Of a stretch of DNA of 64,000 nucleotides, positions 1 to 64,000 are shown piece by piece (positions within the stretch are counted from its first letter, which is position 1; each line of letters begins with the position of its first letter). The notes below the pieces were generated by a model that did no database searches, had not been told where the DNA came from, and saw only the letters and a program-made list of their open reading frames with translations. This DNA comes from a bacterium (GTDB lineage Bacteria; RBG-13-61-14; DATKZS01). The DNA lies in NCBI GenBank assembly GCA_963674965.2, contig CAXXFL010000001.1:832001-896000 (forward strand), given 5' to 3'. Position numbers and translations under genes: made by a program.

Positions 1-26
1 TAATCTCGAAGAAGGGAGATTTAGTC

Positions 27-1376
27 ATGAGGGCTAAGATCGGGATGGCGTTGGTTGGGGTTTTAATTATGGCCGTGGTGGTAGGCATTGCTGGGGCGCG
101 GTCAACTCCGCAACTTATAAATTACCAGGGGCGGCTCACCAATGCGGCGGGCCAGCCGCTTGCGGACGGTACTACTGTGGATTTGACTTTCGCGTTCTAT
201 GGCGTAGAAACGGGCGGGACGGCGTACCTCACGGTTCTCCAGGAAGACGTGGTGGTGAACGGCGGTATTTACAACGTGCTCATCGGCTCGGGCACGGTAG
301 CGCCGGGATCCGAGCCCAACCTGGGCGCCGTGTTCCAGAACCACCAGAACGTGTGGATGGGGGTCGAGGTTGACGGCGACGGGGTGATGTCGCCGCGGGC
401 GAGAATCGCCAGCGTGCCTTTCGCTGAAAAAGCAAACGCCGTGAACACGAGCTGGCTCGATGTATACATGGAATCTTCCGATTACGATGGGGACGGTTAT
501 CTAAAGCTTATGGTTGGGGGCACGGACTGTGATAACAATAACGCTGCGGTAAATCCAGGCGCTTCCGAAATCTGCGATGACGGTTTCGACAACGATTGCG
601 ATGGGGACATTGACGGAAATGATTCAGATTGTGCTCCTCCCGGCGTGGCCCTGATCCCCTCGGGCTGCTTCGACATGGGCGACGCGTTCAGCGAGGGCCG
701 CAGCAATGAGCTTCCGATCCATAATGTATGCATTACCTCGAATTTCTACATGGACATGTATGAGGTGACCAACTCGAAGTATGCGGCCTGCGTTACCGGC
801 GGCGGTTGCACGGCTCCGGGTAGTTCAGGCAGTTTCCGGCGAGTGTCATATTATGGAAATCCCACTTACGATGATTATCCCGTTATCTATATAGAATGGA
901 ACCAAGCCACGGCCTACTGCACCTGGGCGGGCAAGAGACTCCCCACTGAGTCTGAATGGGAATATGCAGCCCGTGGCGGACTGGCTGGAAAGAGGTATCC
1001 TCATGGAGACAGCATATCTTGCTCAGATGCTAATTATGCTAGATATAGTTCATTTGAAGACTGCTGGGATTTCGGAGGCCTTGAAAACGATACCCACCAG
1101 GTTGGGAGCTATATTGCCAATGGCTACGGGCTTTATGATATGGCCGGAAATGCTTGGGAAATGGTCCATGATTGGTATTCAAACAGCTATTATCAGTATT
1201 GCGTAGATAACAATATAGTGAATGACCCTCCAGGGCCCGCGCCAGATAGGTATCACGTTGTACGCGGTGGCGGTTGGGACTTTGATACCTCCAACCTGCG
1301 AGTTGCGGGCCGGACCACGTACGGTGTGTCTACTTTTCTGGACGGTGCCGTAGGCTTCCGTTGCGCTGCGGACTGA
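27..1376 (+). CDS. Secreted protein: N-terminal beta domain, acidic Cys-rich putative metal-binding motif, C-terminal FGE-sulfatase (SUMF1, CLec-fold) domain
   Basis: Signal peptide; DCDNNNAAVNPGASEICDDGFDNDCDG motif; FGE motifs RLPTESEWEYAARGG, NGYGLYDMAGNAWE, RGGGW...GFRC at C-terminus. Confidence 0.85.
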   Translation: MRAKIGMALVGVLIMAVVVGIAGARSTPQLINYQGRLTNAAGQPLADGTTVDLTFAFYGVETGGTAYLTVLQEDVVVNGGIYNVLIGSGTVAPGSEPNLGAVFQNHQNVWMGVEVDGDGVMSPRARIASVPFAEKANAVNTSWLDVYMESSDYDGDGYLKLMVGGTDCDNNNAAVNPGASEICDDGFDNDCDGDIDGNDSDCAPPGVALIPSGCFDMGDAFSEGRSNELPIHNVCITSNFYMDMYEVTNSKYAACVTGGGCTAPGSSGSFRRVSYYGNPTYDDYPVIYIEWNQATAYCTWAGKRLPTESEWEYAARGGLAGKRYPHGDSISCSDANYARYSSFEDCWDFGGLENDTHQVGSYIANGYGLYDMAGNAWEMVHDWYSNSYYQYCVDNNIVNDPPGPAPDRYHVVRGGGWDFDTSNLRVAGRTTYGVSTFLDGAVGFRCAAD

Positions 1377-1589
1377 TCCCCCCACGCCTATGAGCTTCGG
1401 AGGACGGGTTACACGTCAGTTTTTTATCTCGTTTTCTATTTTATGGAAACGTCAGCCCCCATCGGAAATTTTTTATTACTAAAGAACTCCCAACCGCATC
1501 GCTCCAGTTGACGCTGGCGTTGCATGTCGGCCTCCTAACGGTCCGCGTCGTGCCAATTGTCGTTTACGCATTCGACCACCAGTCGCGCC

Positions 1590-1880
1590 TGTCCGCGTTT
1601 TCTTTGTCAGAAAGAAAAAGGGGAGTGCTTCGACGCCGCATCGCGAAGCTTCGTCCATGATAACCACATCGAACATGCCGGGGGCGGGAAATATCGTGTC
1701 CCAAACCCAATGGAGTGGCATGACCCATGCCGGAACCGCCTCGCGGCATTGATTGAGGTGCTCTTGAGCCTCGCGACGACGTCGCGGCGCGTGCTTCCAT
1801 GTCCCCTTGCCAAGTCGCCGCATGGACTGTTGCCAGGCTTCCATGTGAAGACGATGGTCTTCCCTGAGCCGCGAGAAACA
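1590..1880 (-). pseudogene. Fragment of a superfamily-1 (AAA/UPF1-like) helicase gene
   Basis: Translation includes AVPAWVMPL...GMFDVVIMDEASRCGVEAL (Walker B-like FDVVIxDEAS); no Walker A or downstream motifs; boundaries approximate. Confidence 0.6.
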
Positions 1881-1983
1881 AATTGGATTTCCCCAGCGGC
1901 AAGCCGCTCATCTGCCCCACGCGCGGCATTTTGTTCCTTTCCGCTTGGCTAATGCCGTGCAAGGGTTTCGCAACTGGAACTAG

Positions 1984-3753
1984 CTAGTTCCAGTTGCGTA
2001 ACTAGAAAAAGCCAATAAAAACAATGTGCTGTAAGCATTTTTCGCTTCCCTTTTTGGTCTTGTTATGATACAATAACTCCTTGAAAAATCAAGGATTGAC
2101 TTGCCGGGATGCTGTGAAGGGGGCGAAAAATGCGACCGAAAATTAAAATGCAAATGACCATTGAAGACCACGAATTTTTGAAAGCGGGCCATCTTTTCAA
2201 ACAAGACACTGAGCTTGAGAAGATGAGCATAGCGCTCGACGAGGCCAAGGAAATTCTGGAAGCTGTTGCCGATGATCTCCAAAGCGGACTCAAGGAGACC
2301 GGCGCCGAGGGGATGAGCGTCGAGCAGGTCCTTAGGAGCGCGGTCATCTATCAACTCAAGTGTTATTCCTACCGGGAACTCGGCGACCGCCTCGGTTCCG
2401 ATTACAATTTCCGCAAGTTCACCAGGTTCTTCGGGCGGGACATTCCCCATTTCAGCAGCCTGGAGCGGGCGATAAAACGCATCCGCCCCGAGACCTGGGA
2501 GCGGATCAACGAAATGCTCGTGGCCCTGGCCATTAAAAAAAAAGTAGAAGACGGCGAGGCGGTCCGCGCTGACACCGCGGTGGCCGAGGCCAACATCCAC
2601 TATCCGACCGACGCTTCGCTTCTTTTTGACAGCATCCGTGTATTGGACCGGTTGATGAAAGGAGCGCGGAAGGAGCTGCCGGGTCTCGGGTTCGAATATC
2701 ATGACCGGACTCGGCGGGCCAAGAAGCGCGCTTACCAGATCGCCATGGGCAAAGGCAAAGGGATCGAGAAGAAACGGGCGGTCTGGTACCGGGACCTTCT
2801 CAAGGTTTCGGCGGAAATCTTGGCCATGGCCCGCTCGGCGCGGGAGGCGCTGGACGAGGCCCTTAAAGGCGGAGAGCTTTATTTCAGCGATGCGGGCCTG
2901 GCAACCATGATCAAGAGCGAACTCGATCATTACCTGCCGCTTTCTGAGCAGTGCGTCGAGCAGTGCGAGCGGCGGGTTATAAAAGGCGAGAAGGTTCCCG
3001 CGCAAGAGAAGGTGGTTTCCGTTTTCGAGCCGCACGTTGATATCATCCGGAGAGGCAAGACCATGAGCCCGACCGAGTTCGGTCACAAGGTGATGGCGGC
3101 GACGGGAAGGTCGGGGATTGTGCTTCAATATAAAGTGTGCGAGGGCAACCCTTCCGACGCCGACCTTTTCGAGGACATTTTGCAAAAACACGTCCGCCTG
3201 TTCGGCAAGGCTCCACGCGAGTTTACCGGCGACCGCCGCTTCTATCATGAGGACAATGAGAAGCTTGCGACCGAAGGTCCTTATTATATCGAGCGCCTGG
3301 CCATTCCCAAGCCCGGCAAAAGGAGTTCGGAGCGGATCGAGCACGAGCGTCAGCGCTGGTTCAAGAAGCTTCTTCGCTTCCGGGCCGGGATCGAGGGCGG
3401 CCTTTCCGCCCTTCTTCGCGGCTTCGGTCTGAGCCGATGCCTGTGGAGAGGTTTCGAGAGCTTCAAGTCCTGGGTGGGTCTTTCGTTCTTTGCCTGGAAC
3501 CTTCGAAAACTCGCGCTGCTGACTTAGCCGCCGCCGGGCGCGCCCCTGTGGGGGCAATGAAAAACGGAAATGAAAAACAGCAAAAGGAGAGGTGTTTTTT
3601 GAAAGGATAGAAAAGGGCCGGCTCAGGCATTCAACTCGCCTGAAAGCGTTAAAATCTTTTCCGTCCTTTATGGACGCCCTGAAAATCTGCATGTCCATAT
3701 CCTCTCCGCACCGCATAATGAAAGCCATTAAGCAGTTGTGCAACAGAAACTAG
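1984..3753 (+). mobile_element. Insertion sequence, ISNCY/IS5-like, ~1.77 kb
   Basis: Imperfect terminal inverted repeats CTAGTTCCAGTTGCGTAACT (left) vs CTAGTTTCTGTTGCACAACT (right, reverse complement); flanking CTAG direct repeats at 1980-1983 and 3754-3757; single transposase. Confidence 0.85.
2130..3527 (+). CDS. DDE transposase (ISNCY/IS5-like)
   Basis: RADTAVAEANIHYPTDASLL, TEFGHKV, GDRRF, FRAGIEGGLS motifs; intact 465-aa ORF inside the TIRs. Confidence 0.9.
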   Translation: MRPKIKMQMTIEDHEFLKAGHLFKQDTELEKMSIALDEAKEILEAVADDLQSGLKETGAEGMSVEQVLRSAVIYQLKCYSYRELGDRLGSDYNFRKFTRFFGRDIPHFSSLERAIKRIRPETWERINEMLVALAIKKKVEDGEAVRADTAVAEANIHYPTDASLLFDSIRVLDRLMKGARKELPGLGFEYHDRTRRAKKRAYQIAMGKGKGIEKKRAVWYRDLLKVSAEILAMARSAREALDEALKGGELYFSDAGLATMIKSELDHYLPLSEQCVEQCERRVIKGEKVPAQEKVVSVFEPHVDIIRRGKTMSPTEFGHKVMAATGRSGIVLQYKVCEGNPSDADLFEDILQKHVRLFGKAPREFTGDRRFYHEDNEKLATEGPYYIERLAIPKPGKRSSERIEHERQRWFKKLLRFRAGIEGGLSALLRGFGLSRCLWRGFESFKSWVGLSFFAWNLRKLALLT

Positions 3754-4920
3754 CTAGAACTCGAGGGTTATGCCTACCACCTCGGGGGGACATAGGAAGC
3801 GCATGCGGGGCGCGCCTCCGCCCTCCATGCCCACGCCCCTGGTGACCACCATGTCCATACCGTCCACCCGGAATGAGCCGTGGGCCCATCTTCGTCCGGA
3901 GCGGGTGGCGGTGTACAAGGCCCCCACCAGGGGGAAACGTATCTGACCGCCGTGAGTGTGGCCGGCCAGGTACAGCCTGACGCCGGCTCTCGCCGCCTCG
4001 CGGGCCAGGTCGGGCGTGTGATGGAGCAGTACCAGGCAAGAGCCGTCGGCGGTGGAGGAGATGGCCTCGAGCGCGGCCTTGTGCCCGTCAGGGCCGGGCT
4101 CGAAGGGCACTCCAGCCAGGCGTAGCTCCTTGCCCTTGACCTTGATCGACTCGATTTCGTTCTCGAGCAGCCGGGCCCGCGTGCCCCTGACCAGACTCCG
4201 GACCCATTCAAGATAATCGACCTCCTCGGTGCCCCTCGAGACGAAAAGGGGGGCGATGGCGGCCAGGCTGGAGATGAAGTCCCGAGTCTGCGCCAGGGTC
4301 TTCTCGTCGTCGACGAAGGACAGGTTGGTAAAGTCCCCGGGCCAGAGGATGAGATCGGGACAAAACTCGCGGGCCAACTGGAGGACCCTCTTTTCCCTTT
4401 CGCCGGCCCTGTCCAGGTGGAGGTCGGCGAGAAGGAATATCTTGACACGCTTTCCCTCGCTCTCCTCTTTATCTTTCAGCTTGATGGTCTCCTCCCTCAG
4501 CTCGACCCGGTAGGGCTCGATAAGGGACGCGTAACTCATGCACCAGAGGAGGCCGAACTGAATTAGCACGTGGACCGCGAGTATAATGGTTATGGGCGCG
4601 GTGATCAAGGGTGGTATGAGGGCCGCGCTCGCGTGGCCGAGGCTGAAGAGGAAAAAGGGGCCGCCAAAGGGGCTGGGGGACTTTTCCGACCACCGACTCG
4701 AGGCGATGATCAGGGCCTCGAGCCCGAGGGGAAAGGCAGTAATCATGTAGGCGGCGAAATGGTGGGAAGGCCAGAGCATGGTGGCCCCCGCCACCTCGAG
4801 GGAAGCCAGTACGATCCAAAGCGCGGCCGGCAAGGAGTCCATGCGGTCCAGGGCCACGATGAAATTATGGAAAATCCCGCGGGGCCGAAAATGAATTCGG
4901 TGGGAAGGAAAATTCTTCAT
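3754..4920 (-). CDS. Membrane-anchored metallophosphoesterase (YkuE/YaeI-like)
   Basis: N-terminal TM helices; ADLH, GDF, HHTP, AGHTHGGQI, VTRGVG motifs. Confidence 0.85.
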   Translation of the reverse strand: MKNFPSHRIHFRPRGIFHNFIVALDRMDSLPAALWIVLASLEVAGATMLWPSHHFAAYMITAFPLGLEALIIASSRWSEKSPSPFGGPFFLFSLGHASAALIPPLITAPITIILAVHVLIQFGLLWCMSYASLIEPYRVELREETIKLKDKEESEGKRVKIFLLADLHLDRAGEREKRVLQLAREFCPDLILWPGDFTNLSFVDDEKTLAQTRDFISSLAAIAPLFVSRGTEEVDYLEWVRSLVRGTRARLLENEIESIKVKGKELRLAGVPFEPGPDGHKAALEAISSTADGSCLVLLHHTPDLAREAARAGVRLYLAGHTHGGQIRFPLVGALYTATRSGRRWAHGSFRVDGMDMVVTRGVGMEGGGAPRMRFLCPPEVVGITLEF

Positions 4921-5109
4921 GCTCTCCTCATAATAAGCGCTACTCGTAAAACCGCGTTGGTCTATATGATAACTGATGAATCCGGTGAAACCATCGCCGG
5001 CGTGGCGAGTATCTCGTGATTGTATCCTTGTCCTTTTCCCTTTGTCCTTGACAGTCCAGTCCCTTGCGATATCCTTTAGCGTAACCTAATGAAAAAGGAG
5101 TCCGTTAAA

Positions 5110-5916
5110 ATGGCTAAACCCAGGGCGCTGGTGTTGACGGGTTACGGTATCAACTGCGATTGGGAAACGAAAACGGCCTTCGAGATGGCGGGGGCCAGGG
5201 CCCGGCGCGTTCATATCAACGACCTCATCTCGGGGGAGGCCAAGCTGTCCGATTACCAGATTCTTGCCTTCCCCGGCGGGTTCAGCTTCGGCGACGACGT
5301 GGCCTCCGGCAAGGTCCTGGCCGTCAAGGCCAAGGTCGGCCTGGGCGACGAGATCATGCGCTTCATCGACGACGGCAAGCTCATCATCGGAGTGTGCAAC
5401 GGGTTCCAGGTCATGGTCAAGTACGGACTCCTGGCCGATCCCGGAGCCGAGTTCGGCGTGCCCCGCCTGACCCTGACCCATAACGACTCCAACCGCTACG
5501 AGGACAGGTGGGTCCACCTGAAAAGAGCATCGGACAAATGCGCGTGGACTCGGGACCTCGAGGATATCTATCTGCCCGTGGCCCACGGAGAGGGAAAATT
5601 CTATACCCTTCCCGACCGCCTCGAGGCCATCGAACAAGGCGGCCAGGTCGCCTTCAGGTACGCCGATGAACAATACGAGCCGGCCGGCGGAAGGTTCCCC
5701 TTTAACCCGAACGGGTCCCTAAACGACATAGCCGGAGTGTGCGACGAGAGCGGACGGGTCATGGGCATGATGCCGCACCCGGAAAGGTCCCTCCACGCGT
5801 CCAACCATCCACGCTGGACCGCGAGACGCGAGCTGGCCGTCAGAAAAGGCGAAAATTTCGAGAAGGAAGGAGACGGCCTTAAAATTTTCAAAAACGGCGT
5901 CTCCTATTTTCAGTAA
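5110..5916 (+). CDS. purQ: Phosphoribosylformylglycinamidine synthase glutamine amidotransferase subunit
   Basis: GINCD.ET, PGGFSFGD, GVCNGFQ, AHGEG, NPNGS, MMPHPER; AAGGAG RBS before ATG 5110. Confidence 0.95.
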   Translation: MAKPRALVLTGYGINCDWETKTAFEMAGARARRVHINDLISGEAKLSDYQILAFPGGFSFGDDVASGKVLAVKAKVGLGDEIMRFIDDGKLIIGVCNGFQVMVKYGLLADPGAEFGVPRLTLTHNDSNRYEDRWVHLKRASDKCAWTRDLEDIYLPVAHGEGKFYTLPDRLEAIEQGGQVAFRYADEQYEPAGGRFPFNPNGSLNDIAGVCDESGRVMGMMPHPERSLHASNHPRWTARRELAVRKGENFEKEGDGLKIFKNGVSYFQ

Positions 5917-5945
5917 CCGCCCAAGAGCATTCAAGGGAGGCAGGC

Positions 5946-6806
5946 ATGATATTCAATTCCCCGCGGAAAAACCAAAACCAAAAACGGACTCGGAGCTTTC
6001 TCATTTTACTGCTCCCTTTGATGATGGTCGCCATCGCGGCCCGGGCCGAGGATATGCCCGCGGCCGACAAAGCCGATCGCCTGGCAAGCTACGACGCCCG
6101 GGAGGTCATATCCGGGATGGAAGACCTCATGAGAAGCAAGACCAATCATTCGAGGATGGTTATGACCGTTATCAATCCGGCCTGGAAAAGTCCCCGCGCC
6201 TACGAGATGCTCAGTTGGGACGACCGGGAGGGAGACAAAAGCTTCATCCGCATCATCGCCCCTCCCCGCGACAAGGGGAACGCCTTCCTCAAGATCGGCA
6301 ACGTCTTCAAGATGTACATTCCCACGGAGCGCGAGAACAAGCCCATAACCATCCCACCGTCCCTTATGCTCCAGCCCTGGATGGGCTCGGACTTTACCAA
6401 CGATGACCTGGTCCGGGAGTCGAGCATCCTCGACGATTACGAGCAGACCCTCGAGGGAATCGAGAAGGACGAGAACGGCAAGGACCTTCTCCGCGTCAGG
6501 CTTGATCCCAAGCCGGAGGCGGCCGTGGTCTGGGGCAAGATAGTGGTCCTGGTCCGGCCCGACGACTATATTCCGGTGCGCCAGAAGTACTACGATGAGG
6601 ACGGAGCCGAGGTGCGGGAGATGCGCATGTCCGAGATCAAGGAAATGGGCGGCCATAAAATACCCACCAGGTGGGAAATGGTCAGCCTCGAGGAGGACAA
6701 AAAGGGAAGAAGCACGGTGCTCGAGATCAAGACCATGGAGTTCGACGTCGAGATCGATCCTGCAACCTTTACCGAGAAGAACCTGACCAGGCGCGACTGG
6801 GAATAA
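5946..6806 (+). CDS. Outer membrane lipoprotein-sorting protein (LolA-like)
   Basis: Signal peptide; SFIRI..P..DKG.AFLK and QPWMGSDFTNDDL motifs. Confidence 0.8.
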   Translation: MIFNSPRKNQNQKRTRSFLILLLPLMMVAIAARAEDMPAADKADRLASYDAREVISGMEDLMRSKTNHSRMVMTVINPAWKSPRAYEMLSWDDREGDKSFIRIIAPPRDKGNAFLKIGNVFKMYIPTERENKPITIPPSLMLQPWMGSDFTNDDLVRESSILDDYEQTLEGIEKDENGKDLLRVRLDPKPEAAVVWGKIVVLVRPDDYIPVRQKYYDEDGAEVREMRMSEIKEMGGHKIPTRWEMVSLEEDKKGRSTVLEIKTMEFDVEIDPATFTEKNLTRRDWE

Positions 6807-7178
6807 CCTGAGGCGCGCTGAATCGGTTACGGCGCCCTCGCCTGGACTTCGATAGTTATATTTCCCTTTGCCCGCGGTGGATGACCGTCACGGCCCATGG
6901 CTGGTCCGCCATGTTTACTTCCAGGTCCGTTAATGAAAATATTATAGAAGGACTAAAAGTGGGCCGGCGACATGGGGCTTACCGGACGGCTTCAGGCGGC
7001 CTGACCGAAAAACATTTTAGTCTCCAGTCCCAAAATCAATTTAATCGAAATATTCATCGCGAAAAATTCCAGGCAATGGGCGGACAATTTATAATCGGTT
7101 AAAAGCCGCGAAAACCGGACTGGATATGGGATTGCTTTCTAAATATTCAATATTTAACATAATATTTTGTATAACTCC

Positions 7179-7207
7179 TTGACGGGCGCGCGGGGTTATG
7201 ATATTAT
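7179..7207 (+). promoter_or_regulatory. Putative sigma70 promoter of the small lipoprotein gene
   Basis: TTGACG-17 bp-TATTAT with TG extension, AT-rich upstream tract. Confidence 0.5.
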
Positions 7208-7311
7208 CAATACGTGGTTAAAGCCATTTAATTACCTTGTTTCAAGCTGGGGGTTTAAGCGAATAAAGCCTCAATGCTGACGGGGCGAAGGACGAAAAGG
7301 AGATTTGGAGG

Positions 7312-7617
7312 ATGAAAAAGATTTTATTCGCGGTCGTGGTCGGCGTTTCGTTTTCTGCCTTAATGCTCTCTTGCGGAGGCTCGAGCTCCGACGTGTCTCA
7401 TCCGCCGACGGATGATACCATGCTTCCCAACAATCTGTACTGCGGGGATTATTTTGCCCTGGGGGAATGCATAGCCAGGTACTGCGCCAACGAGGATGAC
7501 GAGTGCATCGGCCTTGATATTTTCGACGGCCCCTTCCTGGCGGCCGTGGAAAAGGGATGCGCGGACGAGGACGATATCGCCGTCTGGGAAGAGTACTGCA
7601 ACGTGCCGGAAGAATAA
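7312..7617 (+). CDS. Small acidic Cys-rich lipoprotein, hypothetical
   Basis: Signal peptide with lipobox-like LMLSC; six further Cys; GGAGG RBS. Confidence 0.7.
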   Translation: MKKILFAVVVGVSFSALMLSCGGSSSDVSHPPTDDTMLPNNLYCGDYFALGECIARYCANEDDECIGLDIFDGPFLAAVEKGCADEDDIAVWEEYCNVPEE

Positions 7618-7649
7618 ATCGGATAACCTTTTAATCTATCGATTCGCGA

Positions 7650-7682
7650 CCGCGGGCGGCCGATAACCTTGGCCGCTCGCGG
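7650..7682. terminator. GC-rich hairpin between convergent genes
   Basis: CCGCGGGCGGCCGA / TTGGCCGCTCGCGG stem; no strong U-tract. Confidence 0.45.
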
Positions 7683-7713
7683 CGCCGTCTTTTACCGCCC
7701 CGCCGGTCCCCGA

Positions 7714-8706
7714 TCAAATACCCAATAAGCCGGCGGCGTTATCGTGGAAAAATCCTCTTCTGAAATCCGGGTCCGAGGAAGTCGCCTCCATGCCCGCCTT
7801 GAGCGCGAACTTGGGAAGGGTAAAGGGAAAGTCGGTGGCGAACAGAAGCCTTCCCGTCCCCATCTTGTCCGCGGCTTCCCTGATGTGAAGAGGCCCGTGG
7901 AAACTGCAATCCGCGTGGACGTTATCCCTGCTTGAAGCCAGGTCGTATACGGCCTCAGGGCGGTTCATGTTGAGGTGCGCCAAAATAAACGGCGTCCCGG
8001 GAAAGGCGTCCAGCAGCCGGGCGAAGCGGGAGGCGTCGCCGTAGGAGTCGCGCTCGCTCTTGGGACCAAGGTATCCGGACGTCCCGGCGTGAAGCAGCAC
8101 GGGCTTTCCAAAGCGGGCCCATATTTCCAGCGTTTCCAGATAGGCCGGGTCCTCGGGCGCCAGGTTCTGAAGGATGGGATGGAGCTTGAGGCCAAGGCAT
8201 CCTCTTTCATGATACCTTATGAGCTTTCTCTCCTTGTCCGGGTCGAGGGGATGGACCGAGGCGAAAGTCTTGATGGTAAGCGGAGGCTCGGAGTTGTCCA
8301 CCATCTCCGAGGCCGCCATGGCCATGCCCTCCTCCCTTTTGATCTTGTCCAGGGAAAAGGAACTCGAGAGCATCATGCGCCAGCTCGATTTGTACTCGGC
8401 GATCAGGTTTAAATTGTCATCCGTCTCGCGGATGGGCTCGATGGGCTGTAGAACGCTTATCGACACGCCGAAGGGAGCCGAGCATTTGAGGAGTTGAGGA
8501 AGGTTGGCCATGCCCGCCCGGCCCGACTCCCGCTTTTGCCTCGCCTCCAGGGCGAGTTCCTCGTCCCGCTCCCGGGAGGCCGAGGCCCAAAAGCCCTCGC
8601 GCTCGATGACCGAGCCCGGGTCCCAGGGAACGCGGTCGCAAAAGGAAGGGTATTCGTCGCCAAGAAAAAGGTCCCCCACGTGGACGTGAACGTCGATGAT
8701 CTTCAT
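7714..8706 (-). CDS. Amidohydrolase family protein (Amidohydro_2)
   Basis: IIDVHVH, GLKLHP, LLHAG, ILAH, FATDFP motifs. Confidence 0.85.
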   Translation of the reverse strand: MKIIDVHVHVGDLFLGDEYPSFCDRVPWDPGSVIEREGFWASASRERDEELALEARQKRESGRAGMANLPQLLKCSAPFGVSISVLQPIEPIRETDDNLNLIAEYKSSWRMMLSSSFSLDKIKREEGMAMAASEMVDNSEPPLTIKTFASVHPLDPDKERKLIRYHERGCLGLKLHPILQNLAPEDPAYLETLEIWARFGKPVLLHAGTSGYLGPKSERDSYGDASRFARLLDAFPGTPFILAHLNMNRPEAVYDLASSRDNVHADCSFHGPLHIREAADKMGTGRLLFATDFPFTLPKFALKAGMEATSSDPDFRRGFFHDNAAGLLGI

Positions 8707-8854
8707 GACCCAACCCGCCCATTCAGGCGCGAGTTCCGTATCGCTTTTCTATGCCCGTCCGCGGCGATGGCGTCTTCCTCCATCTTTTTATGGTAAAGCG
8801 AAGAGGGGCCGCGTTCAATGGCGGGAAATATCGGCCCGCGCCGGGGCGGTCGCC

Positions 8855-9991
8855 TTATGACGAGCCCTCGCGGGTAAGAGCGCGGATTTCCTCGAGCACC
8901 GCGTCGGCCGCGGCCTCGAGCTGGGAAGGGGAAAGATGCTGGTGGACGGGAAGCGAGACAATCTCGCCCGCGGCCGCCTCGGCCTCGGGGCAGTCGCCCG
9001 GCCCCATGCCCAAAAAGGCGAAGGCCGGCTGGAGATGGACGGGCGTGGGGTAATGAATTAGGGTGGGAACGCCGCGCGCTTTGAGACGCTCGCGAAGCTC
9101 GTCCCGCTCGGAGGAAGGGACCCGGATAACGTACTGATGGAATACGTGGATTCTTCCCTCGCTCGTCACCGGCGCGTTGACGAACTCCTCCTCCTCGAAG
9201 CGGGCGCCGTAATAGGAGGCGTTGGACCGCCTCTTCCCGTTCCATTCGTCAAGCTTCTTAAGTTTGGCCATGAGCACGGCCGCTTGTAGAGAATCGAGCC
9301 TGCTGTTAAAGCCGAGACAGTCGTGCCGGTTTTTAATGACGGACCCGTAATTGGCCAGGAGCCTGACCTTCTCGTCTATCTCGGGGCTCGAGGTCGCCAC
9401 CATCCCCGCGTCGCCCACGCCCCCCAGGTTCTTGGTCGGATAAAAGCTGAAGGCCGAGGCCGCGCCCATGGTCCCCGCCCTTTTGCCTTTATACGTCGCG
9501 CCGTGGGCCTGGCAGGCGTCCTCGATAACCGCGGCGCCCCGGCCCTCGGCCCAGGATAAAATCGGGTCCATGTCCGCCGGCTGGCCGTAAAGATGCACCG
9601 GGACCACCGCCTTGACCCCGCACTCACCGTCATCGGGCAAGAGATCGGGATCGAGATTAAGGTCCATGGGATTGACGTCGATAAATAGCGGGGTCGCGCC
9701 CGCGTGAATAATGGCCATGGCCGTGGCCGTAAAGGTGTTGGCCGCCGTGACCACCAGGTCGCCCTCACCGACCCCGGCCGCCCGGAGCGCCAGGTGGATG
9801 GCGTCAGTGCCAGAGGCGACCCCCACCGCGCGGGAGACCCCGAGATACTCGGCGAAGGACTTCTCGAACAAATCCACCGCCCGCCCCTGAATGTAGTCTC
9901 CCCTTGAAAGAACGTCGGACAGGGCCGCGTCGATCTCGTCTTTCAACTCGAGGTAGTCCGCCGCCGGGTCGTTGAATTTTATCGCTTCCAA
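8855..9991 (-). CDS. DegT/DnrJ/EryC1/StrS sugar aminotransferase
   Basis: SGTDA, VHLYGQ, EDACQAHGA, SFYPTKNLG, NSRLD; probable TTG start at 9991. Confidence 0.92.
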   Translation of the reverse strand: MEAIKFNDPAADYLELKDEIDAALSDVLSRGDYIQGRAVDLFEKSFAEYLGVSRAVGVASGTDAIHLALRAAGVGEGDLVVTAANTFTATAMAIIHAGATPLFIDVNPMDLNLDPDLLPDDGECGVKAVVPVHLYGQPADMDPILSWAEGRGAAVIEDACQAHGATYKGKRAGTMGAASAFSFYPTKNLGGVGDAGMVATSSPEIDEKVRLLANYGSVIKNRHDCLGFNSRLDSLQAAVLMAKLKKLDEWNGKRRSNASYYGARFEEEEFVNAPVTSEGRIHVFHQYVIRVPSSERDELRERLKARGVPTLIHYPTPVHLQPAFAFLGMGPGDCPEAEAAAGEIVSLPVHQHLSPSQLEAAADAVLEEIRALTREGSS

Positions 9992-9993
9992 CT

Positions 9994-10740
9994 CTAGCTC
10001 CTGATCCCCAGCCTTAAATATACAAGGGGCCTTAAGATGCTCCACCAGCCGCTGAGCGGCTTCATCTTGGTGTAGCCCTCTTCCTTGCTGGGATAGAACT
10101 TGTCCACCGGCGCCTCGCCCACCTTGTACCCCAGCGCTATGGTCTTGTAAAAAAGGTACGGCTCGAGCTCGTAGCGGTCCAGCCACTCCTGCCCGAGGTC
10201 GATGCCCGGATCATCGAGAACGCGAAGGTCAAGCGCCCGAAAGCCGTTGGTCGAGTCGGTAATCCTGTGCCCGGTGAAAAGGCTCATGAGCCAGGGATGA
10301 AGGTACCTGGTGGCGAGGAAACGGTAAGCCGGCATGCCCCGGTGCCCGCCCTGGGGAAGGTATCTCGAGCCCTGGATAAAGTCGTAATCCCCCTTTAAGA
10401 CCGGATCGAGAAGACGGGGAATCTGGTCGGGGTTGTCCTTGCCGTTGCCCGCGATGGTCACCGCGGCCTTGCACCCCATCTCGCGGGCCGCGTTGTATAT
10501 CTTCCGAACCGCGACCCCCGCGCCAAGGTTCTCCAGGTGGCGCACCCACACGAAAGGATAGACGTCCTTCAACTCGTCGTAAACCCCGTCGTCCGAGCCG
10601 TCGTCAACCACGAAAACGACGAACTCGAGATTCTCCGAGCTCATCTCCTTGACGAAGCGGTCGAGCTTGGCCGAAAGCTTTTTGAACTTTTCGCCCTCGT
10701 TCAAAATAGCCGTGCCGATAAGGACTTTCACTGGGGCCAT
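9994..10740 (-). CDS. Glycosyltransferase family 2 (DPM1-like)
   Basis: VVDDGSDD, QGSRY, TDSTNGFRA motifs. Confidence 0.88.
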   Translation of the reverse strand: MAPVKVLIGTAILNEGEKFKKLSAKLDRFVKEMSSENLEFVVFVVDDGSDDGVYDELKDVYPFVWVRHLENLGAGVAVRKIYNAAREMGCKAAVTIAGNGKDNPDQIPRLLDPVLKGDYDFIQGSRYLPQGGHRGMPAYRFLATRYLHPWLMSLFTGHRITDSTNGFRALDLRVLDDPGIDLGQEWLDRYELEPYLFYKTIALGYKVGEAPVDKFYPSKEEGYTKMKPLSGWWSILRPLVYLRLGIRS

Positions 10741-10748
10741 GGCGGACT

Positions 10749-11477
10749 TCAAACCTTCCCGATAATATAATCGACGCGCCAGGAACACGCGGTGGGCTCT
10801 CCCTCCCTCCAGAAGTGGTTGAACGAGTCGACCACCTTGACCGGCGCGTCAAGTTTCTCCTCTAACTTTATATAATAATCGTCCGGAAAAAGCACGATGG
10901 GAGGAGAGTGATCGCGTGAACTGTCGCGGCCGGCGCCAAAAGCCTCGCGGCAATAGGACAGGTACCGGGCCTTTTCACGGTCGTATTTTTCCCGGCCGCT
11001 CGCGAGAGGCATCTGCCCGGCCAACACCATCCCGCCCGGCCCGGTCACCCGTAGGGCCTCCAGCAAGGCCCGACCGATATCGTCCTCGTCGGTGAAGTTC
11101 ATCAATGTAAAGTAGATGAGAACGCGGTCGAAAGAACCATTTCCAAAGGGAAGGAAAAGAGCGTCGGCCAACGCCGGCTTCAGACCGGGATAGAGGGCCG
11201 CCCGGCCTATCATGGAAGGCGCGAAGTCCACGGCGAACACGGCGCGGGCGTTCTCGGCCAGGGCCGCGCCTATCCAGCCGGGACCGCAGCCGACGTCGAG
11301 CAGGGTCATCGACGAGTCAAGTCCAAGCTTTTTCCCGACGTCCTCCATCATCAGCCGGATTTTTTTCTCGGGCCAGACCACACCCTCGATGGTATCCCAT
11401 TTGGAGAGAAGCCAGGGACTCTCGCCCAGCTTCCCGGCCCTCTCCCTGGCCCACGCTATCCAGAGCTCGCGGTTCAT
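10749..11477 (-). CDS. Class I SAM-dependent methyltransferase
   Basis: LLDVGCGPG, VDFA, LPF..GSFD motifs. Confidence 0.85.
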   Translation of the reverse strand: MNRELWIAWARERAGKLGESPWLLSKWDTIEGVVWPEKKIRLMMEDVGKKLGLDSSMTLLDVGCGPGWIGAALAENARAVFAVDFAPSMIGRAALYPGLKPALADALFLPFGNGSFDRVLIYFTLMNFTDEDDIGRALLEALRVTGPGGMVLAGQMPLASGREKYDREKARYLSYCREAFGAGRDSSRDHSPPIVLFPDDYYIKLEEKLDAPVKVVDSFNHFWREGEPTACSWRVDYIIGKV

Positions 11478-11482
11478 GGCCC

Positions 11483-12550
11483 TTACGCGAAGTATCCGTA
11501 GAGGGCCCGGCCTATCTTCTCGGTTACGCCGTCGGGCACGCCGGGCCTGGTCGCTATTGCGGTGATCTCGGAAAGGGCCCGCCTCGCCTCGGACGCGTCG
11601 TCCCCCCCTTCCCGAAGGTAAAACCTTATCTCTTGCTCGTCCGCCCCCATGTGCCGCTTGTACCTTATCAGCCCCGGCTGGTCGTCGTCGGACAGTCCCA
11701 GGTCGAAGGCCCGGAGTCCTTTTTCAACGCCAAGCCTTATCCCCTCCCAATGGAGCAGGTGGTTGGCGCGGAGGTTCGGCCGCTCATAATCCGAGGCGCC
11801 GAACTTATAAATAGTCTGGTCTTGCCAGAATAACAGGCAATGGGCCGCGGCCATGGCTCCGTTTTCGTCGAAGGCCCCGAGAAAGGTCCCGCCCCCATGC
11901 CGTATGATCTCGTTCCAGATACTTTGGAAAAAGTCCCAGGGCTGAGCCAACAGGCCGTACCGGTACTTGCGAACTCGAAGCTGCATCTCGTAAAAGGACC
12001 TAAGCTCCTTCTTTTTCAGGTGCCGGACGGTAAGGCCGTTTTTACGGGCGAGCCTGACCGCCCTTCTGAATTGAGGATGAGTCCTTTCCCAGGCATCCTC
12101 CTCGCTACTCGCCAGAGGAAGAAGGTGCCGGCGAGCGGTCTTGCCTAATGCAAAACCAAGATTGGCGGGCGGACCTTTTTCCTCGATCCACCGAAGAGTA
12201 ATCTTGTGATCGGGATACTCCCTGACAACGGCCTTGACCATGGCCGTCACCTGGGAGCGACGACTCGATACGGGGTCGCAAAAGTCGCTGAAGGCCATGC
12301 TCACCACGCGTCTTCCCAGCTCGTCCTCCACGGCCGCGAAGTGAAGGCCGGCTATATATTCGCCGTCCCGCTCGACCACCGCCGCCTTGACCGGAAAACC
12401 GTAAGTCCCGGAAACGGCCTTGATCCAGCCGGGAGAATGGAAGACGCTCGAGGGATTTTTCTCGACCAGGGAAATCCATCTCCGGTCCGCCAGGGGAAAA
12501 ATGATCTTGGTTTCGATTTTATTGGACATGGATTTCGGGGACGGGATCAT
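11483..12550 (-). CDS. FemAB-like/GNAT family acyltransferase
   Basis: SVFHSPGW, RRAVRLARK, YKFGAS, ANHLLHWEGI, FDLG, GLIRYK motifs; start overlaps the upstream stop (the ORF track extension is spurious). Confidence 0.8.
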   Translation of the reverse strand: MIPSPKSMSNKIETKIIFPLADRRWISLVEKNPSSVFHSPGWIKAVSGTYGFPVKAAVVERDGEYIAGLHFAAVEDELGRRVVSMAFSDFCDPVSSRRSQVTAMVKAVVREYPDHKITLRWIEEKGPPANLGFALGKTARRHLLPLASSEEDAWERTHPQFRRAVRLARKNGLTVRHLKKKELRSFYEMQLRVRKYRYGLLAQPWDFFQSIWNEIIRHGGGTFLGAFDENGAMAAAHCLLFWQDQTIYKFGASDYERPNLRANHLLHWEGIRLGVEKGLRAFDLGLSDDDQPGLIRYKRHMGADEQEIRFYLREGGDDASEARRALSEITAIATRPGVPDGVTEKIGRALYGYFA

Positions 12551-13575
12551 TTGCCTCGCGCCAGGGCCTTCTGAACCATCTCGAGGGTCCTTACCACCTC
12601 GAGGCCGTTGTTCCCGTCGCTGAGGGGTTTTTGGCGCGAGCGGACGCACTCGATAAAATGCCCGTTCTGCAGGACCATGGGTTCCTCGGCGCTGATCTTG
12701 GGCATATGCACGTCGCTGGCCCGGGCCATGCGGACGAAAGACCCGAAGTCCGAGTAAAAGGGCTCCTCCAGGCTCCCCCTCGAGTGGACCCGCACCGGCT
12801 CGAGGGGATTCAAGTCGTCCCAGATAATCATGCGGTGACTGCCGACCACCATGATCTCCCGCTGCTTGCGGGGAGTGAGCCAACTCACGTGAACGTGGCC
12901 GAGGGTCCCGCCCGGATAATGGAGCGTGATGAAGCCGATGTCCTCCCGTCCCGGCTTTAAAAAGGAGGCCGCCTGGGCCGACGCCTTTTTGGGCGGGCCG
13001 CCCATAAGGTAATTGAAGATGGAAACGTCGTGGGTGGCCAGATCGTAAACCACGTTGACGTCTTCCCTGACCGGTCCCGGATTGGTGCGCATCGAGGTCA
13101 TGTAATAGACCTTGCCCATCTTCTCCGACTCGATGTACTGCTTGATCTTTTGAATGCCCGCGTTGTACATGAAGATGTGGCCCACCATGAGCACGCGCTT
13201 CTTGCGGCCGGCCAGGGAGTTGAGCTCGCGGCACTCCGCGGAGGACACGGCCAGCGGCTTTTCGCAAAGCACGTCTTTTCCGCTCTCGAGCGCGGCGCCG
13301 GCGATCTCGCGGTGGGTCTTGCCGGGGGTGGCCACCACCACGGCGTCCACTTCGCCCGAGCGCAGCACCTCACGATAATCGCCGGTAAACTCTACTTCAG
13401 GGTAAAGAGATGAAAGGGCCTCGAGGCGGGACCCGTCCGAGTCCGAGGCGAAAACCACCCGGGCGTCGGCCAGTTGTCTGAAAGTCCTCAGATAGTTTGG
13501 ACCCCAATGGCCAAGGCCGATTACGCCGATGCCGACTTGACCGGCCGCGCCGGATTTCCTTTTCGCGCTCGCCAA
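12547..13575 (-). CDS. Gfo/Idh/MocA family NAD-dependent oxidoreductase
   Basis: GVIGLGHWG, CEKP, MVGH, DLATHD; start approximate (TTG). Confidence 0.88.
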   Translation of the reverse strand: MASAKRKSGAAGQVGIGVIGLGHWGPNYLRTFRQLADARVVFASDSDGSRLEALSSLYPEVEFTGDYREVLRSGEVDAVVVATPGKTHREIAGAALESGKDVLCEKPLAVSSAECRELNSLAGRKKRVLMVGHIFMYNAGIQKIKQYIESEKMGKVYYMTSMRTNPGPVREDVNVVYDLATHDVSIFNYLMGGPPKKASAQAASFLKPGREDIGFITLHYPGGTLGHVHVSWLTPRKQREIMVVGSHRMIIWDDLNPLEPVRVHSRGSLEEPFYSDFGSFVRMARASDVHMPKISAEEPMVLQNGHFIECVRSRQKPLSDGNNGLEVVRTLEMVQKALARGK

Positions 13576-13650
13576 CTTGAATCTCCCGCTTGATTTAATA
13601 GCACCGCCCCAAGGATATTGCAAAATTCCGGGAAACGACTTTTACCCGGT

Positions 13651-15534
13651 TCAATCCAGATGAGACTTGATTTTCTCCGCGTCCTTTTTGCTCACCCCCG
13701 GCGTCCCGGCTATCTCGTCCACGCTCGCGTTTCTTATCCCGCTTATGCCGCCGAACTTCTTGATCAACGCCGCGGCCTTTTTACCGCCCACGCCGGGCAC
13801 GTCCTCCAAGACCGAGCGCTTGAACTGCCTGGACCGAAGCAGCTTGTGATAGGAAACCGCGAAAGCGTGGGCCTCGTCCCGAATCCTCTGCAAAAGAAAC
13901 ATGGCCTCCGTGGCCCGCTTCAGATGCACCGGCTCCTTGGCCCCCGGCACGAAAACGCGCTCTCCCTTTTTCTTCAGTTCCTCCGAGAGCGGGTCCCCAA
14001 TCTCGCCGTCCTTGGCCAGCCCGGCCAGGTCCACCGAGTTAACGCCCAGTTCCTCCATTACCGCCCGGGCCACGTTGAGCTGGCCCTTGCCTCCGTCCAC
14101 CACCAGGAGGTCGGGGAGGGGCGAGCCTTCCCGCAGCGCCCGTCCGAAACGGCGGGTCAAGACCTCCCGCATCATGTCGTAGTCGTTCACGCCCTTCACG
14201 TCCTTGATCCGATATCTGCGGTAGCCGGACTTGTCGGGGTATCCCTCCAGGAACTTGACCACCGAACCGACCGCGTGCTCTCCCGCCAGGTTCGAAATAT
14301 CGACGCACTCGATCCAATGAGGAGAACGGCTAAGACGGAGCCTGGCCTGCAATTCCTCGATGGCTCGTTGCCCGTCCTCGCTCCGGTCGCTCGAGCGCCT
14401 CAGGGACTCGCCCGCGTTGGCCGAGGCCATCTCGACCAGCTCTTTGCCCTCACCACGGAGGGGGACCCGAAACGAGACCTTTTTGCCCCGAGCCTCGGAA
14501 AGGGACTCCACAATGACCGCCGAGTCGGCCGGCGTAAAAGGCGCGAGTATCTCGTCCGGCGGCTCGGCCCTGTCCGGGTAAAGCTGGGACAAAAAGGAAC
14601 CCAAGACCTCGTCGTCGGGCAGGCTGAGCCTGGAAAAGTTGCTGGACTCGCTTATTAAAAGTATCCCGTCCCGATAGCCAAGAAGATGCAAGGCGACCCG
14701 GTCGCCCTCCCGGTAAAACCCGATGACGTCGCGGTTGACCGGACGGGTCGAGTCGACCTTTTGCCGCTCCAGGGTAAGCTCGATCGCCTGGACCCGGTCC
14801 CTGAGCCGCGCCGCCAGCTCGAACTTCTCCGCCTCGGCCGCCTCCAGCATTTTTTCCTTCAACTCCTTGACCAACTCAGGTTTTCTTCCCTTCAAAAAAC
14901 GCGTGACCTGGTCCACCATCGCCCGGTACTCCTCTTCGTCAACCCCACCCGTGCAGGGACCGAGACACGCCCCGATCTGATGGTTGAGACAGGCCCGGTC
15001 GCGAAGCCGGAACCTTCCCTGACAGCGGCGAAGAGGAAAAATCTCCTGCAGCGTCTTGATGGTGGACTTGACCGAGGCGCTCGAGCTGTAAGGCCCGAAC
15101 AACTCGTCCCTGCCCCCCTTTTTCGGACGCCTGGCGAGAAGAAGCCGGGGAAACTTCTCGGACGTGGTGAGCCGGACGTGGAAATAGGTCTTGTCGTCGC
15201 GAAGCCTCAGGTTATAGCGGGGCCGGTATTTCTTGATCAGGTTGTTCTCGAGGATAAGCGCCTCTTTTTCATTGTCCGTGATCACGTACTCGAGGTCCCA
15301 GGTCCCGCGCCTCAGGAATTGGACGTGGCGTCTTCCGTCGCCCGAGTCCTTGCCGTAAGACCTGACGCGCGCCCGGAGGTTCTTGGCCTTGCCCACGTAA
15401 AGGACCTTGCCTTCCTTGTTTTTAAAGATATAGACGCCCGGCGAGGTGGGCAGGGCGGGGATTTTCTCCTCCCACCGGGAGGATGGGTTTTCCCCTTGAT
15501 CCCGCTCGGTCGCTTTTACGCCGTCCTCTTCCAT
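13651..15534 (-). CDS. uvrC: Excinuclease ABC subunit C
   Basis: GIY-YIG PGVY...YVGKAKNLR, ECVDISN, PDLLVVDGGKGQ, RIRDEAH, C-terminal HhH. Confidence 0.97.
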   Translation of the reverse strand: MEEDGVKATERDQGENPSSRWEEKIPALPTSPGVYIFKNKEGKVLYVGKAKNLRARVRSYGKDSGDGRRHVQFLRRGTWDLEYVITDNEKEALILENNLIKKYRPRYNLRLRDDKTYFHVRLTTSEKFPRLLLARRPKKGGRDELFGPYSSSASVKSTIKTLQEIFPLRRCQGRFRLRDRACLNHQIGACLGPCTGGVDEEEYRAMVDQVTRFLKGRKPELVKELKEKMLEAAEAEKFELAARLRDRVQAIELTLERQKVDSTRPVNRDVIGFYREGDRVALHLLGYRDGILLISESSNFSRLSLPDDEVLGSFLSQLYPDRAEPPDEILAPFTPADSAVIVESLSEARGKKVSFRVPLRGEGKELVEMASANAGESLRRSSDRSEDGQRAIEELQARLRLSRSPHWIECVDISNLAGEHAVGSVVKFLEGYPDKSGYRRYRIKDVKGVNDYDMMREVLTRRFGRALREGSPLPDLLVVDGGKGQLNVARAVMEELGVNSVDLAGLAKDGEIGDPLSEELKKKGERVFVPGAKEPVHLKRATEAMFLLQRIRDEAHAFAVSYHKLLRSRQFKRSVLEDVPGVGGKKAAALIKKFGGISGIRNASVDEIAGTPGVSKKDAEKIKSHLD

Positions 15535-15571
15535 TTCCCTTTCCCGCGCGCCGTGAATGACTATCGGTCTC

Positions 15572-16504
15572 TTATTTCAACTCGAAGACGGCCCTGACCG
15601 GGCAGTGGTCGGAGATGACGCCACCCTTGGAGTTCAGAGGGTAATCCACCGACCGCTCGAGGACGGTCATGTCCCTGTGCACGATCCAGTCGATCTTGAT
15701 CGCGCACCTGGCCTTGTCGCCCTCCGGCCGGCAGCCGCCGGTGGGAGAGTTGTCGCCCTTAAACGTATTTTCCATGCCCTTTCGCGGCAGCATGGTCCAC
15801 ATAAGGCCCCAGGGCAACTCGTTGAAGTCTCCGCCTATCACGGCCGGGCCCGGGCGGCCCTCCGCGTCCTCCACTATCTGAGACATCTGAAGCCACTTGC
15901 CCAGGGTCTCGGCGTTGCTCTCCAGGTGCGCGCTGTAAACGCGTACCCGGTCACCCGAGGGAAGCACCACGGTGGCCCCGAGAGTCACGCGCTCTCCCCG
16001 CCTGGGCTGTCCGTCGATCCATCCCCACCGCTCCCAGGAGTAGACCGTCCGATGCCGGATGACGGTGACGTCCTCGAGGGGGAAAGGAGAAAGGATGGCG
16101 TTGCCATGGTCGCCCTGGTTCTCAGGCGTCTCGTCGTTATACTCGATGTACTCGGTGACGAAGGCCATATTCATGCCCAGGGCCCTGGCCATTTCCCGGG
16201 CCACGAACACCTCGCCCGTGCGGCTGTGGTTGCGGTCCGACTCACTTATCAGCAATACCGTCGCCGGCGGGTCCTTTCTTTTCGACTCGACGTAATCGGC
16301 CACGTCCTCCCAGAAAAAGCCCCGCTCGATGTTGTAGGCGATGACCTGGAGACGGCCGTCAAAGGGAGTATCACTCGAGGCGTACGACTCGATTACGGGC
16401 GTATCTATGTCCCACGTTGTCTTGTCCTTTTTTCCAGCCAGAAGCGGACCCGCGATGATCATAATAACGGCCACCATGGCCGCGGCCGCCGCGCTTTTTC
16501 TCAT
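15572..16504 (-). CDS. Secreted endonuclease/exonuclease/phosphatase family protein
   Basis: Signal peptide after GGAGG RBS; YNIERG, GNAILS, SAHLE, GGDFN, IDWI, SDHCP. Confidence 0.85.
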   Translation of the reverse strand: MRKSAAAAAMVAVIMIIAGPLLAGKKDKTTWDIDTPVIESYASSDTPFDGRLQVIAYNIERGFFWEDVADYVESKRKDPPATVLLISESDRNHSRTGEVFVAREMARALGMNMAFVTEYIEYNDETPENQGDHGNAILSPFPLEDVTVIRHRTVYSWERWGWIDGQPRRGERVTLGATVVLPSGDRVRVYSAHLESNAETLGKWLQMSQIVEDAEGRPGPAVIGGDFNELPWGLMWTMLPRKGMENTFKGDNSPTGGCRPEGDKARCAIKIDWIVHRDMTVLERSVDYPLNSKGGVISDHCPVRAVFELK

Positions 16505-16538
16505 CTTGATTTCCTCCATTTTCTCCGGGCCTTCCCGG

Positions 16539-17879
16539 TCATCTTTTCCAAGGCGCCTTCTCCCTCTTGGGCTTTCGGGATTTATCGCGGCGGGGCTTGG
16601 CTGAGGGCGCGGCCATGACCGCGTCGACGTCGAACGCGACGGGCTCGGGCGCCTTCTTTTTCGAGGAAGGCTTTTTCGCCGCGGTCCCCGCCAGTCCCTT
16701 TTCCTCCATTTTGCGGACGAACTCGGCGCGAAGGATTTCTTCATCCCTCGTGAGCTTGGCCTCCATCTTGACCAGGTCCTGGAGGGGAAGCCCGTCGCCG
16801 CCGCGGTGGAACAGGGCCTCACCGCGAAGGGCGGCCTGCTCGCCGTTTATTAGCCCCTTTTTCCAGCGGGAGGGAATTTCCTCTTCACCCAGCCTGGCGC
16901 CCAAAATGGCGCCCACGATGGCGGCCATGGAGTCGGTGGCCTTGCCCAGACCGATGGTCTTTTTAAGGCCGTCCTCAAAATCGGCGGCGGTAAGGGCCAC
17001 GAATAGGCAGGAAAGGCCCGCGGCCATTACGAACCCCTGGCCGGGCTCGGTGATCTTATGCTCGGGGAACTGCCGGTTGGACTCCGCCACTATCTGCCGG
17101 AAGACCATGGACTTATCCGGCAGGTCGAGAAGGCGCGGAAACATGGAAAGCGCGTCTTTGGTCATGCCGATACGGTCGGTCAAGGAAACGGGGATAAGGT
17201 GGTAATACTCGAGCCTGACTAATTTCTCGGCCTTTTGGGAAGCCTCGATCAGGTCCTCCATCATGGCACGAGGCCTCTGGCCGTCCCATTCCCCGGTGAC
17301 CGACCGGGCCGCCGCGTGGGCCACCGCGGCGGCCATGACCAGGGCGCGCGGATCAAGGTGGGTGATCGCGCCCTGCCCGACGGCCGCCCGGATCCTGGCC
17401 TCTTCATCGTCAAAGTGGAAGAGTCCGGCCGGCGCGGCCCGAGACGCGGCCCCGACGCCGGCCGAGGGGGCCGCGGCTTTTTCCGGGGTCTCTCCCTCCA
17501 TGAGCGCGAACATGACCTTGCGGAAGTTGGGTCCCGCTCCCCGAATGGCGCCCAGCTTGCGGCCCGTGTCCGCCCCGGCCAGGGCTTTCAGCATCCTGAC
17601 GAGGTGGCCGGCGTCAAAGCCCCGGCATTTTAAAAGGGAGTCGGCAAGGGCAAGGGAGAGTTGCGCTCCGTCGCCGTAAAGACCCGGCCTCATCCACCGG
17701 TGCGGCTTCTTCTTCCAGGCGATGGAAGGATCGACGTAATCCTTGACCTCACCGTAAAGCTGACGGACGTGGCCGTCCTTAAGACCCTTCACCGGAGAAC
17801 CAAGAGCGTCGCCCACGGCGAGACCCAACATGGAGCCCCTGAACCTTTCAACCCTCATCTCGTGCGTCACCTCATCCAA
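16539..17879 (-). CDS. ADP-ribosylglycohydrolase (DraG/ARH) family protein with degenerate metal motifs
   Basis: GLAVGDALG, ITH, TDS.AAIVGAILGA, IP..W family motifs; Lys-rich tail. Confidence 0.8.
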   Translation of the reverse strand: MDEVTHEMRVERFRGSMLGLAVGDALGSPVKGLKDGHVRQLYGEVKDYVDPSIAWKKKPHRWMRPGLYGDGAQLSLALADSLLKCRGFDAGHLVRMLKALAGADTGRKLGAIRGAGPNFRKVMFALMEGETPEKAAAPSAGVGAASRAAPAGLFHFDDEEARIRAAVGQGAITHLDPRALVMAAAVAHAAARSVTGEWDGQRPRAMMEDLIEASQKAEKLVRLEYYHLIPVSLTDRIGMTKDALSMFPRLLDLPDKSMVFRQIVAESNRQFPEHKITEPGQGFVMAAGLSCLFVALTAADFEDGLKKTIGLGKATDSMAAIVGAILGARLGEEEIPSRWKKGLINGEQAALRGEALFHRGGDGLPLQDLVKMEAKLTRDEEILRAEFVRKMEEKGLAGTAAKKPSSKKKAPEPVAFDVDAVMAAPSAKPRRDKSRKPKREKAPWKR

Positions 17880-17917
17880 GAAAACGCGAGGCGAGACGGG
17901 ACCTTGGCCTTATCCGG

Positions 17918-18532
17918 CTAAAGAACGCCGGGATGGTGGCCAAGCCAGTCAGCCAGCTTCTTATTAAGAGCGTACAGGGCCCTTCCCCTGTGAGAAACCT
18001 TGAGCTTGTCCTTCCTCGTGAACTGGGCAAAGGTCTTGCCCACCGCGGGAAAATAGAATATCGGGTCGTAACCGAAACCGTTGACCCCGCGGGGCTCCTC
18101 CACGATTACCCCCTCGCATGAACCCTCGGCCGTGATCACCAATCCGTCCGGCGTGGCCACCGCGATCACGCACACGAACCTCGCCGAGCGCTTGTTTGCC
18201 GGGACCTCGCGAATAAGCTCTATCAGCTTTCGGTTGTTTTCCTCATCCGTCGCGTTCTCCCCGGCGAAGCGGGCCGAATATACGCCGGGCGCCCCGCCCA
18301 GGGCGTCAACCACCAGGCCCGAGTCGTCGGCTATGGCGTGCCTGTGCGCGTGCTCGGCGATGGCCCTGGCCTTTTTGACGGCGTTGGCGAAAAAGGTCTC
18401 GCCGTCCTCGATCACCTCGGGCGCCCTCGGATACCTGGAGAGGGAAACCACGTGGACGTTCGAGTCCACCAGAGCCTCCTGGATTTCGACCAGCTTGCCC
18501 TCGTTGCGGGTCGCGGCCACCAGCTCGATCAT
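17918..18532 (-). CDS. rdgB: XTP/dITP diphosphatase
   Basis: ATRNEGK, ADDSGL, PGVYSAR, GFGYDPIF, SHRG; follows rph. Confidence 0.95.
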   Translation of the reverse strand: MIELVAATRNEGKLVEIQEALVDSNVHVVSLSRYPRAPEVIEDGETFFANAVKKARAIAEHAHRHAIADDSGLVVDALGGAPGVYSARFAGENATDEENNRKLIELIREVPANKRSARFVCVIAVATPDGLVITAEGSCEGVIVEEPRGVNGFGYDPIFYFPAVGKTFAQFTRKDKLKVSHRGRALYALNKKLADWLGHHPGVL

Positions 18533-19245
18533 TTGATACCCAGGACTTTCCTCTGGATGGCGAACAGATCGCCGATTCCCCCGGCCGCCAGTCCGATCAA
18601 TCGGTCGAGCTGGGCGCGGGAAAAGGGCTCACCTTCCGCCGTTCCCTGAATCTCGATCATCTTGCCCGATCCGGTCATGACTATATTCATGTCCACGTCG
18701 GCCGAGCTGTCCTTTTCATAATCCAGGTCCAGGACCGGCGCGCCCTTCCATATGCCCACGCTGATGGCCGCGCAAAGGTCGGTAATGGGAAAATTCTCGA
18801 TCTTGCCGCTTTTCACAAGGCTCCGGCAAGCGTCGTACAGGGCCACGAAGCCTCCGGTTATGGAGGCGCACCTGGTGCCGCCGTCGGCCTCGATCACGTC
18901 GCAGTCCACGATGATGGTATAGTTGTCGATGGCCTCGAGGTTGGTAACGGCCCGGAGGGACCGGCCGATAAGCCGCTGGATTTCCTGGGTCCGGCCCGAG
19001 ACGCTTCCTCTTTCGCGCCTGGTCCTGGTGCTGGTGGAACGCGGCAGGAGGCCGTACTCGGCCGTCACCCAGCCCCGGGCCTCGTTGCGCATCCACCTCG
19101 GCCTTCCCTCCTCGACGCTGGCCGCGCAAAGCACGCTGGTGCCGCCCATGGTGATTAGCGCGCTGCCCTCGGCGCTTTTAACGGCTTTCCGCTTGATCTT
19201 GGTGGGACGCATGGTCTCGAGGCCGGAGTTTTTTTTCTTTGTCAT
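18529..19245 (-). CDS. rph: Ribonuclease PH
   Basis: GWVTAEY, RTQEIQRLIGRSLR, ADGGTRCASITG, EIQGTAE. Confidence 0.96.
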   Translation of the reverse strand: MTKKKNSGLETMRPTKIKRKAVKSAEGSALITMGGTSVLCAASVEEGRPRWMRNEARGWVTAEYGLLPRSTSTRTRRERGSVSGRTQEIQRLIGRSLRAVTNLEAIDNYTIIVDCDVIEADGGTRCASITGGFVALYDACRSLVKSGKIENFPITDLCAAISVGIWKGAPVLDLDYEKDSSADVDMNIVMTGSGKMIEIQGTAEGEPFSRAQLDRLIGLAAGGIGDLFAIQRKVLGIK

Positions 19246-19254
19246 GAGTGGTCC

Positions 19255-20529
19255 TCAGGGAGTTGTCCCGGAGCCCAGTCCTCTCCTGGCGTTGGTCTGT
19301 TCGCGATACTGGAGAATGGCCTGGGCCAGGGCCTCGACTATCTTGTCCTGCGTCTCGGGGTCGGTAATAACCTGGGCCTCGAGGGGACTGGTGAGAAATC
19401 CAACCTCCACGAGCACCGCCGGCATGGCGGCGTCCATCAACACCTTGAAGGGAGCCTGCTTCACCCCCCGGTTCTCGGACTTCATTACCCGCGACATGTT
19501 GTCCTGGATCATCTCCGCCAGGCGCTCGGAGTCGGCCAAAGACTCGGTCTGGGCCATGTCGCCCAGGATGGCCTCGAGGTCGGTAAGCACCTCGCTGGGC
19601 GCGGCCGTGTCCCCGCCGATTTCCCGGTTCTCCCAGATGGCCAGTTCCTCGGCCGCCTTGTCCGAGGCCGTGAGGCTGGCGAAGAAGGTCTCGAAACCCT
19701 GGGCGCTAACGCGCCTGTACCCGTTGGCGTGGATGGACACGAAAACGTCGGCGCCCATCTGTTTGGCCTTGCGCGGACGGTTGGCCAGGGTAATAAAGAC
19801 GTCTTCCTCCCTGGTCATGGCGGCCTTGACTCCCGGCTCGCGCTCGAGCCTTACGCGGAGCTTTTTGCCAATGTCCAGGACCACGTCCTTTTCCTGGAGG
19901 CCCGAGGGGCCCTTGGCGCCGGGGTCATGCCCGCCGTGTCCCGGGTCGATAACGATCACGTCCACCGGGTTGCGGTCGGGTGAATCGGGGACGGGAACGG
20001 CGGGGGCCGCGGCCACAACCGCCGGAGAAGGCGCGGCGGGGTCCTCGGGCGTTGTCCCTTTTTTGAACAGCCCCGGAAAAAGCGCGTTTTTCTGCACGCC
20101 CACCTCGGTCCCGTCGTAAAGAAGACGGACCTCTTTTCCCAGGGCCTTTGCCACCAGGGAGGTGTAGACCTCGCCCGGTATATAGACCTTCTCGCCTATC
20201 CAGATGGGAGCGTGCCGGAGATTTAAGTCCGACGAGCCGTAACTGGCGCGCTTGCCCGCGGTCTCGACGAATATCAGGCCTTTTTCCGTCTTGATAAAGG
20301 CGACCTTGCTGGAGGGGTCGGAAAAACAGGACAACTCGAGGGCCGCGCAAGAGTCGGCCAGGGGAAGAAAGACGGCGTCTCCCACCACCTGGAAGTCGGT
20401 GAATGAATGGACCAGACGATTGTCCACCCTCAGTTGAAGCTCCTTGGGGGCCTTTTCATCGGCCAGAGCGAAAACACCCGAAACCACAAGCAACGCCGCG
20501 ACGGCCGCGAAGAAAAATGGCTTTCTCAT
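19255..20529 (-). CDS. N-acetylmuramoyl-L-alanine amidase (Amidase_3) with N-terminal stalk domain
   Basis: Signal peptide; IDPGHGGHDPGA, EKD, FVSIHAN, LVEVGF. Confidence 0.92.
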   Translation of the reverse strand: MRKPFFFAAVAALLVVSGVFALADEKAPKELQLRVDNRLVHSFTDFQVVGDAVFLPLADSCAALELSCFSDPSSKVAFIKTEKGLIFVETAGKRASYGSSDLNLRHAPIWIGEKVYIPGEVYTSLVAKALGKEVRLLYDGTEVGVQKNALFPGLFKKGTTPEDPAAPSPAVVAAAPAVPVPDSPDRNPVDVIVIDPGHGGHDPGAKGPSGLQEKDVVLDIGKKLRVRLEREPGVKAAMTREEDVFITLANRPRKAKQMGADVFVSIHANGYRRVSAQGFETFFASLTASDKAAEELAIWENREIGGDTAAPSEVLTDLEAILGDMAQTESLADSERLAEMIQDNMSRVMKSENRGVKQAPFKVLMDAAMPAVLVEVGFLTSPLEAQVITDPETQDKIVEALAQAILQYREQTNARRGLGSGTTP

Positions 20530-20587
20530 ATGGAATATTTTATCACGGCCTCGCCGAGCGAAAAACACGGCGTCTTGCGAGGTCGGG

Positions 20588-20625
20588 GTTGACGCTCAGT
20601 TGACGCTCAGTTGACGAAGTTGACC
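20588..20625. repeat. Short tandem repeat GTTGACGCTCA x2 plus two partial GTTGAC units
   Basis: GTTGACGCTCA GTTGACGCTCA GTTGACGAA GTTGACC spanning the stop codon of the radical SAM gene. Confidence 0.7.
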
Positions 20626-21590
20626 TTGTTCTTGCAGCTCGAGCAGGAGTCTCCCGAGAGCGATCCGATTTTCGTCCTGTAGCCCGACCTGGAGACGAGG
20701 ACGGCCCCGCAATTCGGGCAGATCGAGTCGCTTCCCTCCTCGAGAACGACGTTGCCCAGGTAGACGTAATTGAGCCTGGCCTTGGCGATCTCGTAAGCCC
20801 GCAGCATGGTCTTGGCGGGGGTGGCCGGGTTTTTCATCTTGTACATGGGACGGTAGGCCGAGAAGTGTAGGGGAAGGTCCGGCGAGACGGAGTGGATGAA
20901 ATCGACCAACTCGGCAATGTCCTCGTCCGAGTCGTTTTCGCCGGTCACGATCAAATTGGTAACCTCGACCAGGCAGTCCCCGGCCGCCCGCTCGATGGTT
21001 TTCATCACCGGCTTCACCCCTCCCCCGCAAAGGCGCCTGTAGAAGCCGTCGCGGATGGATTTAAGGTCAACGTTCATGGCGTCTATATAAGGAAGAATCT
21101 CCTCGAGGGGCTCGGGGTTATAGTAGCCGTTCGTCACCAGCACGGCGCCTATGCCCTTTTCCCTGGAAAGCCTCGCCGCGTCGATCACGAACTCGAAGTT
21201 TACGTAGGGCTCGTTATAAGTGTAGGCGATGGACCCCGATCCCTGACGCTCGGCCGCCGCGACGATATCCTTGGGATCGGCCCCGTCCGTCCTGACCTTT
21301 CCGTCCCAAAGGTGGTAATTCTGGCAAAAGTCGCAGGAGAAGTTGCATCCCACCGTGCCCACCGAAAGTATGCTCGAGCCCGGATGGTAATGATATAGCG
21401 GCTTTTTCTCGATGGGGTCCATGGCCAGGGCCGAGACCTCGCCGTAGCGCGAGGCGTAAAGGACGCCGCCCTGGTTCAGCTTATTTCCGCAAAGGCCCGT
21501 TTTTCCTTCCTTGATCATGCACAGGCGTGGGCAAAGAAGGCACCTTGTCTTTCCCTCTTCTTTTTTCTCCCAATACCTGGCTTCCTTCAT
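20607..21590 (-). CDS. amrS: AmmeMemoRadiSam system radical SAM enzyme
   Basis: CLLCPRLC, DPIEKKPLYHY, CNFSCDFCQN, AYTYNEP, C-terminal CxxC pairs. Confidence 0.92.
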   Translation of the reverse strand: MKEARYWEKKEEGKTRCLLCPRLCMIKEGKTGLCGNKLNQGGVLYASRYGEVSALAMDPIEKKPLYHYHPGSSILSVGTVGCNFSCDFCQNYHLWDGKVRTDGADPKDIVAAAERQGSGSIAYTYNEPYVNFEFVIDAARLSREKGIGAVLVTNGYYNPEPLEEILPYIDAMNVDLKSIRDGFYRRLCGGGVKPVMKTIERAAGDCLVEVTNLIVTGENDSDEDIAELVDFIHSVSPDLPLHFSAYRPMYKMKNPATPAKTMLRAYEIAKARLNYVYLGNVVLEEGSDSICPNCGAVLVSRSGYRTKIGSLSGDSCSSCKNKVNFVN

Positions 21591-21626
21591 GCGGGGCCTC
21601 TTTAAATTCCAAGACCTGTTTTCGAG

Positions 21627-22721
21627 TCAGGCGAAACTCGAGGCCAGCTCGGCGTGCTCGGCTCGTCCGATTACCCGGGCCAGGTCTTCTCTTGGCGGAG
21701 GTTTTTCCATGAGGAACCTCTCCTTCATGGACAGGACCCTTTTCACCGCCATGGCCGTCTGGGCGTATCCCAGAATTCCCTGCTTGATTCCCTCGATGAT
21801 GGTCTCTCTCACCTCGGCGGCCTTTTCCATTCCGCTGACGGCGAGGAGCAGGTCGCACCCCGACCGTACGGCCTGGAAGGTCGCGTCCTGGGTGTTCATG
21901 TACTTGGACAGGGCTCCCATCTCGAGGGCGTCGGTCACAATGACCGAGTCGAACCCCATCTCGTGTCTCAGGAGGTCGGTAAGGATGGTCTTCGAGTGCG
22001 TGGCGGGATAGTACTTGTCCAGTTCTTTATAGCGGACGTGGGCGGTCATGATCATGGGTACCTTGGCCTCGACGGCGGCCTCGAAGGGTACCAGCTCGCG
22101 CCGGTCGAGGGTCTCGCGGTCGGCCAGGACCTCGGGGAGGTCCAAGTGGGAGTCAACCCCCGTGTCTCCGTGCCCGGGAAAATGCTTGCCGCAGCAGATG
22201 ATGCCCGCCTCGTTAAAGGCCTCGATCATGGCCGCGCCCAGGCGGGCCACCCGGTTGGCGTCGGAACTGAAGCTGCGGTCGCCGATGATGGGGTTGGCCG
22301 GGTTCGAGTCCACGTCGAGGACCGGCGCGAAGTTGACGTTGATACCCGCGGCCATGAGCTCGGCCGCCATGGCCTTGGCCACGGCCCTGGCCTTCCTCGA
22401 GTCGCCCTTCCTCTCGAGGTCCCGCGCCGAGGGCCAGGCGGTGAAAGGAGGTGACAGATGATTGACCCGCCCACCCTCGTGATCGATGGATATGATGGGC
22501 GGAAGGGTCGACGCCCGCCTTATACCGTCGGTAAGGTCGCGTATTTCCTCCGGCGTTCCCAGGTTCTTGCGAAAAAGGATCACGCCGGAAACCAGGCCCT
22601 TGGACAGGGCCTTCTCGACCTCGGACGGCAACGTCTTGCCCTCGAAGCCGGCCACCACCATCTGGCCGGCCATGATCTCGGGGTCCATTTCCATTTCCAG
22701 CATTTTCGGTTTGGCGCCCAT
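21627..22721 (-). CDS. nagZ: Beta-N-acetylhexosaminidase (GH3)
   Basis: IDHEGGRV, APVLDV, KHFPGHGD.VDSH, TDALEM. Confidence 0.93.
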   Translation of the reverse strand: MGAKPKMLEMEMDPEIMAGQMVVAGFEGKTLPSEVEKALSKGLVSGVILFRKNLGTPEEIRDLTDGIRRASTLPPIISIDHEGGRVNHLSPPFTAWPSARDLERKGDSRKARAVAKAMAAELMAAGINVNFAPVLDVDSNPANPIIGDRSFSSDANRVARLGAAMIEAFNEAGIICCGKHFPGHGDTGVDSHLDLPEVLADRETLDRRELVPFEAAVEAKVPMIMTAHVRYKELDKYYPATHSKTILTDLLRHEMGFDSVIVTDALEMGALSKYMNTQDATFQAVRSGCDLLLAVSGMEKAAEVRETIIEGIKQGILGYAQTAMAVKRVLSMKERFLMEKPPPREDLARVIGRAEHAELASSFA

Positions 22722-22939
22722 GGCTCACCTCCTGTGTAAAGCATATCCGAGACGGGAGCCAATGCAAATGGATAGAGGAAAAAAATCGGGAAATCTTCCC
22801 GAGTACAATCGGCCATTCTCGACCCTCGAATCGATAAATCAATAAAACCTTTGCGGCCTTGCCCCGTTTGATCTATCTTAGATCGCGTCGCCAATTGCTT
22901 TGGCGAAGAAAAAGTCAACCGATCAAGAGGAGAGGATAA

Positions 22940-24862
22940 ATGTCTAAAAAGAGCTTGAAAAAGGCTTTTTTGCTTCTGGCCGCCCTGCCGGTGGCCTTTG
23001 GCTTATTATTTATACAAGCAAGCGGGGCCGTGGACCTCGAGAAGGCGGCGGCCGACCAGATCAAGGCGGCCAAGGAAGCTATCGCCAAGGCTAAAAAGGC
23101 GGAGGCGGAAAAATTCGCCTCCGACGCCCTCAAGGAGGCCGAAGAGCTTCTCGATGAAGCCCAGGAACTATTTAATGAAGGCGATTACGAGCGGGCCGAG
23201 GTGGTGGCCCTCTCCGCCGAAATCCAGGCGGAACGCGCCATGGAGATGGCGGCCCTGGCCAAGGAGCGCGGCGAGGAGTCCGACGAGGAAATGCTCATGA
23301 TGAGCAAGACGTCTCCCTCTCCCTCCGCTCCTCCGCCTCCTTCTCCTTCCCCCAGGCCCAGGAAAATGGCGAAAAAGCCGATGGTGACCATAGGGGGAGG
23401 AGCGATAATGGGCTCGGTACCTCCTCCTTCCTCGGCGTATCAGCCGGCCCACGGCGGGACCCGTCCGCCCAACAACGCGGCTTACGACGCCATGTTCTTC
23501 GAGACCCACGGGGTCAACCCCTTCATCGACGCCGAGGACGACCATTTGTCCACCTTTGCCGTGGACGTGGACACGGGAAGCTACACCATCTGCCGCAAGT
23601 ACATATTCGACGGGAACCTTCCCCCCAAGGAGGCGGTCCGGGTCGAGGAGTTCGTGAACTATTTCAAATACGACTACAAAAAGCCCGACGCCGAGGCTTT
23701 CAGCGTCAACCTGGAGGGAGGCCCGAGCAACTTCGGCGGCGCGCGGCACGAGATGCTTCGCGTGGGCATTCAGGGCAAGGAGGTCAAGCCGGAGGACCGC
23801 AAGAGCGCCTCCCTGGTTTTCGTGATCGACGTCTCGGGGAGCATGGACCGGGAGAACCGGCTGGGCCTGGTCAAGAAGACCCTTCGCGTCCTGGTGGACC
23901 AGCTCGAGAAGGGCGACGAGGTGGGCATAGTGATTTACGGATCTCGGGCCGAGGTGGTTCTCGAGCCAACCGGAATCAAGGACAAGCAAAAGATCATCGA
24001 CGCCATCGAGAAGCTGGGCCCGGGAGGGGCCACCAACGCCGAGGCGGGAATATATCTTGCCTACCAAATGGCGGCCGAGTCCTTCAAGCCCGGGGGCATC
24101 AACCGGGTCATCCTTTGCTCCGACGGCGTGGCCAACGTGGGCGAGACGGGCGCCGATGAGATTTTAAAGAGGATCGAGCGTTACGCGGACAAGGGCGTCA
24201 CTTTAACCACCGTGGGCTTTGGCATGGGCAACTACAACGACGTGATGATGGAGAAGCTGGCGGACAAGGGCGACGGCCAGTACGCCTACGTTGACAACCT
24301 GTCCGAGGCCAGGCGGGTGTTCGTCGAGAACCTGACCGGGACCCTCCAGGTCATCGCCAAGGACGTCAAGGTCCAGGTGGACTTCAATCCCGAGGTGGTC
24401 CAGAGTTACCGCCTCCTGGGCTACGAGAACCGGGACGTGGCCGACGAGGACTTCAGGAACGACAAGGTGGACGCGGGCGAGATCGGCTCGGGCCACCAGG
24501 TGACGGCCCTTTACGAGATCAAGTTCCACAAGGACGGCAAGCCCGGCAAGGTGGCCGACGTTTACATCAGATACAAAAGCCCCGACCGGGAGGAGAGGGT
24601 AAAGGAAGTAAAGCGGGGTATCGAGAAGTCCGAGTTCAAGTCCGACTTCGAGAAGACCGACGCCGACCTCCGCCTGGCGGCCTCGGTGGCCGAGTTCTCC
24701 GAGATTTTGCGCAAGAGCTACTGGGCCAAGGACGGCAAGCTCGAGGACGTAATGGCCGCCCTGCAGGGACTCCCGGCCGAAAGAAGGTCGAGCGCCGACG
24801 TGATCGAGCTTATCGACCTGGTGAGCAAGGCGAAAAAAATTCAGGAAGCGAACCCGGAATAA
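22940..24862 (+). CDS. Secreted VWA-domain protein (YfbK-like) with N-terminal helical (DUF4398-like) domain and Pro-rich linker
   Basis: STFAVDVDTGSY, RVEEFVNYF, MIDAS DVSGS, SDGVANVG, YRLLGYENR, DAGEIGSGH. Confidence 0.9.
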   Translation: MSKKSLKKAFLLLAALPVAFGLLFIQASGAVDLEKAAADQIKAAKEAIAKAKKAEAEKFASDALKEAEELLDEAQELFNEGDYERAEVVALSAEIQAERAMEMAALAKERGEESDEEMLMMSKTSPSPSAPPPPSPSPRPRKMAKKPMVTIGGGAIMGSVPPPSSAYQPAHGGTRPPNNAAYDAMFFETHGVNPFIDAEDDHLSTFAVDVDTGSYTICRKYIFDGNLPPKEAVRVEEFVNYFKYDYKKPDAEAFSVNLEGGPSNFGGARHEMLRVGIQGKEVKPEDRKSASLVFVIDVSGSMDRENRLGLVKKTLRVLVDQLEKGDEVGIVIYGSRAEVVLEPTGIKDKQKIIDAIEKLGPGGATNAEAGIYLAYQMAAESFKPGGINRVILCSDGVANVGETGADEILKRIERYADKGVTLTTVGFGMGNYNDVMMEKLADKGDGQYAYVDNLSEARRVFVENLTGTLQVIAKDVKVQVDFNPEVVQSYRLLGYENRDVADEDFRNDKVDAGEIGSGHQVTALYEIKFHKDGKPGKVADVYIRYKSPDREERVKEVKRGIEKSEFKSDFEKTDADLRLAASVAEFSEILRKSYWAKDGKLEDVMAALQGLPAERRSSADVIELIDLVSKAKKIQEANPE

Positions 24863-24881
24863 TACAAGACAGCGCACCGTG

Positions 24882-24911
24882 AGGGCGGCCCTGGCGCCGC
24901 CCTTTTTTTTC
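24882..24911 (+). terminator. Rho-independent terminator
   Basis: AGGGCGGC/GCCGCCCT stem followed by a T-run, just after the VWA gene. Confidence 0.8.
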
Positions 24912-24932
24912 GCTCAACGCGATCGGAAAGAG

Positions 24933-25664
24933 TTACTCTTTTCTCTCGTAGAGCCTTTGGGCGATAAAGGAAGCGGCCGTCTCGGGCAGGCATCCTTTTC
25001 CGAAGCCGGCGTCAAATCCCATTTCCAGCGCGATTTTATGGGTTATCCGGGGGCCTCCCAGCAGCAAAATAAATCTTCCTTTAAGGCCCATCTTTTCGAT
25101 TTCCTCCTGGAAGTCCCTGAGGTTGACAAGATGCGCGTCCTTTTGGGTCACCGTCTGCGAGACCAGCACCGCGTCGGCCCCCAGCTCGACCGCTTTGTTT
25201 AACAGCTCCCGGTTGGGGACCTGCGCCCCCAGGTTGTGGGCCTCGATCATAGGATACCTCTCGAGGCCGTAATGCCGGTCGTATCCCTTCATGTTCATGA
25301 TGGCGTCGATGCCCACGGTGTGGGCGTCGAACCCCGTGCAGGCCCCTACCACCACCAGCTTCCTTTCGATCTTCTCCTTGATAAAAGCGTTGACCTCGTG
25401 GAAGTCCATGGACCTCTCGTAGAGTCCGGGGTCCATCTCGACCTCGTCCGGGTCTATGCTTACGTTTGTCCATCCATAGGCCACGAACATGGTGAAGCCC
25501 TCCATGAGGGGGGACGCGTGAGCCACCTCGCACGACTCGAATCCCAGCCTTAGCACGTACTCCCTGGCCACCTCCACCGCCTTTCCCGAGGCGTCCAGAG
25601 GAAGAGTAAAGGAGAGCTGGACCGCGCCGTCGTTCAACCTGTCTCCATAGGGTCTTATCAACAT
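24933..25664 (-). CDS. kamE: Lysine 5,6-aminomutase beta subunit (B12-binding)
   Basis: PYGD..NDG.VQLSFTLP dimerisation domain; DAHTVGIDAIMNMKG (B12 His, PLP Lys); SQTVTQ. Confidence 0.95.
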   Translation of the reverse strand: MLIRPYGDRLNDGAVQLSFTLPLDASGKAVEVAREYVLRLGFESCEVAHASPLMEGFTMFVAYGWTNVSIDPDEVEMDPGLYERSMDFHEVNAFIKEKIERKLVVVGACTGFDAHTVGIDAIMNMKGYDRHYGLERYPMIEAHNLGAQVPNRELLNKAVELGADAVLVSQTVTQKDAHLVNLRDFQEEIEKMGLKGRFILLLGGPRITHKIALEMGFDAGFGKGCLPETAASFIAQRLYERKE

Positions 25665-25666
25665 GA

Positions 25667-27262
25667 CTAATCCCCTCCTTTCCCGTCAGCTTGAAACAAC
25701 TCCGACTCGAGGGCGTCCTGTATGGGGTTCCAGTAGTCATCGGCTTTTTCGATCACGCCTTCAAGACCCTTGCCTCCGTCCGGCTTTCTTTTCACGTCGG
25801 CGAACAGGCCCTCCTCGATGGCGGCGAAAAGTCCCGACTCGGCCACCCTCTCGAGGAACTCGGCGGCCATGTCCAAAACCAGGGCCGCTCGTTTCGCGAT
25901 GACGCCGTCCTTTTTATACTCGATCTCGTCACCCAGCGAGGAGGCGGCCTTCATCACCAGCCGCGCGTTGTCAATGGCCAGGAACCTGTCCTGCATAGAC
26001 GGAGTATGGACCGCCTCGGTTAGCATGCCAAGCAGGTGAATCGACTGGCCCGAGATTTTCGAGACGAGGTTGAACATGGAGTTCATGACCAGGCCCCGAA
26101 ACACGTCGCCGGTCATGTGCTTGGTGGGCGGCATATACTTAAGGGGCGACTTGGGAAAAATATCTCTAGCCATCTGGGCCTGGGCCAGCTCGTATAAAAG
26201 TGAGTTCTCGATCTCCGGATTGATCTCGTAGGCGTGGCCGAGGCCGATCAAGGAATGGTCGAGGCCCGCGTCCAGGGCCAGCCTCTCATTGATGAACTGG
26301 GACGCCAGCACCACGTGGGCGGCCTCGAGGGCGTCCGAGGTGGTCAGGTAGTTGTCCTCCCCGGTGTTGATGACCTCACCGGACAGGGCGTTCACCATCC
26401 GGGCGAAATGCTGGTCCACGAAGGTCCGGTAAACGTTTATGTCGCGAAACAGCACGCCGTACATGGCGTCGTTGAGCACCATGTCGAGCCGCTCGAGGGA
26501 GGCCATAACCGCTATCTCGGGCATGCAAAGTCCCGAGCAATAATTGACCAGCCTCACGTATTTCCCGATCTCGTCGCCCGCCTCATCGAGGGCTTGGCGC
26601 ATTACGCGGAAATTCTCCTGGGTGGCGTACGTGCCTCCAAAGCCCTCGGTGGTCGGCCCGTAAGGAACGTAATCCAGAAGGCTCTGGGCCGTGGACCGGA
26701 TGACCGCTATAACGTCCGCCTCCTGCAGCGCGGCGGCCCGGGCCTGTTTGGCGTCCTCGTAAACGTTGCCCGTGGCCACGATCACGTAAAGGAGTGGAGA
26801 GTTCTCCCGCTCCGACCTCTCGCTTATTTTCTTTGCTCGAAAAGCCAAGTTGTCCTTTACCCTCTTGCAATAGGCCCGAGTAAGTTCCCCGGCTTTTCGC
26901 TCGACTCCCGCCTTATCCACTACTCCCGCCCTAGAGAGCTCGTATCCCGAGGCCAGCTTCAGATTCATCTCCTCCACCGTCCATCCGGTCTCAACCAGCG
27001 CTCCGACGTAATACCTGGCGGCCCCTTTTCCCAGCTCGCCTTTGACGCTATCCACGGCCAGGTTGGGCACGGGAACGCCGTCGCCGCTCGCGCCGTCCGC
27101 TCCCAGCGCCCGCAAGGTTGACCGCTCGATGGAAATAGTCGTGTGAATCGATATGTACTCGTGGATGGGCGCGGCGATCCGGCGGGCGCACTCTCTCGCC
27201 CTGGCGATCTTTTCCGCGTCCAGCCCCAGCCTGCCCGCAGCTTCTTGTAATTCCTGACCCAT
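25667..27262 (-). CDS. kamD: Lysine 5,6-aminomutase alpha subunit
   Basis: YVIVATGN, AVIRSTAQSLLDYVPYG, NYCSGLCMPE, YMPPTKHM. Confidence 0.95.
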   Translation of the reverse strand: MGQELQEAAGRLGLDAEKIARARECARRIAAPIHEYISIHTTISIERSTLRALGADGASGDGVPVPNLAVDSVKGELGKGAARYYVGALVETGWTVEEMNLKLASGYELSRAGVVDKAGVERKAGELTRAYCKRVKDNLAFRAKKISERSERENSPLLYVIVATGNVYEDAKQARAAALQEADVIAVIRSTAQSLLDYVPYGPTTEGFGGTYATQENFRVMRQALDEAGDEIGKYVRLVNYCSGLCMPEIAVMASLERLDMVLNDAMYGVLFRDINVYRTFVDQHFARMVNALSGEVINTGEDNYLTTSDALEAAHVVLASQFINERLALDAGLDHSLIGLGHAYEINPEIENSLLYELAQAQMARDIFPKSPLKYMPPTKHMTGDVFRGLVMNSMFNLVSKISGQSIHLLGMLTEAVHTPSMQDRFLAIDNARLVMKAASSLGDEIEYKKDGVIAKRAALVLDMAAEFLERVAESGLFAAIEEGLFADVKRKPDGGKGLEGVIEKADDYWNPIQDALESELFQADGKGGD

Positions 27263-27266
27263 GTTT

Positions 27267-28532
27267 TTATCCTCGCGGTGGATGTCTCCTTTGCAGGCCC
27301 GCCGGCTCGAGCAGGCGCTTGCCGTCGATCAGGCATTTGGCCACCCCGTCCAGCGGCTCGTACAGGGCGTCCCGGCAAAGCTCGCACCAGCACTCGGAGT
27401 AGACGTTCTCGGGCTGGGAATAGCTGGTAATTACTCCCTCGTAGTTGCGGAGCACCACTCGTTTATCGGACCAGGACAGGATGTAGTCCGGCATGAGGGG
27501 AATCTTGCCGCCGCCGCCAGGGGCGTCCACCACGAAGGTGGGCACGGCCATGCCCGTGGTGTGGCCGCGGAGGTTCTCGATGATCTCGATGCCCTTGGCG
27601 ATGGAGGTCCGGAAATGGGAGATGCCCCGTGACAGGTCGCACTGATAGATGTAGTAAGGCTTCACCCGAATGGCCAGAAGGTCCTGCACCAGGCGCTTCA
27701 TGATGCGCGGGCAGTCGTTCACGTCGCGCAGGAGCACGCTCTGGTTCCCCAGCGGAACCCCGCCGTCGGCCAGCATGGCGCAGGCGCGGGCCGACTCCTC
27801 GGTGATCTCCTTGTAATGGTTGAAATGGGTGTTGACGAAAACTGGGTGATGACGCCGGATGGTCTTTACGAGAGACTCCGTTATCCTTTGCGGCATGACC
27901 ACGGGGGTACGCGTGCCTATTCTGACGATCTCGACGTGCTCGATCTTCCTCAACTCGCCCAGTATCCAGTCTATCGCCTCGTCCGACATGACGAGCGGGT
28001 CACCGCCCGAGAGCAGAACGTCCCGCACCTCGGGCGTCTTCCTAATATAATCGAGGCCCGCCTCGAGGGACTCCCTGGTAAGATGGTGGTCCTCGGACCC
28101 GACCAGGCGACGACGCGTGCAATGACGGCAATACATCGAGCAACGATTGGTCACGAGAAACAACACCCGGTCCGGGTACCTGTGAATGACGCCGGGGGCT
28201 GGAGAGTCCAGGTCCTCATGCAGAGGATCGTCCATGTCGTCCTCGTCATAAGCGGTCTCCCTGACGCTGGGGACCGCCTGGAGACGGACGGAGCAAAGTC
28301 TGTATTCTCTGTCCATAAGAGAAGCGTAATAGGGCGTTATGGCCATCCGGAAGCGACCAAGACACTTTTTCACGTCCTCCTTCTCCTTATCGTCAAGCTC
28401 GATGATTTCGCCTAAGGTCTCCACGTCGCGGATGCGGTTTTTAAGCTGCCAATGCCAGTCGTTCCATTCCTCGGGCTTCACGTCACGGTAAGGCGGGAGC
28501 GCCTTGTAATCGACCGATGGAAATTTTTTCAT
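27267..28532 (-). CDS. kamA: L-lysine 2,3-aminomutase (radical SAM/PLP)
   Basis: WNDWHWQ, HRYPDR, CSMYCRHCTRRR, PGGGGKIP, C-terminal Zn Cys (CWCELC). Confidence 0.97.
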   Translation of the reverse strand: MKKFPSVDYKALPPYRDVKPEEWNDWHWQLKNRIRDVETLGEIIELDDKEKEDVKKCLGRFRMAITPYYASLMDREYRLCSVRLQAVPSVRETAYDEDDMDDPLHEDLDSPAPGVIHRYPDRVLFLVTNRCSMYCRHCTRRRLVGSEDHHLTRESLEAGLDYIRKTPEVRDVLLSGGDPLVMSDEAIDWILGELRKIEHVEIVRIGTRTPVVMPQRITESLVKTIRRHHPVFVNTHFNHYKEITEESARACAMLADGGVPLGNQSVLLRDVNDCPRIMKRLVQDLLAIRVKPYYIYQCDLSRGISHFRTSIAKGIEIIENLRGHTTGMAVPTFVVDAPGGGGKIPLMPDYILSWSDKRVVLRNYEGVITSYSQPENVYSECWCELCRDALYEPLDGVAKCLIDGKRLLEPAGLQRRHPPRG

Positions 28533-28533
28533 C

Positions 28534-29598
28534 TCATCCTCCCTTGCCGCCGGTAAAGGACTCGATAAGATCGAGAACTTCGGGAGATCTCCGGACCAGC
28601 TCGAGCGCGTACTCGGCGTGACCTCTCGCGTACCCGTTGCCGATGATCATGTTCACGTCCTTGCCGACGCCCTCCGCTCCGAGGGCGGCCCTGGTAAAGG
28701 ACGTGGCCATGCCGAAGAAATAGATAGTTCCCCCCTCACGGCACGACAGCACCGAGGCCATTTCCGTGTCCGGCGAATTGACGCAATTGATTACCAGGTC
28801 CGCCATCTTGCCGTCCGTTAGCCTCTCAACCTCTGAGTGACAAAACAGTGGATCGGCCGCGTCCACGATGGAGTATTCGTCGATCAGCCCGGCATTTTTC
28901 AGGCGCTCTAGCTTTTTCCCTGACCTCGAGAAGCCGATCACGAAGCCGTCTTTCTCCATCACGTTTTTGGCCACCCTCGAGCAAAGAACGCCCGATTTGC
29001 CCGAGGCCCCGAGGATCAGGACCGTCATGCCCTTTCGCGCCAGCCGACTCGTCTGGATGGGCGCGCCGCACACGTCGAGCACGGACAGGGCCGCCCGCTC
29101 GGGAATATCCTCGGGTAGCCCGGCGATGACCCCGCTCTGGAAAATAATCGCGTGGCCCTCAACCTGTACCTGATCGGAATTGGTATCCACGTTCAGGATG
29201 GCGTCAATCTTCAGTGGCGTCAGGGACAGAGAAACCAGACTCGCCACTTTATCCCCATCCTTCACGCCGCGATCGGGCGCCGCGCTTCCGATTTGGACCA
29301 CCTCTCCCATCAGCATCCCGCCCGAGCCGGTGACGGGGTTTTGCAGCTTTCCCCTTTGCCCGACTATCTCGAGTATGGTTTGCTTTATCTTCTCGACGTC
29401 GCCGCCGGCTTGTTTATGAATCTGGGCGAAGCTGGCCGAGTCCACGTTCAAGGTGCTGACCTTTATCATGGTCTCGCCGGCCCAGACGCGGCTCATGTCA
29501 TTATCCAGCTTGAGCGCGGGCTGGGGCAGCGATCCCTTCGGCTCGACGACCCGATGCGACCCGTAAGGACAGCCGCCTGAAATTTCCTTGACCCTCAT
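28534..29598 (-). CDS. kdd: L-erythro-3,5-diaminohexanoate dehydrogenase
   Basis: GCPYGSHRV, LNVDSASF, QNPVTGSGGM, SLVSLSLTP, LGAEGVGKD; context. Confidence 0.95.
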   Translation of the reverse strand: MRVKEISGGCPYGSHRVVEPKGSLPQPALKLDNDMSRVWAGETMIKVSTLNVDSASFAQIHKQAGGDVEKIKQTILEIVGQRGKLQNPVTGSGGMLMGEVVQIGSAAPDRGVKDGDKVASLVSLSLTPLKIDAILNVDTNSDQVQVEGHAIIFQSGVIAGLPEDIPERAALSVLDVCGAPIQTSRLARKGMTVLILGASGKSGVLCSRVAKNVMEKDGFVIGFSRSGKKLERLKNAGLIDEYSIVDAADPLFCHSEVERLTDGKMADLVINCVNSPDTEMASVLSCREGGTIYFFGMATSFTRAALGAEGVGKDVNMIIGNGYARGHAEYALELVRRSPEVLDLIESFTGGKGG

Positions 29599-30431
29599 TT
29601 CACTTTACTCCTTGCCTTGCAAAGGCCCAGCGCCTCGCGCGTTTCGCGCGGCGTGGCTATTTCGAAACCAAGCTCGCGAGTCACCCTGGCGGCCCGTTCC
29701 ACGAGCTGGGCATTGTCGCGAGCCAGGGTCTTGGGCGCGTAGTAAACGTTGTCCTCGAAGCCGGTCCGGATATTGCCTCCGCCCGCCAGCGCCCCGGCCA
29801 GGGCCGATATCGAGCCTCTTCCCCCGATACCGATGGCGGTCCATAACGAGCCCGGCGGCAACCTGTCAACCATGGCGGCCAAGCTGGAAAGACTCGCGTC
29901 AAGGCCGCCCGGGACCCCCAGCACCAGGCCATAATAATAAGGCCCCTCCACCAGTCCCTCCCGGATGAGGACCTTCGAGGCCTCGAGGTGGGAAAGGTCG
30001 AAACACTCGAGGGTCGGCTTTATTCCCTTTTCCTTCATCTCCGCCGCCGCCCTTCTCATCATGGGAAGAGTGTTGACGATGTAGTCGTCGCCGAAGTTGA
30101 CGGTCCCGCAGTCAAGGGACGCCATCTCGGGATGGAGCTTAAGAGGAGCCAGCCGCTCCTCCAGGCTCATGCCGACCGCGCCGCCGGTGGTCACCTCGAT
30201 GACGGCGTCGCACTCGGCCTCAATCATCCCGATGGCGCGGCGGAAGGTATCCGCGTCCTGCGTGGGTCGGCCCTTTTCATCCCTGACATGGAGATGGATT
30301 ATCGAGGCCCCGGCCGCGCAGGCGTCAGCCGAGGCTCGGGCTATCTCCTCGGGAGTGACGGGCAGGGCCGGGTTTTGCTCGGTCGTGGTTTCCGCTCCCG
30401 TTACGGCGCAGGTGATGATTATTTTTTTCAT
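29595..30431 (-). CDS. kce: 3-keto-5-aminohexanoate cleavage enzyme (BKACE)
   Basis: IITCAVTGAE, IHLHVRD, TGG, CGTVNFG, RTGFEDN; ATGA coupling to kdd. Confidence 0.92.
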   Translation of the reverse strand: MKKIIITCAVTGAETTTEQNPALPVTPEEIARASADACAAGASIIHLHVRDEKGRPTQDADTFRRAIGMIEAECDAVIEVTTGGAVGMSLEERLAPLKLHPEMASLDCGTVNFGDDYIVNTLPMMRRAAAEMKEKGIKPTLECFDLSHLEASKVLIREGLVEGPYYYGLVLGVPGGLDASLSSLAAMVDRLPPGSLWTAIGIGGRGSISALAGALAGGGNIRTGFEDNVYYAPKTLARDNAQLVERAARVTRELGFEIATPRETREALGLCKARSKVK

Positions 30432-30500
30432 GTTTCCTCCCTTGTCGGCCGGCGGTTGATTATTATTTTCGGTATCGCGTCGCCGTCCCGCCCAAGCAAT

Positions 30501-30549
30501 TAGTAACCACTCAAGTAGCTACTATATAGCAAATCCTATCGGGCGTCAA
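30501..30549 (-). promoter_or_regulatory. Putative promoter of the kce-kamE operon with overlapping 24-bp palindromic operator
   Basis: Minus strand TTGACG (30549-30544)-17 bp-TATAGT (30526-30521); palindrome TAGTAACCAC-TCAA-GTAGCTACTA at 30501-30524. Confidence 0.7.
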
Positions 30550-30644
30550 GATAATTTTTAAGGCGAGCGATATTTTTCTTTCTTTGCAAATTACCGATAT
30601 ATAAGGCTAATCGCCTTAATCACGACGGAGCGGCTCGTTTTTTC

Positions 30645-30694
30645 TTGCCTTTTCAAAATTTCTCGTGCTATAGTGGCTACGATGGAAGTCACTA
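30645..30694 (+). promoter_or_regulatory. Putative promoter of the TrmB-family operon with overlapping 24-bp palindromic operator
   Basis: TTGCCT-18 bp-TATAGT with TG extension; palindrome TAGTGGCTAC-GATG-GAAGTCACTA at 30671-30694. Confidence 0.7.
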
Positions 30695-30705
30695 AGGGAG
30701 CATAA

Positions 30706-31542
30706 ATGGACGACTCGTTAAAATCGCTCACCGCCATCGGCTTCAGCGAGTATGAGGCCAAGGCCTACGGCGCCCTGTTGGTCGAGTCTCCGGCCAACGG
30801 TTACCAGATATCCAAGCTCAGCGGGGTCCCCCGCGCCAAGATATACGAGTGCCTCGAGCGGCTGGCCATGCGGGGGGCCGTGGTGAGAGTCGACTCGCCC
30901 GACCCCGAGGCCCGGCTCTACGCTCCCACCGACCCCAACGAGCTTATCCGCGACATGGAGAAGAACCTGGGGTCCGCCCTCGAGCGGGCCCGGGAGAGCC
31001 TAAACAAGTTAAAGAGCGACCCGAGCGTGGTCGAGGTCCTCTGGCGCGTCACCTCCCAGCGTGACCTGGTGGCCAAGGGAAGGACCCTGACCGGCGAGGC
31101 CCGGCGGACCTTGCACGTGGCCCTGTGGGACGAGGAGTTCGACTCCCTCCTTCCCGACCTCGAAAGAGCGGCGGAAAGGGGCCTTAAAATGGCGCTGGTC
31201 CTGTACGGAAAACACGCGGGACTGCAAAGGCTCCAGGATTACGGGGTGGGCGCCATACTTCACGGCCGCGTGAAAAGGCAGGCCATCCCGGTGATGGGCC
31301 GCCAGTTCGCGCTTGTGTCCGACGGGGAGCGCTGCATAACCGGGTCGATTTTCGAGGACGACAAGGTGGAGGGCGTCTTCACCATGAACAAGGGCCTGGT
31401 GACCAACGCGGTCGATCTGGTAAACCACGAGATATATCTCGAGCGGATTATCCTGGCCGAGGGGGACGTCATCCTCAAGAGATTCGGCAAAAACCTCCAG
31501 CGCCTTGACGCCTTCGACTCGCCTTTCAAGGACGTTAAATAA
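30706..31542 (+). CDS. TrmB-family transcriptional regulator
   Basis: GFSEYEAKAY.ALL...NGYQISKLSGVPRAKIYE wHTH; C-terminal effector domain ending LVNHEIY. Confidence 0.9.
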   Translation: MDDSLKSLTAIGFSEYEAKAYGALLVESPANGYQISKLSGVPRAKIYECLERLAMRGAVVRVDSPDPEARLYAPTDPNELIRDMEKNLGSALERARESLNKLKSDPSVVEVLWRVTSQRDLVAKGRTLTGEARRTLHVALWDEEFDSLLPDLERAAERGLKMALVLYGKHAGLQRLQDYGVGAILHGRVKRQAIPVMGRQFALVSDGERCITGSIFEDDKVEGVFTMNKGLVTNAVDLVNHEIYLERIILAEGDVILKRFGKNLQRLDAFDSPFKDVK

Positions 31543-31589
31543 CTCGCCCTCTTGGGGGCTCATTCTATTAAGACGATGGGGAGGACTTC

Positions 31590-32792
31590 ATGACGGATAG
31601 CAATAACTCGGCCGGACCCAGGGTAATAAAAATCGAAATGACGCCGGTCCACGTTCCCTTCCGCGAGATCGTGCGGGAGACCATGCAGGCGGGCCCGGGC
31701 GGCCTGGGCATGATGATACCCAGCGAGGAGCCCTGGCTGGGAGGAGACTTCGTCATCTGCCGTCTCGAGGCGGAGGACGGGAGCGTGGGCCTGGGCGAGG
31801 CCTTCGTCTGGCTGGCCGAGACGGGCATATCGCCGGACCAGGTTATTGACGGGGCGGCGGGCGCCTTAAGCGGTTACGTGCTTAGCCAGAGCCCGTTCAA
31901 CGTCGAGGCCATCAGGCAAAGGATGGACGCCAACGTGACCCGCACCGAGGTGGCCAAGGGCATGCTCGATATGGCGCTCTACGACCTGATGGGCCGGATC
32001 ACTAAAAGGTCGGCCTGCGAGTTCATGGGCGGGATGACGGTGAGCGAGGTCCCCCTTTGCGCCATGGTTCCACTTATGGCGGTGGACTCCATGGTCTACT
32101 TCGCCAAGGCTTTTCACGATAGCGGCTTTCGTTCCATCCGTGTGAAGCTGGGCAAGAGCGTGACGGAGGACGTCAAGATCATCGGCGCCATGAGGGAGGA
32201 GTTGGGCTACTCGGTCCGAATAAGGGTCGACTACAACCAGGCCTATTCCCCGGCCCAGGCGGTAAGGGCCATCAAGGCCATCGAGCCCTTCGCCATAGAC
32301 TGCGCCGAGCAGCCGGTACGGGCGGCCGACTTCGTGGGCATGGCCTACGTGCAAAAAAGGGTGGACACGCCCCTCTTCGCGCATGAGGGCCAGTTCTCGA
32401 TCACCGACATAACCTCCCTGATCGAAATGGGGGCCATCGAGGTAGTGGGAATAAACGCGGAAAGACCGGGCGGCGTGACCAACGCCCTCCGCGCCATCAA
32501 CTACGCGGAGATGAAAGGGCTCGGGTCCCTCATCCATAACCAGTCGCTGGGGATCGGGTCGGCCATGCAGATTCATCTGGCCGCGGCCAAGCATTTCTCT
32601 CTTGGACACGACACCGACCTTTTCGGGCACGTCATGATGGAGCACGACCTTTTGACTCAGCCGATCGACTACGACAAGGGAACGGCCGCCGTGCCAACGG
32701 GTCCCGGCTGGGGCGTCGAGTTGGATATGGACGCCCTCGATAAGTACGCCGCCGGGCCTACGGTCAAGGTCGAGGCGAAAAAGACCGCCTGA
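31590..32792 (+). CDS. Enolase-superfamily (mandelate racemase/muconate-lactonizing) enzyme, non-canonical active site
   Basis: GLGEA, DMALYDL capping domain; RVK, DYNQ, EQP, AHE, PTGPGWGV. Confidence 0.85.
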   Translation: MTDSNNSAGPRVIKIEMTPVHVPFREIVRETMQAGPGGLGMMIPSEEPWLGGDFVICRLEAEDGSVGLGEAFVWLAETGISPDQVIDGAAGALSGYVLSQSPFNVEAIRQRMDANVTRTEVAKGMLDMALYDLMGRITKRSACEFMGGMTVSEVPLCAMVPLMAVDSMVYFAKAFHDSGFRSIRVKLGKSVTEDVKIIGAMREELGYSVRIRVDYNQAYSPAQAVRAIKAIEPFAIDCAEQPVRAADFVGMAYVQKRVDTPLFAHEGQFSITDITSLIEMGAIEVVGINAERPGGVTNALRAINYAEMKGLGSLIHNQSLGIGSAMQIHLAAAKHFSLGHDTDLFGHVMMEHDLLTQPIDYDKGTAAVPTGPGWGVELDMDALDKYAAGPTVKVEAKKTA

Positions 32793-32832
32793 AATGGCGA
32801 GTCCCGTTCTTTCCGTAAGCGGTATTCGATAA

Positions 32833-34302
32833 ATGGGTCCCATCGGAGTTTACGACGTAATAATAATAGCGGCCTACCTGGGCGCCATGCTGGGCGTGGG
32901 CATATGGTCGTCCCGCAAGATCAAGGACCTTACCGACTTCGCCCTGGCCGGCAAATCACTCGGATACCCGGTCATGATCGGGACCCTGGTGGGAGCTGCC
33001 ATTGGCGCGGCGTCCACCTTCGGCAAGGCGGGCAAGGCCTACCACGTGGGTTCCTTTTTCTTCCTCGCCACAATGGGATACGCCATCGGCCTGGCACTGT
33101 TCGGCGTATTCTCCAGGCGCCTGCGCCGGGCCGGTATCTGGACCATACCCGACGCCATCCGCGCCCGCTACGGCAAGGGCATGGAGATCATTATGGGGGC
33201 CGTCATGCTGGTGGCCGTAATAGCCGTTTTCGGCGGCCAGATAATCGGCATGGGCGCCATTTTCTCGTCCATAGGCGGAACATACGGTCTGACTTACAAG
33301 TCCTCGATAATAATCGCCGGGGCGGTGATCGTGTTCTACACCCTGGTGGGAGGCCTTTTCGCGGTGGCCTATACGGACCTCATCCAGTCGGCCATCATGC
33401 TCGTGGGAATAGGCATCATCCTGCCGGTGGCCGTGACCTCCAAGGCAGTCGAGGCCGGAATAGTCTGGGACGCCTTAATCCCCGAGCCGGGCAACCTGCT
33501 GGGAGGAATGACGCCCCTTTACGTCGTCTCCATTTTCCTCATCGACGTTCCCTTTTGCCTGGTCGATCCCAGCCTCTGGCAAAGGGCCAACGCGGCCAGG
33601 ACCGGCCGGGTGGCCCAGAGGTCGGCCTTCGTCACCAGCGGCGTCTATATCTGGTGGTCCTTTATCTGCGTGCTCCTGGGCGTTCTGGGAGCGGCGCTTA
33701 TACCGGACGTCTCAGAGCGGCTGGGAAGCTCGGACGCCGTCATCCCGGCCCTCACCATTAAATACCTGCCGCCCGCGGCCGTGGGGCTTTGCCTTAGCGG
33801 ACTTATGGCCGTCATGATGAGCACGGCCTCGGTGGTTCTCCTTATTACCGGCACCACCTTGTCCAACGACCTGGTCAAGCCGCTCCGGCCTGAGATCAGC
33901 GAAAAGGGACTTTTAATCTCCGCTCGGGTCACGGTCCTTATCGTGGGAATCCTGGGCATTATCTTCGCCCTTTTCGCCAAGAATATTTTCGATCTGCTGC
34001 TCTTGGCATTCGCCATCTATATCTCCGGCGTTTTCTTTCCCACCATGGCCGCTCTATATTGGGATAAGGCCACGAAGACGGGCGCGGCCGTGAGCGCCGT
34101 GGCCGCCACGCTTACCGTGTCCGCCCTCTACGGACTCAAGGAGTTCGGCGTGCCGATGCCCTTTGGAGTCGAGCCCATCATGATAAGTCTTATCGTCAGC
34201 TTTGTCTCGATGTACGCGGTGAGCGTCATGACGTACGACCCTGAAAAAGCCACGCCGAAAATTTTCGGCGATAGCTTCCAAAAGAAAGGAGACGCCGAGT
34301 AA
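32833..34302 (+). CDS. Sodium:solute symporter family protein
   Basis: DFALAGKSL, YTLVGGLFAVAYTDLIQ, WQRANAA, AVMMST; many TM helices. Confidence 0.92.
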   Translation: MGPIGVYDVIIIAAYLGAMLGVGIWSSRKIKDLTDFALAGKSLGYPVMIGTLVGAAIGAASTFGKAGKAYHVGSFFFLATMGYAIGLALFGVFSRRLRRAGIWTIPDAIRARYGKGMEIIMGAVMLVAVIAVFGGQIIGMGAIFSSIGGTYGLTYKSSIIIAGAVIVFYTLVGGLFAVAYTDLIQSAIMLVGIGIILPVAVTSKAVEAGIVWDALIPEPGNLLGGMTPLYVVSIFLIDVPFCLVDPSLWQRANAARTGRVAQRSAFVTSGVYIWWSFICVLLGVLGAALIPDVSERLGSSDAVIPALTIKYLPPAAVGLCLSGLMAVMMSTASVVLLITGTTLSNDLVKPLRPEISEKGLLISARVTVLIVGILGIIFALFAKNIFDLLLLAFAIYISGVFFPTMAALYWDKATKTGAAVSAVAATLTVSALYGLKEFGVPMPFGVEPIMISLIVSFVSMYAVSVMTYDPEKATPKIFGDSFQKKGDAE

Positions 34303-35459
34303 TGTCCGAGAAAAACAGGGACCTCACTCTTTTAGAGGCGTCATCCATCGTGGCCGGCCTGGGCCTGGGCGGCGGGGTGATGGGCGTTCCCTATTTAGCC
34401 TCGATGAACGGCCTGGCCCAGGTCCTTAGCCTCATGGCGGTCGCCTACGGCGCCAGCGTTCTTCTCCACTTGATGGTGGCCGAGATGGTTGTTCGGGACG
34501 GCGAGGACCTGCAACTGGTCGAGATTTTCGGGAAGTACCTTTTTAGGGGGAAGGCGGGGGTCCTCTTCACCTGGTCGTTCTTCGGGCTGGTAGCGGTCTC
34601 GTTCTACGGTCTCTTGGCGGCTTATATTACGGGCTGCGGAGAAATACTCACGGAGCTGACCGGGCTAAACCTGATATTGTCCGAGCTTGTAACCTACGCC
34701 GTTGCCGCGGGAGTCGTCTTCTTTGGGCTCAAGGCGGTGGGATTCATCGAGAAGTACGCCATGATAGGCATCTTTCTTCTGGTCCTTGCCCTTTGCGTCG
34801 CCTCGCTTGGAGGGACGCTGAACGCCATCCCCTCGATTAAGGGCGGCGTGAAGGAAGGCCTTGCCCTTTTCGGCATGGTCATGTTCAGCTTCTCCTGTTT
34901 CTTCAGCGTGCCCCAGGCCGTGGCCGGTTTAAAGCACGATCGGCGTCTTATTCCGGGAGCGGTGATACTCGGGATCAGCATCAACTTCGCCCTGGTCCTT
35001 GTCGTCACGCTGGCGGCTATTTACGTCTCGAAAGAGGTTACCAAGATAGCCATCATCGGATGGGGTGAAGCATTGGGAGAGTGGGCCTCGGTGACCGGCT
35101 CGATATTCGTTTCTCTCGCCATGCTTACCACTTTCTGGGCCGTGTCCTACGCCCTGGCCGTCATCGCCAAGGAGCGGCTCGGATGGGGGGACAGGCGATC
35201 ATGGCTGGCGGCCACCTTGCCATCCTTAATAGTCGCCATGATCGGCCTGACGGATTTTCTCGGATACCTCCGCCTGGTGGGAGGCGCCATGGCCATAATG
35301 GTCGCCCTCCTGGTCGTGCCCGTCTTGAGAAAGACCCGGAGGCTGAATCCGGACAACCTCGATTACGACATGGGCTTCTTCGGACAAACGCCCTTCCAGG
35401 CGCTGGTCATACTGGCATACGTGCTCATGGCCATCGGCTCGGTCGTGACTATCGAATAA
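34302..35459 (+). CDS. Amino acid permease (TyrP/HAAAP-like)
   Basis: EASSIVAG..LGGGVMGVPY TM1 motif; ~11 hydrophobic helices. Confidence 0.8.
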   Translation: MSEKNRDLTLLEASSIVAGLGLGGGVMGVPYLASMNGLAQVLSLMAVAYGASVLLHLMVAEMVVRDGEDLQLVEIFGKYLFRGKAGVLFTWSFFGLVAVSFYGLLAAYITGCGEILTELTGLNLILSELVTYAVAAGVVFFGLKAVGFIEKYAMIGIFLLVLALCVASLGGTLNAIPSIKGGVKEGLALFGMVMFSFSCFFSVPQAVAGLKHDRRLIPGAVILGISINFALVLVVTLAAIYVSKEVTKIAIIGWGEALGEWASVTGSIFVSLAMLTTFWAVSYALAVIAKERLGWGDRRSWLAATLPSLIVAMIGLTDFLGYLRLVGGAMAIMVALLVVPVLRKTRRLNPDNLDYDMGFFGQTPFQALVILAYVLMAIGSVVTIE

Positions 35460-35488
35460 AGGACAAGGGAAAGCAAAAGGAACAAATC

Positions 35489-37090
35489 ATGGACGAAGAA
35501 AACCTTTTAATTCACGGCGGCGAGATAATAACCATGGATGAGTCCGCCCCCTCGGCCGAGGCGGTCGCGGTTCAAAAGGGGACCATCGCCCGCGTCGGCT
35601 CGGCCAAGGATTGCCGTGAGGCTCTCGGCGCCGACTTCGAGGACATAGACCTCGAGGGACGAGTGCTGGCGCCGGGATTCATCGACACGCACCTTCATCC
35701 AGTGTTGATGGTCTACTTCGATCTAAACGTGGACTTGCGCGGCATTAAGAGCATGGGAGAACTGAAAGACAGGATTCGAAAAATGGCCGACTCCGATCCC
35801 TCGGCTCAGTGGATCGTGGGTCTCCAGTTCGACGAGCAGGAACTCGAGACCCCGAGACTGCCCGACCGCCGCGACCTGGACGAGGCCTGCTCCGACCGCC
35901 CTGTCGTCGTGATCAAGCATGACGGCCACATGGTGATAACCAATACCAGGGCCATCGAGGCCTGCGAGGTGGGGCCGGAAACGTTCGACCCGGAGGGCGG
36001 CGTGATCGAGCGGGAAAAGGACGGCGGGGCGAACGGGCAGTTCCGCGAGACGGCCATGATGATCCCGCTAAATAAGATGCCCCTGCCGGACCTGGACAAA
36101 TTGACCGCCGGCGCGAGAAAGACCTTTCTCAAGCTGGCGGCTTCAGGCATTACCTCGGTAGGGTCCGTGCTCCAGACCGGGGAGGAGGGACCGGCCGGGT
36201 CGTCGGGCAAGTTCGACGTTCTGGCCATGCAGATGCTTCTGACTCAAATCCCCATCAGCATGTATACGTTGCTTATAGCGGACGACGTCGCCAAGATCGG
36301 CGAGGTCAAAAAGACGGGCCTAGAATCGGGAGTACCCGGCGGTCACAAGATAGGGGGGATCAAGATTTTCTCGGACGGTTCCTTCGGCGCCTGCACCGCC
36401 TGCATGAGGGACCCATACTCGGACCAGCCGGATAAAAGCGGTTTTTTGGTTCGATCGGAGGAGGACATTTTCTCGAGGATGGCCGCCGCCCATCAGGCCG
36501 GATACCAGATCGCGACCCACGCCATCGGCGACAAGGCCAACCGCGTATGTATCGACCTTTATAAGAGACTGCTGAAGGAGATGCCAAGAGCGGACCATCG
36601 CCACCGCCTCGAGCACGCGTCGCTCCTTGACGCGGACATGATTAAGGACATGGCCCGGCTGGGACTTATCGTCTCGAGCCAGCCCCAGTTCATCCACTCG
36701 GAGAAACACTGGCTTCATAAACGGCTGGGACCTGAAAGGGCCAAATGGACCTATCCCTTCAGGTCGCTCGTTGCGGGCGGCGTAAAGGTGGCCGGGGCCT
36801 CGGACGCTCCGGTCGAGTCGGTGGACGTTTTGGACTCGATATACGTTTTAGCCACGCGGGAGGGCTTCGAGACGCGCCAGTGCATATCCGCGGCCGACGC
36901 CATGCGGATGTTTACCATTGACGCCGCCTACGCCCAGTTCGAGGACAAGGTGAAAGGCAGCATCAGCCAGGGCAAAAGGGCGGACATGATTATCCTCTCG
37001 GAGAATCCCATCACCTCGGCGCTCGATAAAATCCGCGGGATCAGGGTCTTGCGGACCTTCCACGGCGGAAAAACCATTTACGGGGAGTGA
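35489..37090 (+). CDS. YtcJ-like amidohydrolase (Amidohydro_3)
   Basis: PGFIDTHLH, KIFSDGS, HAIGD, RLEHA, ASDAPV, GKRAD; ATG at 35489. Confidence 0.9.
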   Translation: MDEENLLIHGGEIITMDESAPSAEAVAVQKGTIARVGSAKDCREALGADFEDIDLEGRVLAPGFIDTHLHPVLMVYFDLNVDLRGIKSMGELKDRIRKMADSDPSAQWIVGLQFDEQELETPRLPDRRDLDEACSDRPVVVIKHDGHMVITNTRAIEACEVGPETFDPEGGVIEREKDGGANGQFRETAMMIPLNKMPLPDLDKLTAGARKTFLKLAASGITSVGSVLQTGEEGPAGSSGKFDVLAMQMLLTQIPISMYTLLIADDVAKIGEVKKTGLESGVPGGHKIGGIKIFSDGSFGACTACMRDPYSDQPDKSGFLVRSEEDIFSRMAAAHQAGYQIATHAIGDKANRVCIDLYKRLLKEMPRADHRHRLEHASLLDADMIKDMARLGLIVSSQPQFIHSEKHWLHKRLGPERAKWTYPFRSLVAGGVKVAGASDAPVESVDVLDSIYVLATREGFETRQCISAADAMRMFTIDAAYAQFEDKVKGSISQGKRADMIILSENPITSALDKIRGIRVLRTFHGGKTIYGE

Positions 37091-38163
37091 GCCTGATGTC
37101 GGAACACGCGCTCCCCCTATTCAAGGCCTTTCCCAAGCTGGGGCAAAGGGCGCCTTACCTTTGGCTGGATACCGAGGTTACGCCCGTCCAAAGGCTTGCC
37201 GGCGTTTGGCCAGGAGGCCTTTACGTTAAAAGAGACGACCTCGTCTCCAAGGCCTTCGGGGGCAACAAGGTCAGGAAGCTCGAGTTCGCCCTGGCCGACG
37301 CCATAAAACAAGGAAAGACCAAAGTCGCGACCATGGGCGGGATCGGGACAAACCACGGCCTGGCCACGGCCATCTTCGCGAAAAAGCTCGGCCTCGATTG
37401 CGACCTTTACCTTTTTCCCCAGTTCGTGACCGAGTACGCGCGAGAGAACCTGAAGCTCATGCACTATTACGGCGCCCGGCTGATCCTGGCGGAAAACATG
37501 GCCGCCATGGGCGTCCGCTATTACCTTGCCGGCCTGATTGATCGAAGCGCCTATTTCATCTACGCCGGTGGCAGCTCGCCGCTCAGCACGCTGGGACTGG
37601 TGAACGCCGCGTTCGAGTTGAAGGCCCAGATCGAGGCCGGCCAGGCGCCCGAGCCCGGATACATCTTTTGTCCGACGGCCTCGAACGGGACCCTGGCCGG
37701 ATTAAGTCTTGGCGTCCAGTTGTCCGGCCTCAAGTCCAAGGTCGTGGGCGTCAGGGTGGGCGCGGCCAAAATGGGGCCGCTACATCTCAATACCATGAAG
37801 ACGGTAAAGTCCATGCAAAGGAAAACTCTCGAGCTGATGAATAGGCTGGACCCGAGCGTTCCGAAAATCGAGGCCAGGCCGCCGCGTCTTCTTGATGAAT
37901 ACATCGGTGAAGGGTATGGCTTCCCGACCGAGGAGGGCAACCGGGCCCTCGCGCGGTTCCGGGACAAGGGAGAGATATATCTCGAGCCGGTTTACACGGC
38001 CAAGACCTGCGCCGCCCTACTCGACTTTATCGATATTGAAAACGGGAAGGCGGGTCCATATTTGTACTGGCAGACCAACAGCTCGGCCGACCTTGCGGCC
38101 GAGGCGGCTAGCGTCGATTACATGAGCATGCCAAGGGAGTTCCACAAGTTCTTTAAGGGCTGA
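37087..38163 (+). CDS. PLP enzyme of the D-cysteine desulfhydrase/ACC deaminase family
   Basis: [17 protein letters not shown] (PLP Lys), SNGT, GYG.PT, EPVYTAK. Confidence 0.88.
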
Positions 38164-38183
38164 GCTTCCCAGGGAGGAAGGAC

Positions 38184-38576
38184 ATGGAAGAAAGGATCGA
38201 GTCGGTAATAAGGCTACGGATGAGTTACGCCGACGCCCATTACGGGGGTGATTTAGTGGACGGCGCCAAGATGCTGGCCCTTTTCGGCGACGTGGCCACG
38301 GAGCTTTTGATACGTCTTGACGGGGACGAGGGTCTTTTTCTTCGCTACGATGAAGTCGAGTTCAAGGCCCCGGTCTACGCGGGCGACTATATCGAGGCCC
38401 GGGGATGGATCACGGACGTGGGCAAGACCTCGCGCAAGATGGAGTTCGAGGCTTTCAAGGTAATAACGGCCCGGCGAGACATATCTTCCACGGCGGCCGA
38501 CGCCCTTCCCGAGCCGGTCCTGGTCACGAGGGCCAAGGGAGTTTGCGTCACGCCTAAAGAACTGCAGAGAAAATAA
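38184..38576 (+). CDS. kal: 3-aminobutyryl-CoA ammonia-lyase (hotdog fold)
   Basis: [43 protein letters not shown]; lysine-fermentation context. Confidence 0.93.
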
Positions 38577-38749
38577 ACTCCCGTTTATAATTGTCAAAAC
38601 CCCCGGAGACCTCGGCTCCTCCATTGCTTCTTGAATATTCCACTATTATTTGAGAATGTATTGGCAATCCTCGTTCTTCATTTATTGATGAAGCATGAAT
38701 GGGGAGAAGACAATATTAGCATAACGAGAAAAGGTCGAGGCGAAAATAA

Positions 38750-39349
38750 ATGAGTGAAGAAAAATCTGAAGACCGGGCCGGCCCAGTTCCCCGCGAGGAA
38801 CTGGTGGGAGAGCGGATCAAATTGATCCGGTACCGGCCGGAGCACGTGGAGGGCGTTTACGAGATTGTAATGGAGTCCCAGGCCGAGCTGATCGAGTGGA
38901 CGTCCTGGTGCCATCCCGATTACTCGATCGATGAAACTCGGGATTTCGCGGCCAGGCGCGAGGAGGAATGGCAAAATGGAAAGTCATATATTTTCCTCAT
39001 GCTGGACCGCAAAACGGGAGACCCCCTCGGGACCTGCGGCCTGGCGAGCGTGGACCCCGTAAACAAGCTGGCCAACCTGGGCTACTGGGTTCGGACCAGC
39101 AGGACGGGGGAGGGCATAGCCCCCGAGGCGTCACGGTTACTTCTGGACTTCGCCTTTAGCGACGCCGGGCTTGTCAGGGTCGAGATACTGGCCTCGGCTG
39201 CCAACGCCCGTAGTCTCCGGGTTATCGGGAAAATCGGGGCCGTGAAAGAGGGCGTGCTGAGGAAAAGGCTTTTCCTTAACGGCCGGAGCCACGACGCGGT
39301 CATGCACTCGGTGACGATAGACGATAAGGCGCCGGGAAAATTTGGATAA
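38750..39349 (+). CDS. RimJ/RimL-family GNAT N-acetyltransferase
   Basis: ANLGYWV, G.GIA, N.RS.RV..KIG...EG.LR. Confidence 0.88.
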   Translation: MSEEKSEDRAGPVPREELVGERIKLIRYRPEHVEGVYEIVMESQAELIEWTSWCHPDYSIDETRDFAARREEEWQNGKSYIFLMLDRKTGDPLGTCGLASVDPVNKLANLGYWVRTSRTGEGIAPEASRLLLDFAFSDAGLVRVEILASAANARSLRVIGKIGAVKEGVLRKRLFLNGRSHDAVMHSVTIDDKAPGKFG

Positions 39350-40088
39350 TCGGACCACCATATACGACGACCCGGGACACTACGACGCCAAGTACGAGAC
39401 CTACCTGGACGACGTGCCCTACCTTTACGGCCAGGTCCTCGAGTTCGGCGACCCGGTCCTCGAGATAGGATGCGGCACCGGCCGGATAACCATTCCCCTG
39501 GCCAGGCAAGGCGTGAAAATTACCGGCATAGACGCCTGTGCGGCCATGCTGGCCGAGTGCGCGAGAAAAGCCAGGGAAGAGGGACTCGAGGTCCGTCTTC
39601 ATGAGGCCGACTGCCGAGGTTTCAAGCTCCGGCAAAGATTCCGCTTTATTTTTATTCCTTTTAACACTTTTTCTCATCTCACGAAGCGAGTTGACGCTGA
39701 GGCCTGCCTGGCCCGGGCGCGGGAGCACCTGGGCGAGGACGGGCGGCTTTTGATCGATCTTTTCAACCCGAGCCTTTCCGACCTCCTGGCCGAGGAGGAA
39801 ACCATCGCCATGTACCCGGACCCGGAGGACGGCAAAAAGGTAATCGTGCGGGAGCGAAACAAGTACGACGACAAGGACCAGGTCAACCGCGTAACCTGGC
39901 GTCACGTTTTCAAAAGCGGCAAACCCGACATGGTTCAGACCCTGGTCCAGCGCGTGTATTTCCCACTCGAGCTCGAGGCCCTGCTCCATTATAACGGATT
40001 CAAGATCGAGACTCGTCACGGCGATTACAACGGCGCGCCTTTTACCTCGGGATCGCCCAAGCAGCTCATAATCGCTCGCGTAAGATAA
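39342..40088 (+). CDS. Class I SAM-dependent methyltransferase
   Basis: VLEIGCGTGRI, GID, HLGEDG.L. Confidence 0.88.
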   Translation: MDNRTTIYDDPGHYDAKYETYLDDVPYLYGQVLEFGDPVLEIGCGTGRITIPLARQGVKITGIDACAAMLAECARKAREEGLEVRLHEADCRGFKLRQRFRFIFIPFNTFSHLTKRVDAEACLARAREHLGEDGRLLIDLFNPSLSDLLAEEETIAMYPDPEDGKKVIVRERNKYDDKDQVNRVTWRHVFKSGKPDMVQTLVQRVYFPLELEALLHYNGFKIETRHGDYNGAPFTSGSPKQLIIARVR

Positions 40089-40232
40089 ACATTGTCCGGG
40101 CGTTCCGGAGAAAAGTTTCCGCGAAATTACCCGTTTGGATATAAACTGGCGGGCGGCGCGAAAATAAATTACTATCGTTATATCGGCCTGACGTTGTATT
40201 TTCCATGCCTACTGTCAAGATGAGGAACAGCC

Positions 40233-43200
40233 ATGAAGCGTAGCGCGCTTAACGCGAGCCTTGGGGTTATATTATTTTGTCTTTTTTCCGCCTTTTCCTT
40301 TTACGGCTTTCGTGCGGGGGCCGCGGAACGCCTGCCCGCTCCTTCCATCGGGCAGAACCAGGTCCTGGTTATCCTTATAACTTTCAACGACGCCACGCCG
40401 ACGTACTCGAAGCCGGAGTTCACGGAGCTTTTTTTCGGTGACACGTCAAACACCTTCCGCAACTATTACGAGGAGGCGTCCTACGGCGCTTTTACGGTAA
40501 CGGGCTCGGTGGAGGGCTGGTTCACGGCCTCGGGGTCTCACGATTATTACGGCGGCGGCAACTACGGTCAGGGCGGTTTTCCCTCATATCCGGGCAACGC
40601 TCAGCGCCTGGTTGAGGAAGCGGTGGACCTGGCCGAGGCCTCTGGTGTTGACTTCTCGGTCTACGACAACTCCGGCGACGGACGCGTCGATTCGTTGATA
40701 ATCGTGCATCAGGGCCAGGGCGGGGAAAGGATAAGCGATTCCTCCAACATATGGAGCTTTTACGGCGCGATCTCCGACGGCGGCGGCACGCCCCGCTACT
40801 ATGACGGCGTGCTTATAGATTATTTCGCCATCGTGCCCGAGGTCAGCTACAAGGGCGGCCGGATCGTGGAGTGCGGCCCGCCGGTTCACGAGTACGGCCA
40901 TTGCCTTGGCCTTATCGACCTTTACGACAAGGACTCTTCGTCCTCGGGCGTGGGCGTATACGACGTCATGAGCGCGGGGGTGTGGGGACCAGATTTCGAT
41001 TCCCCCGAGTTTCCAGTTCACTTCAGCGCCTACTCCAAGGCGCGCCTGGGATGGATCGATCCCATTGTGATCACGGGATCGACCCAGGGGTGGTTCTCGC
41101 TGCCGCCGTTCGAGTTATATCCTTTTGCCCTGAAAATTCCGGCCAATCCCGATTACGGTCTCGAGTATTTCCTGGCGGCCAACGTCCAGCCAATTGGATA
41201 CGACCGCAACGTCCTGGATCAGGGCCTGATTATTTTCCACGTGGACGAGCGGGCCATCATGGAAAACAGGCAGGAACGTATCGGCTGCGGGACCGCCATA
41301 CCCACCCTGGCGGTCGAGCAGGCCGACGGCGAGTATGACCTCGAGCACGGGGAAAACTGGGGCGACACTCACGACCTTTACCCGCTCCCGGGCGGGACCC
41401 TCGGGCAGTTCCACGCGGCCTCGACGCCAAACAGCATAAACCACGACTGCCGGCTCTCGGGCGTCTCGATAACCTCCATCGGTCTGAGCGGAGACACCAT
41501 CGAGGCCTACCTGAGCGCCGATGATTTCAGGCCCGCCTCCGACCTCCCCCTTCTATCCATGCGCGTCGGGTCATGGGACGAGGTCTCCGGCGACGGCGAC
41601 GATTATCTCGAGGCGGGAGAGGTCTTCAACCTGACCGCGACCCTTTCCAACAACGGGGCGACGGCCCACGACGTGAGCGCCGTCTTCAGTTCCCTCGGCT
41701 CTTATCTTGTTTTTGGAGATACCAGCTCGGCCTTTCCCGATCTGGGACCGGGGCAGGAGGTCTCGAGCGGAGACACGGTCCTGGTCTCGATCCTGCCCGG
41801 CTATAGAAAGGGCGAGTCTCAAAGAATCTACGCGACCATCACCCACGACGAGGGATTAATAAGCCAGAATCTTTATCCTAAGCTGGGAAAGCCGGACCTT
41901 CTTTACGTGGACGACGACGATGGAGACCAGACGGAGAAGATTATCGCGACCTACCTGGGAAACGCCGAGTTCTACTTCGATACCTGGGAGGTTTACAAGC
42001 TGGGCCCGCCGGGGTCGACAGTTATGGCCGGCTACGACAAGGTAATCTGGGCCACGGGCGGGGATGACCTCGAGCCCCTTTCCGCCCAGGAGATGGGGGT
42101 CATCTCCGATTACCTTGACGCCGGCGGCAACCTGGCGCTTTCCAGCCCCTATCTTCTTCTGGACCCGGAGCCGGGAGTAACGGCTTTCGCCCGCGATTAT
42201 CTTCACGTCACCGACTTCACTGACGACCATTTCGCGATGGACAAGACGCGGGGCATAAGCAACGACCCCGTCTCCCACGATTCGAGCCTGTTCAATTACT
42301 CGTCGACGATATTCCATTACCCGCTCCTTAACCGTACTCAGGGACTTACGCCTGACGCCCTGGCCGCGGGCTGCATTTTAAACGACCGGGGCAACTACAC
42401 GGCGGTAAGGTATCCGGGGGACGGCTCCGGTCCTTATAAAACGCTCTTCGCGTCATTCGGCCTCGAGATTGTCGTATATTACAACCAGTCCATCCTGCTT
42501 CGAAGAATTCTTAATTCATTCAATTACCGCGAGGGAAAGCCCTTCGCCGTTATCGTTGACCCCACCTCGGCTCGCCCCAAAGCGACCGATCTGGTGATTG
42601 GAATTTTCGGGATGAACTTCAACGCCGACACCGGGGTTACTTTTCCCGACGGGACCATTAACGTGACGGACGTCGATTTAGTCAGCGCCAACCGCCTCGA
42701 CGTCACGGTTAACGTGGATATCGACGCCTGGACCGGCATGCACGACATGACGCTCAGCGACGCGGCGGGCGACACCATACGGCTGGAAAAGATGTTCAAG
42801 GTCTCGGGAACGCCGCTTCCCAACCAGGTCCCCGTAGCCTCGGCGGGCGCGGACCAGGACGGATACAGGACGGACCCGTTTGATCTTGACGGCTCCTTAA
42901 GCCACGACCCCGATTATGACCCGGTGGCCTATAAGTGGGAGATACTTGAGGGTGGGTCCGCGCTGATCCTGCCCTCGGACACGGCGCAAGTGGCGACCTT
43001 GACTCCGGCCTGGGACTTCGCGGGCGACTACGTAATTCTTCTGACGGTCTCGGACCCTTACGACTCGGCGGGCGACACCGTGAGGATCAGCGTTTACAAC
43101 CGGGCCCCCATGGCCGACGCCGGGCCCTCCCAGATAGTCGCGACGGGAGCACTGGCCGAGCTTGACGGGTCGGGCTCTTACGACCTGGACGGGGACAGCC

Positions 43201-45338
43201 TCGAGTATGAATGGTTCCAACTCGACGGCCCCGCCGCGAGCCTTGACCTTTCCGATCCTTCCCGGCCCACTTTTCCCGGGGACTCGACGGGTAATTATCT
43301 TTTCGCGCTCCAGGTTTTCGACGGCTTCGAGGTCAGTCCCTTTTGGGATTACACCGAGGTCATGGTCAAAAGCCCGGGCAATAACGTACCCGCGGCCGAC
43401 GCGGGCGACGATCAAACCGTCAGCTATTGGGAAAGCTACGACGTCCAACTGGACGGCTCGGGCAGCCACGACCCCGACCAGGACCCGCTGACTTACCGAT
43501 GGACCATGGTCAGCAGACCCTACGGCAGCGCGGCCGAGCTTTCCGACCCGGGCTCGGAGTACCCGACCTTTGACGACGACCAGCCCGGGTGGTACACGAT
43601 CAGCCTTAAGGTTAACGACGGCGAGGTCTGGAGTCCCGTCGACTACGTAAAGGTTTATTCCTCGAACGCCGCCATGGACAACGACGGCGACGGGATACCC
43701 GACCACCTTGACCCGGACGACGACAATGACCTCATGCCGGACGACTGGGAAATGGCCCACGCCCTTGACAGGTTCGATCCCTCCGACGGCGATCCTTTCG
43801 AGATAAACTCGGCCACCGACCCGGACGGGGATGGAAACGGAAACGTGCATGAGTACTTCAACCAGAGCGACCCGAGGGACGGCGACGCCCACCTTTGCCC
43901 GAACAACCTGGGCGGCTGTTTCTTCGGTGACGGTAACGGCGACTTTTTATTCGATCCTCTCGACCTCTCCCTATTGACGCAGACGGTGGCGGGCAAGAGT
44001 CCGAACTTATCCTCCGTTTATCCGGGAAACGGAGACAATTTCGACTTAACCGGGGACGCGCTGGTCGATCCTCTCGACATTGGGGTCCTTCGCGGCCTGT
44101 TAAGCCTTAAGTCATCGAGCATGCCGGGAGCGCCCGCCGACGTTGCCGTGCTTTCGCCGGGCTACTCGGTTGGCGCCAACGAGGGGGAACTGGTCGCCCT
44201 CGAGGCGCTGGCAATGGACAACGCCATGGCCAGCGACGGTTTCAGCACCGCCCGGCCGGGCACGGCGCTGATTTTCGAGATTGTCTCGGGCGACGGGGTC
44301 CTCCTGGGAGGCGAGGGGACCGTCGGGCCCCGCCGCGCTCTAGCCGCTCTTAACGTCAATTCCAATTACCACGACTCGTCCTTCGCCCTGTCGCGGGACG
44401 AGAAGACCCTGATAATCGCCTCGAACAGGCCCGGCGGCGCGGGGTCCTTCGACTTGTACATTTCCGTTCGCGATGAAAGTGGGGACGCCTGGGGAACTCC
44501 CCTTGCCATAGCAACGGTAAACACCGAGGCCATCGAGGCCACGCCGGCCCTTTCCCTCGACAAGCTCGACCTTTATTTCGCCAGGGAGAACCAGGGAACT
44601 GGATGGGACCTCTACAAGTCCAGCCGGCCCGACGAGTCCTCCGATTTCGGCGCCCCCGCTCCCGTCACGGAACTTAACACGGACGGCTACGAGGCCGCGC
44701 CGACCATTACCGACGACGGGCTGGTCATGTACTTCGCCTCGGACGGCGGGACCGGGGACCGGGACCTCTACAGGGCCTCGAGGCCCGACGTTTACTCGGC
44801 TTTCGGGACGCCCTCCCAGGTGGCGGAGCTAAACGGCGAGTACGACGAGAACGCTCCCTCCATAAGCGGCGGCGACACCATGATCCTTTTCTTCTCGACC
44901 CGGCCCGGCGAAAAGGGGGGTACCAACATATGGATGGCCACGCGATCCGGCTCTCTCGATCCCTTCTCGGAGCCCGAGGAGCTTTCCCTTATTAACACCG
45001 ACCTGGGAGAATACAAGGCCTGGAGAAGCGTTGACGGCCTGAGGCTGTATCTTTCCACTTACGGCTACGAGGCCGGTCCCGGCATCGACCTTTTCCAGAT
45101 TACGCGGCCGTCGATCGGTCTGCCCTTTTGGGTCAACGACGACGAGGGCCGCTATGACGTTACCGGGGTCATCGAGGGCGGCTCGACCGAGGACTCGGGA
45201 GGAAGGGGATGGATGAGGGTCCATCTAACCGGGTGCGGAGAGACCCTGATAGCCGTGTACAAGGACGGGGAACCAAACAGGTACCTCGAAACGGCGGGAG
45301 CGCCGGGCCTGGTCAAGATAAATTCCGCCTGCCCCTGA
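40233..45338 (+). CDS. Large secreted M6-family (immune inhibitor A-like) metalloprotease with Ig/PKD, TSP3-like, dockerin-like and PD40 domains
   Basis: Signal peptide; DFSVYD..GDG.VD, HEYGHCLGLIDLYD, Met-turn DVMS; three A(S/D)AG...LDGS.S.D PKD repeats; DNDGDGIPD; FASNRPGG-type repeats. Confidence 0.88.
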   Translation: MKRSALNASLGVILFCLFSAFSFYGFRAGAAERLPAPSIGQNQVLVILITFNDATPTYSKPEFTELFFGDTSNTFRNYYEEASYGAFTVTGSVEGWFTASGSHDYYGGGNYGQGGFPSYPGNAQRLVEEAVDLAEASGVDFSVYDNSGDGRVDSLIIVHQGQGGERISDSSNIWSFYGAISDGGGTPRYYDGVLIDYFAIVPEVSYKGGRIVECGPPVHEYGHCLGLIDLYDKDSSSSGVGVYDVMSAGVWGPDFDSPEFPVHFSAYSKARLGWIDPIVITGSTQGWFSLPPFELYPFALKIPANPDYGLEYFLAANVQPIGYDRNVLDQGLIIFHVDERAIMENRQERIGCGTAIPTLAVEQADGEYDLEHGENWGDTHDLYPLPGGTLGQFHAASTPNSINHDCRLSGVSITSIGLSGDTIEAYLSADDFRPASDLPLLSMRVGSWDEVSGDGDDYLEAGEVFNLTATLSNNGATAHDVSAVFSSLGSYLVFGDTSSAFPDLGPGQEVSSGDTVLVSILPGYRKGESQRIYATITHDEGLISQNLYPKLGKPDLLYVDDDDGDQTEKIIATYLGNAEFYFDTWEVYKLGPPGSTVMAGYDKVIWATGGDDLEPLSAQEMGVISDYLDAGGNLALSSPYLLLDPEPGVTAFARDYLHVTDFTDDHFAMDKTRGISNDPVSHDSSLFNYSSTIFHYPLLNRTQGLTPDALAAGCILNDRGNYTAVRYPGDGSGPYKTLFASFGLEIVVYYNQSILLRRILNSFNYREGKPFAVIVDPTSARPKATDLVIGIFGMNFNADTGVTFPDGTINVTDVDLVSANRLDVTVNVDIDAWTGMHDMTLSDAAGDTIRLEKMFKVSGTPLPNQVPVASAGADQDGYRTDPFDLDGSLSHDPDYDPVAYKWEILEGGSALILPSDTAQVATLTPAWDFAGDYVILLTVSDPYDSAGDTVRISVYNRAPMADAGPSQIVATGALAELDGSGSYDLDGDSLEYEWFQLDGPAASLDLSDPSRPTFPGDSTGNYLFALQVFDGFEVSPFWDYTEVMVKSPGNNVPAADAGDDQTVSYWESYDVQLDGSGSHDPDQDPLTYRWTMVSRPYGSAAELSDPGSEYPTFDDDQPGWYTISLKVNDGEVWSPVDYVKVYSSNAAMDNDGDGIPDHLDPDDDNDLMPDDWEMAHALDRFDPSDGDPFEINSATDPDGDGNGNVHEYFNQSDPRDGDAHLCPNNLGGCFFGDGNGDFLFDPLDLSLLTQTVAGKSPNLSSVYPGNGDNFDLTGDALVDPLDIGVLRGLLSLKSSSMPGAPADVAVLSPGYSVGANEGELVALEALAMDNAMASDGFSTARPGTALIFEIVSGDGVLLGGEGTVGPRRALAALNVNSNYHDSSFALSRDEKTLIIASNRPGGAGSFDLYISVRDESGDAWGTPLAIATVNTEAIEATPALSLDKLDLYFARENQGTGWDLYKSSRPDESSDFGAPAPVTELNTDGYEAAPTITDDGLVMYFASDGGTGDRDLYRASRPDVYSAFGTPSQVAELNGEYDENAPSISGGDTMILFFSTRPGEKGGTNIWMATRSGSLDPFSEPEELSLINTDLGEYKAWRSVDGLRLYLSTYGYEAGPGIDLFQITRPSIGLPFWVNDDEGRYDVTGVIEGGSTEDSGGRGWMRVHLTGCGETLIAVYKDGEPNRYLETAGAPGLVKINSACP

Positions 45339-45362
45339 ACATGGAGATTTCCGGGAATATTT

Positions 45363-46421
45363 TTACCTGATTTTTTGCAGCTTTCCCGTGTTCCAGTTCT
45401 TGGCGCCGAACTCGATGGTGGTTGTCTGGCCCGCCTTTACTTCCACGGCCCCGTTGTAGTCGTTTTGTCCCTGCCCCGCTCCCTGCATGGCCGCCTGATG
45501 GGTTTGAGGAGAGTCGAGCCCGGAGTCGATCAGGATGAAATAATGTCCCGGCTCGAGCCCCTGGAACGTGATGGTAAGGTTTTCCCAAAAATAAGTGTAA
45601 GCCAGGACGGGCTGCCTGGGGTCGTCGTCCTGATGGGTTTGCGAGGTCCGGGTGGGCGGCTTGACCATGGCCTGGTTGGCGCCGGCCACGATCACCAGGA
45701 TGTGAGGAGAGGCCGCCGGACTTTGTGACGTCTCGAGGACGGGCCCCTTGATTTTTACCACCAGCTTGCCATCTCCACTCCTCGCGGGGGCCGGAGCGAC
45801 CGGCGCTGAAGCCGCCGGCGCTTTGGGGGCCGCGGGCACGGCCGGAGTCGGGGCCATGGCCACCTCCCTGGGAGGAGTGGTCGCGGCCGGCTTTGCCGGC
45901 TCCGGCTTGGGCTCGGGCTTGGTCCGGACGGGCGTGGAGGGGCCTACGGGCGTTTGGGGAGGAGGCGCCACCACCACCGTCCTTCTTCCGTCGCGGCCGT
46001 CGTGTTTGTTATCCGGCTCGGGACGCTTATTGTACTCGGTTGCGGGAATCCACTGTCGGCCTTTTTTCCTGGAAGCGGGCTTGTTTTTCTCGGGCTTGGC
46101 CGCGGCGGGCTTCTCGGAGGGTTTGAGGTCTTCATTTTTTCCCTGGCCAAGCCTCGTGAGAGTGGGCTCCGTTTCGTCGTAATCCGCCTCCGGGACGGAC
46201 GGCTTTTGCGGCGGGGCCTTGGCCGCGGTCATCCTTGGCCCGTACTCCATGGCCACGCCGATACTGGCGGCCAGTATGACGACGGAAACCGCGCCCGGCA
46301 CGATGAGCTTTTCCCTGTTGGCGATAAGCGCGGCCAGCACGACGGCCAACAGTCCGATGCCGAGAAGCGGCATGATCACGATTATCAGCGAGGCCCCTTG
46401 CGGCAGGCTTTCCATGTCCAT
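45363..46421 (-). CDS. Hypothetical membrane protein with long Pro/Ala-rich linker and C-terminal beta domain
   Basis: Two N-terminal hydrophobic helices, low-complexity linker, GGAG RBS. Confidence 0.7.
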   Translation of the reverse strand: MDMESLPQGASLIIVIMPLLGIGLLAVVLAALIANREKLIVPGAVSVVILAASIGVAMEYGPRMTAAKAPPQKPSVPEADYDETEPTLTRLGQGKNEDLKPSEKPAAAKPEKNKPASRKKGRQWIPATEYNKRPEPDNKHDGRDGRRTVVVAPPPQTPVGPSTPVRTKPEPKPEPAKPAATTPPREVAMAPTPAVPAAPKAPAASAPVAPAPARSGDGKLVVKIKGPVLETSQSPAASPHILVIVAGANQAMVKPPTRTSQTHQDDDPRQPVLAYTYFWENLTITFQGLEPGHYFILIDSGLDSPQTHQAAMQGAGQGQNDYNGAVEVKAGQTTTIEFGAKNWNTGKLQKIR

Positions 46422-46432
46422 GTCTCCCGTGG

Positions 46433-47695
46433 TTATTGCGCGGGCTTAAGCTTGATGGACCTTGTCAGCATGGCGCAGTTTTCTCCCTCCTCGATTTCGA
46501 CCTTTTCGGAGTAGTCGGAGTGTCCTTTTTCCGAGACCTGAATCTCGAGGCGCTCGAGCTCGACTATAACCTGGAACGCTCCCGAGTCGGGATTGGACTC
46601 GACCTCGGCCACCACGCGGGAGGTGGCCGGGTCCTTGACGCTGACCCTGGCGGCGAGGGGCGACCCGCTTTCCTCGTCCGAGACCGACCCCCGGATAATG
46701 ACCATCCGGCACTTGGGCACCAGAAGGGGAATGGGTATGGAATAGACGTCCTCCATGCCCAGCCCGCCGGATCGGTCGGAGCTGAAATAAGCCAGTTCGC
46801 CCGATCCGGGGAGGGTGAAATAAATATCGTCCCGAGTTGTGTTGATAATATCTCCCACGTTCTCGGCCTCGGTCCAGGCGCCGTCCAGGTAGGACGACCT
46901 GAAGATATCGGCCAAGCCGCTGCCGCCTCTTCCCCTCGAGCTGAAATAGAGCGTCTCGTTGTCGGGCATGAGGAAACCGACGCCGTCCCAGTCCGAGGTG
47001 TTGACGCCGGGCCCCAGGTTGGCGGGTCCCTCCCACCTGCCCTGGGTCGAGAAGCCGGGAATCAGCTTCTTCATCATCTCGCCCCGCTTGGCGTACCACA
47101 GGTCCGTGCCCCCCAGGCCGCCGGGACGGTCGGAGGCGAAAACCAGCGTCTCGCCGTTCGAGGAAATCGAGGCGTTGGACTCGTTATGCTCCGTGTTGAC
47201 GGGGGCCCCCAGGTTCTCGGGGCGGGTCCACCTTCCTCCCAGGTTAAAAGAGACGTAAAGGTCGCACTTGCCCAGGCCGCCGGGCCGGTTGCAGGCCGTG
47301 AAATAAAGGGCGTTCTCGGAGAGGGAAAAACTGTCGGGTCCCTCGTCGTCCTCGGTATTGATGGGCGCTCCCAGGTTTTTGGCCTCTCCCCATTCTCCGC
47401 CTTCCCTGTAGCTTACCCACACGTCCTGTCCCCCGAGTCCGCCGGGCCGGTCGGAGGTAAAGTAAAGAGCGTTGCCGTCCGGGGAGATGATGGGACCGAA
47501 ATCGGAAGCCGCCGAGTTAACGGCGCCTCCCAGGTTGGTGGCCTGATCGAGGTCGTCCGTCGGCGGGGCCCCAAAGGGATTGGGCAACTTGGCGCCACCC
47601 CCCGCGGGCTGCTCCGAGAAGGCGGGAAGCAAGGCGGCCAGGGAAAGGATAATAACGGCGATAAAAAGCGCCGGCCATCCACGTTTCATGGTCAA
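46433..47695 (-). CDS. Secreted PD40/WD40-like beta-propeller protein with C-terminal carboxypeptidase-regulatory-like domain, no OmpA domain
   Basis: Five NLG..VN.......P......LYF.S.R.GG.G..D repeats. Confidence 0.85.
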   Translation of the reverse strand: MTMKRGWPALFIAVIILSLAALLPAFSEQPAGGGAKLPNPFGAPPTDDLDQATNLGGAVNSAASDFGPIISPDGNALYFTSDRPGGLGGQDVWVSYREGGEWGEAKNLGAPINTEDDEGPDSFSLSENALYFTACNRPGGLGKCDLYVSFNLGGRWTRPENLGAPVNTEHNESNASISSNGETLVFASDRPGGLGGTDLWYAKRGEMMKKLIPGFSTQGRWEGPANLGPGVNTSDWDGVGFLMPDNETLYFSSRGRGGSGLADIFRSSYLDGAWTEAENVGDIINTTRDDIYFTLPGSGELAYFSSDRSGGLGMEDVYSIPIPLLVPKCRMVIIRGSVSDEESGSPLAARVSVKDPATSRVVAEVESNPDSGAFQVIVELERLEIQVSEKGHSDYSEKVEIEEGENCAMLTRSIKLKPAQ

Positions 47696-47836
47696 CTCTC
47701 TTTCGGGCCCATGCCCTTAGCTTAATACGCGACGTCGAAACCAACTACCGCTCGGTCTCGAGCGATAACGGAGCGCCACCCCCGCGCGCCGTCCGCTAAT
47801 TTATAATATCACACGAGGAAATTCATGCCAACATAA

Positions 47837-48184
47837 TCAGGGCGTAAGCACCTTTTGATGGGAACCCATGGAGGCGACCGTGTCCCGCATGTTGCCCGGA
47901 GAGCCGACCCTCAGCTTTTCCTTTCTGCCGTAATAGTCCAGGCACGTTCCGCAGGAGGCGATTTTTACTCCCTCCTCCTCCATGTCCAAAATCAAATCGA
48001 GAACGTCCGAGCCCTCGGTGGTAAGAAAGATGCCCGAGTTCATGAAGATTATTTCATCCGGCAACTCTCCGGACTCGAAAAGCATTTTCAGATACGCCTT
48101 CATCAGCTTTTCGCCCAGGTCGGGTTCACCCTCTCCGAGACCGGAAGATTTAATGATTATAAGAACGTCCTTGTCAATGGCCAT
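47837..48184 (-). CDS. DsrE-family protein (YedF-like selenium/sulfur relay domain)
   Basis: G.G..DLG.KLMK, FMNSGIFL, SCGTCLDYY. Confidence 0.82.
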   Translation of the reverse strand: MAIDKDVLIIIKSSGLGEGEPDLGEKLMKAYLKMLFESGELPDEIIFMNSGIFLTTEGSDVLDLILDMEEEGVKIASCGTCLDYYGRKEKLRVGSPGNMRDTVASMGSHQKVLTP

Positions 48185-48383
48185 AACTTAAGCTCCTTTC
48201 CAGTTTTACTATTATTAACGGCACATTATATTTTAACCCGAGAGCGCCTCTCGATAAACCGCGCCCCTTCTTCGACCGTGAAACGATCTCGCGGCGCTCG
48301 TTGTCCCAATTTCCGGGAAAAGACTTAAGTTGGCGTAATGGTACGCGATAAGCGATGATATATATCCTGGAGGGCGCCGGTCC

Positions 48384-49253
48384 ATGGAAATTAAAATACG
48401 CTTCGGCAAAAGCGAGAGAGAGGTCGAGCTTGGCTCGCGTTTCGCGCGCTACTCGAAATGGATACTGTTCATCCTGATTATCTGGGCGGGCACCACGGCG
48501 GCCAGTCTTTATTACGTGGCCAGCCTGGACCCGCTCAGCCTGGTGGACCTCGAGGTCAAGATGGCCCGCGAGCTGAACGTCAAGGTCGACTCGAAGATAC
48601 CCGTAACCGCGCTGATTGACCAGACCCTCGAGCTTCCGATCAAGAAGACCGTGCCGGCACAAGTATCGGTGGACCAGGTGTTTCACGTTCCGGTTGACGA
48701 GAGCGTCAACGTTCCCATCGACGTGACGGTCGTCGTGCCGGTGGACCAGGACGTGAAGGTCAAGGCCGAGGTGCCGCTTCGGATCGTCATTCCCATCGAT
48801 CACAAGCTGAGAGTCAAGATTCCGGTTGTGGGGATGACGGACGTGCCGGTTAAGGGCACTATTCCCGTCAACCTGGTGGTTCCTCTGGACCAGACGGTAC
48901 ACGTGAAGGACGAAATCCCGGTCCGCATCAGGGAGGACCTGCCCGTTCGGCTCAAAAAGACCATCGCCGTTCCCATCAAGACCTCGGTCAGCGGCGAGGT
49001 GGCGCTGGACACGACCTTCGAGGTGCCGCTCAAGACCCAGGTCAGCGCCGACGTAATTATCAGGGACACGGTAAGGGGAGAGATCGACCAGTCGATCATC
49101 CTGGACAAGGACCAGATCAGGATACTTCCCGACAAGGACAAGACCGACGAGATGAAGAAAAAATTCCTTGACAAGCTGCCCGAGGGCGTAAGAGACTCGA
49201 TAGACGAGAACATTTCCACCGAGGCGGTAAAAGCGGGAGAGACGGCCGAGTAA
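48384..49253 (+). CDS. Hypothetical membrane-anchored protein with Val/Pro/Ile-rich periodic beta repeats
   Basis: One TM helix followed by repeated VP(I/V/L)Dxx(V/L) units. Confidence 0.75.
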   Translation: MEIKIRFGKSEREVELGSRFARYSKWILFILIIWAGTTAASLYYVASLDPLSLVDLEVKMARELNVKVDSKIPVTALIDQTLELPIKKTVPAQVSVDQVFHVPVDESVNVPIDVTVVVPVDQDVKVKAEVPLRIVIPIDHKLRVKIPVVGMTDVPVKGTIPVNLVVPLDQTVHVKDEIPVRIREDLPVRLKKTIAVPIKTSVSGEVALDTTFEVPLKTQVSADVIIRDTVRGEIDQSIILDKDQIRILPDKDKTDEMKKKFLDKLPEGVRDSIDENISTEAVKAGETAE

Positions 49254-49310
49254 TCTTCTCTCGCCCGCCGGAGAGCGGCCCCGACGGCCGCGGGAAAGGA
49301 GGTCCATCAC

Positions 49311-50204
49311 GTGGAGGAACTTACCAGAATAATCAAAACCTATTCCGACCAGATAATTAATTGGTCCCTTGCCCACGGGGCCAGGGTCGCGCTGATCCTT
49401 GTCATCTTTCTGGGGCTCTTTTTTCTTCTCCGCTTCGCCCTTCGCCGGTTCATCCGCTTTTACCTTAAAAAGGAAGACGACGTGGAAAAGGAGAAACGGG
49501 TCCAGACCCTCACCAACGTCATTTCCTTTACGGGGGGGTTCCTGCTCATCTGCACCGGCGCGATGATGGTGGTGGCCGAGCTTGGCATCGACGTCAAGCC
49601 CTTATTGGCCTCCCTCGGGATCGGGGGCCTGGCCATCGGCTTTGGCGGCCAGAGCCTGGTCAAGGACGTCATCTCGGGTTTCTTCATGCTCCTCGAGGAC
49701 CAGGTCCGTGTAAACGACGTGGTGGAGGCCGCCGGCAAGTCGGGCCAGGTCGAGTCGGTCGGTCTTCGCACCCTGGTGCTGAGGGACTTGGCCGGCAACC
49801 GGATCATCATTCCCAACGGCGAGATAAAGGGCATTACCAACATGACCTACGAGTACTCCCGTTACGTGTTCAAAATCGGCGTGGCATACAAGGAGGACGT
49901 GGGCAAGGTCGTCGATCTAATGAAGCGAGTGGGAGAAGAGTTGGCCCGGGACAAGGACTTCGGTTCCCTGATCAAGGAGCCCCTCGAGATATTCGGCCTT
50001 GACGAGTTCTCCGACTCCTCGATGGTGATCCTGGCCCGGATCACCACTCTTCCCATCCAGCAATGGGCCGTGGGCCGGGAATACAAAAAGCGCCTGAAGC
50101 AAACCTTCGACGCCGAGGGAATCGAGATACCCTATCCTCACCGCAAGATATTCATGGAGATGGAGTCCTGGGAAAGGTCGCGAAAGGTCTCGTCGGACTC
50201 GTAA
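49311..50204 (+). CDS. Small-conductance mechanosensitive channel (MscS family)
   Basis: GLAIGFGGQSLVKDVISGFF, G.VE.VGLR, IPNG, GIEIPYP. Confidence 0.93.
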   Translation: MEELTRIIKTYSDQIINWSLAHGARVALILVIFLGLFFLLRFALRRFIRFYLKKEDDVEKEKRVQTLTNVISFTGGFLLICTGAMMVVAELGIDVKPLLASLGIGGLAIGFGGQSLVKDVISGFFMLLEDQVRVNDVVEAAGKSGQVESVGLRTLVLRDLAGNRIIIPNGEIKGITNMTYEYSRYVFKIGVAYKEDVGKVVDLMKRVGEELARDKDFGSLIKEPLEIFGLDEFSDSSMVILARITTLPIQQWAVGREYKKRLKQTFDAEGIEIPYPHRKIFMEMESWERSRKVSSDS

Positions 50205-50487
50205 AGCGAGAAGCGATTTACTTCACCCCGGTGATAAAATAGTTGAAGCCTTTGGACCCCACTTGTTTTTAATCAGTACAGTCCCGCCTTCAATCCGATC
50301 AAGAAGAAATAGAGCAAGGTGAAGTATCATTTTCGGCCCACCAAAGCGCGGACGTATCCTTGATCGATAATAGAGATCATTGAAGCATAGTCTACTGATA
50401 CGGCGAGCGATGGCAAGGGGTATTTTATTTTATACGGAGTCACGACACCTAAACCTCTTGACAAAAAAGACATATAATGCAATGATA

Positions 50488-50569
50488 AATGATCAAGTGT
50501 TCATTATACATGATAATAAGCTGAATGATAAGGATATTTAATATATTCTATAGTGAACGATAGATCATT
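50488..50569. promoter_or_regulatory. Two putative TetR operator palindromes upstream of tetR
   Basis: AATGATCAAGTGTTCATT (50488-50505) and AGTGAACGATAGATCATT (50552-50569), both TGA-N8-TCA; TTGACA at 50458-50463. Confidence 0.55.
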
Positions 50570-50608
50570 TACAGCAAGCGTTTGTAATGCAAATCCAGGA
50601 GGTCGGAG

Positions 50609-51235
50609 ATGTCGCCCAAGATCGTAAATAAAGAAAATAAAAGAGATGAAATAGCAAAGATTGCTCTGGAACTTTTCGCGGAAAAAGGTATCGAGAATAC
50701 CTCCATCAGAGAAATAACCACGTCGGCCGGCCTGGGATTGGGCACTTTTTACCTATACTTCGATACCAAGGAAGCAATAATCCTGGCCACTGCTCGCCTC
50801 TTTGTCAGAAATCTGAAAGAAATATTACAGCAGATACTTAAATCCTATAACGATCCTGAATTAAGGCTTCGCGAGGGCGTTAAAGTATTAATGAAGGCGC
50901 ATTTGGCAGACGATAAATACGCGAAGATCACTATTTCGATGTTTCAATTAGTGTTATCCAATAGGGATTTTTCCAAGGAGAATAACCTCATCAAGGAACT
51001 ATATCGAGGTTTTCGCAAGGCGATTATTGATACTATTTTGGATGGCGTTTCACGTGGTGTATTCCGACCAGAAGCTGCAAAGAAGTCTGAAATGATCGCT
51101 GTTAACTTAGCGGCTTTTTTTGACGGTCTTTGGCTTCATTATTTTATGGACAGGAAATACTTCGATATTGATAGTCAAATTGACCTGTATCTTGATGAAC
51201 TCATGGAGAACCTAAAGATGCCTCATTCACGCTAA
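50609..51235 (+). CDS. TetR/AcrR family transcriptional regulator
   Basis: ALELFAEKG...TSIREI...AG...GTFYLYF.TKE HTH. Confidence 0.93.
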   Translation: MSPKIVNKENKRDEIAKIALELFAEKGIENTSIREITTSAGLGLGTFYLYFDTKEAIILATARLFVRNLKEILQQILKSYNDPELRLREGVKVLMKAHLADDKYAKITISMFQLVLSNRDFSKENNLIKELYRGFRKAIIDTILDGVSRGVFRPEAAKKSEMIAVNLAAFFDGLWLHYFMDRKYFDIDSQIDLYLDELMENLKMPHSR

Positions 51236-51284
51236 AAAATCGAATGATATTGGAGGGCAAGTCATTATTATATCCTTAGCGAAA

Positions 51285-51302
51285 AATGAACCAACCGTCA
51301 TT
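51285..51302. promoter_or_regulatory. Putative third TetR operator before the amidohydrolase gene
   Basis: AATGAACCAACCGTCATT (TGA-N8-TCA). Confidence 0.5.
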
Positions 51303-51329
51303 AGGACACTTGCAAAGGGGGGAGGGCTG

Positions 51330-52841
51330 ATGGAAAGACGCGGTTTTATGAGAAACACGATGGGAATGAGTTTACTGGCGATATTGGGACCATCTTTTAC
51401 AGCACGAGCCAAGAGAGCGGAGCCAAGACGTCCCATGGGCAGGCCGCTTGGGTCCAATCAGACCTTGCTGGTACATAACGCCAAGCTGGTCGATGTGGAA
51501 ACCGGTAGGCTCTTCGGCGAATCGGCTTTATTAATACGGGGCGAAAGGATTGAGAAGAGATTGTCGAAGGTTGCCGGAGCGGATTTCCAAATGGATGCGG
51601 AGGGCAAATACGTAGTACCAGGTCTTATCAACAATCATTGTCATATGTCGCATCCGGGTGTCGCCGACTTAGGTCTTTCCTCATTAACCATCATAATGAA
51701 CGCCTCCGAGCAGATAGATCGCAATTGCGTAGATTGCATTATGCACGGAGTGACTACCGTGCGCGATCAATTGGGCAGGCAGTCCTCTATTATAAAAAGA
51801 AAAAATCTTATTGCCAGCGGCGAGTTGATGGGGCCCAGAATTCTCCGGGGCATATGTATTGACGTGCCCCATGGCTATCTGGATACCATTGCATTATTAA
51901 GGGCCAGGGATGGAATTTTCACGGCGAGCAACATCTCTGAATGTCGGGACGCCGTAGACCGCGCCGTTGACCACGGCGCGGATCACATTAAAGTAGCGAT
52001 GCAATGTAAATGGTACCTGGAGGGCGAAAAATCAATCCCGATGATGTCGGATGAAATGTTCGCCGCCATAGTGGATAAAGCCGCGGGTTTCGGTAAAACC
52101 GTCTCAGTTCATCACACTAGTCTCGATGGTTTCCATAAAGCGCGCCGGGCGGAAATCCAATGCTTCGAGCATATGGCCAGTGACAATTTGCTCAATGATG
52201 AGGATATAGAAAAATTCATACAAGAAGACCGAGCCATCGTGCCGACTTCGAGTGTCGCTTGGGCTTTGATATTTCCCGTTGCCGATGATGAAAATTTCAG
52301 TCACCCTCTTGTTCAAGAGATGTGGCAGGATAAGGACTCATGCATCAATGATATTATCGATGAGTACGCGGTTCCGCCTCTTGCTAAAGTGGGTAAGAGA
52401 ATCTATCGGGATTATTCAAGTCCAGGGTATTTTGACAAAAATCATTATAAGACAACTCCAAGCGCGGAATTTTTCAATGCGGCCGGAGCTATTGGGGGCG
52501 CCAACCTGGAAAAGATGTACAAGGCAGGGTGCAAGATCGGATGTGGGAACGATGGCGGTATTCCTTTTATATGGCCTGGCTCCATGTCCGTTGAGATGAT
52601 ACTTTTACAGAAAGTCGGCATGAAAGCATCCGATATCCTGCGAAGCGCGACCGCCATCAACTCTAAGATCATCGGAATGGAACACTCACTCGGAACACTA
52701 GACCCCGGAAAATTTGCAGACATGGTATTTCTTGAATCCAACCCTCTTGAACGCATCGAAAATATTACTCAAATCGCGGGCGTTCTTCAATCAGGCAGAC
52801 TGGTTTACGGTAATGGCAACCATCTTAAAATTACTAGATGA
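51330..52841 (+). CDS. Tat-exported metal-dependent amidohydrolase, copy 1
   Basis: MERRGFMR twin-Arg signal; PGLINNHCH, GVTTVRD, DHIK, FEHM, GNDGG, GKFAD. Confidence 0.88.
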   Translation: MERRGFMRNTMGMSLLAILGPSFTARAKRAEPRRPMGRPLGSNQTLLVHNAKLVDVETGRLFGESALLIRGERIEKRLSKVAGADFQMDAEGKYVVPGLINNHCHMSHPGVADLGLSSLTIIMNASEQIDRNCVDCIMHGVTTVRDQLGRQSSIIKRKNLIASGELMGPRILRGICIDVPHGYLDTIALLRARDGIFTASNISECRDAVDRAVDHGADHIKVAMQCKWYLEGEKSIPMMSDEMFAAIVDKAAGFGKTVSVHHTSLDGFHKARRAEIQCFEHMASDNLLNDEDIEKFIQEDRAIVPTSSVAWALIFPVADDENFSHPLVQEMWQDKDSCINDIIDEYAVPPLAKVGKRIYRDYSSPGYFDKNHYKTTPSAEFFNAAGAIGGANLEKMYKAGCKIGCGNDGGIPFIWPGSMSVEMILLQKVGMKASDILRSATAINSKIIGMEHSLGTLDPGKFADMVFLESNPLERIENITQIAGVLQSGRLVYGNGNHLKITR

Positions 52842-52924
52842 AAAGGTTAATGACGTCGATTTGGGGAGGCCTACGGCGAATTACCCATTCATTAGAGGGA
52901 AACTGCAAGGAAGGAATATTTGAC

Positions 52925-54208
52925 ATGATAAAAACTCGCCTGATTTATTTATCAGTGGTGGTTTCTTTGATGCCATTTGTTAGCTATCAAGTTTTCGCCT
53001 CTTCATCAAGCCCTTTTGCAGAAAGAGCGGAGGCCATTGTAATTGAGGGAAAATGCCTCCCAATCAACATGATAAATCATCCAATCCCTGACTTCAGGCT
53101 GTTTGTATACAATGGATCAACAATAGAAGCGATCCCGTTTCAGATTGATGAGAGGGATGTGGATGGTAAATATCTGGTCGAGGAGGGGCCGCAAGGTTGC
53201 AAGGGAGATGGTGCTTTCAATTTACAGGATGAACTTGTCTTTATGGCTCGCGACGTGGGAACTAATCTCGGCCCTAAAACACCCTCGGTTTGTGAACAGG
53301 CTGTCATCATTTCCCTGGTCGACATAAACAGACATATCACCGGTTACGTGCTTCTGGCCCTCTGTGAAAATCCTCCCCCGTTGTCTTCCAAGGATTACGT
53401 GCAGATAGATATCAATAATCGTACTATCAGGGCTCTTAGCTACGGCTTCGGCTGGCGGGAGGCCCCGGTTTATTATTACGACTATCTCACCATCGGCGGC
53501 GGGAATGACCTTCTCGACCGCATCAAGGTCAGGTGCTCGATCGGCAAATGGGGCATGACCTACACCTTCTCGGAGGAGGACTTCCACACGAGTTTCGTGG
53601 GCTATACGGACGGTCCGGTTCGGGTCGTCTGGCGATCGGAAAACTATTGGAGCCTCGGGGCCTTCGGCAGGATACCCTCCCCTCAGTCCATATGTTTTTA
53701 TCCCGATTACATCGTGGACCGGAACGACCTGGACATGACCATCAATCCCGCCGTCCTTGGGCTGGACTTCAACCTTAAAATAGGGCACGACATGGCCCTT
53801 GCAAACCCTGGCGACGCCAAGCTCTGCGCCAATATCCTGCCCGATTGTCTCCCCATCTCGGAGGACGTCGCCAGGCTCTTTGGCTCCATGGGCAAGGGAG
53901 AAATTCAGTGGGGAGGAATAGCCTTGCCCGGCGGGGCGATGATAACGCGCCTTGTCAAGGACCCGCGCCTTATGGCTCCGGTCAAGTACGTTTTCGAGTA
54001 CGATCCTTCCCACGAGGACCCGGAGGAATATATCAAAGGCTCATCGCCCATGTTGGGCTTCGAGTTCGCGGAATGGAAGGACGTAAAGCCCGAGGTCTAT
54101 GACCTGACCTTGTATCATTTTATCTGGGATGAATACTCCGCCGATGAACTGGCCCGGTTCAATAAAATTATCGACGAGCCCTTGAAGATCGGAATAAAGG
54201 AAGAATAA
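52925..54208 (+). CDS. Hypothetical secreted protein
   Basis: Signal peptide; IPFQIDE, DELVFMA.D.G, DGPVRV segments; stop 3 bp before the next start. Confidence 0.75.
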   Translation: MIKTRLIYLSVVVSLMPFVSYQVFASSSSPFAERAEAIVIEGKCLPINMINHPIPDFRLFVYNGSTIEAIPFQIDERDVDGKYLVEEGPQGCKGDGAFNLQDELVFMARDVGTNLGPKTPSVCEQAVIISLVDINRHITGYVLLALCENPPPLSSKDYVQIDINNRTIRALSYGFGWREAPVYYYDYLTIGGGNDLLDRIKVRCSIGKWGMTYTFSEEDFHTSFVGYTDGPVRVVWRSENYWSLGAFGRIPSPQSICFYPDYIVDRNDLDMTINPAVLGLDFNLKIGHDMALANPGDAKLCANILPDCLPISEDVARLFGSMGKGEIQWGGIALPGGAMITRLVKDPRLMAPVKYVFEYDPSHEDPEEYIKGSSPMLGFEFAEWKDVKPEVYDLTLYHFIWDEYSADELARFNKIIDEPLKIGIKEE

Positions 54209-54211
54209 ACC

Positions 54212-55420
54212 ATGAAAGTTTTGGCGCTTGGCGGTTGTGGAGGCATGGGTACCTACGCGGTCCGCGCCCTTCTTGGCATGAAGGCTTGCGATGAAATCAT
54301 CGTCGCCGACCTGGACGAAAAACGGGCCGCGTCCTTCGCCGAAAAAGCCGGAGAAGGCGTTAGCCCTCTCGCCCTGGACGTTTCGGACCAGGAGGCCCTG
54401 GACCGCGCCGTTTCCGAGGCCGACCTGGTCATGAACACGGTCGGTCCTTTTTTCAAGTTCGGCAAGATAGTGCTGTCGTCCTGCATACGAATAAAACGCC
54501 ATTACGTTGACATCTGCGACGACTGGCAACCCACGCTCGAGCTGCTTGAACTCAACGATCAGGCCCGAGAGGCGGGAATTACCGCCATAATAGGCATGGG
54601 CGCGAGTCCTGGAGTATCTAACGTTTTGGGGAAAAAGGCCATCGCCGAGTTGGACTCGGCCGAGAGCATATTCACCGGCTGGAGCATTGACGCGGCCAAA
54701 CCCGAGCGGGTTGGCGACAAGGCCTCCGCGGCGACGGTCCATGGCATATACCAGCTTAGCGGAACCATTCGGGTGTTCGACGGCGGAAAGTATATAGACG
54801 CCCTTCCCATCAAACCCGTTGACCTCGATTACCCCGGGATTGGGGTGAGGCGGACCTATACCATCGGCCATCCCGAGTCGGTTACCTTCCCGCGCTATTT
54901 TCCCGAGCTTCAAAAGAGCCAGAACGTTTTCCTGTCCTCGCTCTTTAACGTCGTTGGACTGAACGTCATTTCATGGCTGGTTAACCGCAAGCTGCTCACC
55001 ATCGATAATGCCGCTCACCTGGCGGAAATGATCGAGGGCGCGGCCAGGCCCGAGGAAACGCCGGCCAAGATGCTGGCCGACCTGGCGAATAAAAAGAAGG
55101 CGCCCTTGCCGCCCATGTTCGGTTTGGCTCTGGGGACCAAGGACGGCGCGCCGGCAAGCGCGGCCTGCGCCATCCTCTCCGCGCCGGCGGGAGGAATGGG
55201 AGGCATCACTGGAGTGCCTCTCGCGGTCTCGGCGGCCATGGTCCTTGGCGGCAAGGTAAAAGAGCGCGGCGTGTTCGCGCCGGAGGGCGCTCTCGATCCC
55301 GACCAGTTCCTGGACACCTTGGCCCCGCTATGTTCACCCAGGAAAAACGACGCGGCCGACCTGGTATTAACCACCCGCTCCTGGGACACGGAAGACTTGG
55401 ACTTTTCGAAGCACCTGTGA
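54212..55420 (+). CDS. Saccharopine dehydrogenase-like NAD(P)-dependent oxidoreductase
   Basis: LGGCGGMG Rossmann motif, NTVGPF, YVDICDD, GMGASPG, GHPE, GVFAPE. Confidence 0.85.
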   Translation: MKVLALGGCGGMGTYAVRALLGMKACDEIIVADLDEKRAASFAEKAGEGVSPLALDVSDQEALDRAVSEADLVMNTVGPFFKFGKIVLSSCIRIKRHYVDICDDWQPTLELLELNDQAREAGITAIIGMGASPGVSNVLGKKAIAELDSAESIFTGWSIDAAKPERVGDKASAATVHGIYQLSGTIRVFDGGKYIDALPIKPVDLDYPGIGVRRTYTIGHPESVTFPRYFPELQKSQNVFLSSLFNVVGLNVISWLVNRKLLTIDNAAHLAEMIEGAARPEETPAKMLADLANKKKAPLPPMFGLALGTKDGAPASAACAILSAPAGGMGGITGVPLAVSAAMVLGGKVKERGVFAPEGALDPDQFLDTLAPLCSPRKNDAADLVLTTRSWDTEDLDFSKHL

Positions 55421-55445
55421 CGACCTTTTATGGAGGGACCCCGCC

Positions 55446-56957
55446 ATGGACAGGAGAGATTTTTTAAAAGGAACGGCCGCGGCCGGCATGGCGGCGTCAA
55501 TGGGGCCCGTCTGGCTGAGCCGAGCCCTGGCCGCCGAGCCCCGTCCGCCCATGGGCAAGGACCTTGGCGCCAACGAGACGTTGCTTCTTTGCAACGCCAA
55601 CCTGGTGGACGTGATAGCGGGAAAACTTTATGACGAGACGGCCCTGTTAATTCGAGGCGGCAAGATCGTAAAATTATTGGCGGCCTCCTCAGCTAACTCA
55701 ACTCAAGCCGACAGGAGCATCGACGCGGGTGGACGATACGTAATACCCGGCATTATCAACGCCCATTGCCACGTTACCATGCCCGGGGTGGCGGACGCTC
55801 GCCCGGCGCTTTTCAGTAACGCCAGTCCGCAGATCGACCGCAACCTGGTTGACTGCGTCACCCACGGCGTCACCACGGTTCGGGACCAACTGGGCCGGCA
55901 GGACTCGATCGTCAAGAGACAAGAGTCCATCGCGCGTGGCGAGCTTATGGGCCCGCGGGTCCTGCGCGGAGTTGGGATCGACGTGCCCCGGGGGTATTTC
56001 GCCGCCTACACGATATTTCTCAAAGGTGGGTCCATCGTGGTCACGAACGAGGCCGAGGCCAGGGACGCGGTGGCCAAGGCCGTTGACATGGGAGCGGACC
56101 ATATCAAGATATCCCTCCAATACACTTCCCTGATGGAGAAGGAAAAACCACTGAACCTCTTGACCGACGACATGATGGAGGCCATCGTGGCCAAGGCCGA
56201 GAGCATGGGAAAGCATTGCGCCATCCATCACACCAGTCTCGATGGCTTCAGGCGAGCCATGAGGGCCGGCGTGCAATGTTTCGAGCACATGTCCAGCGAC
56301 CTTCCCCTCACAGATAAAGATATCGAGAATTTTATCGACCATAAAAGGATCATCGTGCCCACCGGAAGCGTGGCCTGGGCCTTGGCCTTCCCTCGAGGCG
56401 GCGACCAAAACTTCGAGCACCCGAACGTTCAGCTCATGTACGAGGACAAGGAGGCGAGGATAAACGAGGTGCTCGATGAGTACGCCCTGCCCCCGCTGTC
56501 CAAGCTGGGCAAGAAGGTCTATCGAAAATACAGCGGTCCCGGCTTCTTCGATAAAAACCACCTCATGCTTACGCCCTCGGCTCGGATGTTCAACTCGGCG
56601 GGGGCCATCGGCGGCGACAACATGGTTACCCTTTTCAAGGCCGGGGCTAGAGTCGGTTGCGGAAACGACGGGGGCATTCCCTTTGTCTGGCCCGGCTCCA
56701 TGCCCCTCGAGATGCTTATCAACCAAAAAGCGGGCATCGCCCCCAAGGTCGTCCTTAAAGCCGCCACCGCCGTTAACGCGGAGATCATCGGCATGGAAGA
56801 TGAACTGGGAACCATCGAGGCGGGCAAGCTCGCGGACCTGGCCGTTTACGACAACAATCCGCTCGATGACATGGAGAACCTTATGGAGACGGCGGCCACC
56901 CTGCGGTCTGGCAGGCTGGTCTATTCCATGGGAGGCATTAAGGAGTCGTATCTTTAA
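55446..56957 (+). CDS. Tat-exported metal-dependent amidohydrolase, copy 2 (paralog of 51330-52841)
   Basis: MDRRDFLK twin-Arg signal; shares blocks with copy 1 (HGVTTVRDQLGRQ, GCGNDGGIPF.WPGSM). Confidence 0.9.
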   Translation: MDRRDFLKGTAAAGMAASMGPVWLSRALAAEPRPPMGKDLGANETLLLCNANLVDVIAGKLYDETALLIRGGKIVKLLAASSANSTQADRSIDAGGRYVIPGIINAHCHVTMPGVADARPALFSNASPQIDRNLVDCVTHGVTTVRDQLGRQDSIVKRQESIARGELMGPRVLRGVGIDVPRGYFAAYTIFLKGGSIVVTNEAEARDAVAKAVDMGADHIKISLQYTSLMEKEKPLNLLTDDMMEAIVAKAESMGKHCAIHHTSLDGFRRAMRAGVQCFEHMSSDLPLTDKDIENFIDHKRIIVPTGSVAWALAFPRGGDQNFEHPNVQLMYEDKEARINEVLDEYALPPLSKLGKKVYRKYSGPGFFDKNHLMLTPSARMFNSAGAIGGDNMVTLFKAGARVGCGNDGGIPFVWPGSMPLEMLINQKAGIAPKVVLKAATAVNAEIIGMEDELGTIEAGKLADLAVYDNNPLDDMENLMETAATLRSGRLVYSMGGIKESYL

Positions 56958-57203
56958 TCGAGAAAGTCCATCTTTTCCTCGTTCAAGTGAAACAACGTTG
57001 TTTGAATCCGGCCTCAGACCCATGATATCTTACTTACAATGCAGTTCCCGGCCATCGGGTTTTTATCGCGTCAAGAATTCCCTTCTCCTTTAAAAGCATT
57101 TTTATTATGGGCCTTGTCGCGACCCTGGAAGGAGGCCCTTGCTCACGGGCATAGGGGCTTCGTCCTTTAACCTTCATTGAAGTAGTATATCGGGAGGTTT
57201 TTC

Positions 57204-58079
57204 ATGAGAGTTATCGATTTTTACAAAAAAGACGGTCCGGTTGTTTCCCTGGAGTTTTTTCCTCCTCGCGATGAGGAGGCCATGGCCAAGTTCAATGGAA
57301 TAATCGACAATCTTTCCGGGACGGGCGCCGATTACGTCACGGTCACTTTCGGGGCCGGCGGCTCCACCAGGGACGGGTCTCTACAGGCCGCGACCCATTT
57401 GACGGGCGACCGAAAACTCCCGACCGTTAGCTACATCGCCGGGTTTGGCCTGGGACCCGATGACGTAACCAAGGTATTGGACGGCTTCAAGGGCCTTGGA
57501 ATCCAGACCGTGTTCGTTATCCGGGGCGATAAGCCCAAGGATGGAGACGTCACCGCTCATCCGGACGGGTTTGCCCACGCTTCGGATTTAATAGGCTTTA
57601 TCAAGGCTAATTACGATTTCACCGTCGGCTGCGCCGGGTATCCGGAGGGACACGTGGAGGCCGAGAGCCTTGAAAAGGACCTCGAGTATTTGAAATTGAA
57701 AGTCGACAATGGCGCGGAATACGTGGTCACCCAGTATTTTTACGACAACGATTATTATTTCGATTTCGTCGATAAATGCAGGACCAAGGGAATTAAGGTC
57801 CCCATCATTCCCGGAATTATGCCGGTTTATACCAAAAAACTTACGGGTATCCTCTCCAAGGTTTGCGGATCGACTATTCCCGAGGCCCTTCAATCCCGGC
57901 TCGACGCGGTGGAAGACGGGGACAAGGAAGGCGTTCTAAACGTGGGAATCGATTACGCTACCCAGCAGTGCCGTGGCCTTCTTAAGAAAGGCGTTCCTGG
58001 TCTTCATTTCTATACCATGAACAGATCCAAATCCACCTCCGAGATTATCGGGAGATTGAAGGAAGAAAAGCTGCTGTAA
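57204..58079 (+). CDS. metF: 5,10-methylenetetrahydrofolate reductase
   Basis: SLEFFPP, VTFGAGGS, RGD, AGYPEGH, TQYFYD, PGIMP, HFYTMN. Confidence 0.95.
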   Translation: MRVIDFYKKDGPVVSLEFFPPRDEEAMAKFNGIIDNLSGTGADYVTVTFGAGGSTRDGSLQAATHLTGDRKLPTVSYIAGFGLGPDDVTKVLDGFKGLGIQTVFVIRGDKPKDGDVTAHPDGFAHASDLIGFIKANYDFTVGCAGYPEGHVEAESLEKDLEYLKLKVDNGAEYVVTQYFYDNDYYFDFVDKCRTKGIKVPIIPGIMPVYTKKLTGILSKVCGSTIPEALQSRLDAVEDGDKEGVLNVGIDYATQQCRGLLKKGVPGLHFYTMNRSKSTSEIIGRLKEEKLL

Positions 58080-58124
58080 AATCCTTATCGCGGCGGAGGC
58101 GCCACTCGTGAAAGACAAGGCGTC

Positions 58125-59426
58125 CTAGACCCTGGCCATAAAGGAGTTCGCTTTTTCGAGGACCTCCTTTGCGGCCCTGGCTTTCAAAAGATAAGCCGCG
58201 TAAAGGTTGGCGCCGGCAAGGTCCGCGCCGGTAAGGTCCGACAGAAGAAGCTCGGCCCGAGAGAGGTTGGCGTTTCTAAAAGAGGCTTTTTGAAAATTGC
58301 ACTCGGACAGGTTGGCCATGGCCAGGTTGGCGCCCGAGAAGTCAGCGCCGGAGAAGTCCCGGCCGTCCAGTACCTCGGAGGATAGATCGAGACCGGAAAG
58401 GTCCGGCGTCTCGTCGGGATGCTCTTTCCTGTAGGCGTTCCACACATCGGCTTCCCCCGCGATTAGATCGCGCCATTTCGCGGAGTCGATCCGCCTTGCT
58501 TCGGACGCGATACCATTTTCCTCGCTCGCCTCCAGGACGGCCCCGGCCAAATTGGCCTCATGAACGTTGGCCCCATCAAGGTCGCAACCAACAAATCCGA
58601 CCATGTAAAGGTTGGCCGATTTAAAGTTCGCGTCCTTAAATGACGTTCCCTTTACGATGGCCCCGAAAAGGTCCGCCTCGGTTAAGTCCGCGCCGGACAG
58701 GTCGGCGCCGATGATTCTTGCCTTGTAAAGATCGGCGCGAAGGAGGTCGGCGCCCTTAAGCCGAGCGCCCGTCAGGTCCGCGCCGGACAGGACCGCGCCG
58801 GTAAGGCGAGCGCCCGAAAAGTCCGCCCCCGCCAGCGAGGCGCCCTTAAGCTCCGCGCCCACGAACTCGGCCGCTTTGAAAACCGAACCCGACAGATTGG
58901 CCTCGATGAGAAACGAGTTCTTAAGGTTCACGCCCGAGCCGTCGGCGCCGGAGAGGTCCACCCGCTCGGCGATGACCACGGGCGCCACCGCGGGAGGGAC
59001 GCTGCACCCGTGAGAACTCTCGGACGCCGCCAACACCGCTTGCCGAAGCTTGGCGTCCTCCAGGTTGGCCCCCTTTAAATGTACTCCCGCCAGGCCGGCC
59101 TTGGTCATGTCCGCCGCCATGGCGCTTGCTCCCATCAAGTCAGCGCTCATGAGGTTGGCGCCTACGAGAACGCATTTTTCCAGGTTGGCTTGAATGAGAA
59201 TCGAGTCGGCCAGATTGGCTCTTTCCAGGTTGGTCCCGGAAAGGTTTGACTTCTCGAGTTTGGCGTCCTCCAGGTTGATACCGGCAAGGTCTAAACCGGA
59301 CAGGTCGGCGCCGGACAAATCGGGAAACTCGGCGGGGTTACTATTACGGAAAGCGTTGAAGCTCTCCACTCCCTCGGAGACGAGGTTTAACCAGTCGTTC
59401 AAGGTGTTTTTTTTCATGGGGTCCAT
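58125..59426 (-). CDS. Pentapeptide repeat protein
   Basis: Extensive A(D/N)LxG pentapeptide repeats. Confidence 0.92.
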   Translation of the reverse strand: MDPMKKNTLNDWLNLVSEGVESFNAFRNSNPAEFPDLSGADLSGLDLAGINLEDAKLEKSNLSGTNLERANLADSILIQANLEKCVLVGANLMSADLMGASAMAADMTKAGLAGVHLKGANLEDAKLRQAVLAASESSHGCSVPPAVAPVVIAERVDLSGADGSGVNLKNSFLIEANLSGSVFKAAEFVGAELKGASLAGADFSGARLTGAVLSGADLTGARLKGADLLRADLYKARIIGADLSGADLTEADLFGAIVKGTSFKDANFKSANLYMVGFVGCDLDGANVHEANLAGAVLEASEENGIASEARRIDSAKWRDLIAGEADVWNAYRKEHPDETPDLSGLDLSSEVLDGRDFSGADFSGANLAMANLSECNFQKASFRNANLSRAELLLSDLTGADLAGANLYAAYLLKARAAKEVLEKANSFMARV

Positions 59427-59480
59427 TTAAAAATCGCCTTTGGCGATAATTAATTATTGAGCCTCTTGCATAAGTTCCGC

Positions 59481-59603
59481 TTTGGAGTGCGGCGGCTCGA
59501 CGCCGCTTTTCTTCCGAGCGGCTTGACGCGAGGCCCGCCGTTGTATTTTTAGGCCTTGTCAAGCCAAGGCCATTAAAAGCGGTCTCAAGCGACCGACTCC
59601 AAA
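59481..59603. repeat. Inverted pair of REP-like palindromic units (REPIN-like)
   Basis: TTTGGAGTGCGGCGGCTCGACGCCGCTTTT (59481-59510) and inverted AAAAGCGGTCTCAAGCGACCGACTCCAAA (59575-59603). Confidence 0.65.
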
Positions 59604-59780
59604 ACGGCTATGCCGCCAAGAAAAGGACTTTTACAAGAAGCTCTATTCCTTTCTTTTTTGGTTGTTGCCATTTTATTATGTTTTTTGGGTCAATAGAAGT
59701 ATAAAATTCGGGCCGTAAGTACTTTAACGATCGTATAAAAATTATTGTCTTGCCTTTTTAGCGTGGTTCGGGTATGAAAA

Positions 59781-59825
59781 TAACGTACGTTACTCTTGAC
59801 AATTGTATTTAACGATGGATAGAAT
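59781..59825 (+). promoter_or_regulatory. Putative promoter and operator of the acyl-CoA dehydrogenase pair
   Basis: Perfect palindrome TAACGTACGTTA (59781-59792), then TTGACA (59796-59801)-18 bp-TAGAAT. Confidence 0.55.
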
Positions 59826-59935
59826 GTACTCGTTTCTTACCGAACGGCAAAATCCGCCGCGACTATAGGGGCTGAAAATTTCGGTTGGCCGCGCGGTAAA
59901 ATCTAACTCGCAACCGTTTGCAAGGAGGTACTTAC

Positions 59936-61045
59936 ATGGTTGAGTTTCGTCTCGATGAGGATCAGCGACAGATCCAGGACATGATGGCCAAGTTCGCGGC
60001 CGAGGAAATCAGGAAGGTCGCCCGGGAGTGCGACGAGAAAGCGGAGCTGCCCGAGGACCTTCTTAACAAGGTATGGGAGCTTGGCGTTTGCAGCAACGCC
60101 GTTCCCGAGTGCTATGGCGGTTACGAGCTGGGCCGCTCGATAGTAACGGGCGCCATCATGGCCGAGGAACTGGCCTGGGGCGACCTCAGCCTGGCCATGG
60201 GCGCCTTGAGTCCTCTTCTCGCCATGGTACCGGTGCTCGAGTTCGGTACTCCCGAGCAAAAGGAACTGTACCTGCCAAAGTTCTGCGGCGAGAAGTTCTT
60301 TCCCGCCACCGCCGCCCTGATGGAGCCGAGGATTTCCTTCGACCCGACCAACCTTTTCACCACCGCCGAGGTCGATTCCGGCAAGGTGATATTGAACGGC
60401 AAAAAGTGCATGGTCCCCCTCGCCGACAAGGCGGAAAAAATCCTGGTTTACGCCACCGCCGCCAAGGGCTCCGGGCCCGGCTCGGTTATGGCCGTCATGG
60501 TGGACAAGGGAACGGGCGGAATGAAGATCGGCGAGCGCCAGTTCTACCAGGGCCTCAGGCCCCTTCCCCTTTTCCCGGTCGAGTTCACCGATTGCGAGGT
60601 CCCCTTTGCCAACGTTATCGGCCTCGAGGGCGGCGTGGATTACATGCGCCTCCTGAATATATCGAGAGCCACTCTTTGCGCCATGGCCGTGGGCGTGGCC
60701 CGGGCGGCCAAGGATTACTGCATCGACTACGCCAAGGAGCGCTACGCCTTTGGCGAGCCCATCGCCAGCCGGCAGACCATCGCCTTCATGCTGGCCGAGA
60801 TGGCCATGGAAAGCGACGCCATGCGTCTCCTGGCCTGGCGCGCCGCCTGGAGACTGGACAAGAACCAGGACGCCACGCGCGACGCCACGCTGGCCAAGAA
60901 CTACTGCTCCGAGCAGACCATGAAGATAGTCGACTACGGCATCCAGGTGCTGGGCGGACACGGCTATATTCGCGAGCACATGGTCGAGCTCTTCTTTCGG
61001 AACGGCCGGAGCATCGCGACGCTCGAGGGCCTGACCGCGGTCTGA
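59936..61045 (+). CDS. Acyl-CoA dehydrogenase (FadE24-like)
   Basis: EELAWGD, ALMEP, LNGKK, R.AFG.PI, QVLGGHGY, short C-terminus ATLEG; GGAGG RBS. Confidence 0.9.
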   Translation: MVEFRLDEDQRQIQDMMAKFAAEEIRKVARECDEKAELPEDLLNKVWELGVCSNAVPECYGGYELGRSIVTGAIMAEELAWGDLSLAMGALSPLLAMVPVLEFGTPEQKELYLPKFCGEKFFPATAALMEPRISFDPTNLFTTAEVDSGKVILNGKKCMVPLADKAEKILVYATAAKGSGPGSVMAVMVDKGTGGMKIGERQFYQGLRPLPLFPVEFTDCEVPFANVIGLEGGVDYMRLLNISRATLCAMAVGVARAAKDYCIDYAKERYAFGEPIASRQTIAFMLAEMAMESDAMRLLAWRAAWRLDKNQDATRDATLAKNYCSEQTMKIVDYGIQVLGGHGYIREHMVELFFRNGRSIATLEGLTAV

Positions 61046-61089
61046 AAAAGGACCGGACGGCGAATAGACGGAAAACAAGGAGGATTGAA

Positions 61090-62298
61090 ATGATAGAGTT
61101 TGAACTTCCGCCAGGCGCGAAGATGACGAAAAAAATGGCCCACGGCCTTTCCGCGGGCCTGTTCAGGGGCGTTACCAGGAAATACGACAGCTATGAGCAC
61201 GAGCACGACGAGTGCGTCGAGCTTAAGCCCATCGCCAAGATGATGGCCGGAGGGCTCAGCGGCGGCGGCGGGAAGAAGAAGTCCGACGACAAGAAGGAAG
61301 GCGGGGAAAAGAAGAACAAGGGACAGGGCGTGGCCATGGTGGTTGGCGCCGAGGAAATGGCCTGGGGCGACTGCGGCCTCATGCTTTCCATCCCCGGCAC
61401 CGGCCTTGGCAACGCGGCCATCAACGCCGTGGCCACGGACGAGCAAAAGGCCCGCTTCGGAAACAAGTACGCGGCCATGGCTATAACCGAGCCCTGCTGC
61501 GGCTCGGACTCCTCGGCCATCCGGGCCACGGCCGTTCTGGACGAGAAGACCAACGAGTGGATATTGAACGGCGAGAAGATTTTCGTCACCGCCGGCCAGT
61601 TCTGCGAGGCGGTCGTGGCCTGGGCCAGCCTTGACCGGAGCAAGGGCCGTCCGGCCATCAAGAGCTTCGTGATCGAGAAGGGCACGCCGGGCATGTCGGT
61701 GGCCAAGCTGGAGGACAAGCTGGGCATCCGCGCCTCGGACACGGCCGTTATCGTCTTCGAGGACTGCCGCATCCCCTACGACAACATCCTGGGCTCCGCT
61801 GAGATCAAGGCGGAGGGCGGCTTCAAGGGCGTGATGAAGACCTTCGACAACACGCGTCCCCTGGTGGCGGCCATGGCCCTGGGCGTGGCCCGGGCGGCCC
61901 TCGAGTTCACCAGGGAGAAGCTCGAGGCCGAGGGCTACTCCTTTCCCTACGACAGGGGACGCCATCAGCTTTCCGCCGTGCAAAAGGAGGTCCTTGACAT
62001 GGAGGCCCACCTCGACGCGGCCAGGCTGCTCACGTGGCGCGCCGCCAGCATGCTCGACACCGGGGAGAGGAACTCCCTCGAGGCGTCCATGGCCAAGGCC
62101 AAGGCGGGAAGGGCCGGCACCCTGGTCACCCAGAAGTGCGTCGAGCTGCTCGGGCCGCTCGGTTACTCCCAGGAATGGCTGGTCGAGAAATGGATGCGTG
62201 ACGTCAAGATCAACGACATCTACGAGGGCACGGGCCAGATTCAGATGCTGATCATCGCTCGGCAGATACTCGGGTTCGACCGCAATCAGCTTAAGTAA
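61090..62298 (+). CDS. Acyl-CoA dehydrogenase (FadE23-like)
   Basis: RKYD..EH, MAITEP..GSD, NGEKIFVT, KLGIRASDT, DIYEGT.QIQ. Confidence 0.92.
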   Translation: MIEFELPPGAKMTKKMAHGLSAGLFRGVTRKYDSYEHEHDECVELKPIAKMMAGGLSGGGGKKKSDDKKEGGEKKNKGQGVAMVVGAEEMAWGDCGLMLSIPGTGLGNAAINAVATDEQKARFGNKYAAMAITEPCCGSDSSAIRATAVLDEKTNEWILNGEKIFVTAGQFCEAVVAWASLDRSKGRPAIKSFVIEKGTPGMSVAKLEDKLGIRASDTAVIVFEDCRIPYDNILGSAEIKAEGGFKGVMKTFDNTRPLVAAMALGVARAALEFTREKLEAEGYSFPYDRGRHQLSAVQKEVLDMEAHLDAARLLTWRAASMLDTGERNSLEASMAKAKAGRAGTLVTQKCVELLGPLGYSQEWLVEKWMRDVKINDIYEGTGQIQMLIIARQILGFDRNQLK

Positions 62299-62324
62299 TC
62301 CCTCCGAGGACGTAATCCAAAAAA

Positions 62325-62350
62325 CGGGCGCGGGCATGGTCTCGCGCCCG
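62325..62350. terminator. GC-rich hairpin, likely terminator
   Basis: CGGGCGCG/CGCGCCCG stem after the ACAD pair, A-run on its 5' side. Confidence 0.5.
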
Positions 62351-62421
62351 CTTACTTGACAGACGCGTCCAATCCGCGTTATCTATTCTGACTGTTTATT
62401 GGATCGATACTAATCAATCTC

Positions 62422-63558
62422 ATGGCCGATCGAGAAAAAATAATTGTCTCCTGGCTTCGCTTGTCCATGGCTCCGGGGATTGGAAGGGTCTTAGGCGCGA
62501 GGCTGGTCTCGAGCTTCGGCGCCCCCGAGGCCGTTTTCGAGGCGTCTTATAAAGATATCTCGCGGGTCGAGGGCGTCGGTGAGAACAGGGCCAGGGGCGT
62601 TTTGGACTCCTCTCTCGCGGACAAGGCCAGGCGCGCTTATGATCGTTGCCTTGAAAAAGGCGTGAAAATAGTCGCGGCCGAGGACAAGGAATATCCCGCC
62701 GGCCTTTTGGAGATTCCCGATCCGCCGCTTCTTCTTTACGTTCTGGGCGAGCTGGATGGAGACGAGGAGGCCGTGGGTATCGTGGGATGCAGGAACCCGG
62801 ACCCCTACGGCGAGAGCGTGGCCGTGAGCCTGGCCTCGGGCCTGGCCCGGCGTGGCGTGACGGTCGTCTCGGGCATGGCGCGCGGCGTTGACGGCGTGGC
62901 CCAGTCCTCGGCGATCAAGGCCGGCGGCCGCACCATCGCGGTCCTTGGCACGGGGGTGGACGTGGTATATCCGCCCGAGCACCGGGGTCTTTACGAGAAG
63001 ATTATCGAGAAAGGAGCGGTCATAAGCGAGCTTCCCCTGGGATCGAGCCCGGACCGCAAGAACTTTCCGGCCCGAAACCGGATCATCAGCGGCATAAGCA
63101 AGGGCGTAATCGTGGTCCAGGCCATGAGCGAGAAAAGCGGCGCCTTAATAACCGTGCGTCACGCTCTCGAGCAGAACAGGGAAGTTTACGCGGTGCCCGG
63201 CGCGGTTGGATCTCCGTCGGGCCGGGTGTGCAACGGCCTGATCAAGAAGGGGGCCAAGCTGGTCGAGACGGCGGAGGACGTTATCCTGGATTTGAGGCCC
63301 CTTGGTTCGATTCCATTAACCGGCGGGCCCGAGGATAAGCCGGGTAAAAATAAAAGGACGCCCAATCTGCCGGACGATCAGGCCCGCGTTTACGCGCTGG
63401 TGCCCGCGCCGTCGGAGGGCGCCATTGACCTTGACGGACTGGCCCGCCAGTCGGGTTTCGAGCTTCCCCGGGCGGTGGGCGCCCTTCTCGAGCTCGAGCT
63501 TTCCGGCCTTGTTCGGGCGCTTCCCGGCAAGATGTACGTGCGAATGGGGGAGGTATGA
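62422..63558 (+). CDS. dprA: DNA-processing protein DprA
   Basis: YP..L.EIPDPP, VSGMARGVD, FPARNRIISG, SGALIT; upstream of topA. Confidence 0.96.
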   Translation: MADREKIIVSWLRLSMAPGIGRVLGARLVSSFGAPEAVFEASYKDISRVEGVGENRARGVLDSSLADKARRAYDRCLEKGVKIVAAEDKEYPAGLLEIPDPPLLLYVLGELDGDEEAVGIVGCRNPDPYGESVAVSLASGLARRGVTVVSGMARGVDGVAQSSAIKAGGRTIAVLGTGVDVVYPPEHRGLYEKIIEKGAVISELPLGSSPDRKNFPARNRIISGISKGVIVVQAMSEKSGALITVRHALEQNREVYAVPGAVGSPSGRVCNGLIKKGAKLVETAEDVILDLRPLGSIPLTGGPEDKPGKNKRTPNLPDDQARVYALVPAPSEGAIDLDGLARQSGFELPRAVGALLELELSGLVRALPGKMYVRMGEV

Positions 63559-63590
63559 GTTATACTTCCTTTCCAGGAGGAATTTGCTAG

Positions 63591-64000
63591 ATGGCGAAGT
63601 TGGTCATCGTCGAGTCGCCGGCCAAGGCGAAAACGATAGAGAAATACTTGGGCAAGGATTACATGGTGGCCGCCAGCGTGGGTCACGTTATGGACCTGCC
63701 AAAGAAATCTTTGGGCGTGGACCTCGAGAAGGACTTCGCGCCCAGCTACGAGGTCCTGCCCGAGAAGAAAAAGACCGTCAGCAAGCTCAAGCTGGCGGCC
63801 AAGGACTCCGAGGAGATATATCTGGCTCCCGACCCCGACCGGGAAGGCGAGGCCATCGCATGGCACCTCTACGAGATACTCAAAAAAACCGGCAAGCCCA
63901 TGAAGCGCGTGCGGGTTAACGAGATTACCCGCCAGGCCGTGATCAAGGCCATTGGCGACGCGGGCGAGCTCGATCGAAACCGTTACGAGGCCCAGCAGGC
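63591..64000 (+). CDS. topA: DNA topoisomerase I (N-terminal part, truncated by window end)
   Basis: MAKLVIVESPAKAKTIEKYLG...SVGHVMDLP, DPDREGEAIAWH; AGGAGG RBS. Confidence 0.95.
   Translation, partial: MAKLVIVESPAKAKTIEKYLGKDYMVAASVGHVMDLPKKSLGVDLEKDFAPSYEVLPEKKKTVSKLKLAAKDSEEIYLAPDPDREGEAIAWHLYEILKKTGKPMKRVRVNEITRQAVIKAIGDAGELDRNRYEAQQ

Follow-up and report, generated by a model that had tools for sequence, protein, structure and literature searches.

One putative switch for lysine fermentation and a conserved transporter-enzyme cassette

Why does a bacterium with genes for the whole of lysine fermentation keep three more enzymes and two transporters among them? The canonical route requires KamA, KamDE, Kdd, Kce and Kal only, and enzymes of the cassette type are not needed for it in vitro or in known fermenters (PMC3149608). 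A sequence-only reading of the window (the whole stretch of DNA that was analysed, 64,000 nucleotides) had proposed that the extra genes import a lysine derivative and release lysine or beta-lysine. We argue from gene content and gene neighbourhoods that the cassette probably frees lysine from a modified form. Lysine fermentation and a transporter-enzyme cassette appear to be placed under one switch, and the link between them recurs in unrelated microbes. A literature search found no publication that ties lysine-fermentation genes to TrmB, an amidohydrolase or a mandelate-racemase-type enzyme.

Two divergent operons and a common operator

The gene content and divergent order first described are borne out by ORFs, NCBIfam and Pfam, and the ORF check of the window returned all twelve genes with the same coordinates and order. 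The lysine genes were scored against NCBIfam equivalog models and the plus-strand genes against Pfam. The minus strand carries kamE (24933..25664; NF052385, 331.6 bits, cut-off 280; PF16554 and PF02310), kamD for the lysine 5,6-aminomutase alpha subunit (25667..27262; NF052384, 766.5 bits, cut-off 600; PF09043), kamA for the radical SAM enzyme lysine 2,3-aminomutase (27267..28532; TIGR03820, 616.8 bits, cut-off 525.4), kdd for L-erythro-3,5-diaminohexanoate dehydrogenase (28534..29598; NF052381, 247.6 bits, cut-off 200) and kce (29595..30431), which matches PF05853 at 334 bits and has NF052387 as its top family at 353.1 bits, slightly below the cut-off of 382. The divergent plus-strand run is trmB, an enolase-superfamily gene, an SSS symporter, a permease, a YtcJ amidohydrolase, a D-cysteine-desulfhydrase-like PLP enzyme and finally kal for 3-aminobutyryl-CoA ammonia-lyase (38184..38576; NF052388, 187 bits, cut-off 160). 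Its intergenic gaps are, in order, 47, 40, -1, 29, -4 and 20 nt, and a 173-nt gap downstream of kal closes it. This kal is the sole Kal match across the 6.5-Mb genome, and the cassette enolase, the amidohydrolase and kal have a single genome copy each. A promoter scan of the region gave 5 sigma-70-like sites against 5.1 expected in shuffles. None lies before kal, which starts 20 nt from the PLP gene, in agreement with the earlier view that kal is the last gene of this operon.

Curated models support here the six enzyme families (kamA, kamDE, kdd, kce, kal) that also make up the lysine cluster of Fusobacterium nucleatum and Clostridium sticklandii, and the pathway chemistry is that of PMC3149608. 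The window differs from that cluster in that its genes form two divergent operons under a TrmB-family regulator, with kal apart from the others after five extra genes. It differs from locus L106 in another respect: L106 has a gene for a KamB-type reactivase between kamD and kamA, and the window has none.

The regulator gene trmB (30706..31542, plus strand) matches PF01978 at 67.5 bits and PF11495 at 25.6 bits. Like the archaeal TrmB regulators that sense sugars, its product has a TrmB DNA-binding domain at the N-terminus and part of the sensor domain at the C-terminus. It is otherwise unlike them, since it scores 55 bits against an equivalog cut-off of 600, its orthologs adjoin lysine-fermentation genes and not sugar genes, and its operator is TAGTAAC-N10-GTTACTA. 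Orthologs with 55-68% identity have lysine-fermentation genes as neighbours in 13 of 21 metagenome loci. The putative operator lies on both divergent promoters here, and 17 of 23 related loci have it ahead of trmB. Site 1 (TAGTAAC-N10-GCTACTA, 30501..30524), located by motif search and promoter scan, overlaps the -10 and start region of a minus-strand promoter-like site at 30549-30521. It is the genome's only copy with at most one mismatch per half-site and the 10-nt spacing of related loci; nine further matches to the half-sites had other spacings. Site 2 (TAGTGGC-N10-GTCACTA, 30671..30694), found by motif comparison, has 3 mismatches and overlaps the -10 of the sigma-70-like site for the trmB operon (TTGCCT-18-TATAGT with TG, 30645..30674, plus strand, a consensus match only). 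L063 and L103 also carry a second palindrome in the equivalent position. Across 1.24 Mb of control loci the operator occurs with two mismatches or fewer in L044 and L063 only, the two that bear trmB. A search of the window and of 11 loci gave no lysine riboswitch close to the cassette. We infer that TrmB is probably a repressor of both divergent operons. The whole region would then be one regulon, with the repressor binding a 24-bp palindrome on each divergent promoter.

Enzymes and transporters of the cassette

The first core gene of the cassette encodes a divergent enolase-superfamily enzyme (31590..32792, plus strand; MR_MLE_N and MR_MLE_C in Pfam). Its residues were placed by alignment to 2p88, an invariance check and a structure model (pLDDT 90.1). 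The N-succinyl-Arg/Lys racemase 2p88 of Bacillus cereus is its top solved match by sequence (E 2.1e-40) and the best Foldseek match of the model (TMq 0.86, 26% identity), with a small lead over other MLE-type structures. The structural neighbours include dipeptide epimerases and N-acylamino-acid racemases. The enzyme keeps K186 at the end of beta2, the first two metal ligands (D214 and E240) and an Arg three residues past the beta6 position (R292), all as in 2p88. However, it departs from 2p88 and the MLE subgroup at three invariant residues: N289 replaces the catalytic beta6 Lys, H265 (followed by E266 at beta5) stands at the third metal ligand position, and H316 is found at the end of beta7. 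A His at the end of beta7 is the arrangement of the mandelate-racemase subgroup. The beta6 lysine is the defining feature of the two-base racemases in the MLE subgroup, so the racemase analogy may be wrong. The partners differ as well. MLE-subgroup racemases occur in the context of an M20 hydrolase and a GNAT, whereas this enzyme is paired with a YtcJ amidohydrolase.

That amidohydrolase (35489..37090, plus strand), the second core gene, is a YtcJ-like metal-dependent enzyme (PF07969 (Amidohydro_3), 299.6 bits; structure model with pLDDT 90.2). We place its start at the ATG at 35489 and not at the GTG at 35081 upstream in the longest ORF; orthologs have 531-545 aa. The best 120 among the relatives listed share 55-65% identity, and across 301 Actinomycetota genomes no next-best YtcJ paralog exceeds 36% identity to it. 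By sequence comparison it has no close characterised relative. H68, H70, K292, H344, H372/H376 and D439 are invariant, and this series (HxH, K, H, H, D) agrees with the ligand pattern reported for the binuclear isoaspartyl dipeptidase. Within the YtcJ-like family, those aminoacylases that have been characterised act on N-epsilon-acyl-lysine; SmELA is placed among the YtcJ-like amidohydrolases, and N-epsilon-acetyl-L-lysine is the one substrate that its homolog SgELA hydrolyses (PMC10699109). The Streptomyces epsilon-lysine acylases (EC 3.5.1.17; SmELA, ScELA, SamELA and SgELA) are of the same size, about 55-61 kDa, and the metal ligands of SgELA (H76, H78, H330, H365 and D431) have a spacing similar to that of the histidines and aspartate listed above. 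Yet a carboxylated lysine is reported absent in these acylases, while K292 is invariant in the family studied here, and the best YtcJ paralogs in nine matching high-G+C Actinomycetota genomes (at least 7.5 Mb) are 28-32% identical. The accessible text on these acylases does not mention a link to lysine fermentation (PMC10699109).

The SSS transporter (32833..34302, plus strand; PF00474 (SSF), 132.6 bits) has PutP and PanF as its closest NCBIfam models, at about 127 bits and well under the cut-offs. The permease (34302..35459, plus strand) is a remote relative of the hydroxy/aromatic amino-acid permeases, with a weak match to PF03222 (Trp_Tyr_perm, 27.2 bits). The PLP enzyme (37087..38163, plus strand; PF00291 (PALP), 121.6 bits) is related to D-cysteine desulfhydrase, ACC deaminase and cysteate sulfo-lyase. 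It reaches 156.9 bits with TIGR01275, less than the cut-off of 289.4, and matches 4d97 and 1j0a in the PDB.

Conservation of the cassette and its linkage to lysine genes

The three extra enzymes do not rank equally: the core is the enolase-type gene followed by the amidohydrolase. Of 80 amidohydrolase loci, 42 from many phyla contain an enolase ortholog (40 of the 56 bacterial loci having enough upstream sequence), which in 29 cases is directly upstream of the amidohydrolase. Permease orthologs are found in 30 of these loci, those of the SSS transporter in 7 and those of the PLP enzyme also in 7. L048 and L055 have the full enolase-SSS-permease-amidohydrolase-PLP order without lysine genes. 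By these comparisons the cassette is a conserved, self-contained and widespread unit.

The proposal that the extra genes are tied to the lysine pathway stands. In several further lineages, and in three architectures, the cassette or the amidohydrolase has kal, kamA or kdd as a neighbour. The first (L063, L113) has trmB-enolase-amidohydrolase-kal opposite kdd-kamA-kamD-kamE. In the second (L115) amidohydrolase-kal is convergent on kamE...kdd, and we group with it L112, L116 and L119, where the amidohydrolase adjoins kamA-kdd. The third (L120) has the PLP-enzyme ortholog immediately upstream of kal. Judged by TrmB, the linked loci are at least four lineages (59-70% identity between them), and several of the metagenome contigs among them are closely related. 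A single clade of lysine-linked amidohydrolases is rejected (AU test, p 0.009). The window amidohydrolase groups with unlinked copies, e.g. L039 and L023-L026, and those of L063 and L113 fall in a seven-row set (96% SH-aLRT) with unlinked Actinomycetota copies. It must be noted that the tree backbone is poorly resolved, and branches with SH-aLRT of at least 95% force just 2 linkage-state changes. Since the linkage of cassette to lysine genes recurs across lineages and the operator is common to both, functional coupling of the cassette to the lysine pathway is well supported by the comparative evidence.

Candidate roles of the cassette

The reading we favour is tentative and somewhat short of an even chance: an N-acylated lysine conjugate would be taken up and deacylated to feed lysine fermentation, within one TrmB regulon. 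The cassette is placed between trmB and kal. Its transporters would import the conjugate, a lysine that carries an acyl group or an isopeptide bond at N-epsilon or else an acyl group at N-alpha. The enolase-type enzyme would then abstract the proton adjacent to a carboxylate of the conjugate or of its acid part, and either invert the centre or eliminate a beta-substituent. The binuclear amidohydrolase would cleave the amide, and free L-lysine would pass to KamA and be fermented to crotonyl-CoA and acetoacetate by the canonical route, with the products of the kce-kdd-kamA-kamD-kamE operon and kal. The PLP enzyme, where present, may deaminate the remaining fragment. We infer the order of these steps, lysine as their product and the nature of the acyl group. 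Every linked cluster has kept kamA, even the minimal ones with amidohydrolase-kamA-kdd, which is what delivery of alpha-lysine would predict. Of the derivatives suggested earlier, N-epsilon-acyl or formyl-lysine gains indirect support from the YtcJ-like aminoacylases (PMC10699109). Intestinimonas AF211 offers a precedent: in this one organism a modified lysine, fructoselysine, is turned to lysine, which is fermented to butyrate (PMC4697335). The window is different in that it has an amidohydrolase and an enolase-type enzyme. The AF211 route reportedly uses a kinase and a deglycase on an Amadori product.

One can imagine, with a lower but still appreciable probability, that the cassette is a stand-alone module for the breakdown of a non-lysine amino-acid derivative such as an N-acyl-D-amino acid or a cell-wall-derived dipeptide. 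The D-residue of the dipeptide would be deaminated by the D-cysteine-desulfhydrase-like enzyme, and the module would share the lysine regulon for no other reason than that cells growing on necromass or peptides use both, under a common regulator. Kal is over its cut-off in 7 of 50 amidohydrolase-bearing genomes (43 are without it), KamD in 8 and KamA in 6, and 1 of 80 amidohydrolase-centred loci is linked to lysine genes (79 are not). The cassette is also in contigs labelled Bacteriovoracaceae and Myxococcota. Most amidohydrolase genomes are without lysine fermentation, so the job of the cassette is independent of the lysine pathway, and it is not specific to lysine fermenters. The naming of the PLP family for activity on D-cysteine, ACC and cysteate fits such a module, as do the relatives of the permease and the structural neighbours of the enolase-type enzyme. 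However, the co-operonic placement of the cassette between trmB and kal recurs where TrmB is only 59-70% identical and the architectures differ. One operator serves the cassette in L044, where it precedes trmB-EamA-enolase-amidohydrolase in a genome with neither Kal nor KamD detected, and the lysine genes elsewhere. Unless linkage is under selection, it is difficult to see why the linked amidohydrolases should fail the test of monophyly.

It is unlikely that the amidohydrolase and the enolase-type enzyme act within the pathway, where their task would be to repair a by-product or isomer, or to divert it, or to serve a D-lysine branch. Their substrate might for instance be a lactam or a wrong stereoisomer of a diamino- or amino-keto-hexanoate, and carbon would still reach Kal. 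Isoaspartyl-dipeptidase-type amidohydrolases include openers of cyclic amides, and the invariant residues of this one agree with that ligand pattern. The amidohydrolase is also the most consistent neighbour of kal or kamA, and in L063, L113 and L115 it is beside kal and the locus has no transporter. But the cassette is mostly in genomes without KamD or Kal and often with permeases (the 30 of 80 above), which argues for an imported substrate, and the canonical route works without it in vitro and in known fermenters, as already cited.

We doubt still more that the cassette degrades the osmolyte N-epsilon-acetyl-beta-lysine, an earlier candidate, with the amidohydrolase freeing beta-lysine for KamDE. 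YtcJ-like epsilon-lysine acylases do target N-epsilon-acetyl groups (PMC10699109) and beta-lysine can enter the pathway directly (PMC3149608). Several related contigs are labelled as sediment or digester metagenome bins, and methanogens of such settings produce this osmolyte (PMC12776343). The fit is nevertheless poor. Linked clusters retain kamA throughout, and KamD is absent in 42 of the 50 amidohydrolase genomes and KamA over cut-off in 44, so such genomes could take beta-lysine no further. Beta-lysine lacks a stereocentre adjacent to the carboxylate, and it would make little sense for the enolase-type enzyme to be an epimerase here.

Very improbable is a functionally meaningless adjacency, with the cassette carried along with a mobile lysine cluster or inserted into it by chance: the nearest relatives of the source genome have the cassette but not the lysine genes, which makes it likely that one or the other was acquired, and lysine genes are more alike across phyla (kal 72-87%) than the cassette is between lineages (amidohydrolase 49-64%), but the order is identical in L063 and L113, other linked orders occur in L115, L112, L116, L119 and L120, the spacing is tight with kal not preceded by a promoter-like site, and the operator is common to cassette and lysine genes.

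Gene content of the locus

The gene list that the sequence-only reading gave for this locus is borne out by the ORF map and family scans. The identities of the lysine pathway genes were judged by curated NCBIfam equivalog models and their cut-offs. KamE (24933-25664; 331.6 bits, cut-off 280), KamD (25667-27262; 766.5 bits, cut-off 600), KamA (27267-28532; 616.8 bits, cut-off 525.4) and Kdd (28534-29598; 247.6 bits, cut-off 200) on the minus strand, and Kal (38184-38576; 187 bits, cut-off 160) on the plus strand, all score above the cut-offs of their own models. Kce (29595-30431, minus strand) has NF052387 as its best family at 353.1 bits, where the cut-off is 382, and matches the BKACE Pfam domain with 334 bits. 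Its position beside kdd is the one that fits Kce. The Kal match is the only one in the whole genome (6.5 Mb, 7 contigs). As the pathway is outlined in PMC3149608, crotonyl-CoA and acetoacetate are reached with KamA, KamDE, Kdd, Kce and Kal alone.

Five other genes stand on the plus strand between a TrmB-family regulator (trmB, 30706-31542; PF01978 and PF11495) and kal. By family scans they encode an enolase-superfamily protein (31590-32792), a sodium:solute symporter (SSS, 32833-34302), a permease distantly related to the hydroxy/aromatic amino-acid permeases (34302-35459), a YtcJ-type amidohydrolase (35489-37090; PF07969) whose true start is the ATG at 35489, and a PLP enzyme related to D-cysteine desulfhydrase (37087-38163). 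We call these five genes the cassette. The intergenic gaps on this strand run from -4 to 47 nt, and the enolase-type gene and the amidohydrolase are each present in one copy in the genome. The PLP enzyme is related by fold and family to D-cysteine desulfhydrase and ACC deaminase and is a member of no curated subgroup. It falls below all of the curated cut-offs: 156.9 bits against 289.4 for TIGR01275, 153.1 against 450 for CuyA and 126.2 against 429 for DcyD.

Other genes follow kal (38750-40088 and 40233-45338): a RimL-like GNAT acetyltransferase, a methyltransferase and a 1701-aa ORF. The best model for the methyltransferase is that of the daptide-type RiPP methyltransferases, at 103.7 bits with a cut-off of 175. 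Neither it nor the acetyltransferase recurs in 101 related loci. The stretch at 50001-54000 has a G+C content of 0.45-0.49, compared to about 0.60 elsewhere in the window, and may be foreign DNA.

The cassette with and without lysine genes

A family search with the amidohydrolase found 1157 proteins at E <= 0.001 among 8000 candidates, and the best 120 of these are 55-65% identical to it over almost their full length. In a scan of one genome per species, 414 relatives were confirmed out of 513 matched stretches and the best 80 of the 414 were retained. By record titles 65 of these 80 loci are on bacterial contigs, including Deltaproteobacteria, Myxococcota, Spirochaetota, Bacillota, Actinomycetota, Chloroflexota, Bdellovibrionota and Binatota, and 15 come from Asgard-type and other archaea. 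Gene counts at these loci were taken from tblastn. The enolase-type gene is found in 42 of the 80, every one bacterial; it is directly upstream of the amidohydrolase (within 150 nt) in 29 of the 80. Of the 56 bacterial loci whose upstream sequence reaches 1.3 kb or more, 40 have it. The permease is found in 30 of the 80, and the symporter and the PLP gene in 7 each. The full order enolase-SSS-permease-amidohydrolase-PLP appears again in two Bacteriovoracaceae contigs (L048 and L055), and a genome from the window's own class has permease-amidohydrolase-PLP amid unrelated genes. Since this order recurs elsewhere, the plus-strand operon is trmB plus a pre-existing five-gene cassette plus kal.

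The cassette is independent of lysine fermentation. We tallied the lysine genes in 50 amidohydrolase-holding genomes, a set that leaves 28 other loci of the first list outside it, and found Kal above its cut-off in 7, KamD in 8 and KamA in 6. A further 28 of the 50 have ambiguous KamA-family matches that fall below the cut-off. Neither Kal nor KamD was found in the genomes with the ten most similar amidohydrolase copies (G041-G050). Lysine genes adjoin just one of the 80 best amidohydrolase loci, an Actinomycetota bin (L063). No lysine riboswitch matched near the cassette in 11 loci (128 kb) or in the window from 20000 to 46000. In a Bacillota contig (L036, 4758-4847), a c-di-GMP-I riboswitch scoring 67.7 bits precedes the cassette by about 2.3 kb.

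The sequence-only reading had tied these genes to the lysine pathway, and the association recurs elsewhere (L063, L113, L115, L112, L116, L119 and L120). L063 has kamE-kamD-kamA-kdd with a divergent trmB-enolase-amidohydrolase-kal. A search of metagenome contigs, for which three TrmB orthologs were aligned as the query, gave 21 loci. The trmB gene adjoins lysine-fermentation genes in 13 of them, and in 5 of the remaining 8 there are at most 360 nt upstream of trmB, where any divergent genes would fall off the contig. L113 has the order of L063 plus kce. In L115 amidohydrolase-kal converges on kamE-kamD-kamA-kdd, and L112, L116 and L119 have kamA-kdd with a convergent amidohydrolase. The kal gene of L120 is directly preceded by the PLP gene, and L105 has trmB-enolase. 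It must be noted that the amidohydrolase frame of L113 (12103-13728) is broken by one stop in an otherwise complete trmB-enolase-amidohydrolase-kal locus, which could reflect an error in sequencing or decay of the gene.

By pairwise identity, the linked loci besides the window fall into at least four lineages: L063; L113; L112 with L115, L116 and L119; and L120 with L106, L107 and L114. TrmB is 59-70% identical between them. In the amidohydrolase tree the window copy falls among unlinked copies, for instance L039 and L023-L026. L063 and L113 fall in a seven-row set (96% SH-aLRT) with unlinked Actinomycetota copies, and the third linked group (L112, L115, L116 and L119) is a clade of its own. 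Monophyly of the six linked amidohydrolases is rejected by the AU test (p 0.009, log-likelihood difference 84), for a group that was defined by gene context but named once a first tree had been seen. The backbone of this tree is weakly resolved, and its well-supported branches force only two state changes.

Different genes stand beside trmB in one group of related metagenome contigs. L106, L107, L114-L116, L118 and L119 have a UxaA/galactarate-dehydratase-like gene that lacks a SAF domain. In L116 (7144-8379) and L118 (2448-3923) the place of the enolase-type gene is also taken by a LarA-like nickel-pincer 2-hydroxyacid racemase. These may be functional stand-ins or mere neighbours.

A common regulator and its predicted operator

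The regulator belongs to the TrmB family. Its winged helix (PF01978, 67.5 bits) and its sensor domain (PF11495, 25.6 bits) both score above their cut-offs. It is not one of the sugar-sensing equivalogs, where it reaches 55.3 bits against a cut-off of 600. The divergent region of 274 nt has one sigma-70-like site per strand, in a scan that overall was no richer than shuffles. It also has two copies of a 24-bp palindrome, TAGTAAC-N10-GTTACTA, which is the predicted operator of an undescribed lysine-pathway regulator. The copy at 30501-30524 (1 mismatch) overlaps the -10 hexamer and start region of one promoter-like site, and the copy at 30671-30694 (3 mismatches) overlaps those of the other. That TrmB acts as a repressor, and that it senses a signal, we infer.

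The palindrome has ten matches in the whole genome when up to one mismatch per half-site and a spacing of 9-14 nt are allowed, and the site at 30501-30524 is the sole one of the ten with the 10-nt spacing conserved in related loci. Of 23 related loci, 17 have the palindrome upstream of trmB, L063, L103 and L113 among them. Across 1.24 Mb of amidohydrolase loci, L044 and L063 alone carry a copy with at most 2 mismatches, and these are the two that have trmB. L044 is from Geothermincola and has a perfect site before trmB-EamA-enolase-amidohydrolase; neither Kal nor KamD was found in its genome. The operator is shared by the lysine loci and L044, and thus one regulator type governs the lysine genes and the cassette, jointly or separately.

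The TrmB orthologs of three further loci (L108, L109 and L111) adjoin a class-III aminotransferase, and a perfect operator copy precedes that gene in L108 (5716-5739) and L109 (1142-1165). This is the family that contains the Kat enzyme of a variant lysine pathway. Here the regulator may control the Kat-type variant of lysine fermentation.

The two enzymes and their possible substrate

The enolase-type protein (model pLDDT 90.1) has 2p88, the N-succinyl-Arg/Lys racemase of Bacillus cereus, as its best solved match both by sequence and by fold (TMq 0.86), with a small margin over muconate-lactonizing enzymes and dipeptide epimerases. K186 closes the second barrel strand (182-186), aligns with K163 of 2p88 and does not vary across the 23 sequences. 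The sixth strand (285-289) ends in N289, which is likewise invariant and aligns with K267 of 2p88. The catalytic lysine on beta6 is given as the defining hallmark of the MLE subgroup (bioRxiv 10.1101/2022.03.03.481873), to which 2p88 and the dipeptide epimerases belong. N289 takes its place, and by this hallmark the protein therefore falls outside the subgroup. The metal ligands do not form the Asp-Glu-Asp set of strands 3, 4 and 5: D214 and E240 are kept, and the third position is an invariant H265, followed by E266. H316 is invariant at the end of beta7 in the 23 aligned orthologs. A Lys/His catalytic pair is the arrangement of the mandelate-racemase subgroup, which K186 and H316 would resemble. 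The protein may be a racemase, or else a lyase or dehydratase of the one-base kind. This branch of the superfamily differs from its nearest subgroup in the catalytic residues, which makes a new reaction plausible. Dipeptide epimerases carry a DxD ammonium-binding motif. We dropped D341-x-D343 as a candidate for it, since the family consensus is A-x-E and the motif is not conserved.

The amidohydrolase matches PF07969 (Amidohydro_3) with 299.6 bits over model positions 3-472 of 472. Across 25 sequences H68, H70, K292, H344, H372/H376 and D439 do not vary. A full-length domain with this HxH, Lys, His, His, Asp metal site makes it a YtcJ-like amidohydrolase, and its orthologs are named 'predicted amidohydrolase YtcJ' in their sources. 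The same ligand pattern is described for the binuclear isoaspartyl dipeptidase, including the carboxylated lysine (PMC11511702). A function could not be taken from structure, as the closest proteins by sequence or fold are two uncharacterised Pyrococcus proteins (best folds 3igh and 3icj; model pLDDT 90.2). Matches in the ESM Atlas carry generic family names only. The characterised aminoacylases of the YtcJ-like family named in PMC10699109 and PMC11511702 are the epsilon-lysine acylases (ELAs) of Streptomyces, and the former reports that SgELA cleaves N-epsilon-acetyl-L-lysine and not N-alpha-acetyl-lysine. Among 301 Actinomycetota genomes, 4 have an ortholog of our amidohydrolase (55-57% identity), none of them among the ten unpublished genomes in that tally. 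All other matches are at most 36% identical, and therefore any relationship to the ELAs is distant. Ten regions with YtcJ paralogs were taken from seven large, high-G+C Actinomycetota genomes, and five of these genomes were searched for the ELA C-terminal motif deduced from published primers; no ELA-like end turned up.

We argue that the cassette is functionally coupled to lysine fermentation, which is probable and well supported by the comparative evidence. The most economical mechanism would be import and deacylation of an N-acylated lysine. The cassette would import the conjugate and the amidohydrolase would free L-lysine from it; in genomes without lysine fermentation the product would simply be assimilated. 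We favor this because it fits the ELA precedent, the resemblance to the Arg/Lys racemase, and the fact that all linked clusters keep kamA. The whole chain is put forward tentatively, as possible if somewhat short of probable.

A bolder scenario is also possible, if less likely than not. A two-enzyme cassette found in many phyla would free lysine from an abundant, so far unrecognised natural conjugate, and lysine fermenters would have wired it repeatedly into a lysine-specific TrmB regulon with a 24-bp operator. Its enolase-type enzyme, whose catalytic site is rebuilt (Lys on beta2, His on beta7, no beta6 Lys, a His metal ligand) and which is paired with the YtcJ-type amidohydrolase, would catalyze a reaction new to the superfamily. 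Candidate conjugates would be N-epsilon-(2-hydroxyacyl), N-epsilon-aminoacyl or other isopeptide lysines from cell walls or damaged proteins.

One can imagine instead that the cassette is an unrelated amino-acid-derivative module. Its many unlinked copies are consistent with this; the linked lineages and the shared operator argue against it. A repair function or side branch within the lysine pathway would suit L063, L113 and L115, where the amidohydrolase stands beside kal and the locus has no transporter, and the cassette-bearing genomes without Kal or KamD count against it. The sequence-only reading had also offered N-epsilon-acetyl-beta-lysine as a substrate of the amidohydrolase. Degradation of that compound is weakened by the linked clusters, where kamA is always kept, and by most of the amidohydrolase-holding genomes, which lack KamD and a KamA above the cut-off. 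Chance adjacency is the least likely reading; the recurring linked gene orders and the shared operator count against it.

Lysine fermentation is one source of butyrate and ammonia in anoxic habitats and guts, and to our knowledge little is known of its feeds beyond free lysine and fructoselysine. This locus is a concrete, testable candidate for a further one. Synteny and a common regulator tie a conserved enzyme pair (42 of the best 80 loci from 414 confirmed relatives) to the pathway, and the fermentation genes gain a predicted operator and repressor. It would also be the first physiological context for the large and almost uncharacterised YtcJ amidohydrolase family. A full-text search, with most subscription journals outside its scope, found no paper that connects the genes of lysine fermentation to TrmB, to an amidohydrolase or to a mandelate-racemase-type enzyme. 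The closest precedent of this sort is the fructoselysine that feeds lysine fermentation in Intestinimonas, as described in PMC4697335.

The spirochaete loci have neighbours of their own. Four of them (L034, L047, L054 and L056) have a BKACE paralog, 38-42% identical to Kce, about 8 kb from the amidohydrolase. The same upstream set includes a cupin, an IclR regulator, a PAS histidine kinase, a Gfo/Idh/MocA-SCP2 oxidoreductase and an ADP-forming acyl-CoA synthetase-like protein. Downstream of the cassette, related spirochaete loci often have a second Amidohydro_1 gene. KamA-family matches of about 490 bits with one in-frame TAG or TGA occur in several spirochaete-type genomes with the amidohydrolase (G060, G064, G065, G071, G074 and others). 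The in-frame stop could reflect two genes, a break or a recoded codon.
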